The position numbers and the translations under genes were made by a program. DNA of 53,320 nucleotides, counting the filler, from Circinaria calcarea (lineage: Eukaryota): NCBI GenBank assembly GCA_051942165.1. It is 4 parts of 4 records of this genome, joined end to end, with 100 filler letters (N's around TTAATTAATTAA, not from the genome) between each part and the next. Parts side by side here need not be neighbours in the genome. Positions count along the whole stretch, not along the records: positions 13,389 to 26,667 come from JAVECS010000517.1; 3 more parts are not named here. One strand, written 5' to 3'. Shown here piece after piece: positions 1 through 53,320 of the stretch; positions within the stretch are counted from its first letter, which is position 1; every line of letters begins with the position of its first letter. Under the pieces are notes generated by a model. The model had not been told where the DNA came from. It saw only the letters and a program-made list of their open reading frames with translations, and made no database searches.

Positions 1-1513
1 CCTCTTGTTCGGTTTTCTTTTCTATTGTGCTCTCTTTCTCTTGCTTATGACCACCCCACCTCGGTCTCTCAACCCACCATTTCCCCTCTCCCGGAAACTC
101 TTCTTCTTGGTTTTCCCTTGCCCTTTCTTGACCGAGCAACAACATCGCGCCCACTTCCCTCAGCAAGTCCGCTACCTCGCTACTCGTCTCCTTTGCGAGT
201 CTCTTCACCTTCTCATCGAACTGCTTTTCTGTCAAACGCTGCCTCTTGAACTGCTCTCTCACCATCCTTCCAAAAGACTCGGTATCCCCTCTACTCACAA
301 TATCCTCCCGACAATGCACGCCCATAATCGGGCCCTCCAACCACCCCGCTCGCGCTCTTGCTCGATCCATCGGATTGCGATAGATGACAGCGGAATGTCG
401 TACGGGTATCAAGAGGTATTGTATCTGTAGGCGAGGTTGGGAGCGAGGTGGTTCGGCGAGGAGACCAAAGGACCATAGAAGGGGTTCGACGAAGGTGCGG
501 ATGAGGTCAAGACGGTAGGATTCAGGCATCTGGGAGCCGGTGCTGAGACGGTGGCCTGTGTAGGTGTAGGTGTCTTCGGTGGTCTTTGCGGAATGGTTAT
601 TGTCTTGAGTTGGGTTGTCTGTTTGAGGGGCAGCTGTTTTATCACCATCCTTCCTTTCGCCAGAAGACTTGTCATCAGCACGCTTTACGTCAGCATACTT
701 TAGGGTGTCTGTGGTTGTGTTGTTGGTATTTTGCTCTAACTTCTCAGCTTGATGGACAGCCTTTCCATCATCATCCTTGCTTTTATCAGCAGCCTGCTCG
801 AAAGCACCCACTGCATCAATATCCAACTCATCACCGTTTCTCGCTTCTGTCTTCGATTTCTCTCCACTAGTCGCACCCACATCATCACGACTCGTATCCC
901 AATAGGTCCCTACGAGCTCCAACGTCTCAAAGAACTTTCTATACTGCACAATCTTCACCTCAGCCTTCGTACCTCTACGCTTGACCGTCTCATACGCAAC
1001 CTCATTCGCGACGTCCAGCTCTCTCTTTCTCACAAGGTACGCTTCCTGTCCCGGTACAGCAGTGCCATTACTCAATCTCCTCGACGACTGCACGTCAGCT
1101 GTGTCAGTTGTGGCTGTTGTCGAAGGCACACTATTCTCTTCAACTGCTGGAAGAAACCTGGCTGGTACGAGCTGCTCGAGCGGGACATCGCGCTCGACTT
1201 TCAGATTGAGGAGTTCGGCGTGGTAAGGCTTGATGTGATGGTATGCGCGAATGCCTGCGAATGTCTTGGCCAGCTCGCTGCCTTCAGGTAGGTCGGTGCG
1301 AGTGGGTTTTTTGGGAATATAGGATGGCAGGTAGACTGGCGTGGCTGGGGGAGGCGTTTTCTTCGGCTTGTTGTCGTCTTGTTTTGGGACTAAGAATGAG
1401 GGTGAGTCAGTGAGGATTCCAGGCGCCGAGAGCGAGGTAAGGAAAGTACATGAAGCGGCAAGTTTGCTTTCGTTAAGAAGCTGTTTAAGAAAAGGGCTCA
1501 AGTATTGGGCCAT
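1..1513 (-). CDS. Conserved fungal hypothetical protein, 3' end runs off the window (not in ORF track)
   Basis: ATG at 1513, 60-nt GT..AG intron 1449-1390 with CTGAC branch, then a stop-free frame to position 1 (~480 aa). Contains YTYTGHRLSTGSQMPESYR, LEGPIMGVHCR, LLREVGAMLLLGQERARE and PGEGKWWVERPRWGGG, resembling a Pezizomycotina uncharacterised family. Confidence 0.8.
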   Translation of the reverse strand, partial: MAQYLSPFLKQLLNESKLAASCTFLTSLSAPGILTDSPSFLVPKQDDNKPKKTPPPATPVYLPSYIPKKPTRTDLPEGSELAKTFAGIRAYHHIKPYHAELLNLKVERDVPLEQLVPARFLPAVEENSVPSTTATTDTADVQSSRRLSNGTAVPGQEAYLVRKRELDVANEVAYETVKRRGTKAEVKIVQYRKFFETLELVGTYWDTSRDDVGATSGEKSKTEARNGDELDIDAVGAFEQAADKSKDDDGKAVHQAEKLEQNTNNTTTDTLKYADVKRADDKSSGERKDGDKTAAPQTDNPTQDNNHSAKTTEDTYTYTGHRLSTGSQMPESYRLDLIRTFVEPLLWSFGLLAEPPRSQPRLQIQYLLIPVRHSAVIYRNPMDRARARAGWLEGPIMGVHCREDIVSRGDTESFGRMVREQFKRQRLTEKQFDEKVKRLAKETSSEVADLLREVGAMLLLGQERARENQEEEFPGEGKWWVERPRWGGHKQEKESTIEKKTEQE

Positions 1514-2859
1514 GGTGAGTGTTGCGCTGTCGCGATTCTCAAGCGTTCAGAGCCTGAAGCCGTTCACAGTAGCAGCGACGTGGCTCTTGAGCGAGCAGAG
1601 AAGGCTGCTACTGATCTCAGAAGAACTACTTAAAAGAGCTGCTTTTCGAATTCAAAAGGCGAATTACTAGAGGTGGACTGTATCTTATTTGGTAACACAA
1701 GGAGAGCGAAGCAAGTGAGGCTTCAAGCATGCACAGACTTTAACACTAAGGAGAAACGAGGTAGCCCGGGCGACTCCCAGCATCAAAACACCCTAGGAGA
1801 GTCTTGACGGGGATCAGAAGCCAATCTTAGCTACCAATAAGAAAGGTGTGAATCTGTGTAGCCTTCAAGTGATGAGGCGTGTCCGGCTCTGTGAAGAAGA
1901 GTCTGGAAGCATCTCAAATACCGAGATGGTAATAAGATCCAATGGTAATAGAGTAGGCTTTAATCAAGCCGTCAACGATGTCATGAATTCCCATACCCTC
2001 TCTAGGCAACGCAGCATGAAAATCAATCCCACACCTTATGAATCAATGAGTATTCAAAAACCTCATATGTACCTATCACCCACAATCCCAAAGCACCCCC
2101 AAAGAGAAAACCAAAGAAAACACACGCCCCAAACTTACCAAAAGCCGTCCAATTGCCAAACATCATTGTCCCCTCTCTATCTCTATATCACCAAGCTGTT
2201 GCGACAAACGATTCAAATCACAAAAAGTGTTTTACCACAAACTCCATCCCCGCCTCCTCCACATCCACACTTCCCCACATCCTCATGCTATAAGTCACCG
2301 GTCCGAGAGACTCCGCACTTGCAAAATCCCTTGCAAGCGCCGGCGTTTCGGAGGAAGTTTGCGCCTATCCTGACCACCTGCAGTCCCCCTGGTTGATGTT
2401 TGGCGTGCGGCTTACAGCCTTGATGGAGGTTATGAGAGTTCTGGATGTCAGTGTGCGGGCAAAGGAGCTCGGGGGAATCTGCGAATCAGAAGGCCATTGT
2501 CCTGACAGATCAATCCCAAATTTGTGCAATGTCTCTTAGACCCACCCGATACCAAAGCTGGTGCAGCCGAGCTTCACAGGTTACTCAGAGTAAGACTTGG
2601 AGGCTGTCAGTAGTTCAAGGATTGAGTAAACAAGGGATGATAAATATCGGTTCAACGATTGCCGTTTAGAATATCTAAAGTTTTCAGTGACATGGACTAG
2701 TATATATGTCAAGTAATTGATGGTGCGACACCAAAAAATAATATATTTCAGACACAGGTATCATGTGGCATATACAGCTCATTCCATCAATATATAAAGA
2801 CCGAATCATAGAGGATTCAAAATAAGATGATCGTAAGCAATGCATTCAGTAGTTCATGG

Positions 2860-5107
2860 CTACTGCTCCCCTTCTTTTACCCACGGAAGACTAAAGGTCC
2901 CCACCCATTCCTCCACTTCGCGCCTTAACTGCACAATCTCAACCACATCTTGGCCTTCACCTAAGTACTCCAAAAAAGCCTTGACGCTACCAGGATTCTT
3001 GCGGCCTTGTGATTCTGATTCTTCCTTGGCTGCCTTGTCCAGCTTTTGCGAGATGCTTACCGCTCGATCTACAACATCCGCAACACGGGTAAAGTCTTCT
3101 GGTTGGAAGCCTCTCGTCGTCATGGCAGGCGAACCCATTCTCAACCCACCAGGTTTCATCGCTGATTTATCACCGGGTACAGTGTTCTTGTTGCTGGCAA
3201 CGCCAACAAGCTCCAGAACCCGTTCCACTCGAGCGCCGTCAATACCGCGATCTTTAAGGTCAATCAGTACGAGATGGTTATCTGTACCTCCACTGACAAC
3301 AGTGTAGCCAAGGCCACCGTCTTTCTTTGATTTCCCAAGTCTATTGGCTAGCGCTTTGGCGTTGAGAAGGACAGTCTTCTGGTAATCCTTGAATTCCTTG
3401 CTTTGCGCTTGTTTAAGAGCCACGGCCAGGGCTGTGATGGTATGATTATGGGGGCCACCTTGATGACCTGGGAAAACCGATGCATTGATAGGTCCTTCTA
3501 GGTCATACAACTCCGGAACGCCCTTTTTATCTACCCGGCGAACACCCTTCCGGAAGAAGATCATTGCGCCCCGTGGACCTCTTAACGACTTGTGAGTAGT
3601 GGTTGTGACAACATCGGAGTGTGGGAACGGAGAAGGAATAACACCCCCAGCAACAAGACCAGAGATATGAGCCATGTCGCTCAATAGATAAGCGCCAACC
3701 TTTTCCGCAATGTCCCGCATGCGCTTGTACTCGATCAATCTGCTATATGCAGACGTACCAGCAATGATAATCTTTGGTCGATACAACATAGCCAATTCTT
3801 CCAGTTTCACATAATCAATAAGTCCCGTTGATTCGTCAAGTCGATAAGGTAACGTTTCGAAATACTTTGAAATGGCAGATATCTTCTTAGTTGGTGTTTG
3901 ATAGCCATGGGACAGATGTCCACCGTGTGGAAGGTCGAGACCCATAATTCGATCATGTGAGTTTAGGAGAGCGGAGTAAGCATAAAGATTTGCTGGAGAT
4001 CCAGATAAAGCTGTGCAACGATTTAGTCAATGAACCTATTAAGAAGGAATAAGCAGTAGCAAAGTAGCAAAGTCGAGCTAGTAGAATAGTCTATAAAGGA
4101 TGATGTTCAGGATGGCGGATATGAGAAGCGTAGGAGGAAAATAGAGGCTGATGACCAGCTTAAGGCAAGAAAAGGGGGTACTATTAAACTCAATAAGCAA
4201 CTTGGTAAAAGATGTAAGATGTGTAGAGAGGAACACAGATAGGCGTCAAACAAAATCAAGCAAGAAGCAAGGCTGGCAGGCAAGGAAAAACTGCTCGAGA
4301 GAGGACATTTTGAGAGAAGACACAGATGTTCAAAAGGGAGGAAGACTTCAAATGCAAGAGATGTTATGAATGGTCCCAAGAAATACAGAACAGTATAAAG
4401 GATTGTAGGCCACAGAGAGGCAAGGAGTGATTTAGGAAATGTAGTTGTGGAGACTATGCAGAGGGTAGGAGAAGAAGGAATACTAACGTTGTACATTAAC
4501 GCCCCATTCATTCTCATCCAGTCCATAAGTCTCCAAAGCCCGCCTCTGGCATAACCGCTCGGCTTCATCGATGTACTTGTTCCCACCATAGTATCGTGCA
4601 CCCGGATAACCTTCAGAATATTTGTCTGCGCGAGAGATGATCAGCAGACGCCTACGCACCTAAGTTATGGTTGAGCTATCTTTACTTTGCATCACACTTC
4701 CCAGGGCATCGAGGACTGATTGGGAAGTAAAGTTTTCGGAAGGGATTAGGTTGATGAAATGTTTCTGCCTCCGTTTTTCCTGTGTTTTATTCATCAGCGT
4801 CTTCCCCGCATTTCATGTCTTGAATTCACAGTCTATTCCCCACCTTTTGTATGATGTCGAAAACCGTGGGGTCCGCCTCCTCGAGGTTGGCAGCAAGTAG
4901 CTCGAAGACGGTGAGTCAGACTCTTGTCACCATATGTTCCGCAGGCAAGCTTACTTTATGCTGACTCTCGGCGCTCATAGAAGTGATAGGCCGCCATTGC
5001 GCTGGGAATTGAGGTGTCTGCCATTGTCTGGAGGACCTGGAAGCAAGTCTATTGGGGTTGTTCCGCAGTGCTCTGGCAGCGCATCTTGTACAAGTAGATG
5101 GAGACAT
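2860..5107 (-). CDS. SHM1: Serine hydroxymethyltransferase, mitochondrial type (5 exons)
   Basis: Exons 5107-4955, 4900-4844, 4779-4686, 4625-4488, 4010-2860. Motifs [41 protein letters not shown]-lysine [24 protein letters not shown]. Arg/Ser-rich N-terminus typical of a mitochondrial presequence. Confidence 0.96.
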
Positions 5108-6987
5108 GAGTGATTCGGCAGCAGGGCCCAGCTCTCAAGGTAAACGTAGCTGTCTCCTTGTTTGAGTTGGGGAGAATTCTACCATCACTGCAATTATCCC
5201 ACTTACTGACCCTGACGAAACTCCATTTGATACGGTGGACGAAGCGGCCAGTCTATGCATGCCGTACGACTACCCTTCACGTCATTGCCGCTTTCTATCT
5301 TCTCCTTCTTCTTTACACAACTAAATCCAAGATGAAGAGATGACCAGTACGGCAGTCACAGCACTCGCTCGCTGGTGTAAGCCAGTCGATGTGGGTGATG
5401 CTGATATGTTCCGGGTCCAACTTACCACCTTGAGAGGGACAATTTGAGATTATCTGATTGGAGTTGTTGTGTTGTAGAGGCCTTTTGCTCAGCTTAAACT
5501 CTGGGTTGAGCCTATGGACTATACTCAGTCCAGGCTCATCTATTTATATTGTAGATACAACAGATGTTCTTTCAAGCGGCTAAGTTCTACTGTCACCACC
5601 CCAGTATGTGGAAGTTCCTAACAACCGATACGCAAAAGACCAGAAGTCTATTTTATCTATTCACTTTGTTCTCTCTACATGTATCATCATGCAATCCAAG
5701 TCACTGCCCCTATTTTCTCTTCAGGGAAGCTAAGCATCTGGTATCACGTGTTACTCATGGGGACACCAATGCTCCGCTATATCTGTCCTCCTCAGTCTAA
5801 CATTCTGCTTGATATACTGTGTCAATGTTTTCTGGTAGGACTTACTCAGTGATAACTTGGAAAGGTGCAAGAGATGGTATATCTGTTTTCGTGTTACCTC
5901 TTTTGTGTTGTTGCAAGTCGCTATAGACACCTAGCACGTTGGAGCAACCCAATATCAGTAGACAGGCAGTTACTGTATGCCGTGCTCTTAATCCGCTTGA
6001 TTCTGCTTCCAGCTCCCATGATGAAATGGTTATCGGGCAGCCCAATGTTCCAGCCTGTTCTGGATGGGTTTGCCTCCGTCCTAATGGGAGCGAGGATCTT
6101 ACGAGAGTAATGGTCTTCTTACGCTATATATAGACAGCAGCGGTCTGGTACGGCTGTGCAATCTGTATATCGAAGTCAAAAAGACACTGATAGACAATCT
6201 TCGGATCGATTCTACTGACACCGTACTTTCAGGATTTACTAGAGTAAATACAAACCCTCGAGTCCTTTCTCAGGTCTCCTGATCGTCGATTCGGAAATCA
6301 GTGTATCGTCAATCCTAGTTTGTGTCTCTCCAATCCAGCTGTCTCTTATCAGGACCTACATCTGTGGTAGATTCTGTTTTTGACTTTCGAACTATGTATC
6401 TATAATCTACTGCAAAACATCGCGAAACTGTAGCTAGTGTTTGTTAGTTCTAACCCCCTTCGAGTCGTGAAGACATCATCTTACCATGGAGCTTGTTCTT
6501 TCAGTCCGGTAGATGACTTTCCAATACCTGCATCATCAAGACACGATAGGTTTGCTAGATCGTCTAGCTGAGCGCCCCCTTTAGCCAGTGCGAGGAGAGT
6601 ACCCCAGCCACGTGTTTCATGCTATTGTCCACCTTGGGACATATTTCAACTCCTACACATTTCCGCCTTGATAGTAGTCTCGCCACGAACCTCAGGTTTC
6701 ATTCCAAGTTCGTATTCTATGAAGTTGACCAATCTTCATATGTATCATCCTAATCACACACACGAGCCGTCTTTACAAGTTCGTGCTCTTTGGTTTGTTA
6801 CTAAACCTACTACCAGTACGTGGTTATCTCCTCACTTCAAAGCAACATCTGACAAGCCCAGGGACGATTCTGCAGCATCTTGCTGGGTGATTCAAACTTC
6901 ACCACGTCATAAGACCAATCAAATTCAGTGAAGGAGCTCTTGTATTACCCAAGTGATCTACTATAACTACTTCAGGTAACTGCAGAT

Positions 6988-7932
6988 ATGCCATTGTCAT
7001 TCCTCAGTCTTCCCCCCGAAATTCGCAACAAAGTCTATCACCTCCTATTTGACTGGGAGGATGGCGAGGTTATCAACGGACACATACCGCATCAGAAGAA
7101 TGCTCAAGGGTCATCGACTGCTGTGTGGGCTGGTCTTCCACTTCTCACTACGTGCAAGGTTGTGAACATTGAAGCGAGTACCATGATGTACGGTTCATGT
7201 ACTTTCACCTTCAACGATACCCCGGATAGTAACAAAACCAAGGGGACTGAAGGGAGCAGCTTCGGTATTGCGGGGATGTACACTTTCCTACGTCTCATAG
7301 GCCTTGAAAATCGCATGCGGATCCGTCAAATTGCACTACAGATCAGTAACAAGAGAACCTGCTGCTATCTTGAAGAAATTAAAATCCCCTCCAAGGAGAA
7401 GCTGGCGTTCAACGGAAAGCCACTGGGAGACGCGTTGAACCTCCTTGCGGCGGGACACGGTCTCCAATACATTTTTGTTGGGTTCACCGATGGGATGAAA
7501 GGTCCTCACCAACCCTCATCCATTGCTAATAGTTTCTTCCGCCCGATCAAGGAGTCGAAACTACTCCAGGAGTTGAGTCGCATCAAAGGTCTGACGGACT
7601 TCGTCTGCGAGGCGGTGCTCGACGAGAAGTGCAGAGCAAGTTATCGCCAGCTTCGGAAACTGATGACGCAGCCAAAGCGCTCTGCTGTGCAAAAAACCAA
7701 AGAGGAGGTCAAGGCGATGGACATCGGCGCAAGATTGGTCAACATGGCAAAACGTCGAGTGGAACTCGGGAAGCAGATCGAGGCAGGTAACGCGCAGATT
7801 GAGGAGTGGACAAAGTTGCATGACCGGATCGCGGGGCTCAAGGCCGAGACAACGGGGTGGCAGCAGGAGATTGATAACATTGATCGCACCCTCGGGAGCA
7901 TTGGTGCGCTCTCCTCGACCATGGATGACTAG
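6988..7932 (+). CDS. F-box-like domain protein with C-terminal coiled coil
   Basis: Intronless 314-aa ORF starting SFLSLPPEIRNKVYHLLF, with LLTTCKVVNIEASTMMYG..F (common fungal F-box-like family); helical heptad-like C-terminus. Confidence 0.75.
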   Translation: MPLSFLSLPPEIRNKVYHLLFDWEDGEVINGHIPHQKNAQGSSTAVWAGLPLLTTCKVVNIEASTMMYGSCTFTFNDTPDSNKTKGTEGSSFGIAGMYTFLRLIGLENRMRIRQIALQISNKRTCCYLEEIKIPSKEKLAFNGKPLGDALNLLAAGHGLQYIFVGFTDGMKGPHQPSSIANSFFRPIKESKLLQELSRIKGLTDFVCEAVLDEKCRASYRQLRKLMTQPKRSAVQKTKEEVKAMDIGARLVNMAKRRVELGKQIEAGNAQIEEWTKLHDRIAGLKAETTGWQQEIDNIDRTLGSIGALSSTMDD

Positions 7933-9050
7933 GTAGGGAAGCATTGGTGAGGCCTGGAGTCTCAAAGGAGCAGCACCCGGCATATGTTTTCAGCGGTAGC
8001 CGGTGAGATCAGGGACTTTTTGATGCAGTGCTACCGGCATGGCAGCAAGGCACACATAGCGGCATGACGCAAGGGAAACGTTTCGCTTTGAAACACTGTT
8101 TCGCTATCAATTTAATCGCAATATGTCTTTCAATGACTCTTGCCCCTCCCCTTCCCCCTTGAATCTCGTAACTCCTTGCGCTCTCTCACTAGTTCTGCGC
8201 TCCCCAGTTGCGAGATTACGTTCGGTATGGTAACCGGATCTCCCAAAAACAGAACGACGACGGTTAGTGGACATTGAGATGATTCAAGCGATCGTGCGAG
8301 CGGATGCCCTATTCAGCCGTAATCTCCACAGTAAGTTGTATCGAGGACCCTAAGGATCCTTTGGGCTTCGAGAGGCGCTCTTACTTCCGGGGTCAGAGGT
8401 GAGGCTCATTTAAGGTTGGCTTTACCTCACGCGTTGGTTGTTTGCAACTGGTTCTGACTGCTGTATACTTTTCTTGTTGTATGCGTGTAGTTGAAGACTA
8501 CCGTATGATAGTTCTAGATGTTGCGACCCAACGACAATTACTCCTTCATCGCGATCACCAATGACAACTACCATATTGTATGTAGCCTCCTCCGAGACTT
8601 GGACAAGGAGAATGACCGAAGATCGCCTATACATGTAGCCAATGGCAATCGTATCCGGGCATCTTATTAATAGCCTAAATACACCCTTGCTCAGATGACG
8701 ACGACCGCTACTACTGGAGATATGGGAAATTGAGGTCAAATGACAGCTTTGCTGACCGTTGTCTGTTGTTGGGTCAATTGCGGGTCCTGGATATTGACTG
8801 CACGCTAATGTCAGGTACGAAAAGGCTAAATGCCTGGGCTTGACTTGATTGGCTTAGTGCAAGGGGCTCACTCTCTGACCCTGGCCCAGTGGGTCTTGGC
8901 CAGATCGCTTCTCAGATACAAATGCTCTGCCCCCCCTTTCGCATTCCTTCTCTCTTCCCTTTCCATCACACCACGACTTTCTTGCCAGAAAACCTACACT
9001 TCACCGGTCTTCACCGATTACACTCGTTTGTAGTATTGCCTGTCAAGTCG

Positions 9051-9068
9051 CTCTCTCTCTCTCTCTCT
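9051..9068. repeat. (CT)9 microsatellite upstream of the cell-wall protein gene
   Basis: Direct sequence ctctctctctctctctct. Confidence 0.85.
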
Positions 9069-9145
9069 TAATCAACCACTCACCAATCCCTCGATCCTCT
9101 ATACGTATTCTACCCGTTAATTCAATACCCATCAATCCATTCAAG

Positions 9146-9854
9146 ATGCGTTTCACCGTTGCTGCTTCCACTGCTGCCCTCGTGGCCGGTGCCTCTGCAA
9201 ATCACTTAAACACGACCATGTCAAACACGACCATCTACACCACCGAGGTCGTGACCGCATACACCACTTACTGCCCGGCCCCAACTGAAATTGTCCACGG
9301 CACCGAAACCTACGTCGTCACTGAGGTATGCCTCTCCCCGAGATTGCGCGCTCGAAAAACTCGCCTGGCGATATCTTATCTGAACACGTGCTAATAGTTC
9401 TACCTTTAGGCAACTACCTTGACCATTACCAACTGCCCGTGCACCGTCACCATGCCAGTCATTACTTCAACCGCGACGTACTGTCCCACCTGGTAACCAC
9501 TCAGTCTTTCTCTCGAAAGCTGACCTTTCCAATTTCACCCTCACTAACATCGGATCTAGTCCCGCTTCCTCTGTGGCCGCGCCAGTCTACACCAGCCCGA
9601 TCGTCTCTGGTGGTCCAATCAGCTCTGCTGCTCCCTACCCGACCTACATCAACAACAGCACCATGCCTGCAGGTACCGGCTCTCCTGGTCCCATTCCCGC
9701 TACTACTGTTTCTGTTGGGAGTGGAAGCACTGGATTCGTACCTAGCCCGTCCGGCAGTGCGCCAGCCACTTTCACTGGTGCTGCCAATCAAGCTTTCGCC
9801 GCTTCAGGTGCCGGACTTGCTGGTCTATTGGGCTTAGCTGCATTCATGCTATAA
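9146..9854 (+). CDS. Small GPI-anchored cell-wall protein (CCG-6/MMC, Sed1/Ccw12-like repeat)
   Basis: Exons 9146-9325, 9410-9492, 9560-9854 splice in frame. Signal peptide MRFTVAASTAALVAGASA; motifs TTEVVTAYTTYCPAPT and TLTITNCPCTVT; C-terminal FTGAAN plus hydrophobic tail (GPI signal). Confidence 0.9.
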
Positions 9855-10916
9855 GCTTGCTTAGAGGATGATATCAGAGGATGGTAATGGGCGGTAGTGG
9901 TTCATTCTTGTTTGGCATTGATTCAGCATGTAGGGTGCGAGCCGATGATTTACTCTTGGGTCTAATACTGCATCAGTTGTGTTGGCATGTTGGATGATAG
10001 GTCCCATCATCCTTGGGTTGAGTGGATAAGATGAGAGGGGATTTTGTGGGATGAAGTTGGTTGGCAAAACATGTTTGCAATGTACAAAACCGATGAGACT
10101 TGTACGATCAGATAGAAACCAATGCATGAAATCAATTGACTCGCGTCTCAGGATCGCGCTGCTGCGCCTCCTCCACCACCCCCTTGAAGATTATGATATA
10201 AGGACCAGGTTTAGCGCAGGCGCTGAGGTACTGCTGCATCCGCCACTTCTACGCCCAGCATCCAAACGCCCCACGCCCATTTCCCAAACCCATTCTACTC
10301 CCTTATCTTACATTCATTTTACACCTCCATCGTTGTGATTCCGTTACAGGAGCCGTCACTGCTTTAATTGAAACCGCTGAACCTCCTCCCTTTCTGTTTC
10401 ATTTTCTTTTCCGGTTTCTTGTCGTTCACCCCGTTACTGTGCAAACTATGCGATGCCATTCCATTTGTGAGTCTCAGCATCGATTGTGGAGACTCGTTCC
10501 TCTGGATTCTGGAAATCTTAATAATTCTAATATCCAATTGCGGATGGCTTGTGACCCATAATCTAGAGCACGAAGACGTAAGCGCGGGTTATAAGGTAGA
10601 ATCCCTGTCTTTCACATATTTTTGCCTCCATGCTCGACTTTGGATGGACTGAAGTATCCACCTGCAGAGAGTGGCACTGACACGCCATGTATGCGGTGCC
10701 GTGCTTGAAACTCAGGCAGTAGTCGGAAGGAAATGCTCAATAGCTGGCTTCAGCTAATGCGGATGTCATTTAAAAGGAGGTGGCTCGTTGCGGCAGCGCT
10801 GTCCGCTGCGGAGCATCCCTTTTGCACAATGGAGTTACAGTATAGCTATCAAGCCTGCTGCTCATTCAGCACTTCTCTGTTTGTAAAACAATCCGGTATT
10901 TTCAAGAAACACAGAG

Positions 10917-12696
10917 ATGGATCGGATTACTCAACAAAATGAGCAAACATCAATACAATCTTCATTTACCACAGCTCTTAGGCATCCACATACGAGGTCG
11001 AGTACAGATGCTCCAGAGGTCTTGCCTATGGAACACTCCAAGGACAGGCGTCAAGGCCCACTTCTACTGCCCGGAAAGGAAGACAAGGAGGCTGTTAATA
11101 ACGTTGACGAGGCAGATATGCAAGTTGTCCCTCTAGAATGTCAAGGTCGTCAAGAGCCAGGTTTACAAGTACTCATGGGAGGAGAGGAGAAAGAATTAGT
11201 CCTTAACCAAGATTTAATCACTGGGCTGCAAGTAGAGGGCGACGGCAGGGCAGCTAATCAAGCAAAGACAAGAAGCCGAAGTCCACGACACATTTTTGTA
11301 TTCTTCATCATTGTCGTCGCTATCGTCATTATTGTTGTAGTTCCAACTACAATTTTCAAGCGTTCAAGAGGCGCCGGCGGTCCTACGAGGTAAGAGTCTC
11401 AATACATTGTAAGTCATCTGCGAATCATCTCCAATGGTTAATCCATGTTAGTCCACCAACAAATGCGCCTGCTACAATGGCACCTTCTACTGGTCTTCCC
11501 AGCGCAACTGGTATCTTCAACCCGGCAATCTCGACTACTCCTCAGGCAAGGGCTTTACCCGGGATCGGTATGGCTTTTTTATATCCGGAGAATATTTATG
11601 ATGCCGCTTGGCTTTTATATCAAGATATTACAGGAGCTCTTAGGTGTGTTCCATATACTATCTCAGATATCTGGAGAAGTAGCCAGGTTCTCCGGATAAA
11701 CGACGTTTTCATTGGCTCGTCGTTGACTGCTATAAGTTATAAATCTCCAGCAGGCAGCGAAATGGTTGTAAGGAGCTCTCACCTTCACTCCTCGAGCTAT
11801 ACTGACGACTGAGTTCCAGACGCATCATCTTTTCTATATTGACACATTTGGGAAAATACAAGACATGACTTTGACAATATCATCCGACATGAGCGGTCCA
11901 GCCGACTCATGGATGCCCGGCAACTTGGGAAGCTACAAGTTCAAGGCTCCTCTAGTTGCGGGTGTTGGTATGTCAGTGATTGCAAACAATGGGGAATATT
12001 TCGTCGAGTCTTCCTATGTACCAAACCTTACCATTGCTGGTGTAGTAAGCCTGTTCGTGGGTGGTATAGACGGTCTTGTTCACGAATACAGATACTTGGC
12101 CCAGAACAATACATGGACTGCAAGCTTTACATTCAATGATACAAACGGATATAGTGGTATAAGCGCTTACGCAGTAGGGACGGGCGCAACACTGTTGATG
12201 CACAACAACAGTGGAGTATCAGCTAAATGGGATACGTGTTCTGGACCTTTTTCTAGCCCATGTCCTTCCCCTAATGGGGAGACACCAAAGCGATGGTATG
12301 CTGGTAGGTAAAAAATACCCCTTGAAGTTACCAAGACCTGAATATCTAACTCACACTCTGGCTAAAGTAATACCGGCTTTTGTAACAGCAGTTGCAAATA
12401 GCTCTCTGTCACCATCGATTGGCGAATTCTTCTACTATCAGGATTCTAATCTAAGCATCAACTTCTTTCATCGAAATGATCTTGACGTGTATGTGTCGAG
12501 CAAAATAACGGATAGTCCGCAGGGTATGCGTGGTACTGCATTAACCGGAGGGATGTTTAACAGGCATGGTGAACCACCAGCAATCGGGCAGGTCTTTTTT
12601 CAGTCGGCAAATGGTAGCATCGTGGTGTATGCCCCTGAGTTATCTACATTCGGGATATCTGCATGGGTGAATTACGGCGAAGTACCACTTTGCTAG
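10917..12696 (+). CDS. Single-pass membrane protein with fucose-lectin-like beta-propeller ectodomain
   Basis: Exons 10917-11389, 11452-11767, 11820-12303, 12368-12696 splice in frame. TM helix IFVFFIIVVAIVIIVVVPTTIF after a basic stretch. Blade-like repeats LLYQDITGAL, HLFYIDTFGKIQDM, LFVGGIDGLVHEYRY, FYYQDSNLSI, VFFQSANGSIVVY. Confidence 0.7.
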
Positions 12697-13288
12697 CTAG
12701 CTGGACTACGTGTCGCTGAGCCAGATTAGTCTCCACAAAAGCTGCAGTTACGATCAGTGCAAGAATTATTTACAGCATGACCATTCGATTTTACTTGTTT
12801 ATTATTCCTGAATATATCGTCCCCCTTCTCTCCGACTCACGCAACATCCATTTAATACCTTCGGCCCGCCCCACCAAAAACCCCCTTCGCATCCAAGCCA
12901 TCCAATAATAACAGCCTGTGCAGTGAGAACTGCCAAACTGTATAATCGACGCAGTGCGAGCAATCCGCACTGCACTATACTACCAGTGTAAGGTATTACA
13001 CTACCAATGTAATCCAAAAGCCCCCGCACTTGCAACCGCCTGCACCATAATATCGGAGGCCTCACTCCCAATATTCCTTTCCCCCGCCATACACCGCCCT
13101 TATGGACGGACCCACCTTAGTCTCTTACCAAAATAAACCAGCCGTACCTACGCCCAGTCAGTCCATCTTACCGTACTGATTTACTAACGGAGCGGGGGCT
13201 CTGGTTTACCGGCATTTTAATCTCCCCCGTCTGCGTCCGTTGTTCCGTGGAGGTTTTCTGCGGGACGGGGAAAGGGTGGGGATAAGGA

Positions 13289-13388
13289 NNNNNNNNNNNN
13301 NNNNNNNNNNNNNNNNNNNNNNNNNNNNNNNNTTAATTAATTAANNNNNNNNNNNNNNNNNNNNNNNNNNNNNNNNNNNNNNNNNNNN
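13289..13388. other. Artificial contig spacer
   Basis: 44 N + TTAATTAATTAA (13333-13344, stops in all six frames) + 44 N. Confidence 0.97.
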
Positions 13389-16300
13389 CCCCTCCCCAAT
13401 CCTCGCCCCATCTCTCTCCAAAACATGCAGCAGCGGAAACAGCCCATGCGTCTCCTGCCTCTCGTCAATGCTCGCCCTCAAGCGGCCCATCCATGCCTCA
13501 TAGCCCAGTGGCTCCAGCATATAGCCAAACTGCTCCCGTAGCAGGTCCCAGAGCTCCGCGAAGAAGAGCCCATCGAGAACACGCTCGACATGGCCCGAAG
13601 CACCCTGACCAAAGACGCCCATCATGACACCTTGCGCTACCCGTGACACGTCGGTGACGAACAGCCAGTGCGCGGATTCGTCGACGTTGTAGGCACCGAT
13701 CTCGACGCAGGCCGCAACGAGGCGCCAGAGGAAATCACGCGTGTTGGCAATGCCAGAAGACGGGGCCCCGATAATGTAACCGGGCTTCATGGTACAGAGG
13801 CGGGTGTGCTGGAAGGAGGGATGCGAGACACAGGTGTGCACGAGGTGCTCGGAGGCGGCTTTGCTGAGGGCGTAGCCGTCGGTGGGGACGGGGTCGCGGG
13901 TGAGAAGGGGAAGGGTGTGGTTGGGTTTCTGGCCGCCGGAGATGTAGACGAAGGTGGATATGGTGGGAGCGAGCGCGGTAATTTTCAACAGCTCGAGGGT
14001 GGGAGAGACGTTTGGTGGCTTGAGGGTCTCGTAGTCGGAGCTGTAGTGGACTCGGGCGCCGTTGTGAATGACGGCGTGGATGCAATGGTCTTTTTGAGTA
14101 CTTGTGCCACGCAGAAGTTGCAGCTGTTGGCTGTCGAGTCCGAGGTCCGGTGCTGTAAGATCGCCCTGCCAAAGCGTGATCCGGGAGCGGAAGGCATCTT
14201 GCCACCAGCCCATTTTGGCAGCGGCATCTATAATGCGCTGGAGGCTTGTGAATTCTGTGAGACATCGCACCAGAGCGAATACACGGATATTTGATCTTGC
14301 CATGAGTTGTTGTAGAATTGCAGAGCCCAGGTACCCGGACGCGCCTGTGAGAAATATATTTTGTATCTGGACATTTTTTCTCGAGTAGCGATTCGGGCTT
14401 TGAGCTCCGATGTCTCTGAACAACTTCTCACCTAACTGATCAACCTCGCGACACATGTCAATAGCTGTAGATGTTTTAGAGGCCGTTGAGGATTGATTAG
14501 GGTAGTCGATCAAGAACGCCAAGTCTCTAATGGTAACCTTGGAACTCAAGAGTATTTCCATTGGAATCTTCACTTGGTGCGTTTTCTGCAGATACATTGA
14601 TAGTGAGATAATTTGGATGGAATCAATTCCGGCTCGCTGGAGTCTGAAATCGTGGTTTTCAAGCATTTCTCGTTTCACTCTATCATTGCATGCCACAAGC
14701 TCTGCCACCTTGAGACTGAGTACATTTGCCGTAGTATCCTTTGCATCAAGCCTGGAAGCTTTGAGATCCAGCATCGTAGAATAGGCTACTTTGGAAGGTC
14801 TCGACTCCATGTTCATAAGCCAGTCATCCACTAACCGCCTATCTAACTTTAGAGACGGTACGAACGGCATCCTCGTAACTATAAGGCACGCTGTAGGGAT
14901 CATGTAGCCTGGTAAGTTACTCGAAAGGTGTTTTCTGAGGCTCTCTATGGACAGAGACTGCTCAGGAGCAAGAGAGATGGGCTCATCTAGAATCCGCGAA
15001 GTGTTCGACTCTGTGCTCCGCATCTGCACTACAGCAACTAGCTCCCCAGCAAAGCATCCTCGCTTGGGTCGAGCTACAACCGATATCGCTACCCCTGGGA
15101 TCCGCGTAACATGGTGCTCAACTTCACCCGGTTCGATACGCTGGCCACGAAGCTTGATCTGGCTATCTTTTCTACCCACAAAATCGTGAGAGCCATCAAA
15201 AGAGCTGGTATTTATTCTGAGGAGGTCTCCCGTGAGATAGAATCGTTGGCACTTGAGCCCCAAGTCATGTGCCCACGACGGATTTTCGAAAAAGGATAAT
15301 CGGGTCTTGACTTCATCGTTGAGGTAGCCGCGTGCCAGACTTGGTCCTGCCACTACCAGCTCGCCCACAGCACCGATTGGAACAAGACGGTGGGGATCGT
15401 CTGGGTCCACAAGCCAGCATGAAGAGTTTCGTAGCGTATGTCCGACCGTTTCTGGGAGAGTTTGGCTGGGATGCATATACATAATCAAGCATATACCGAC
15501 CTCCGCAGGCCCATAGATTTGAATGAGCGAGACTTTCCCTGCCCATCTTTCAATGTGGGCTTGGGGTAGAGCCTCGCCACCAATGGCAAGTGTGCGGAGC
15601 GTTGGGACCTTGGATGGCTCAATTAGCCCTGCGAAAGACGGCGTTAAAATGGCATAGTTAGCTTTCATGCGATTAATAACATCGACTATGTTGCTTCGAC
15701 GGTCTTCTTCCGATGGTATGCATATAGCTCCGCCAAAGATTAATGTTGTGAAAATATCTATAATTGCCACATCAAAAGTATGAGCTGCGAACTGCAGAAC
15801 CCGGGCTGCATGGTAGCCCATTGCCTCTCCGTGGGCTATAGCATGAGTACAGATGGCGCCATGCTCGTGGATCATTCCCTTTGGTTTTCCAGTTGAGCCA
15901 GAAGTAAACAAGACAAATATCGGATCAGTGGAACCGGTATTGACAGAAGGAAAATCATGTATATTATTATACTGATGTTGAGAGACCGTTGTAGCAGAGA
16001 TTGTTACGACACGCTCTACCAACCCCACGAAAGTTGATGAAAATCGATCTGAGGTAACAATCACGCTTGCGTGGATACTGTCCAAGGTCTCTTTGAGCCG
16101 CGCCCCTGGATGCGTTGGATCAAGCGGAACGAATGCGCCTCCTGCTTTCAAGATTGCAAGCGTGGCAACCACAGTCCAGAGGCTTTTCTCGTAAGCGAAA
16201 GGCACGTACATTCCTGGACTCACACCTGCTTGAACCAATAGCTTTGCAGCAGTTGATGAAAAGCTGTCTAGCTGAGCGTAGGTCAGAGAGCCATCCCAGG

Positions 16301-17313
16301 CGCAAACAGCTTCAGAGCCTGGTATCGCTCTGGCAGTAGCTTCGACAAGATGGTGCATACAGCTCATCTGAGCGTACGGAATCTTGGGATTCCATGATAC
16401 CATTTTCTGCTTATCTTCCTCGCTGACAAAGTCCAGTTCTCTGACTTTACATTCCTTTTTCAAAACCAGCTTGTTTGTGATCTTTCGAAACGTATTCGCT
16501 ACAGCATGAGCATATAGTTTGGAGATTGTCGTGCACTGATAGCTAATTGACATACTGACAGGCGGCTGAGCTGCATCGAAATTCAGTATTAGGTCGAACT
16601 GCAAACGTAAAAGTTAGCCTAAGAAAGATAGGTAACACGAGACTAATGAAATTTTGACTCGGCATGATGTCAACAGTCAATGTGCTATTATATACACTTC
16701 TAAATGCAACGACCGGTTTTAGCGGTCTAAATTAAGATATAGAAAGATGAAATTAACGTACTAAATTACATTTTTCTAGCAAGAGAAGATTTATAAAATA
16801 GTATTAATTTACCGGTTGAGAACCCGTAAGCCGTGCAAGATATGCATTTCGCATTCCATCTGTTAGCGATACAGGGGCTGAAAATCTTACTGCCGTGTTG
16901 ACATGACTCGTCTTCAAGACTTGCCTAGTAGATTTCCAATGAGCAGCCGCATGAACATCTTTTACTTGGCAGTCATCAGCAAATTGAAACTGCAACACTG
17001 AAGCTTCAGTGTTTGCGCTAGGAGACATTTCGTTGGGGTTTCTTTGATAGCAATAAGAAGCCTGATCATTGAGAAGAACTGCAAAGGCAACAAAGTCGTT
17101 TCGCAAGTAAGCCCGCAACAAGAGTGCCCAGGCAGCCAGTACCAAGTCTTTCGAAAACTCAAAGCTGCCTCCCAAGGCCGGCAAGATAGTATCATCATGA
17201 AATACAGTGACAGAATCGCAGAGGTGACTCTCGATGTCTCTTTGTGGAGAGGTGGGGAAACGGCAGTGCTGGGGAAGGAGTGCTTCTGACGACTCTTGCG
17301 GGGTTGGACACAT
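13389..17313 (-). CDS. NRPS-like enzyme: degenerate C-like N-terminus, adenylation, thiolation and terminal reductase domains (A-T-R); C-terminus cut by contig end
   Basis: Exon 17313-16813, phase-0 intron 16812-16599, exon 16598-13389. A-domain motifs LTYAQLD, LKAGGAFVPLDP, FTSGSTGKPKG, FDVA, YGPAE, YLTGD, GRKDSQIKLRGQRIEPGEVE; T-domain GIDSI; R-domain FLTGASGYLG, HNGARVH, GYALSK. Confidence 0.95.
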
Positions 17314-18115
17314 GACCAGAGTTTGAAAGAGAGCGGGTAAACAGTGAACCCAAATGTGCTGTCACAAAGGTAAGTGGATGCCAGTTTCAGTATAGAGAAA
17401 TCTCAAAGTCGCCCAACTTGCTTAACAGCTGTAGACTTCTTAATTGCAAAGCTCGTCCGGAGCGGTTATGGGACAAGTATGCATGGCTGCGAGAGCGGAT
17501 AAGGTGTGATAGCCGGGCCTGAGATCTTGTGAAAGGCACGTATCGCCAAGGTCTTTGAATCTTGTCCACGTCCCGATCGCCAATGGCAATCGGGCCTACT
17601 CTAGTGCTGTGTTGCGTGGATTTGCATAATAGGTAGACTTGAGAGGACTTCTGCATGGGTGAGAAACGACGGGGTGACTTGGCGCACAGGTCCCCGCATA
17701 TGCGAACTTGAAGGTTTGAAGCTATACGATCACAGCATGTCGCGGCACCTTATCGCAGCTGGCGATGCATGCCGATCTGGCGAAGGCACCTTAGATCGGT
17801 ACCGAGTAGTTTTGGTGCAACTGCGGACTGAGACCGGAGACCCTGCATCGCAAGTCAATATTACCGTACAGCACTGTGGTAATATATAACAGAGTTGGTT
17901 TTCCCCCATAGGAATGAAGCGGGTACAATGGCGTTCCGAGAGCTCCTCGCAAAGGAAAAAAAAAAGCATACTAAAAGTGCCAACATGAGCGAATGTGTGT
18001 TTCATGGTCAAAAGGATAGGGAAAGAGAAACTCGGATATTTACATCGTCTGCCAAAAGTCTCATTGCCTCTCGTTGTCTCATTCCCTGGCGGCGACCAAG
18101 GTGTAATAGACTACC

Positions 18116-19231
18116 ATGGCTCGTTCAACGCTTGATCTGTCACTCTTTACCCATGGCAATGAATCAGAACGCCATCAGCTTGCATCAAGCTTACTCGGGA
18201 GTCTGTCTCAACGTGGTTTTGCGATTCTCGTAAACCATGGCATCTCAGACTCGACAGTAACGGAGTTGTTTGAATGGGTAAGCGTGAGACAACCTTCATT
18301 GTGGTATCTTAGCTAGCTGACTGGGATTCTGGCCGTGAATCGCAGAACAAGTCATTCTTCCGACTGCAGGCGATGGACAAGGCTTCAATCGCGCACCAGC
18401 CTGGACCTGATCCTCAAAGGGGTTGGAGCGGAATTGGAGCAGAGAACAGCTCTACGCTATACCGAACGGGGCTGCTAAAGTCTCGAGTGACGGAGGACCT
18501 AAAAGATGCAAGAGTAAGTAAGCGGCGACGTCACTGCACAGCTAGATTTATTGACGAATCAGGAACATTTTGATACTGGATCGAAATCGGACCTCCAATA
18601 TCCCAACAAGTGGCCTGACAAGAGTGTCCTGCCAGGCTTTCGTACTCAAATGGAGGCTGCATTCGAGACGTTGGAAGACATCAGTGCACATGTCATGGAA
18701 GCCCTCGAGGTGGCCTTCAAGTTGCCTTGCGGCGCTTTCCTCGACAGAATGACTCACCAAGGCAACGCGAGTGAAATGCGGCTGAACCATTACCCAGCAA
18801 TCGACATCAAAGAGATTAGGGCCGGAGGCGTGAGTCGAATCTGGCCTCATTTCGATCTAGGGGTGATAACTCTTCTGTTCCAAGATCGGGTCGGTGGACT
18901 TGAGTTTGAGAACCGAGAGGAACGTGGAACATTCGAGCGCATTGAGTGCGGTGCCCCGTCGGAAATGGTTGTCAATGTAAGCGAGACGCTGCAACGGTGG
19001 ACGAACGACATCCTAACTGCTGGTCTCCACCGGGTCGATATTCCCAGGCATATGGAAGACGAGGCGAGCGACATGCTCCCCGAGAGATATTCGATTGCGT
19101 ATTTCTGCAAGGCCGATCGGGATGCTTCTGTCGGACCTCTAAAGCAATTCGTGCACGAAAGCACTGGTCCCGTGTACCAGGACATGCTGGCCATAGAATA
19201 CCATCGGCAGAGATTGCAATCAGCATACTAG
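18116..19231 (+). CDS. 2-oxoglutarate/Fe(II) dioxygenase (DIOX_N + 2OG-FeII_Oxy)
   Basis: Exons 18116-18277, 18346-18513, 18563-19231. N-terminal LDLSLF..GFAILVNHGI; MRLNHYP; iron ligands H-F-D (WPHFDLGVITLLFQD) and H (GLHRV); 2OG-binding RYS. Confidence 0.93.
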
Positions 19232-19530
19232 CCAGGATGTCAGCACCTGTTAGAGTAGCTGAGCTTCATCGATGCTTCAAAGCCACCTTAATCGTAGCTG
19301 GTAAGCCTTTCACTTGACAGGAAAAGTTCATCAGTCTTTTGCGTGTATTTGTCAGATAAGATAAGAATGATATTGCTTTTCCCTGTTGGCAGCTCCATGC
19401 TAGAAAGTACTCCGATGATGCGTAGATTAGAGACTGCGCGATTGATATTGTACAATCGATAACGCAGGAGGCCAAGAAGGCATGCATGTCCCTCGAGACT
19501 TTGTAGAGTATCCGCTTGCAAGAGTCCAAC

Positions 19531-20682
19531 ATGTCAAGTTCGAATACCTTAGGCGTTGAACCCCAAAAAATCTCCATCACCATCCTCGGTTGCGGTGAGC
19601 CGTCGTTTTCTACCACCACTTCAACCTCATAAGCAAGAAGCATCTCTCTTTCCGCAAAAACGAAGTTAACCTCTGACAGCCCCCAAGGGAAGCTGGGCAC
19701 ATCCCTCCTGCAAGGTCTTCTCTTTCACCGGCGCCTCGAGCCTTCAGTCTCCAACCTTTCGGGCCCTCCATCTCCTTCCCATTCTTTTCTCGAAATCTCC
19801 CACATCTGCGTCACCGTTCGCCATCCTGCCAGCGTGACCCGCATCCAAGAGACTTTGCGCTCCATCTCCGCCCCTCACCGTCCTACTCCATCCGTCTCCA
19901 TCCTTCTGCAAGATGGAAACGGCGTCGCAGCCCAGGAAAGCGACGTCGTGATCCTAGGCTGCAAACCATCGGCCTTCAGCGCCATTCTCCAGGACTCGGC
20001 CGTCCGACAGGGGCTGCTTGGGGTCTCCAAAAGAAGTGGGAAGAGAAAGGTGCTAGTTAGTATCCTAGGCGGTGTCAGCATCGCCCAGCTAGAAAGTTGC
20101 CTCTATGCCTCCCCCAATCCCACACCTCAGGACGCAACGGAGGAAACCCCTTCTGACGAACAAGACCCAAGATCTCGCTGCATCATCATCCGCGCGATCC
20201 CCAATATAGCAGCTCGTATTCAGGAATCAGTCACTATTCTCTCTTCCCCGCCAGCTTCCTCCACTCTCTCTTCCACCATGGACGATTCAGCCATGGTCGT
20301 CAACGCCCTCTTCTCCCACCTCGGCCTCGTCAAACATCTTCCCGAATCTCAGTTCGCTCGTGCCTCCGCGCTCGCCGCCTCATCCCTTGCCTTCTATGCT
20401 AGAGTGATCGCCGCTGCTGCCGATGGCGCGATGGCAGACGGAGAAGGACTTGCCTGGGATGATGCCCTATGGATTGCAGCTTACGCAGCACGAGGCACGA
20501 GTGCGCTTGTCCTCGCGGGAGAGGAACCAGAAGCCGTTGTGCGGGCGGTAGCGACGAAAGGGGGAAGCACTATGGCCGGGTTGGAGGTGATGGCGCAGAG
20601 GGGAGTAGAGGAGGCAGTGAGGGAGGCTATAAAGGAGTGTGGGAGAGTTACGGAGGGACTGAATAACGCTCGACCTGGATAA
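19531..20682 (+). CDS. Pyrroline-5-carboxylate reductase-like protein
   Basis: Exons 19531-19594 and 19688-20682 join to give the Rossmann motif ITILGCGKLG. Also SDVVILGCKP, LVSILGGVS, IIRAIPN and C-terminal VATKGGSTMAGLEVM (family consensus V.SPGGTT..GL). Confidence 0.88.
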
Positions 20683-20765
20683 AGAAGAGAAAGAAATGCT
20701 ATATCAGAGATATCTTTCAAAATTGTGAACGTAGTCAATTTCCGCCTCTGGACCATTCCCTTCTC

Positions 20766-22245
20766 TCACTTACCCGCGTCCAAAATAACTTTCACAACTT
20801 CCCGCCTTTCAAAAGCGGCATATCCCTCCACCGCATCACTGAGGGGCATCACATGTTCCGTCATGAAGCCCAGGAGATGCTGCTTCTGCATAAAAAGACG
20901 CAGCGCTTCGGCGAAGATGGACCGGACAGGACAGCGGCCCATCTGGAGACGAAGGTTCTTGGCGTATGCTAAGTAAAACCGATCAGCCCCCTCCAGTCCC
21001 AACCTCACAAGCAGCAGGCTTCCGTTTGCATTTGCATAGTCGGGGAAGCTGAGAAAAAGGAGAAACAAAGATCAAGCCTTTGGAAACGGGCCTACCTTCG
21101 GCCAACGTCCACGGAACGCCTTCGCTGTGCACGCCCGCACTGACCAGAACGCCTCCGGGTCTCAAAAGATCAAAGCCGGTCCGTAGCGCCTCCTTTCGGC
21201 CCACCAGCTCCATGACCACGTCTGCGCCTCTGCCTTGCGTAGCCTGTCGGATCTGTTGGGCCACATTGTCTAAGCCGGCGCTGATGTCCAGCGGGATGGC
21301 GCCGAGGGCTTGAGCTTGGGAAAGCCGAGAGAGCACGCTGTCGATGGCGAAGAAATGCTGAGGGGGATATGTAGAGGCGGTGGTTATGGCGCAGAGGCCC
21401 ACGGGGCCGCAGCCGATGACTACGGCTGTAGTGCTGGTGGGAGGGAGAGAAGGTGGAAGGAGGGAGAAGGCCGAAGTGGCGGCGAAGTACTAGGTAGAAA
21501 GTGAGATGATAGTCAGTGATGCCAGACGGCTAAATGCAGAAGCGGAGAGAGCCGTAGAGAAATGAAAGAACAGGGAAACGTGAAATTGGAAAAGTAAGAA
21601 CGAGAAATGGAACGGAGAGAGCTTCTTACTCCTGTTGGGAAAACATCAGCCATGAGGACAAGGCTTTTGGCGTCGAGGCTCTCAGGGGCTTTGAAGACGG
21701 TCGTATCCGCGTGAGGGACCCGTACATATTCTGCCTGGGCCCCGGGCAGCTGCTGCGTGCCAAAAACGAGACATTCGACGCATCGGCTCGACAGGTTCGT
21801 TTGGCAGTAAAAGCAGACGCCGCTGTGAGAAATCTTTCAATGGGATTGCGGCCTAAACGCCCCTTTCGAGCAAAGTGTGAAAAGGAAAACCCAGAAGCCA
21901 TACCAGCTGACTGTAAAGGGGCTCACCACCAGATCTCCCACTTCTAGACTTTCAACCTCGTTACCTTTCTCCACCACCGCGCCGTAGAATTCATGGCCCA
22001 TGGTAGTACCTGCTGGGCAGGCTTCGTATCCGCGAAGCAGATGGAGATCACTATCGAGCTTCTTAGATGACAAGGGTCCGCTACTCATCTGACGCGGCGA
22101 TGGTGAAGGGGCGAGTTTTCACCAACCTGCCACACACTGCCGTGTACCGCACTCGCACTACTATGTCTTTTGCATGTTGGATGCGTGGAATCGGGCGCTT
22201 CTCCACCGCTACCTTTCCTGGGCCGTGGAATGTTATGGCGTTCAT
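20766..22245 (-). CDS. Zn-dependent medium-chain alcohol/aldehyde dehydrogenase (multi-exon)
   Basis: ATG 22245. Spliced motifs TAVCGSDLH, MGHEFYG, structural Zn site C-GVCFYC..SSRC, MADVFPTG, VIGCGPVG, GRGADVVMELVG, QMGRCPVRS; stop at 20766 after KVILDAGK. Confidence 0.92.
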
Positions 22246-22479
22246 CTTGTTTTCGAGCTTTGAAAACGTTGGGCGAGGTATCTCTCCAGGGATAATGGAA
22301 TGATCAGAGATCTTGCTACTTTATAGGCTTTCTTTTTAGTGTACTGTTTCATCATATGGTATTTACTACGGAGTACCAGGTTCACTATCGGTCGCATATT
22401 TTATAATGCAAGCTAGTGGCTCAGTCGACGTGCTGGGTGAGACAGCATAGAGGTTAAGCCCAAATACCGACGAGAAACC

Positions 22480-24097
22480 TCATGCGTTCTCTCCGTTTCT
22501 GTTACTACCCGATATGCGAGGCTTATGATTCCTGCGAAGTCCATGTCCTCCTGTAATTAACACAGTTAAGGCCAACAGAATGGAGCTCAAGACGCCCATG
22601 ACAAGCGACATTACCGACCAACCAAACCGACCTCGAATGAACCCAGCATAGAGCGGTCCCACCATCGAGCCCCCAGCAAATGCACAACTGAGAAGACCAT
22701 ACGCTTGAGCGTTAGCCCCGTAAGGACCGAAGATCCCGGGACTTGCCTGTTCGATTTCTTGCACCGCAGAAGAGGTTTCCTTTACAAAGGCCGGGTTAAG
22801 TAGAGTGACCGAGATCCCAATCGAAAACATCATCAGCCCGAGCTTTACAAAAGGCGAGGTCACGCCGTGATGGATCAGCCGTAAGAGAATCAGGGTCGAT
22901 GTCAATAGCAAGAGGCCGCCTGCTGCGGGCAACTTTGTGCCAAATCGATCTGTCAGCGCTCCAGAGATGGGCGAGAGCAGCGCAGGCAGTGCTAGAATCA
23001 GAAACAAGCAGGCAGACTTTGTGGCATTGAAGCCGAAACTGTCGTGGACATAAACAGCCAGGACGCCGTCGAAGCCTGTCGTGAAGCTATTTACCATGAA
23101 TAGACATACAACGGCAACCGAGAATCGTGGTGACGAAAGCAGGATTAGATTGGAAGAGCCGCCCGACCTTGGATGTGCTTTTGGCAAAAGAGATTCCGTC
23201 TCCGTGTTTCTTTGCGATCCGTGGAGATCTGCACTCGGAAACCGGTTACTTTTGCTTGTACTTTGATCTGCTGGAGCGAGATCTCTGCCATCGGTACCGT
23301 AAGTATTGCCAGTCACGACTACCGAAGGCGGCGTCAAGTTGGGAGATTCCACAGGACGTGGCTCGAAAGATATACGCTTTTCAACAATAACTATAAAACG
23401 CAAGGCGATGTCGAGGCCAATAAAAGCAAAGGCGGGAAGGAAGACCGCAAAATAGCCTCCATGGTCGTAGATGAAACCCCCGGCCACCGGGCCTAAGAGA
23501 ATGCCTATAGTAATGCTCATAGTAGTATATCCCGAGGCCTTGCCGATCCCATCGTTCCCAACGATATCAAGGAGAAGTGCATTGCCGATGGTAAACACGA
23601 CGGCGCTTGACAGCCCTTGTAAGACACGTGCGAGAAGTAGAACAGGTATTGTAGTTCCGAGGGCAAAGCAAAGGGTGGACGTTCCCAATATCACTAAGCC
23701 GAGAACGAAAGGCGTCTGTCGGCTAGGGCTTTTGTCTCCTATCCAACCAAAAAACACTAAATATTCCCTCGGGTTAGCTTCAATGGTCCACTGTATGGCC
23801 ATCCGCGCACTCAATGGTGAAAATTCGAAAGCTGAAAGACGTCTCTCCGAGCAGGAAAGCACGGCACATGGACTGAAAGTGCAACGTACGCGAACCAAGC
23901 ATCTGAGCTCCACCAAACGAGGCCAGCAAAATCGAGTTCCATCTCTGCACGTCCTCCTGCGCAAGCCCAACCCGCTCCGAGAGTGCATAGGGGAGCACAG
24001 GAAGGATGAGGTTGGCCAAGCCCATGTCAGTGAGCATCGCAATGCACACCACGAAGGTAATGAAAGCTTTGGAGGACCGAAACTTGCGGGCGACCAT
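22480..24097 (-). CDS. MFS transporter (vesicular amine transporter/DHA1-like)
   Basis: Exon from ATG 24097 (an extra upstream exon near 24270 is possible), intron 23889-23757, exon 23756-22480. About 12 hydrophobic segments; FRSSKAFITFVV, ILPVLPYAL, GWIGDK, ARVLQGLS, GALTDRFG. Confidence 0.9.
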
Positions 24098-24616
24098 TAT
24101 ATGATTTGCTGAGAAATGCACGGAATTGTATCAGGTGGTGTGCCCAGTCTCGGAGTCGGGGACGAGCTTCGTTGGACGACAGCGTAGATATAACCACCAC
24201 TCGCACGTCTCGCAATCTGGCCTGCGTCATCGCTTTCTCCAAATGCACGGTGAGGTTCGTTTAGGCTCATGCCGGGCAAGACCGAAGATCGAATCTGTAA
24301 GTTTTTGTTTGGGCTGGGACGAATCAGCTTCTCTGTATCTAGATCGGGAGATGGGAGTTAGAACACATGGGGTAAAGGCCCCTCACCTGCAGTCCGGATA
24401 ATCGGAATACCAAGAAGCTGGATACAACTAGAGTCAAGCTAAGTAGAAGGCTTTTCGTTAGTACTTTATTCGCAGCTGATTACGACTTTTGGTTTCTGGG
24501 GGTTTCAGTGCGGCTCGCCTCGTATACTCAGATTTGGTCAATTTAATAACTATGAATTGCTCGCCTATTGCTTAATTTAGAGTTGTTAAATACGGCGGTC
24601 CATTGATTAACATGCA

Positions 24617-25992
24617 CTATCCAATTCTAGTTAGATCACTATCCCTCATAAGCGCCTCTGCCTTGACCTGATATTCGCTGAAAAGCTCGATTGCCTGGGA
24701 AGGTCTATCAGCAAGCCATGCTTTATACAAGGAACGAATGTTCACATACTTGTCTGGTCTTAACCTGCCCTTTCCCGCCGTCTCTGCTGGCAAAGGCCTC
24801 CCGGTACCTTTCTTCGTCGTTCACGAAGCTTGTACGCTCGATTCCTTGCTCTGTGGATTTTGTTATGTCTTTAAATAATGAAAGTTCCGCTACCTTTGCT
24901 TCCGGCTCATCCCTTTCCAACATAGCCTGCAGATATCCGGGAGCAATTGTGAAGGCAGCCACACCGGCTAGCTGCATGATCTCTTCCACAGAAATCACAC
25001 TGCAAGCCTTCACCCGGGTCGAGTACGAGTACTTCTCAAAGTACTGTTGCGCCTCGACACACAAGCTCAAGATTGGGTCCGTATCATGGTAACTAGATAG
25101 CTAAGCTTCCCAGATGCTAAGATTAGAAGTGAGCTGGTAACTCCACTTACGTTTCGTCAAATTGAACCCTAAGCTCGTGCACGAACGGGGAGACATAGAT
25201 ACAGCCGGCTTCGGCTGCGAGTATCGCTTGCTCGATAGTAAATGCCGTAGTTGCCAAAGTCTTGACACCCAGAGATTTCAATTTGCGGCAGGCCTGAAGA
25301 CCCTCCCAGGTAGAGGGAACCTTGATACAAAGTCTAGATAGGTCGAAGCTGGGTTCCAACCGATGGCAAAGGCCATAGAGACCTGTAACACGAGGTTAAT
25401 GACATTTCACTGATTGAGTTGCTGGGCAGTTTGAAGGAGCGCACGCTGGCCATTTTCGATGATTTTCGTGGTTGAATAGGAGAAGGTCGGGTTAGCCATG
25501 ACATGTATTATGCCGGTGATCAAAGGTGCAATGGCCAAAGACAGGCTGACCATCTACGACAACCAGTCAGCAAGAATGGGCACTATAACCTGTCAAACTT
25601 GTAAAGGGGGTACGCACGGATATCTCTACTGCCAGCTCCTCAAAAGTCACATTGGGGTACTCGGACTGCATCTGCCTTCCAAGGGCAGCGGACTTTTTGA
25701 GCAAAGCCGCGCGCTCGGGTTTGAGTAGCTCGAAGTAGGTATCACCCTAGGCATCGTCAGTAACTGAGTCAGTGCTCAAAGCTAGGTAAGATACCTGATT
25801 AGAAGTGCAATCCACAAATGGCCCCAGGTCTGTGGCAACTGAAGATACCACCCCATCAGTACTCCCCACGGCATTTGCCAGAGAAGAAAGGTTCTTACCT
25901 TGAGTACTCAGGCTGTCACAATCAACCTGAGTCTTAGAGCGGAGGTACTCTAAGAGGTTGACGGAAGGAGTCGTATCTGATAATGAGCCCAT
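24617..25992 (-). CDS. Divergent transaldolase-family protein (7 exons)
   Basis: Exons 25992-25899, 25838-25795, 25746-25618, 25553-25445, 25382-25151, 25092-24750, 24694-24617 splice in frame. Motifs VDCDS, DCTSNQ, Schiff-base Lys in LCIKVPSTWEGLQAC, QAILAAEAGCIYVSPFV, LAGVAAFTIAP. Confidence 0.9.
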
Positions 25993-26667
25993 GTTGACCA
26001 AGGTCTTTTGCAACTATGGAGGTCTTCTCCGAACTTGAAAATGTACAATGGAGAATCGAAGGCAGAGAGCTGGATCTCTGTCCCGATACGAAAACGGCTT
26101 GTCGGCCCCAGTCTCCGCCGCCTTTAAAGGTCTCCAGGACGCATTGGCTACATCGGTTGACGACTGCAGTCAAAAGTGTGAGAGACACCCAGCTTCATGA
26201 CCCTGAATTTGTAACCAAGTGGTAAAACATGTAAGAGAAAGCTGAGCGCTATACAGTAGCAAACAGCCATGTAAAATAACGGTAAGACCATGATCGATAC
26301 AGGCCAATCGTAAGTTAAAGTAACTTGCTCGGCTACTCTAACATCGAAGCTAATCTCACATTGACCAGCGTGTGACAGAAAGTGCACAAGCTGCTTGCAC
26401 ATTGGAGCCGAGCAGATGCCGATGCCAGGTAACCCCGATAGTGTACTGCAGTCGTATGGTCGGATGGGTATTGATCGTTAGCGTGGTATTAACAGATTAA
26501 TGCCTAATGCAGCTAGAGCCTCACTGTCTACTAACACCCATCCGACCAAAGTATTTCGCAACAGCATATGTAGCCAAATCCCAACGCTTACCTTTCCAGG
26601 TACCTACAGAGTACTGCCTTGCAGCTAGCTACCTTAGGATGCATGCACTACATCGTAGGTATTTAGC

Positions 26668-26767
26668 NNNNNNNNNNNNNNNNNNNNNNNNNNNNNNNNN
26701 NNNNNNNNNNNTTAATTAATTAANNNNNNNNNNNNNNNNNNNNNNNNNNNNNNNNNNNNNNNNNNNN
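26668..26767. other. Artificial contig spacer
   Basis: 44 N + TTAATTAATTAA (26712-26723) + 44 N. Confidence 0.97.
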
Positions 26768-26778
26768 TGGATTACAGG

Positions 26779-28677
26779 TTGCTTGCTGTCAATGTCGTGT
26801 CCTTGATATTTGCAATTGTCGCTAACATCGCCCTACTCTTCAACATGGGGCGTCGATTATCTTTTTCCAGGGCGCAGCCCATCACCATTCTGGGATGGTA
26901 TATTGCAAGTTTCCTACTGGTCGCCCTTGTTGCTGTGACTGCACGCGGTTTAAAACTACCCCCACCGGACAATCGAGCACTCAACCAAGCCTTCTACTAT
27001 GCTATCATGTCCGCTGCTTTGTACTTCATTGTCGCCACACTAATGTGCTTCACGGTGTACGGAGCTGCTCGAGGCGCATATCCCAAAGAATTCGAGCTTA
27101 CCACGAGCCAGAGGACTCTGATGATACAGACAATCTTTTTTTTCATTTATCTACTAGGTGGTTCTGCCGTGTTCGCACGGATTGAGTCATGGAAATTCCT
27201 TGACGCTGTATATTGGTGCGATTTTACTCTACTAACGGTTGGGATTGGAGACTATGCGCCTATGACGCATCTAGGAAGGAGTCTTTTATTTCCTTATGCA
27301 ATTCTTGGCATAGTCAACGTTGGATTGGTTGTCGGTTCCATTAGGGCAATGGTATTGGAACGAGGGAAGAAAAAACTCGGAGCTCGTATGGTTGAGAAAA
27401 CAAGGGAGAAGGTGGTACAGAAAATAGATAGAAAAGGTGGGAAGGTCAAATTGAATCCGCTGTCCAAGGGGCATACGCTTGCCCCTGATGACAAGTCCGA
27501 ACAGAAAAGACGCGAAGATGAGTTTGAACTCATGCGACAGATTCAGGACCACGCTGCTACTCGACGAAAATGGACGTCCCTTTCCGTGTCAATTGGCGCA
27601 TGGTTTTTCCTCTGGTTCATTGGCGCGGTCGTCTTCTACAGGGCGGAACGTAATCAATCTTGGACCTATTTTGGTTCGCTCTATTTCTCGTACACATCGC
27701 TGTTGACCATTGGATACGGTGATTTCAGACTCTATAGCAATTCAGGAAAACCATTTTTCGTTTTCTGGTCACTGCTAGCTGTACCTACCTTGACAATTTT
27801 GGTGAGCAACATGGGAGATACGGTTGTTAAGAGTATCAAAGATTTCTCAAACTGGTTAGGAGAGTTTACGGTATTACCAGGGGAAGTTGGTGCCAGAGAG
27901 CGCTTCAAGAAGGGTGCGAGTAACCTTATAAAGCGTAAGGATTCATCCGAGGATATAAAGACGGATGAACCTCCGGGACTACTAGGGGAAAGTCAACATG
28001 ACATAGAGCAACAACGCCGAGGCATTGGAGGACCAGGAATGGATTGTATGGCTAAAGATTTCGAGGACAGTGAGCTAATTGAAGAGAACAAAGCTGCTGA
28101 TCGAGGAGAGGATATTGACAAAGACATACATCACTATCACTACCTTCTAGTAAAAGAAATTCGGAATGTAATGAGAGACCTCAATCAATCTCCACCACGG
28201 CAGTATTCATACCACGAGTGGGCTTGGTTTCTCAGACTTATGGGGGAAGATGAGAATTCCTCCAAGTCTCATCGCAAAGCACCTGGCAAATTAAAGCCGG
28301 ACGGTAGTGAAGACATCGAAGTCGAGGGTGCAGGAATCGATGACCAGGACGAGGACGAGGACCGTCACCAATGGAGCTGGTTGGGGACGAAAAGTCCGCT
28401 TATGGGCGAAACCGAAGAGGCAGAGTGGATTTTGGAAAAGCTGTCACTGACTTTGGAAAAGGATCTGAAAAAGGAACGTGATAAACAGAGGCGGGCCACC
28501 CACGGTCATAATAACGAAACCGAGATCAAAACTCCCCGACAGACGTCAACCAAAGAGCCATCAACCAAAGAGCCGTCAACCGAAGAGCCGTCAACCGAAG
28601 AGCCGTCATCGTCTCGTTGCAGTAGCAAGACGCTGCAAGGAGATCGGTCTCATGGGCGGTCAAGGATTAGCCGCTAG
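26779..28677 (+). CDS. TOK1: TOK1-like two-pore outward-rectifier potassium channel, 5' exons missing (contig start)
   Basis: Two pore loops TLLTVGIGD and SLLTIGYGD with flanking TM helices, LTTSQRTLMIQT motif; the frame begins right after an acceptor-like TACAG at the contig edge. Confidence 0.9.
   Translation: MLAVNVVSLIFAIVANIALLFNMGRRLSFSRAQPITILGWYIASFLLVALVAVTARGLKLPPPDNRALNQAFYYAIMSAALYFIVATLMCFTVYGAARGAYPKEFELTTSQRTLMIQTIFFFIYLLGGSAVFARIESWKFLDAVYWCDFTLLTVGIGDYAPMTHLGRSLLFPYAILGIVNVGLVVGSIRAMVLERGKKKLGARMVEKTREKVVQKIDRKGGKVKLNPLSKGHTLAPDDKSEQKRREDEFELMRQIQDHAATRRKWTSLSVSIGAWFFLWFIGAVVFYRAERNQSWTYFGSLYFSYTSLLTIGYGDFRLYSNSGKPFFVFWSLLAVPTLTILVSNMGDTVVKSIKDFSNWLGEFTVLPGEVGARERFKKGASNLIKRKDSSEDIKTDEPPGLLGESQHDIEQQRRGIGGPGMDCMAKDFEDSELIEENKAADRGEDIDKDIHHYHYLLVKEIRNVMRDLNQSPPRQYSYHEWAWFLRLMGEDENSSKSHRKAPGKLKPDGSEDIEVEGAGIDDQDEDEDRHQWSWLGTKSPLMGETEEAEWILEKLSLTLEKDLKKERDKQRRATHGHNNETEIKTPRQTSTKEPSTKEPSTEEPSTEEPSSSRCSSKTLQGDRSHGRSRISR
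28545..28608 (+). repeat. 15-bp coding tandem repeat x4 (STKEP/STEEP) in the K+ channel tail
   Basis: gtcaaccaaagagcc / atcaaccaaagagcc / gtcaaccgaagagcc / gtcaaccgaagagcc. Confidence 0.9.
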
Positions 28678-29299
28678 TAGACGACCTGGTTACTATATCT
28701 CGTACGATCTTCGTCTTTCTGTCTTGCATCGTCTGCAAATACCCCAGGTAATGCGTTTCACTGGCATTGTAATTCTCGTGCTCCGCAGTCGGATTCAGAG
28801 CATGACGTGGATTCGGACTCGGAGTTTCGTCTGGATCATTTTTTCAGAATTCCCAATCTTATTACTCCCTCAAAGTAGTGAGTCTGTACCAGCAAGGATA
28901 TCTGCCGTTAGTTTCCTTATCGACAAAGCATACAAACACTGATAGCCATCTTAAACCGCTGATCTAAATCATCAAGATCTGTACCTGCTAGCAAACGCTG
29001 CCTCAATTCACTCTCAACGCATCCGCCACTCTATCACGCCATCCCGAGACAGTCATATCCAACAGCACAAATGCATTCACTCTAATGCCTCGTGATCTCC
29101 AATCCAGCAGAATGACCCTCCTTCACTACGAATGTGCCGCGGTTCTCCTACATCTATTCTGTCTCTCACTACGATGGTCCTCTCAAATCTGTGTACAATT
29201 GATATCCTGTACTGCTGCCTTAGGTGATCAAGCATACTTAGCAGATACCTTCTTACAAATTGGGCTTGCCCTTGCCTGAGTAAGCCCTATCTGGGAACT

Positions 29300-30067
29300 A
29301 TGATTCTCCCTCGGGACAGCTCGTCGACGACGAATCTGGTTCCCGTTATCGCCGCCGTTGTTGGTGGTATCGTTGCTGTTGTAATTATCGCTACGGTAGT
29401 CTACTTCATCAGAAAGGACCGTCGCAGCACCAAAGACCGCGAAGCCCGTAGGGAACTCCGTCGGCAGCAGCGACTTGAAGAGCAGTACCAACAGCGTGGT
29501 TTAGGCGCTACGACATATCGAATTGATGAGGACACCGAGCTCACCCTAACTTCCCCTCTTTCCAAGGAGATCTCCCCGCCTCTGTTCTCTCCTCCACCAC
29601 CGATTTTCAATCTCCACTACTCCAGAAACCCCTACATTCCGCCCACGAGTCCCGTCGACGAAGCGACAATCCGTCACCTCGCCTCCGTCTCCGCCAACAC
29701 TGCTGACCCCGTTGCCGTTCCCGCTCTTTACCGTCAAGCGCAACTGATGCACGATGTCAATACCGGCACCGATAATACTAGCGCCACCGACGCGAGTGCC
29801 GCGGGACCGGTGGCGAATTCGCCCTTCCTGCAGTGGAAAGCGAGGAAGTATGAGCAGTTAATCGCAGATGGCAAGACTCCGGAGGAGGCGATGTTGGGTA
29901 GTGATGCTAGTGCAAGCGAAACTGTGGATGTTATTGATGAGAGGGTTGGTGCTTACGCTTATGGGGCTTATGGACGGAGAGGTGCGGGTGCGGGAGAGGG
30001 GCAAAGGGTGGTTCCGGCGCCGTTGAGGGTGACGAGGAAGGGGAGTGTGCCGGACAGATGGCGCTGA
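29300..30067 (+). CDS. Hypothetical single-pass membrane protein with Pro-rich cytoplasmic tail
   Basis: 255-aa ORF; TM LVPVIAAVVGGIVAVVIIATVVYFI followed by basic RKDRR. Confidence 0.7.
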   Translation: MILPRDSSSTTNLVPVIAAVVGGIVAVVIIATVVYFIRKDRRSTKDREARRELRRQQRLEEQYQQRGLGATTYRIDEDTELTLTSPLSKEISPPLFSPPPPIFNLHYSRNPYIPPTSPVDEATIRHLASVSANTADPVAVPALYRQAQLMHDVNTGTDNTSATDASAAGPVANSPFLQWKARKYEQLIADGKTPEEAMLGSDASASETVDVIDERVGAYAYGAYGRRGAGAGEGQRVVPAPLRVTRKGSVPDRWR

Positions 30068-31322
30068 CGAGTGAAGGGGTGGAGGGACGGTGTAGGGATA
30101 TGTGGATGCTTTGGGAGATGGCTTGGGAATTGGGGATGTGGTGGGTAAGTTGGGAAAGGGGGTTTAATCGGGAGTTGGGTTGACGGAGTGCATATGATGT
30201 GGAAGATGAGCATTTCTGGGGACTGTCTTATCATGTACAGCTGCTTGAGGGATTCTTTGGCAGTACAAGTTAGGACAGAAAGTGCTGTAGGGGAGAGAGC
30301 TTGTACTTTTCACGACTGTCTTGTGCACACCCTGCTCAGAATACGACTTGATCATATCTTAGCAGCTCGTCCTAGTAGGCAATCATCATTCTTAGATAAA
30401 ATGAGATGTCATAGTATACTAACATGACTCTCCTAACAAGATTGATCGAATGAAATCAAGTGTTTCACACCGCGCGCCTTGTGCCAAATCTGTCCAGCGA
30501 GCCGAGGACATCTGGCGCATACGGGGAAATGAAAGTGTGTGGCGTATCTGAAACGCCGGCGCGCAAGTATATGTCTCCAAGAGGACTAGCGCCAACTGTA
30601 CCGCGCTTGTTTCCCCCTTCACTTTCAACCTCCTCCCATCAATCGACCAACCAGCGGGTCTGTCGCAAGTTCCCCCTTGATGGTGCTTTTGCGAGTTGCC
30701 CCTGGATGAGGTGCTTCGTGTTTGGGATGAATGGGGGTCAAATGTTGCAGACTGAGTGCAGGAGTTTGGAGAGGTTCGTCGCAGATGGGCACCAGGAGAA
30801 AGGTGAACAGGTGAACAGGCGGCGGCGGACTCGGTGATATCAATTCACGGTTATGGGACGGGTCAACGGTTCGCCGGAACAATCTATGGAGTAAGATGAA
30901 TTGAATATGAACGGGCTTGGCTCCGGAAGCTTTATAGGCAGATCGCATTTTCCGTCATTTCGGCAGGGCCACCAGGGGCATGGATGCGCTCTGCTGTGGA
31001 AGATTGTGTTGACGGCACAAGCAGGCGACAGTGTGGCTGTTCACCGCCATCATCTCCCGCCCACACAACGTCTTCTTCTTCTTTCCACCTCTCTTCTTCT
31101 TTTTTGTATCTTCATCCCAAACACGTTCGTTACCGTTGCGGCCAATTCCATTGCCTGAGGGCTTCTAATTCTGCTATTTGAAGTTTTGCAAACGTCTGTT
31201 TGCGTCCAATCTTTTATCTACGCGCCAGGAACGCTCTTTTTCCCATCATCCGTCTCGTCCTTTGCGCTTGCGCAAACTGTCAACCTGTCAATTGGAGTGA
31301 AGCAGTTGCAAAATCAGGAATT

Positions 31323-33749
31323 ATGCATTCAATCTATTCAGTTGTGGTTTTGGCAACTGTCGCTGCCATCTTTCCTCCCATTGTATCTGCTGCCGCGCAT
31401 CCGCCGGTCGATGTAAGCACCTACCGACCAGTGTTCAAGGGGATTCTTTACTGACCGTCCCTCTGCCAGGCCTACTTGCCAAGTACATCGACCGAATCGG
31501 TAACCAAGACCAAGAAGAAATGCAGTAGTGTTACTGCAGTCCCTGCTTCTGCTTCGATGCCAGTATATTCAAGCGATGGAGGGTGGAACGCAACGACGAC
31601 TACCCTGCCTGTTTCGTCTACCGCCGCGCCATTTTCTTTAAGCTCGAGTAACTCGAGCTCATGGAGTTACACTACCACTGCATCATCTGCCACAAGTTCT
31701 GAAGCGGAAGAGACGGTCTATACGACGGAATACATTACGGTTACGGCCTGTGCGCCCACAGTCAGCAACTGTCCGGAACAATCGCATTCGGTTATCACTT
31801 CGATTTACCCGATGACATCGTCGACAACCAGTATCATGTTGACGGAGTCTTCAATTTCTGCTACCGCGTCGAGTACTGCGGCTGGATTGTTCTCATCTTC
31901 CACATCCCTGATCTCCAATGCTTCCTCTACTGCAACTTACACTGCTGCGCCTTCAATGACTCCGACCAGCTATGTCAGCACCGGTTCGGTATCTTATCCA
32001 ATACCGGCTAACAGCAGCATGGTGTACACCCACGTGCTATCCAGCACGATATCATTGTCAGTATCAGTTGAAACTAGCTCCCCTATGTCGTCAGCGGCGG
32101 CCAGCAATAGTACAGTGTACTCTTCGTCTCCTGCCGTCAGCAGCTCAGCATACTCTTCTGCATCCACCGTTGATAGCTCGGCTTACTCGTATGTCCCGGC
32201 GAGCAGCAGTTCAGCATACTCCTCTGCATCGGCTGCTGATAGTTCGTCTTACTCGTATGTCCCGGCGAGCAGCAGTTCAGCATACTCCTCTGCATCGGCC
32301 GCTGATAGTTTACCTTACTCATACCTCCCGGCAACCAGCGGTGTTGAAGGTACGACCTACCTACCTTCATTCACTATTGGCAGTTTCAGTGGAGTCGCAA
32401 CTCCTATATCGACCAGTGTAGCTGACATTCCACTTTCAACTTCGGCAACAACCAGCACTAGTGTGGTGGAAGTTACCTACACCATCTCCCCAGTGCCCGC
32501 CAGCTCGAACAATGCAGGAGTGCCAGCTTCATCTAGCTCGACTCCAGTTATGTCTTCGCCAATCTACAGCACGCCTATGAGCTCTGCATCTCCAGTGTAC
32601 GTCACCTCGACTGCTTTTAGCACCGTTCAAATTACCGTTACTACCTGCGCCGATGCTGTAAAGAACTGCCCGGTACGGACCACTTCCTCTGTGATTCCCA
32701 TCATAGTCACCTTTGTCCCGGTTCAATCATCAAGTGGTGTGTTGCCAGCATCAAGTTCCGAGACCCAATCAAGTACCGTGGTTGAATCATCAAATGGCGC
32801 GATCCCGGCATCCACTACCGCAGCTCAATCAACTGCTGTGGTTCAATCGTCGAATGCTGCAATTCCGGCATCAAGTTCTTCTACGATTTCGGTGGAGTCA
32901 ATGCCAAGTCCAGTTGGATCTAGTGAGACCGCTCAGGCATCCCTCTCTATTGAGCCCACCATGGCCGGTTCAAGCCCGGCTGCGGTTACATCCCTAGCGA
33001 ATACCAAGACAACCACCATCTACAGCACCGTTCAAGTGCAAAATACTCGAACTTCTGTACTGATTAACCCAATGCCAGCGTCTTCCAGTGTCACTACTCT
33101 ACCAACCACAACTACCATCTTCTCCACGTCCACAAAGCACATTACGGTCACACTTGATGCAAGCAGCACTCCCTTACCTTCTGTAATAATTGTTGGTGAT
33201 ACTAATGCTCCCACCACCGTAACCGCTTCGGCTGCTTCAACCATCTTGATCATTCCAATACCAGTGGAGTCAAACAGCGCAGAGTCTGTGTCTAGCAACA
33301 ACGCTGCTTTGCCTGCCACTAGCAACAGTGCAGAGTCTGTGTTTAGCAATAACGCTGCTTTGCCTGCCACGAGTAACGGTGTATCACCAGCAACTAGCAG
33401 TTATGTGGCTCCATCCGTTTCCACCACCAACGCGGCTCTGCCTGCTACCAGCGATACTTCCGCGGCCATGGGTACCACTGCGGAAGTCGCCAGCACCACC
33501 CTCGCAATCTCAACCATTGCCGTTGCACCACCACCAGCTTCTTCTGTGGTCGCAACAGTTACGTCAGAGATTTCTCCAATAACCGCTTTAGCCGCGTCTT
33601 CCGGCAAACCAAGTACGACAGACGCTGCGAATGTGCAATACACTGGCGCTACTCCTTTTACTGGCGCTGCGGTCAAGTCGGGAATGAATGGTATGGCTGT
33701 GATGGTTGCGACTGTGCTGGGGGCCATTATGATGATGATGATGGTGTAA
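31323..33749 (+). CDS. Large Ser/Thr-rich GPI-anchored cell-wall protein (adhesin/mucin-like)
   Basis: Signal-peptide exon 31323-31412, intron 31413-31469, exon 31470-33749. Cys motifs TACAPTVSNCP and TTCADAVKNCP; C-terminal FTGAA plus hydrophobic tail. Confidence 0.9.
32138..32335 (+). repeat. 60-bp coding tandem repeat x3 (SSSAYSSASAADSSSYSYVPA-like)
   Basis: cagcagytcagcatactcytctgcatc...gatagytcg..ttactcgtatgtcccggcg recurs at a 60-nt period. Confidence 0.85.
33270..33375 (+). repeat. Coding repeat x2 (SNSAESV.SNNAALPAT)
   Basis: aacagygcagagtctgtgt.tagcaa.aacgctgctttgcctgccac is duplicated. Confidence 0.8.
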
Positions 33750-34171
33750 AGGGGGTGGCTTGGATAGCCGATGGGAGAAGTTTGGTGTTTTTGTAGTACT
33801 ACGTCTCAAGGGACCTTCTTAACTTTCTACTTTACAATCTTTCTTTTTTGATTCTTGTACATAATGTCTTTGGTTAATTGGTGCTTTGGCAGATGTGAAA
33901 TCAAGTGTAAAATCTCAATCTTTCTCCTGTCCTGTTCAAATTATGCCCCTTGAAGCACTCATGAACAAAAACCCCTTCTCAAACACGGAATCCAAAAACC
34001 CTCCCCCGTCCCCTCCCCCCCGGATTTAGAATGAATTTTAAATCGAAAACGCCCTCTGGAATAATCTATTCCAGCGGGGAAGGGTAGGTGGGGTGGGTCA
34101 TAGAGTATTGCTTGTGTTTTGGGTTGTGATTCGGTACGAAGGTGGAGCGGCTTTTTAGGCTGCGTGGATTC

Positions 34172-34199
34172 TATGTATGTATGTATGTATGTATGTATG
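34172..34199. repeat. (TATG)7 microsatellite
   Basis: Direct sequence. Confidence 0.9.
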
Positions 34200-34353
34200 A
34201 TGCTACGTCAGGCAAGACTCAAGTTTCGACCTTAGATTCAAGTCTGTCATCTACTATACATCAGATAGCGCGAGGTTTGAAACGCGAAATTCAGGATCAT
34301 GAATTGTTGACGTAAAGCAAGGTGTCTGGATGGTAAACAGCTACTAAAATCTG

Positions 34354-37186
34354 CTATACCGAGCAACTAGCAAGTTTCTCTATGACAAGTCTCTCAAAAT
34401 TCAAACGCAGAGCTATGCTCTCATGGGGTATGCTCTCAGATCCGTGTGATATCCCAAAATCTCCTGTCAAGCACACTTTGACAACCTCACTAAAGCGAAC
34501 TCCCATGTACTCTTTCAGTCGCGGTACCCGCTTCTCCAGAAGATGGGTACGTACCTCCTCAGGCGATAGTTTCCGATTCTTGATCATGGCGCTGATTGAT
34601 CTCCAGAGCCCGATCTCGAGAAGAGTCAGGCCAAGGCTATAATAGTCAAAGACAGCGTGGAATTTAAGGTAGTTCTTGAGATAATCAGGGTGTTGGTAGT
34701 CTCTCAAATCAGAGCCCTGGAGTGGTCCTTCTGTCTCGGAGAACGGTTCACTGGGCCGACTGTGACTGAATCCTATGATATATGGTCGCTTTGCAGAGTC
34801 CACTGGAGATGAGCCGTGAGGCGGGAAAAAAGCCACGTTAGTAGAGGATATGTTCTTATGCAACCATCCGACTTTGTGGATTTTGAGGACAGATACAGCT
34901 AAGGCATGCGCAAGCTTGAATCGGTCTCCAAGAACCGGTTTTTCAGGCTTGTCAAGGAGACTTCTCAGTGTAACGAAATCGAGGCGATGTTCAGCACTAG
35001 AGCTCGAGGATCGAGGAAAGTCAAAGACGAGACCGAACCGAGTGTTGCTTGGATCATGAAAATAGGCAGCACAATGAAGAACTCGAAAGTCTTCGAGCTT
35101 TTCGCTTACATTGAAATTTTTAGCGATGGCCTGGATCCGTACAAGACGCTCAAGCCCTCTCTTCTCGGCAATTACCGATGTGTGATATCGCATCCATTCC
35201 ACCAAAATTTGAGGAGCCTCGCCGTTCTTTGTTTTCTTCCTGTAACCAACGTCGAAACCTGAAATGCTGTCTACGCAATCCACATCATCTAATTCAATCC
35301 GCAAATTCGCGTCCAACTTCTCTGATGCCAAGATAGTCATAAGCCTGACAGAAGCCAGCAGTCCAACATTTTCTTCACTGAAGCACTGACATTCTTCTTG
35401 GAGAATACTCGGGTCTTGAATCTCAAGCAGAGAGCATTCTAGATGAGTTTGCATTCTCTCCCGGCCCCTTCCAGGTAGGAGACCAGTAAGACAATTATGG
35501 AAATGACGAATTGATGCAAACATTCGTTCGGTTATTGGCTGACCTGAAGCTACTATTGTCTCCAGCTCCTGTCGAAGTTGAAATAGGGTATCGAGGGTAG
35601 GCTCATAATCAGGTACAACTTCCTGCGTTGCCAGGTTCAAGTGACTCTCATGTACGCTGAGCCCGCAAGCCCATTTCCAGCTCTCGAATCTCTTGGCTTC
35701 AATGAAGTTTTGGGTTGATTGACTTCGTCCAGAAGTCTCACCATATAGATCGCTGACTATTTGAGCTACCGAGTCTAGCACAATGAAACGCAAATGAGAC
35801 GTAACTTCTGCAGCTGTCGGACGATCATCAGGTCTGATAGAGAGCATGCTCTTGATCAACAGGATCATAAGCTTGAGAGACCTTGGCCTCATCTCTGTAG
35901 TATCGCCGTCCAAACTTGAGAGCCACTGGGCTACTGCTGGGTTAGACTGATTCGGTCCGTTATGGAAATGGTAATATGTCCACTGTGCAACCTTATACCT
36001 TCTCTTGTTTCTGAATTCTGCCACACCAGTACTGCCCTGATTCATATAGGTCAAGACCTCTGCCATAATGCATCCGAAGGACCACATATCACTAGACCGA
36101 GATATAGCATACTTTTCAAAATTCTCGCCGAGATCCTCACATTCCGGTGCAAGATAATCGCCTTGCCCTTTTCTATGCAATGTTTTTGATGATTGCGAGG
36201 AATTCTTAAATCTCGAAAGCCCAAAGTCCGCGAGTATAAACCTACTGCCATCCACAAGAATATTTCGTGGTTTCAGGTCATGGTGACAGCCAATTTTCTC
36301 AAGACCGATCGTCTGAGCAGTGAAATTGTGTACTTTCTCAATTGCGGACGCAAGGTTGCTTAAAGCAACAACAAACGTCACGCTAGACTCGAATTCTGGA
36401 GGCCGCTCTCCCGCTAGGAGAGCATTGAGGTCACCGCGACTTACCCGTGGAAAGATAAGGTTGTGCTTGCCTCTATACGTGTATGAGCTAAGGAGCCTGA
36501 TAATGTTGGGATCGTTGAGATGATTTAGAAGTGATAAGTTATGCAGCTCATTTTCGTAATCTTCTTTGCTTGATTGCGGGAGAAACTCTTTTCTCACAAA
36601 CTAGACTCGCGACTTAGCAGTTTCCATCATGCTTTGTTAGGTTACACTATACCATTTCTCCAGAGGTAGGACTGAACTTTTGATGGGCATTGTGAAGTGT
36701 TATTTCATATATAACCCCAAAACCACCCTCTCCAATACAAGTCTCTTTGAGTATTGGCAAAATGGTTCGCTGTCCAAGAGACCTTGGAATTACTCTTTTT
36801 AAGAATACAGGTGCCGCCAACTCCCATTGCTTTTCGTCAAATCTGATGGCAACAGGTCCAGGGAGGATTTTCTCAAGCTCTCCTAAGGAGAAGGGGATTT
36901 TGGAGTCAAGTTGTGAGTGTGAGTCCGCAAATTGATCATTCCTCACGAAGTCAGATATGTACTTGCGTTGTCCAATGAGGAGAAGAATGGCGAAAATTCC
37001 GCATGCGCCTTTTATGATAGACTGAACCAGCTCATCTAGGTACTGAATACCGATGCCAGAGCTTGCAAGAGTATCTCGGACCGACTCTGCAGTTATAAGT
37101 TCGTTAATCGCTCGGTAGGGAATAAAATATCGACATTCGACGTTCTCCTGACGAAGTCTATGGATCTTATCTTCAAGGCATTCCAT
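34354..37186 (-). CDS. Tandem protein kinase + C-terminal pseudokinase protein
   Basis: Exon 37186-36653, intron 36652-36601, exon 36600-34354. Kinase 1: IGEGGFGVIY, VRKEF, HHDLKPRNIL, ADFGLS, YLAPE, SDMWSFGC. Domain 2: WLHKNISSTNVAFF, PYIIGFSHSRP, YQHPDY, DYYSLGLTLLEIGLW. Confidence 0.88.
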
Positions 37187-37677
37187 TATGCTTAGTGCCA
37201 GTGTATACGAATCGATATTGAAACTCAATAATAATGAAACCAGCGCTGCACCGATGACCCTTGTATAAGGATGCCACGGTGGCCTTACTTATAGGCTGTT
37301 TTGATTGGCTGGTGACATATTATTCCGGGCCAGCCTATTATCATAGTAAAACGGAAGGCTGAGAAATGGGACGCTAAATGCGGGGAGATCTTGCTTGACA
37401 TTATGGTTCTGCACTCTTGATCAAACTCGAGTTGAGAAAACTGTAATCAAGTCAATATCTATTGCAGTATTCTCTGGCCCCAGAGATTACTTTCGGAGCA
37501 TCCATTACGAAAGCTAGACTTGGGCCGTCTTCCCATCAAGAGATAAAATGTGGATTGATCGTGGTCCAGTTAGGATGTCTGAAGGTTAGCTTTCTTCAAT
37601 CAACCATTCTAAGGTGGGAGCTCACAAATTTAAAGACCTACTTGGCGCAACTTACTTGCTTCTACGTCATTAGCGGC

Positions 37678-39998
37678 ATGGCTGCAACCTCAGATATCGA
37701 TGACTCCCTTTCCGATAACTTGCCGACATTTACGAGGTCTGGGAACACCTTCAACAGCGCTGAGCTAGTAAACATTACCATCTTGGAGATACGATATGAT
37801 CTCCTCACCTTCCTCGGCCTCGCTCAATCACTGGACATCGAGTTCCTCCCCATCAGATGGCAACCTGATCTAGACAATGTTGGGGAGGGCGGGACAGCGG
37901 AAGTCCATGGAGCGTTGATCAATATACAATGGAGCTTCGCATTCAAAGTACCGAAGCTAGTACGATTGATGCAGTCCGAAGATGAGGAGACCAAACTTTT
38001 CCGCGCCCTCATCACAGAAATATTAGTCTTGGGTCATCCAGAGGTCCAGAAACATCCAAACATTATCAGCATTGAAGGAATATGCTTCCATGTCATTCGT
38101 GAGAGTCAAAAGGTATGGCCAGTTTTAGTGTTCGAAAAGACGCGGCATGGAGACCTAAAATCTTTCATGGAAACGCCTTTAGGGAGAAGTTTGAGTTTCC
38201 AGAAGAGACTTGAGCTGTGCACTGGCGTTGCTACTGCTATTATGAATTTACACGCAAATCGTAAGAGCAGACGTGATTCATTTATCTTAGCAGTTTCATT
38301 AACGGAGGAGAAGGTATAATTCATGGAGACATCAAACCTCAAAACGTTCTTATTTCCGAACATGCTAGTGACTGCTATGTGGCAAGGGTAGCAGACTTTG
38401 GATACTCCACTTGGCTTGCAAATGAAGCCGATCGCGTCAGAATGCCTGGGTCCAGACCTTGGGTTGCTCCAGAATGGCACCATCGAGGTTTCACAACCGA
38501 CCGTGTGGGTGCAATGAAAATGGATGCGTACTCCTTTGGTGCTCTGTGCTTGTGGATTCTTTTCTACAACACTGAAGATGTCGAAAGTCATGACTTCTAT
38601 ATCGATTTCGGATCAGAGCATTTGAAAACAGATCTTGCGGATCGACTGATAATCGCAAAATCTGGCTTGAATGTGCAAGAAAGGGTCAAACTTTCCCAGC
38701 TGTTTTACTGGACACTTGCCCTTGATCCCATAAATCGAACGGCTACTTTCAGAGAGATCCTACAGCTACTCATACCGAATAAGTGAGATAAGCTCCCCTT
38801 CATGAAAGGCAGTGCTAATAATTGATAGTGCGCCAAATTCTTTCAATCTCATGCTATCCGAAACTAGCTTGCATGCTCTTCGCAAGAATTTTCGTGTAAG
38901 TTTATAATAGCATTCTTTCTTTCTTTCTGAACGTGAACCAGAACTTTTCAAGTTAACTTTTAATTAGTTAGCGTCAGCGTTTCCTCAACTTTATCGAGTA
39001 CACTATAAAGTACGTGCTTATATCGCTACATGCCTTGCAGAGAGGGCCTCCAGCCTATCTATACTCGATTCACAGGACGCGGCTATCGAGCTTGCACTTT
39101 GTTATAGACTCGGGTTTGGTGTAGATAAAAACGAGACCAAATCGGAGTTACTTCTAAAACAAACCAAAACATGGCAAAAGCTAGAAAACGACATTCGTTA
39201 TTTGAAATACGGTATACCAAAAGCACTTTATACAAGGAATAACTATTCTAGATTATCCTCGTTAGGCTACCATCAAATAATGAACTTTGGTCAATATTAT
39301 CTTGAACTGGCAGAGCTGGATTTCATTGTGCCAAGATATCGGAAAGAGATTGCAGACTTAGAAAGTATATTGGGTCCGGAACATCTTTTTGTTTTCCGTC
39401 TTCAATTAGATCTGTACTCTGTTTTAGAAAAACAAGAACGATGGGAAGAAGTAGCAGATTTGTACCAAGCAGCTGTGCAAAAGAATTCCAAAAGAAAAAT
39501 TTGTCCCGGCTTAGATGAATTAGTTATTAAACAGCATTTGGTTAGATCTTATTCAAAATTGGGAAAGTTGGAGGAAGCAGAAGAAATACAGATGCAGGTA
39601 GTAGAGTCGATGAACTCGAACCAGAGTTTTACGAGTGGTCCGGACCATCCACATGCAATGGCTAGCGTAAGTGTACTTGCGTCTCTCTACTTCGAACAAA
39701 AACGATTCAAGAATGCAGAAGAATTACAGACGCAATTGCTGCAGCGAAGAAAAAGAGTACTAGGTCCACGCCATCCTTCTACGCTGGTTACGATGCATAA
39801 TCTTGCAACAAGTCTTTTAAGACAAGAGCGGTGGAAAGAAGTAGAAGAGCTAGAGTTGCAAGTTTTAACACCAATAGAGCATAATCCAAAGTATCAAGGT
39901 GCAGCCGCCAGCATGAGCAATCTTGCTTCAGCGTATTACCACCAGGGAAGATTAAAGGAAGCAGAAGAACTCCGGGTGCAGGAGATAGAAATGAGAAA
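37678..39998 (+). CDS. Protein kinase - Sel1-like - TPR repeat protein, 3' truncated by contig end
   Basis: Exons 37678-38260, 38314-38782, 38829-38895, 38968-39998. GEGGTAEV, FAFK, HPNII, IIHGDIKPQNVL, VADFGYS, PWVAPE; Sel1-like ELALCYRLGFGVDKN; kinesin-light-chain-type TPRs (LGPRHPSTLVTMHNLA, SMSNLASAYYHQGRLKEAEEL). Confidence 0.87.
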
Positions 39999-40098
39999 NN
40001 NNNNNNNNNNNNNNNNNNNNNNNNNNNNNNNNNNNNNNNNNNTTAATTAATTAANNNNNNNNNNNNNNNNNNNNNNNNNNNNNNNNNNNNNNNNNNNN
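39999..40098. other. Artificial contig spacer
   Basis: 44 N + TTAATTAATTAA (40043-40054) + 44 N. Confidence 0.97.
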
Positions 40099-40191
40099 GG
40101 GAAAGGGAAAGGGAAAGGGAAAGGGAAAGGGAAAGGGAAAGGGAAAGGGAAAGGGAAAGGGAAAGGGAAAGGGAAAGGGAAAGGGAAAGGG
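40099..40191. repeat. (GGGAAA)n hexanucleotide microsatellite, ~15 units, at contig start
   Basis: Direct sequence; a likely cause of the assembly break. Confidence 0.95.
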
Positions 40192-40569
40192 ACAAGAAAG
40201 GATGGAGGTCAAAGAGTAGAGGAGGGGAGGGGCAAAAGGGGAATCGGAGAGTTGGGATCCTTTGCTTGGCTTAGCGGGGTGTTTGGAAGACGTTTGTGTA
40301 GCCGCTGGGGCGTAGTGTACGTATCTGACAACGTACTTCGCCTGAAGAGTACTGATACTTTTTTTTCCCCTGGGGATTATTGCCCGTAGCTGCTCTGGAG
40401 GTGGGAGAGGCCTTCCTTGAAACGGGGCTGGAAGTGATATGCCGTATATGGCTCGTACTCTCCACAGACTCACCCCGATATGCTTACACCCCCATGTTAT
40501 TATAACCCAAGATACTTGTATCTTCAAATGCTGTGTCTCCAGGACTGCATACCAGCTGGCCAGCGATAG

Positions 40570-41187
40570 TTATGCATTACCATCTCCGATACAGGTCCCA
40601 GCCGCCCAACTAAAACTTCTCCCCACCTCCACGTGCGCCTGCTTTCCTTCCGGATCCCACCCCCTTCTGTGTTTGGCTTCCGGCTTCTTGGAGATCTCTT
40701 CCCCCACAGTCAACGCCATCTTCGTATTGAACGATAATTTCTTCCATATCTCTTCCATCTGTTCGTGCTGTGCGGTCAGTCCATACAATCCCTCTTTCTT
40801 TTTCCGTCTGACTTCCTTTGCCTCTTCGAAAAGATCACTGGTGTGTTCGACAAATTTAAAAGTCTGTTGCATGTTCCACCGAGCACATGTGTCCTGCAAG
40901 ACGACGATGATGCCCGAGACAAGAGCGGGGATGGATCGAGCGGCGAAGCCTACTTTAATGGGGCCCATATCGATTCCTCTCCATCGTGAAGGTTGAGCGT
41001 GAGGCGCCCCTGGGACGGACTCTTCCACTGGGACAGGCTCCTCCTCAGAAGACATTGATTTGAAGCAGCGGAATGTGCTGAACCAATTCTTACCGTACAT
41101 CTTGCGAAGCTCTGCTGAAGCATATTTTATGCGATGCCACAGTGGCTTCAATACCCACTTTTTGCTAGGTCCCATGGCTGTGATCAT
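40570..41187 (-). CDS. Hypothetical protein or degenerate gene
   Basis: 205-aa ORF with protein-like charged composition but no recognised motif; the upstream frame from ~41339 stops early. Confidence 0.3.
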   Translation of the reverse strand: MITAMGPSKKWVLKPLWHRIKYASAELRKMYGKNWFSTFRCFKSMSSEEEPVPVEESVPGAPHAQPSRWRGIDMGPIKVGFAARSIPALVSGIIVVLQDTCARWNMQQTFKFVEHTSDLFEEAKEVRRKKKEGLYGLTAQHEQMEEIWKKLSFNTKMALTVGEEISKKPEAKHRRGWDPEGKQAHVEVGRSFSWAAGTCIGDGNA

Positions 41188-42073
41188 CGTCTTCGCTACG
41201 AAGACGATGGCTCTAATGCAAAAAAGAAGGGGAATCCAATACCACTTGATTTGACGGCAGGGCCACCCGCTGAAGGAGGTGTGATTGCAAGAGCCGGCTT
41301 CTTCGGCTTTTGGGGTGTCTGGGGAGTCTGCTGATTCATAATCGAAGAGCTAAGGGCTGTGGATGTCCTTGGAGTTAATTCTTAGGTTAGGAAGTTGCAA
41401 TTGTGATGTCAGTAAGAGTTGATTGGGTGTACGGATTATTCTCGCTGGTGCACCTGTAGCTCGTCAAGAGGGACACATGTTTTATATCTCAGTCTATGGG
41501 CGGGTGAGTCATCTACCTACGTATTGTGGTTATTCTTTTACCGGTGCATAGTCACAGACATCCATCACTAGAACGTATGAACATTCATGGCTACCAATCA
41601 TTGTTCCAAGTGGTTCAGTTTCTATGCTCTTATTGACCTATCTCGTAGTGTGCCGCTGTCAACCTATTCAGGTTAGAGGTTCGGATGCACGTTCCGCCGC
41701 CCCCGCGCACATATCATAGATAGAGCCTTCTGCTGCTACATAGATAGATCAGACCTTCACACCACGACGATTGCCACTATTGCTACGTGCGATAGCGAGC
41801 TTCACAGCCGCCACCTCTCTGACAACCTGCATGAAGGTGCACATATGCCGTGATTTGAGCCTATGCGTTGACCAGGGTCTGGCAGATGTCCTATCAGACC
41901 CTAAGCATTGTATGAGGATGTGGGGGATAGGCACTGGGTTACATCGCCTGGGACTAATAGATGGAATCTGGCGGGCTATATTCCCGTCGCGATCAAACGC
42001 ATCAACATTCTCGGAGGTGTTGACACAATTTTGATTGGTCGCATTGCTTCTTAAATGTACACATTCATACATC

Positions 42074-43291
42074 TCAAGCGTATATAGCCGCTCTTTTTCT
42101 ATGGAGATATTCGCCTGCATTAATAGGCTCCCACCTACTCGGTACTTGGTCTCTGCAGCAGCACGGAAGAGCTTCAACAACTGTCGCAGGGTCAGGAGCG
42201 CTAAAATAAGCAATACTGTATCTTTCGGGAATTGCCTCCGTACCACCATCGCCTCTTTCAGCAGTAATGTCGAAGTTTGAACCCTGTAAGCCCTGTTCCT
42301 TCCAATGAGGAGGCTTTGATACCCTATGAACCGTATTTTTCCATCGGCCATTACTCCACCTCATAAGCAGGTACCCCACGTTAACTATAATCGTCCCTGG
42401 TTTCGGATCAATGTGTATAAACCTCCCACTTGTTTCGACCCCAGCACTTGTCCCACTACTCGTGGAGCTCGTATCCGCTATTTCGAGACCACCAACATCG
42501 TCCTGAAAAAGAAGTGTCAGGGTACCGAAGTCAGAGTGCGCTGGATTACGGGTGAGTCCTGCGGATGAGAGGAGTCCTGCGGATATGACAGGGTAATGTA
42601 TAAGACTTAAATCGAAGAGGGAACTGGCATGGTATTGGTCAAGCGAATGTTCGGTGGATAGGTTCAGCGCTAGGGATAGGCACTCAAGTAGTTGATGTAT
42701 AAGCTTGGCACAGTCCTACGTTTTTGGGAATGTCAGACCCCTAAGTACATAAGTAACATTTTTGAAAAGGATTTGTACCTGAAAGAAATCCTCCGTGAAG
42801 TGGCGAAAGCCTGGCAACAGCTCCTCTGTTGGCCAGCTGTTACGTCGTTCATCGTCCTCTGGATTGCCACAATCGAAATTCTCTTTCATGCATATCTGGT
42901 CACGGACCTTCTCGTTTCCTATACCCGAATACCCGCGGTTGTGTAATCGAGGTGATGGATGGATTGCCCCCTTATCGGAGTCCGAGAGGGCGAAAAGACG
43001 TTTGCTCTGCGCGTCGCGATTATATCAGCATTAAAAGCTACCGGCTGGGAGGCTGTGAGAGATTCAACTTACCCATTGAAAACATGCGCCGACCTTGCGT
43101 TGCTCAATACCATGATTGTGGAGGCGAATAAAGCCCACGGAGCTTAGAGCTTCGTCGATTGCAGAGGCAGTCCGCTGGCGATCGCCAGCAGAGCCACGAA
43201 GGAAGGGATTGAAATCAATAGACGGGATAGTTGGATGCATCTGAGCAAGACTATAGGTCCTCGCGAATCGCAATGGTCTTGATGTGAACAT
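42074..43291 (-). CDS. 2-oxoglutarate/Fe(II) dioxygenase (3 exons), possible mitochondrial presequence
   Basis: IPSIDFNPF..GFIRLHNHGI, NRGYSGIGNE, KENFDCG, LIHYP, PAHSDFGTLTLLFQDDVGGLE, VNVGYLLMRWSNGRWKNTVHRV, RYSIAYF; two GT-AG introns near 43071-43009 and 42778-42717; spliced frame is intact. Confidence 0.9.
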
Positions 43292-43487
43292 GTTGCAATG
43301 ATGTAGCAACTGGGAGGTTTGAATGGCGACAAGCATAGCCGAGAACGCGGCAATACGCACAACACTTAAGAAATGACGTACTGCAAATCCGAACAAAGGA
43401 CCCCTCCAAGCGATCCCGGAGATGCGTGCTGTATGCAAACAACGAAGGGTTAGAAGCGGGAAGCGAGAAATGAAATAACGGTAAAAT

Positions 43488-46400
43488 TCAATTTGGCATG
43501 ATCTCTCTTCTAGTATCTATGCCACCCTCCGGAATCGAAACCTTGAGCCAATTGAGCAAAAAAGTTCCTAGGCCTGTCCACCAATATTCCCGCCCTACTT
43601 CTCTGAAACAATTCCTTGCCCGCTTTAGGAGTGTCTCCGCTTCTACTAATCTACCAAGCTTCTTGTTGATATCACAAACGCAATAATCGATGATCATAGG
43701 GATAAATCTTGTAACCTTATTCTTACAAACCTCTGCAGGCTTGCGGGCATCCTCCCAGCGATCATGAGCTTCAGTCAAGCGGTTCGCCAGATGTGAGACT
43801 AAAGCTTTCCCAATGCAGACCCTCAAATAGTCCAGTTCTGAGCCCCAAGTGCCCTCTCCACGTCTTTTAATCAGTTCATATTCTCCCTTCATCCCCTCAT
43901 ACATGCGTTCAGACTCCACTAGCCACTGGTTCATCTTGTTAGTATCTTTACCACCATCGACTCTTTCGACTAACGCGTGGCAGATCAGCGTTTCTGCTAA
44001 CGAGAGTTGTAAAGATCTGAACATCTTTAGGCCTTGTCGCTTTAGACCCTGTTTGTCAAAGTCTCTACAGCTCATCACTGCCTGGCGTACAATCCTCTCT
44101 GCGAGATCTATATGACGTTGTTCGCAAAGGACTGCAATATAATGACCAGTGAGATTGCAGCCCATCTCATTCGATAGACTTGATCTCGACTCCAGTAATC
44201 GGTAGAACATCTTGCTTGCCTCGGGGAAGAGAGCTTTCCAACGATAAATTTTTCCCTCAATAAATAGATGATGATCCTTTTCTTGCTCCTCGATCGTCGT
44301 TGGAACGGCATGGAAATACTCAAATTTCCTCAATTCCTCGAGTGCACCATCCAGATCACCAGAACCTTCCATAATTCGGTCCTGTGCATTTGATCGAACA
44401 TGTTCGCCATAGAGAGCATTAGTCCTAGGGTCAATCGGGAATAGCTCCTCGTAAATACTCTCTACTGGCATGTTTGGAATTCTGCGCAAAATATCTCTCC
44501 TGCGTTGTCTTGCGAACATCCGGAGATACAATGTTCCATTTCCAAGTTGCGGATGATCCGACAAGATCTCCTCGGCTAATTCGATAGCATGATGCTTCCA
44601 ATCTCGGCCAAGGAATTTCGAGGACAGCAAAAGAGCTAGCAGTATGCCATGTCCAGCGGAAGGGTGTGTATGTATCCTGTCTCTGAGGCCTTGACAGTGT
44701 GTGAAAGCATGTCGGAGTTGGGGTAGCAGTGCCCTGCCTGTATCTCCAAAGCTGTTGAGCATATGATTAGCAAATCTGCACAGTTGAGTATGTCGGATAC
44801 TGACCCAATCTCCTCAAGTCTCCCAGGGAATGAATGGCAGACAAGGACCAACCGTAACCATTCTAGCTCTTCTAAATTTGGTGTGATGTCCATTATACAT
44901 TCTTGTACGTCCGGCTTAATTGAGAATCTCCGCTTGCCTAAAGCGCCAGGTTCTGATTTGATAAACCCGGACGATTCAAGAAGTCGAATATTTTCGTGGA
45001 ATTGGGCTTGGCGCGTTAGAAAGTCGACGAGCGTGGCATTCACCGAAACGTTGACGTGTTCGATTTCGCCATCGCAACTCCACCATTCACGTGTGCTCCG
45101 CATGCGGCAAAACAGAATCTCGGGGATATCATCTGGGTGTAATGAGCACAAAAATGTCAGGAGCATCGCTGCATCTGGTGACGTCTGTTCCAACTCCAGA
45201 ATTCTTTCATCCCAGGACATCGATAGAAGCGATGCCGATACGGGCGTGACGTTTGATGTCGGCGACATGTACGACGATTGGACGGATTGAGATGTACTAG
45301 CGGAACAATATTGCACGTGATCCGAGGTCAGAGTTCTCGGCGGGAGGTTTAATGTGTTCGATGAAGCGTCATGGAGGGGGTTTCGTAAATGATTGCCTGG
45401 GGCCGGTGCAGATGATGAGCTGCAGTTTGCCTGGGGATGCAATGCCCAGTGCGAATACCTCGAATCATCGATAGAGCGCCCAAGAGCGAACGGCGGACAG
45501 TCCGTAGTAATTGCGCGTTCATCCGGTGTAGCATTTGCAATAATCATGCTTTCGTGACCGCTCCCCTCAGAATATAAGCGACGCGGATCTGATGCCCCGA
45601 TCGTGAGATAGGAATTGGATGCTAGAGTCAGGTATTAGTGATGGCCTTAACGAAGTTCGGTTGATCTCACCTGAAGTCAGACAGAATAGTTTCAGAAGCG
45701 TCTTTGATTCGTGATTCAAATCTGAGAACGCCTTTTTAATCTTGTTTTGTGGATTCACCTCGGTGGATGTATTATCGTTCGTGGGTAAACTGATATGGTG
45801 CTGCAGCACTACCCTAGGTTGCCGCGGATCGTCATGCTGCAATAGAGCATTAGGCTGCAATGGAGTGATAGGTCGTGACGGAGTGCTATGCTGTGAACGT
45901 TCTAGCGTCCGGGGGTCTGAGCTGCTTGAGATCTCTTCAACCCTTCTTTTGCGCTTATGAAGAACAATGTCAAGCAGATGATTTGCAGTATGATCTAATA
46001 TAGCTCAGCTAGTGTAGTATAAAAAAGAACAAGCCCTTACTCTCATAAAGACCCAGCTCACGAGCCTTTTTATTAAGCACATCACAGCTTAAGGCACCAT
46101 TTGTTGATATATATTTCAGAATTTTCACCCGGTGAGCGTCGTTCATTTTTCGCAGTTTGTTCTTTCCCAAACTACATATCACCAGGAGAGCAAATGGCCA
46201 GCCTAACCATCTTGAGATAAGCCACACAAAGTCTCTTGCAATTTTAAGCTCATAATGATCGAGCGTAGTGTTGCCAATCATAATTTGGATGAATGAGTTT
46301 GTGCCTTCCAACTGTTGGCGATGTTCTTTGCTCAAGGTACAGGACTTAGTGATTTGCCTTGCATTTGATTGAAGGGAATTGCAGTATTTTATCAGCAACT

Positions 46401-46602
46401 GATCATCCTGAGGACTTCGTCTTCCAGCAAGTTCTGTTTCGAGCGCATACGCTGCGGTGCGGCATTGCAAGGCGAGCTCTTTGATTTCCTCGTCTGTAAC
46501 ATCGTCAAGGCCGTATACCCATTGGATGCTGGAACGTGTCGAAGTAGATAACGTGACGCTAGTTGTAGAAGGTGGTACCGAATTATGGTTGACGTGGAGC
46601 AT
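43488..46602 (-). CDS. Large hypothetical protein with NLR-type winged-helix-like segment and helical/TPR-like C-terminus
   Basis: Four ORF-track pieces join via GT-AG introns (~46040-45995, 45670-45622, 44803-44753). AAMLLTFLCSLHPDDIPEILF and subsequent helices resemble the region after NB-ARC in fungal NLR-like proteins; HKRKRR basic patch. Confidence 0.65.
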
Positions 46603-46954
46603 TGTAGTTTTCCTCTAAATTTTGCCAGTAAGACTGAGAATTGGCGTCAAGCTGCGGAGTATTTATGAATTCTTGGATCATCCCGCGGAACGGGTAGCCT
46701 ACGCGTTCGGCTACCAGTAATTAGCGCGTGGCTAAAAGGTTTTAGACGCTAAACAGGGTTTCAGATTCTCGTACTACCGGGGAATGACCAACGGAATTCC
46801 GTCACCACTGCTTTGCCACCCTAAAACTAGTGCTACCCACTCGGTCCATCACCTTGGTGATTGGTTGACCTATAAGCTTCGCATAAAAAATCTCTCGATT
46901 ATAGATATGATTCCGACAGGTTAGACCAGCCCATTCCACCTTTCACAAAGCAGT

Positions 46955-49361
46955 CTATCCATCACCCGCCGACACCGGCCCATTCCGTAGCCACCCTTGG
47001 CTCTCTTCTGCTGGCGAACTAATGCTATTGAATAACACATATGGAAAGGTGCGCGCCTGGCGAGTGACGCTTCGTAGAACTTGATCTTGCTCCCAGAGTT
47101 TGCGTTGGATTTGGTGTATAGAGAAATCTTGTGAATGAGCGGAGTTGTTGAGGCCAGCTATTATATTGAGGGGCAATGTCATCACTCCTGAGGAGGACCT
47201 GAAACTGGCGGTCATAAGGGATTTAGGACCCTGAGGGTTAATGAAGCCAAGTTCGGCATCGGCCCGGTTTAACACATCAGCAGCCTCTTCTGGTAGAGCG
47301 ACTTTCCATTGCCGGGCGAGTACGTTAAGAATGTGAAGCGCTCTGCGAGCGCAAAGCCAGCTCTCAGCAATGTCTTCAAGGTGTCTTACACCCTGTATGA
47401 TGTTCACTCGAGCACTCTCCTCGGGGAGAGTCAGTAAATGTATGGTGCATGCTGAGTGAGCTATGTACACGGCAATATCGCATATTCGCCGTAATCCGTA
47501 ATTCCGCTTGTATAAGCGTAGTAATTGGGATATCGCGGCAGCTGCATGTATACATATTTTCCGGGGTGAAATATCAGCTGGTAAGAGCGACTGGCTGTAT
47601 CTGAGAAAAGGTCGGAATAAGTGGATGAAGAGTAATTGAAAGAACATGCTGGCAGTAGATTAGCAGATTTATAATCCATAACACCTTCCACAGATACTTA
47701 CTGCATTATTAAGGCTGGCGGTAACTGACCATCCTCGGCTTCCATCTCCTTTGGTAGGTTTTTCCGCCATGCCTCTAATCTAGTATGCAACTCGCTAAGT
47801 TTCCTCAGATCTGCCTTTTTTTCCAGCAGTTTTTCAAGATACATTGGATGATAAAAACAGATTAATAAGTCACTGCTAATTTCACATAAATGTGATATTT
47901 GGAGAGCTAGAGCACGAGTCCTGGAAGGTTGACGATTTTTCTGGCTAAACCCGGTATCAATGTACGGAGCCCAGATTTCGGCATCCTCCATTGGAAAGAC
48001 GTTATATTTTGGCACTGTAATATTGGCCAGAGGTAATTGGGGTAGACGGCCAAGATAATTCGACCAGCATCTACTACCTGTCAGCAAACTGAATCAAGGA
48101 CAGGAAAGATGCGACGTACTTATCGAATAAAAAGCAACCCCAGAATGTGATCCTCCTAGCATCAACTTCTAATGCGTCCAAACCAATATTTGCGGAATCA
48201 ATTTCAAGCCCGAGGTCACTAGCCATCCTGAAGCTCATACCACTATATACCCAACCTTTGGCTTCTCGGCCACATCCTGCTTCGCGAAGAGACATCAAAG
48301 CAAGTGCTTGAATAGTACTCAGTCGTGGATTTTCATGCTCATCGTTCTCAAATATCAAACGCTTGGCTTCCTTGAAAAAGTGATCACCCGCGGTTGTAGA
48401 GTCTTGAGGGTCGGCCCTTGCTTCTGGCCAGGATGTGAAATGGCACCCCAATGCCAGAATTGCATTAACCAGTAACGGTGTGCAATGCTCCATCTTCCGT
48501 GCCGTGTTAGGTGGCGGTTCCCCAAGGCAGAAATCACGGTAGAAGAGGAATCTAGATACGGTAGTAAAACAGGCATAATGCCAGGTAAAGTACATGTTGA
48601 TCAGGTGAATTACCAGCCGGGGGTCTTTGGTTACGGTTGTCCATGACGTGTACGGATCCCTTTGTTGCTGATACTGATCTATGTTATTCATCGAGGCTTG
48701 CACGCCTTCGTCCTTTAAACCCGGCCCGAGAAAGATCAAGTTGGAGGTACCACCGATGGACTGAAGGGTGCCATTATTCAACCGTAGTTCGCCCATCTTG
48801 GCGGATAGTTCTGTTTCGAATTTGGAAACTTCTACGGCCAATCCGTTCCCGTTTAACGGTGATCTCACTTTGTCTTCATCCTTATCTATTGCCACATCTC
48901 TCGCCATTATCGATTCGGCAACATCGTCAAGATTCTCACACATTCTTATCAGCTTTATCAAACCGGGGATTTCGTTTTCGGGAGAAACTTGAATAGCTTG
49001 AATCAAGGTTTGCAGAATGGAATTCCGTGTCTTGAGGTTATCGATATTCTTCTCATAAACCCCTTTGCGGCGACGGTCCGAGTTCGGGTCATAAATACAT
49101 TCGGTTTTATAGACTGATACGCAAGCTGCGCAACTCGGTAGGTTATTATCACACTGGAGACGGTAGGGACGTCAGCACGAGAGCCTCGGAAAGAGGCGCG
49201 ATCGAGATTCGACGAACCCTTGACTTTCTCCGCCGGCACGCCATACATGCAGTATTCACGCATCTCCTCTTGGCAGCGAGAACATCCTTGCCTCGACAGT
49301 CACCCGTGTGGTTGCTGGCCGGACTGCCCTTAAGCTTGGTGGCAATGTTTTCGTCCTCCAT
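46955..49361 (-). CDS. nirA: NirA/NIT-4-family Zn(II)2Cys6 transcription factor (4 exons)
   Basis: Spliced zinc cluster KRRCVNTACMACRRRKSR|CDNNLPSCAACVSVYKTECIYDPNSDRRRKGVY closely matches NirA. Also IGGTSNLIFL, YFTWHY, AGDHFFKEAKRLI, REAGCGREAKGWVYSGMSFRMA, RRITFWGCFLFDK, IHLFRPFL. Orthologue versus paralogue is unresolved. Confidence 0.85.
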
Positions 49362-49906
49362 GCCTTCAGGCAATAACGCGGCCCTGAACGAGTTGTGACT
49401 GATGCCGCGGAGAAAGGTTCAGATGAAGCCAATGGTCTATGCAGGTCAAGGAGGTAAGAAAGAGTACATGCAGCTAGTGTACAGCAGAAGTGATAACCCA
49501 AAGAGTAAACGATCGAATGTTTAATAGATGCCTCACTAGGTCCTTTATATGGAAATTCTGAGCACAAACGATAGTACTCAAACTGGAGAATTCAAAACCA
49601 TCTAATTAAGTAAGGAGAGGACAGCATGATGAAAAGTCACTAAGAATATCAAATAATGCAAGTATATCCCTTACACAGTTGCTCTGGCAGCTTGAACCTT
49701 GCCCCTTTCAATTACCCAGTGTAAATCCAAGACTTGGGTATTAATTAGCGTAGTTGGGTTGGCACAGTTCAGGCTGTCAGAGCAACTCTCGTTAATAATG
49801 ATCTACGGTTAAGGTATGGTTCCTGGAAAATCTACTCCGTACTGGTTATTTTTATTGCTGTTAATATAAAACTGTTCCCGCACGCTAGCGAATCTGACTA
49901 CCCTTG

Positions 49907-50090
49907 CCAGACTAGCTACGTGAGTTGTCCCCGTGGGTGGTGGCTTAAATCCCTGGTGTTGGGCTTGCCAGATTAGCCGCGTGAGCTGTCCCTGTGGGTG
50001 GTGGCTTAAATCCCTGATGTGAGCCTTATCAGACTAGTCGCGTGAGTTGTCCCTGTGGGAGGTGGTGGCTTAAACCCCTGCTGTGGGCCT
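49907..50090. repeat. ~61-bp imperfect tandem repeat x3
   Basis: Units start at 49907, 49968 and 50029: cagaytagy.rcgtgagytgtcccygtggg(a)ggtggcttaaayccctg. Confidence 0.9.
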
Positions 50091-52566
50091 CTATATGGAC
50101 GTCAAGGATGCTCCTGGAAATTTTTGTGCATTGTTAGGAGCACGAGAGTCTTTGTGATGTTTTAGGGCCTAGAGAAGTTTGAAATCTCTCTTCCGTCGGA
50201 CAAGACACGTAAGTAATTGCGCGATACTCGACGCTGAATTCGCTAGTTACTACCTGGAGGAATTGGATGTCTTTAAAAATCTATATAGTTTTTTACGGTG
50301 TTTCCGCACTCCTTTACTTTCGGTATGGGTGGACGTGATAGGAGCAGTCAAAGTTCTTGTAACAGAGTTAGAACTTTCACCAATTAATCGATTGCGAATG
50401 AGGCTGAGAAAAGGTAGTACCCTTAGTCTTCTTTAAAAAACTGTTCCCATGAAGCCATAGTAATGTTTTGACAGCTTGCTATAATGGTGTTACTTTGTTG
50501 AAGCCGCATTTCCTGCACACGCTTATGGACTTCGTTTTCGTTGCAACCCCACACTTCCAAAAAGCTGCGAGCTTTCGATAAGCCTAAGCTACAAAGAAGA
50601 TGTTCAATAGATACTACCATTGATATGGCTCTTCCTTCTCATCGGGACAAGGAGAGCTACAAAGCAAGTTAGCTTGTTTCTCATTGACGGTAGGGATCGT
50701 TCTTACATGCGGAGTATTGCTCTTTCACCTAGAGACATGCCAATTAATGCTTCCTCTGTAGTTTAGACGTCAGTATCCGTATAACTCATGATAGATGGCC
50801 AAGACTTACCCAGAAAGGAACGCTTCTTATGACGAATCCTATGCAATAGCCATTCACCCCGCAGAAATCTTGGTTTCCGACGACTGGGATTCCCAAGTTT
50901 GCCCGCAATAAATAAGGAAGCTACATCTCCTGCCTTAAGCGGTGATAATCCGTTTCCATGAGCAAGGATTTCCAGCTTAGCGATAGGCATATTTGTAGAT
51001 ACAGTTCCACCATGCACAACTCGTCCTGTCAGATGGTAGGGAAAGGGTATATAGATGTACACTCTTTATATAGAACAGTAAATGCGGGTAGCACTTGTGC
51101 CGCTGTATCTGGTTTGGACAACCAATCTTGTATCATCCTTGAATGCACTGCAGATTTTTGTCTACCGATCGGTCTCTATATTGATGGGGATGACAGCGCC
51201 TCAATCCCAAGGATTCCATGTGATCGATACTGCATTCGTACTATATTACAATGGCGAGGTAGAACGACTAATAGAGGAAGAGGCGCAGGGGTCTTGCATT
51301 CCCTGGTCCGAGGGGCCTAGAGTGTTGTTTAGCGCGTCTGTATCTGATCCCATCTCATCTAGTCTGATTCCATCCTATCCGATCTGATCATACATGATCT
51401 TATCCTATTCTACTTCATAATGACTTCGAATAAAATATCGGTAGCGACGTTCAGTCACCTGAGAACTAGATGAGCGGGCCCAAAGGATCCCCTGTACCCT
51501 TTCCTTGGATGTTACTCTTGCCGTAGTAGCAGGTAACCAGACTCCCCGAATCACCCTTGTAATCGGATTCGGAAGAAGCGGCGGGCAGGCAACTAGCCAA
51601 AGGCCTTGGGTGCCAGAAGGGGAGCGCTCTAAGCTACCTGGCATGCTAGGAGTTATGACAAGCATCTATGCTGTAGCCGGTTGCGGCTGAGCGCTAGGAT
51701 TTTAACGCTAAAAGCGCCGGCTCTACTGTGGTTGTAGGCATATCATTTGTTAGTACGATCTGCAAATACAGGGATTTGGTCATTACACTCAAGATTATAC
51801 CCTGATATGCCAAGCCTACCAACAAATAAGCCTGCTGGGCACGTAAGGCCGGGTATGATCAGTTGCCGCCAACCAACACCTTAGGAGGAGGTCCGTGGCC
51901 TATCCTAGCTCCAACATTTAGCGTTCTCCAACAACTACAGGCCCGTGCCCCACGGCGGATTCGGGGCTTGCTCATGTTCTAGCGGCTGAAAATCTAGTTC
52001 AAAGCAATCACTCTGACAGCGTCCAACTGTACAACCCGCGCTGTCTTTCCCTTACCCTAGACTGCTCTCCAACAGGTTTCAATCATATGCTCTCATCTAG
52101 TTCGCCAAAGAACCCCTTCACCATCCCCCTTCCAACAATCCTTTGGCCCTCCTCCAGATCTCACACGTCCACCATCATCTCCCACCCAAAGCGCGACAAT
52201 GACTCCGACCAAAAGAACTCACCACGGCTGATGGGACCATGCTACAGGCGTTGGGAAGCGGCAAGGGCTTTGAAACTGCATCGATAGTACCAGCCGTAAT
52301 TGATCGCCTAAATAGGCCCACTAAATTAGTGATCCCATTTAAAGGCTGGCGGTCGCCTTGTGCAAGGACCCAAATATTGGCGAGTATTTTAGGCGTGCGG
52401 GTCCGTACTCCGTACTCAGTAAACATGCCGACCGTAGGGAGTACTCCGGATCAATCATCTTTTCGTATTCACCTAAACCGTACACACCTGGGAGCTGATC
52501 CGTGCCTTGTAGCAAAGGAACGCCATTATCATTAGGCGAACCAGTCCTCGGTCATCCTCTGAGAGG

Positions 52567-53178
52567 ACGGTAGACTTGCAGCCTCTGTTTTTCCGCTTGA
52601 CACTGGATACGACAATGGCCGTACTATTTGGCAGGTCGTTGGACAGCATACAATCACAGCGCGGCGGTGATGAGACATCCTTTGCGCAAGCTTTTGATCG
52701 AGCACAACATCAGCTCGCAAAACGAGGTCGACTCGGAGATCTGTACTGGTTACTGGACGGGATATCGTTCAGACGCTCCTGTAAGGGGGTGCATGACTTT
52801 GTTGACAAGATTGTTGCAGATGCACTTGAGGAAAGCGAGTCTCAGCCATTTGCTCGGTATTCAACCAAAAGATATGTTTTCCTCGAAGAATTGATATCAA
52901 GGACCCGAGACCCTCGGGTTCTCAGAGACCAACTTATCAACATCTTGTTAGCGGGAAGAGACACTACTGCCTGTTTACTTTCATGGACTGTGTAAGCCCA
53001 ATACTCGCAATCACCGGGCCATGGATGTAAGCTAAAAAAATACATAGCACTTTACTAGTTAAACATCAGGAAATCCAGCAACGACTACGACATGAATGTC
53101 TGGAGCTTCACAGCTTCAAGAATGGCGATCTCCCTTCAGCAGCAGAGATCAAAGGAATGAAATATCTCGAGTACGTGC
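52567..53178 (+). pseudogene. CYP52-like cytochrome P450 internal fragment
   Basis: VDLQPLFFRLTLD, FAQAFDRAQ, YVFLEEL, I-helix LRDQLINILLAGRDTTACLLSW, intron 52992-53047, then MKYLEYV. Homology stops before the ExxR motif; in-frame stop at 52510 and no recognisable N-terminal exons upstream. Confidence 0.75.
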
Positions 53179-53320
53179 CATATAAGTGGCGAAGTGACGT
53201 TCTAGAACTTATGTCGTCTCAAAGTTGTTGAAAGACTTCAATGACAAGTAACAGATCTTGCAATAACATCAAGTGTACTTACGTCTTCAATCCTAGATGC
53301 CAATGGGTTTCCAGGTAAAG

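Follow-up and report, generated by a model that had tools for sequence, protein, structure and literature searches.

The lichen fungus Circinaria calcarea carries a real, conserved and uncharacterised fungal secondary-metabolite cluster. The reading that best explains the locus as a whole, which we hold tentatively, is that its functional core combines an NRPS-like reductase (A-T-R) with a re-purposed class I (lysine Schiff-base) aldolase of the transaldolase fold (TAL-like).

Six genes on one contig

The window, meaning the whole stretch of DNA analysed (53,320 nucleotides), comprises four sequence pieces with N44-TTAATTAATTAA-N44 spacers between them. All six genes lie on the piece at 13389–26667, which is an entire 13,279-bp contig of a C. 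calcarea MAG, with public proteins including Q9187_003247, Q9187_003249 and Q9187_003252. Gene limits were set by reading frames on the DNA. The plus strand encodes a UcsF-like 2OG dioxygenase (18116–19231, three exons) and a P5CR-like reductase (19531–20682, two exons). On the minus strand are the A-T-R gene (17313 down to 13389, truncated at the 3' side by the contig edge), a zinc dehydrogenase (Zn-ADH; 22245 down to about 20765, several exons), an MFS transporter (24097 down to 22480, at least two exons) and the TAL-like gene (25992 down to 24617, seven exons, 342 aa).

A Pfam scan matched 10 of 36 ORF translations, all ten inside these genes: AMP-binding, PP-binding and NAD_binding_4 (13389–16613, minus), DIOX_N and 2OG-FeII_Oxy (18110–19228, plus), P5CR_dimer (19633–20679, plus; 4.9e-18), ADH_N and ADH_zinc_N (20986–22118, minus), MFS_1 (22483–24096, minus; 5e-35) and TAL_FSA (24726–25395, minus). 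Family matches and intact reading frames on one contig confirm the six genes of the initial annotation. Its description of the layout also holds: intergenic gaps are about 800, 300, 83, 235 and 520 nt along the locus, matching the stated ~80–800 nt, transcription of A-T-R and 2OG runs in opposite directions from a shared gap, and the six are not interrupted by any housekeeping gene on the 13,279-bp contig. Two public gene models are wrong, with P0122 (TAL) skipping the exons that hold the Schiff-base lysine and P0243 (P5CR-like) lacking the Rossmann motif; despite these faults, both genes are intact at the DNA level.

Conservation across fungi

The A-T-R search listed 120 relatives, 26 of them in rows with an organism name, and the TAL-like search listed the best 120 matches. 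Among the matches listed, a TAL-like gene occurs on the same contig for 11 of the 26 named A-T-R rows, and in ten of these 11 the two lie 1–5 gene positions apart by locus tags or accessions. These are (A-T-R/TAL-like) Circinaria (003247/003252), Xylographa trunciseda (007447/007450), X. opegraphella (000719/000723), Stereocaulon (003303/003300), Letrouitia subvulpina (005053/005055), Fulgogasparrea (005727/005730), H. fraxineus (2206/2207), Xylaria bambusicola (011774/011775), Calycina marina (KAG9241340/41) and Phlyctema (KAL3417924/25); Hymenoscyphus albidus (8200/8201) is an extra case beyond the ten. The partnership thus spans Lecanoromycetes, Leotiomycetes and Xylaria. For 13 of the 26 named rows there is no TAL-like gene among the best 120 TAL-like matches, and cf. 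Caloplaca sp. 3 and Xanthomendoza sp. 1 have their listed TAL-like and A-T-R genes on different contigs.

At the DNA level, metagenome loci L001 and L002 retain TAL, MFS, 2OG and A-T-R genes in the order and orientation of the window, including the divergent 2OG/A-T-R pair, with A-T-R identities of 58% and 57%, respectively, and an MFS homologue (48% identity) at the equivalent position. The P5CR-like and Zn-ADH genes are both absent from these two loci. L003 and L004 hold an A-T-R relative (49% identical) with no partner gene within about 9–10 kb. In Calycina (KAG9241339) and Phlyctema (KAL3417923) the gene directly adjoining TAL and A-T-R is a P5CR-like relative, and another P5CR-like relative and the A-T-R relative P0006 are both on contigs with a length of 10611.

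The locus is very probably a co-functioning cluster built on the A-T-R/TAL-like partnership, and this pairing is not due to chance. Synteny in the ten named rows, H. albidus, L001 and L002 bears out the expected co-occurrence across fungi; as for the proposed six-gene unit, the A-T-R/TAL-like pairing recurs, but the P5CR-like and Zn-ADH genes do not extend to L001 and L002, and the set of six is not fixed. The initial annotation did not recognise the combination as a characterised cluster, and our literature search likewise found no description of it.

The transaldolase-like enzyme

The TAL-like gene, with introns at 25898–25839, 25794–25747, 25617–25554, 25444–25383, 25150–25093 and 24749–24695, yields a model identical to P0124 at 283 of 342 residues. 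Residue positions come from aligning it with TalB (chains 1onr and 1i2o) in HMMER and from an alignment of 121 sequences. At TalB positions the protein has Asn35, His94, Met96, Asn98, Lys132, Leu154, Thr156, Ser176, Phe178, His180, Glu181, Ser226 and Ile228. Compared with TalB, the Schiff-base Lys132 is kept, but the catalytic Glu96 has become Met, Asn154 is lost and both phosphate-binding arginines (Arg181, now Glu, and Arg228) are gone. Across the family (n = 121), Lys132 is kept in 120 sequences, Thr156 in 121 and Asn35 in 107; position 96 is Met in 100, Gln in 19 and Glu in none, position 154 is Leu in all, position 181 is Glu in 106 and Arg in just one, and position 228 is mostly aliphatic or Thr. 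Against the talAB model (cut-off 396), P0124 reaches 109 bits.

Loss of the phosphate-binding arginines and Glu96 makes a sugar-phosphate donor unlikely and an unphosphorylated one more likely, and the F6P or S7P donor first proposed is doubtful with Glu96, Asn154, Arg181 and Arg228 absent and the talAB score far below its cut-off. Conservation of Lys132, Thr156 and Asn35 argues that Schiff-base chemistry is retained, and the protein may be a re-purposed Schiff-base aldolase for unphosphorylated, probably cationic substrates. It has neither known acid/base set, Glu96 of transaldolase or Tyr131/Gln59 of FSA, and His94 and His180 vary among A-T-R-linked members (Leu and Asn in Fulgogasparrea), so any competence for aldol chemistry is putative. 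We judge the chances of aldol addition to the A-T-R aldehyde to be about even.

The strongest competing explanation, although an unlikely one, gives the TAL-like protein no aldol role on the A-T-R product: it would be a self-resistance or precursor-supply copy, or serve another Schiff-base role (epimerisation, retro-aldol cleavage or another donor), and the cluster would stop at an amino aldehyde or amino alcohol of simple structure, or at a dimer of the pyrazine or piperazine kind. Dimers of amino aldehydes are frequent products of known A-T-R clusters (lna/lnb, herquline, aspergillic acid), which is consistent with this view, as are the missing acid/base arrangements and a nested TAL-like clade of 55 Eurotiales and Ophiocordyceps proteins without a known link to this A-T-R. 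A duplicate that served resistance or supply would be expected to remain a working transaldolase, yet Glu96 is gone in 121 of 121 sequences and the Arg181 and talAB results point the same way. The retained Schiff-base residues also count against this view, and the close placement beside A-T-R in three fungal classes favours one common pathway.

Proposed substrate supply and activation

The A-T-R protein has a ~260-aa N-terminal extension followed by adenylation, carrier (GIDS) and thioester-reductase (TGASGYLG, YxxxK) domains, with ~38 C-terminal residues missing at the contig end. Its start codon is at 17313 and an intron lies roughly at 16812–16600; the protein matches P0002 at 100% identity, and its N-terminal exon shares 56% identity with residues 1–167 of P0003. 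It scores 346 bits against the NCBIfam AA-adenyl-dom model (cut-off 317) and, lacking its C-terminal end, 208.6 against Thioester-redct (cut-off 213.35). The adenylation pocket code is DVIIAGIICK, in which, by a position numbering that we assume, Asp235 is present and all remaining positions are hydrophobic; the pattern DV[IMF]IAGII[CV]K occurs in 86 of the 120 listed relatives. A hydrophobic pocket of this kind supports the pathway favoured below, and hydroxyproline fits it poorly; the difference between the code and what we take to be the bacterial proline codes counts against that pathway.

The initial annotation cast the 2OG enzyme as a proline hydroxylase, a function known for GloF and HtyE. 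This is less likely, as its closest characterised relative is UcsF (PDB 9ktp_A, E 1.7e-65, 223.9 bits; query residues 12–237 on chain residues 105–333), with ~115 of ~232 aligned columns identical as counted on the printed alignment (~50%); the runner-up in the PDB is thymine dioxygenase (1.5e-24). The HxD...H iron triad and RYS motif are present. One study describes UcsF as converting L-isoleucine to 4-methyl-P5C, DetxE (42% identical to UcsF) as performing the same conversion, and ordinary P5CRs as finishing 4-methyl-P5C to (3S)-methylproline (PMC8233208). The 2OG/P5CR-like pair resembles UcsF or DetxE acting with a P5CR, and the identity to UcsF makes it most likely that the pair would build 3-methylproline from isoleucine for the A-T-R; that the 2OG enzyme, with a P5CR, makes an alkyl-proline feeding the A-T-R is an evenly balanced proposition. 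A proline-type substrate, as first suggested, is made more credible by the UcsF-like enzyme beside a P5CR-like gene, with 3-methylproline more likely than proline itself.

The P5CR-like protein has a Rossmann motif (GCGKLG) assembled across its intron and a VATKGGST loop. It is itself divergent from the models, with 142.6 bits against NCBIfam proC (cut-off 196.75), a top PDB P5CR match of only 2.3e-9 and just 20 representative relatives at E ≤ 1e-30. Across the family the loop V-A-T-x-G-G-S/A-T-x-x-G is kept; the corresponding loop of PYCR1 holds the carboxylate of the substrate, so a P5C-like substrate fits. Reduction of the final iminium, the role first assigned, is less likely because that bicyclic species has no carboxylate. 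Ordinary P5CRs can finish the methylproline step, which would explain clusters without the P5CR-like gene. The Zn-ADH is a zinc-type medium-chain dehydrogenase (with the motifs CGSDLH and GHEF and a structural zinc site of CxxC type), convergent with the P5CR-like gene across the ~83-nt gap, and in the PDB it has generic Zn-ADH matches alone (best 4cpd, 1.8e-17). No homologue occurs in 76 metagenome loci and it is seen only in the Circinaria window; no dedicated last-step reductase is conserved among the clusters compared.

A quite unlikely alternative is an acyclic route, in which the A-T-R reduces a hydrophobic amino acid such as Ile, Leu or Val to its aldehyde, the TAL-like aldolase attaches a C3 ketol, ring closure between the primary amine and the ketone yields a pyrroline, and the P5CR-like or Zn-ADH enzyme reduces that pyrroline to a DMDP-like 5-alkyl-2-hydroxymethyl-3,4-dihydroxypyrrolidine, leaving the 2OG enzyme as a tailoring hydroxylase. 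It suits the hydrophobic pocket with Asp235, the cyclic-imine reductase nature of P5CR-type enzymes and the placement of the P5CR-like gene in the two Helotiales, but not the conserved divergent 2OG/A-T-R pair, the likeness to UcsF, whose product is already a cyclic imino acid, or the absence of either reductase from L001 and L002.

Very unlikely is the route of the initial annotation, in which the 2OG enzyme hydroxylates proline, the A-T-R releases (hydroxy)prolinal, a true transaldolase adds dihydroxyacetone from F6P or S7P, and the P5CR-like enzyme reduces a bicyclic iminium, giving a pyrrolizidine like hyacinthacine or australine. The gene set is identical, PMC4285126 gives precedent for aldolase-plus-prolinal chemistry, and the gene neighbourhood in Calycina and Phlyctema is as for a late-step reductase. 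Against it stand UcsF as an isoleucine oxidase/cyclase, a TAL-like protein lacking Glu96, Arg181 and Arg228, and the poor fit of hydroxyproline. The loop that we take to bind carboxylate also remains in the P5CR-like protein. That interpretation is thus partly supported: the cluster stands and a proline-type substrate gains ground, while proline hydroxylation and the final-iminium role are less likely and the F6P/S7P donor is doubtful. A chance grouping of the six genes is almost certainly the wrong reading: the two genes missing from L001 and L002 and the solitary A-T-R of L003 and L004 would fit, but adjacency in at least ten named rows, H. albidus, L001 and L002, the conserved four-gene order and the recurring P5CR-like relatives already contradict it, with locus tags or accessions taken as gene order.

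Proposed pathway

From the observed gene content, synteny, family assignments and active-site substitutions we infer all substrates, the donor, ring closure and product of the following scheme. The 2OG enzyme would act on L-isoleucine, or on another aliphatic amino acid like it, oxidising the delta-methyl to an aldehyde that cyclises to 4-methyl-P5C, which the clustered P5CR-like enzyme, or a housekeeping P5CR where that gene is lacking, would reduce to 3-methyl-L-proline. The A-T-R would activate this imino acid, which is hydrophobic, load it onto the carrier domain and release the amino aldehyde reductively. The TAL-like enzyme would then take up an unphosphorylated C3 ketol, for example a dihydroxyacetone unit, as an enamine on its lysine and add this donor to the amino aldehyde, with Glu at the former Arg181 site holding the cationic amine. 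The amino-ketose could close on its own nitrogen to a bicyclic iminium or hemiaminal, whose reduction, in Circinaria possibly by the Zn-dehydrogenase, would give a methyl-substituted trihydroxy-pyrrolizidine for export by the MFS transporter. PMC4285126 reports hyacinthacine isomers from Cbz-prolinal, a C3 donor and an aldolase, and the use of free dihydroxyacetone by FSA, a transaldolase relative. Taken from end to end, the route to a pyrrolizidine polyol is possible but somewhat doubtful on sequence evidence.

If the Helotiales P5CR–TAL–A-T-R clusters lack a 2OG gene, the P5CR-like enzyme would more likely reduce the final cyclic imine. The cluster product is probably a sugar-like alkaloid, and a methyl-substituted polyhydroxy-pyrrolizidine is plausible.

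Gene content and gene models

The cluster lies on the window piece 13389–26667, whose 13,279 bp are one whole contig of a MAG of a lichen-forming fungus (Lecanoromycetes); the spacers between the four pieces of the 53,320-base window, N44-TTAATTAATTAA-N44, are artificial. By combining Pfam matches with reading of frames and splice sites, we delimited an NRPS-like reductase gene (A-T-R; AMP-binding, PP-binding and NAD_binding_4) from 17313 down to 13389 (−), a UcsF-like dioxygenase gene (2OG; DIOX_N and 2OG-FeII_Oxy) at 18116–19231 (+), a P5CR-like gene (P5CR_dimer) at 19531–20682 (+), a Zn-ADH gene (ADH_N and ADH_zinc_N) from 22245 down to ~20765 (−), an MFS transporter gene (MFS_1) from 24097 down to 22480 (−) and a transaldolase-fold gene (TAL-like; TAL_FSA) from 25992 down to 24617 (−). 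Pfam matches were obtained in 10 of the 36 stop-to-stop translations of the contig, and all 10 belong to these six genes, which are separated by gaps of ~800, 300, 83, 235 and 520 nt. Domain scan and frame reading thus agree with the initial annotation, which had described six genes on one contig with short gaps (~80–800 nt). The contig is cut at both ends, leaving the A-T-R gene short of ~38 codons at one of them. The A-T-R product is 100% identical to Q9187_003247, partial [Circinaria calcarea], and the TAL-like and P5CR-like genes correspond to Q9187_003252 and Q9187_003249 on the same contig.

Two of the public gene models required correction. The public TAL-like model (P0122, 268 aa) has the exons with the Schiff-base lysine and the HVMANP and CIKVPSTWEG active-site segments spliced out; our corrected model has seven exons with GT-AG introns and encodes 342 aa, with 283 residues identical to the 342-aa TAL-like protein of Xylographa trunciseda (P0124). 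The public P5CR-like model (P0243) starts from a wrong upstream first exon and thereby misses the GCGKLG Rossmann motif, which the DNA encodes across a short intron (...ISITILGCG joined to KLGTSLL...), in agreement with GCGKLG or GCGKMG in relatives. Because these models are mis-spliced, both enzymes would appear defective under automated annotation. The defects of P0122 and P0243 stem from faulty annotation, the DNA frames being intact with GT-AG introns, and pseudogenes are ruled out.

The other three contigs have their own gene content. Positions 1–13288 and 26768–39998 carry ordinary genes without physical linkage to the cluster, namely a serine hydroxymethyltransferase (2860–4026) on the former and a two-pore-type ion channel (26770–28677), protein kinases with DUF7580 (34354–36600 and 37447–38319) and a TPR-repeat protein (38968–39996) on the latter. 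The fourth contig (40099–53320), also unrelated to the cluster, encodes a DIOX_N/2OG-FeII_Oxy oxygenase (42074–43516, −), a fungal-specific transcription factor (48074–49171, −) and a cytochrome P450 fragment (52513–52995, +), which may belong to another metabolite cluster.

Conservation of the cluster

The A-T-R and TAL-like genes often travel together. An organism name was present for 26 of the 120 listed A-T-R relatives, and beyond the two metagenome loci described below we read synteny from locus tags, accessions and contig sizes rather than from DNA. A TAL-like protein, among the best 120 TAL-like matches listed, was on the same contig in 11 of the 26 named cases, and in 10 of these 11 the tags or accessions place the two genes 1–5 gene positions apart: Circinaria, two Xylographa species, Stereocaulon virgatum, Letrouitia subvulpina, Fulgogasparrea decipioides, Hymenoscyphus fraxineus, Xylaria bambusicola, Calycina marina and Phlyctema vagabunda. 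In the eleventh, Lepraria neglecta, they merely share a 6.3-Mb contig. The listed proteins of cf. Caloplaca sp. 3 and Xanthomendoza sp. 1 are on separate contigs, and 13 of the 26 had no TAL-like protein among the best 120 TAL-like matches listed. H. albidus provides a further adjacent A-T-R/TAL-like pair.

Metagenome contigs, in which a single-protein query gave no relative and an alignment query retrieved loci, hold full-length A-T-R orthologues at L001 (58% identity) and L002 (57%). Both loci carry TAL-like, MFS, 2OG and A-T-R genes in the order and orientation of the window, and their TAL-like genes have the same active-site signature; searches of both for P5CR-like and Zn-ADH genes found neither, even at E ≤ 1. 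Two other loci, L003 and L004, hold an A-T-R relative (49% identity) that is flanked by a HET-domain gene and a VLRF1-type gene and has none of the partner genes around it; at L003 it spans 8916–12248. The reductase family is therefore also found outside the cluster. Among bacterial and archaeal genome contigs, the TAL-like alignment query returned only six bacterial transaldolases (31–39% identity) and no fungal DNA. Downstream of its A-T-R gene, L001 has a family-2 glycosyltransferase, a methyltransferase, a PhyH-type dioxygenase and a glyoxalase-fold gene (13500–21200); the Circinaria contig stops inside A-T-R, short of any counterpart to these.

The P5CR-like family has few members: among 1.84 billion proteins, 20 representatives reach E ≤ 1e-30. 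P5CR-like, TAL-like and A-T-R proteins have three consecutive accessions in both Calycina marina and Phlyctema vagabunda, and the contig of one P5CR-like relative is 10,611 bp long, as is that of an A-T-R relative (P0006). Zn-ADH was seen in Circinaria alone among the loci compared. Recurrence of the A-T-R/TAL-like proximity across named fungi and L001/L002 rejects chance adjacency. The proposal that all six genes form a cluster accordingly needs narrowing: its core is A-T-R plus the TAL-like gene, 2OG and MFS are common companions and P5CR-like is a recurrent yet dispensable member, with Zn-ADH seen only in Circinaria.

A transaldolase-fold family with a remodelled active site

The window TAL-like gene has its TAL_FSA Pfam match on two exons. 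The X. trunciseda protein matches E. coli transaldolase B (TalB) at E ~1e-23 and a yeast transaldolase paralogue at 6e-21, values much weaker than a housekeeping fungal transaldolase would give. Its NCBIfam scores are likewise far below cut-off (talAB, 109.3 bits against 396.2; FSA, 63 against 246). We mapped TalB residues through the X. trunciseda alignment, in which the Glu column is the one where the E96A mutant chain 1i2o departs from 1onr, and transferred the mapping to 121 aligned TAL-like relatives.

Like TalB and FSA, these proteins have the TAL_FSA fold with Lys132 (120 of 121 relatives, and the window gene), Thr156 (121 of 121), Asn35 (107 of 121) and an N-terminal Asp pair that is invariant wherever the region is present. 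Unlike TalB, they have lost Glu96 and Asn154, which we take to have catalytic roles, and Arg181 and Arg228, presumably phosphate-binding in TalB: position 96 is Met in 100 relatives, Gln in 19 and Glu in none, position 154 is Leu in all 121, position 181 is Glu in 106 and Arg in one, and position 228 is mainly aliphatic or Thr. At these four positions the window protein carries Met, Leu, Glu and Ile. It is also unlike FSA, whose Gln59, Tyr131 and Ala129 we equate with TalB positions 96, 178 and 176; the window protein has Met, Phe and Ser there. Conservation of His94 and His180 does not extend to every A-T-R-linked member.

These changes suggest that the family retained Schiff-base chemistry and lost sugar-phosphate binding, and the charge reversal at 181 would suit a cationic amino-aldehyde acceptor. 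A housekeeping transaldolase is rejected, since the family has lost its catalytic Glu together with the phosphate site and the talAB score is 109.3 against 396.2; the family-wide loss of canonical catalytic and phosphate-binding residues also makes a resistance or supply copy unlikely. The initial annotation had called this gene a divergent transaldolase, a description that holds for the TAL_FSA fold and Lys132; with Glu96, Asn154, Arg181 and Arg228 replaced, a sugar-phosphate donor is not supported. A rival explanation is that the TAL-like protein does something other than an aldol step on the A-T-R aldehyde. The replaced catalytic positions leave room for it, as does a nested 55-row Eurotiales and Ophiocordyceps group with no known A-T-R link; against it, the retained Lys132 argues for Schiff-base chemistry and the recurrent pairing with A-T-R for a shared pathway.

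We placed these proteins in a FastTree phylogeny of 116 rows, with P0122 swapped for the corrected model and five rows of <280 aa omitted. The A-T-R-linked proteins lie along the base of a Met/Phe clade, within which the 55-row group is nested. Adjacent or nearby pairs of Met96-type paralogues from several Eurotiales and one lichen fungus fall within this nested clade (P0130/P0168, Candelina mexicana M1836_004122/004123; P0173/P0187, Penicillium fimorum N7463_000301/000303; P0160/P0186, Talaromyces proteolyticus) and may point to another type of cluster, as yet unexplored. The 19 sequences with Gln96 coincide exactly with those that have Tyr178 and Ala176; they form a separate clade with 100% support. 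These 19 of the 121 relatives (P0199–P0241) share Gln96, Tyr178 and Ala176 with bacterial fructose-6-phosphate aldolase, have Glu or Gln at the Arg181 position and include Aspergillus tubingensis, A. heteromorphus, Phialocephala subalpina and Trapelia coarctata; they may be fungal FSA-like aldolases for unphosphorylated substrates.

The A-T-R reductase

The A-T-R protein has intact A, T and R domains (Pfam AMP-binding, 1.4e-59; PP-binding, 2.7e-6; NAD_binding_4, 5.1e-35), with GIDS in the carrier domain, TGASGYLG and YALSK in the reductase and the A10 Lys in PSLKLDRR. It exceeds the NCBIfam cut-off for AA-adenyl-dom (346.3 bits against 317.4) and scores 208.6 against 213.35 for Thioester-redct, the C-terminus being lost at the contig end. 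Lys2 and MxcG-type terminal modules have the same domains with intact motifs; a Lys2-type alpha-aminoadipate reductase is rejected by TIGR03443 (292 bits against 1030.1). HqlA, LnaA and AsaC are other single-module NRPS-like A-T-R reductases, and we know of no A-T-R cluster with a transaldolase-fold partner.

Unlike the known single-module reductases, this protein has an extra N-terminal extension of ~260 aa. It is conserved in orthologues, with 56% identity to the A-T-R relative P0003 over residues 1–167 (window 16600–17313, −). In two orthologues, the last ~70 residues of the extension faintly match the end of the Pfam Condensation domain (E 0.015 and 0.23), and Pfam gave no match on the 167-aa first-exon part in the window; the extension may be a remnant C-domain lobe supporting the A domain.

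Anchored on conserved motifs and in what we take to be GrsA numbering, the specificity positions of the A domain read DVIIAGIICK, an otherwise fully hydrophobic pocket with Asp235, which presumably pairs with the alpha-amino group. The exact code occurs in 43 of 120 A-T-R relatives and DV[IMF]IAGII[CV]K in 86 of 120. As judged from these residues, the pocket suits a hydrophobic amino or imino acid (methylproline, Ile, Leu and Val alike) and is poor for hydroxyproline.

A putative methylproline-supply module

The main exon of 2OG matches PDB 9ktp ('2-oxoglutarate-dependent dioxygenase ucsF') at E 1.7e-65, with thymine dioxygenase next at 1.5e-24. The alignment has ~50% identity over 226 residues and reaches both C-termini, and the iron ligands HFD...H are kept. 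UcsF converts L-isoleucine to (4S,5S)-4-methyl-P5C, DetxE, only 42% identical to it, catalyses the same reaction in Beauveria felina, and ordinary P5C reductases finish the conversion to (3S)-methyl-L-proline, so that primary metabolism can supply the reductase (PMC8233208). The Circinaria enzyme has the UcsF-type features, namely DIOX_N and 2OG-FeII_Oxy, the iron triad and an identity (~50%) above that of the proven homologue DetxE.

The P5CR-like protein matches P5CR_dimer (4.9e-18), with F420_oxidored at 19.7 against a cut-off of 21.6 and NCBIfam proC at 142.6 bits against 196.75; GCGKLG is present in the corrected gene model alone. By these scores it is a putative divergent side family of pyrroline-5-carboxylate reductases (ProC/Pro3). 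As in the UcsF/UcsG pair of UCS1025A and with DetxE of destruxin/isaridin, a DIOX_N/2OG-FeII_Oxy dioxygenase occurs, here adjoining a P5C-reductase-type gene, and the two are most simply read as a methylproline-supply module. In UCS1025A and destruxin/isaridin a PKS-NRPS or a multi-module NRPS takes up the methylproline, whereas the sole synthetase on this contig is the single-module A-T-R. That housekeeping P5CRs suffice would explain why a clustered copy is dispensable in L001 and L002.

The alignment of the P5CR-like family conserves the loop V-A-T-x-G-G-S/A-T-x-x-G, which we take to be substrate-carboxylate binding as in PYCR1, so a P5C-like substrate fits better than a carboxylate-free bicyclic iminium. 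In a second rival, an acyclic amino acid would lead to an alkyl-DMDP-type pyrrolidine with P5CR-like as the imine reductase; the A-domain pocket would suit Ile, Leu and Val as well as methylproline. A third rival is the role assignment of the initial annotation, which shares the A-T-R/TAL-like core with our proposal and had 2OG hydroxylate proline and P5CR-like reduce the final iminium. The former step is disfavoured by the UcsF match (1.7e-65) and by a pocket poorly suited to hydroxyproline, the latter by the loop.

Proposed pathway and known systems

We favour the methylproline route and, from the observed gene content, synteny, family assignments and residue changes, infer all substrates and the product. 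2OG would convert isoleucine to 4-methyl-P5C, which P5CR-like or a housekeeping P5CR would reduce to 3-methylproline, and A-T-R would release this as 3-methylprolinal. The TAL-like aldolase would add an unphosphorylated C3 ketol to give an amino-ketose, and spontaneous bicyclic ring closure and reduction, perhaps by Zn-ADH in Circinaria, would yield a methyl-trihydroxy-pyrrolizidine for export by the MFS transporter. In a bolder reading, which we think rather unlikely to be right, the Met96/Glu181 proteins would be natural amino-aldehyde aldolases, and the cluster would be the first natural aldolase-based iminosugar route, joining Ile-derived 3-methylprolinal and a free C3 ketol into methyl-branched polyhydroxy-pyrrolizidines (C9H17NO3) made widely by lichen-forming fungi, Helotiales including Hymenoscyphus, and Xylaria.

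The chemistry resembles chemoenzymatic iminosugar synthesis, in which an amino aldehyde and a C3 ketol are joined and then undergo intramolecular reductive amination; Cbz-prolinal and DHAP with RhuA or FucA give hyacinthacine isomers, and FSA with free dihydroxyacetone gives fagomine (PMC4285126). That synthesis differs in being a laboratory procedure with protected aldehydes and unrelated or engineered aldolases, and a natural pathway of such a kind was not found in the literature searched. Nor did our literature search, with subscription journals mostly outside it, find this cluster or any link of an NRPS-like enzyme with a transaldolase in biosynthesis, in keeping with the initial annotation, which had not recognised the gene combination as a characterised cluster.

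The cluster for swainsonine (SWN) is built on an NRPS-PKS hybrid (SwnK type) that extends pipecolate. It also has 2OG dioxygenases, imine reductases and a transporter, and makes a polyhydroxylated bicyclic alkaloid (10.1101/2024.09.26.615303). The 36 ORF translations of our contig, which is cut at both ends, contain no PKS domain by Pfam; we therefore reject the swainsonine system, which the initial annotation had set apart by its NRPS-PKS hybrid. Carbon extension is by NRPS-PKS in SWN and would be by aldolase here. The component superfamilies are already known, and the 2OG/P5CR pair has a characterised counterpart; by its gene content this is an orphan NRPS-like cluster with an unusual, apparently re-purposed aldolase partner.

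Implications

As inhibitors of glycosidases, iminosugars matter in medicine and ecology, and to our knowledge few natural routes to them are known. If our proposal is true, the cluster would define a new biosynthetic route that combines an amino-acid reductase with a class I aldolase. It would also offer biocatalysis an existing family of enzymes for unprotected amino aldehydes, a task for which, as far as we know, only engineered FSA or DHAP aldolases are currently available. Nearly all chemistry linked so far to lichen-forming fungi is polyketide. The cluster is conserved in many of these fungi and also in plant-associated Helotiales and in Xylaria, so its product may matter for symbiosis or plant interaction. 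Whatever the product, the Met96/Leu154/Glu181 transaldolase-fold family is a clear case of new function, and apparently an unstudied one.
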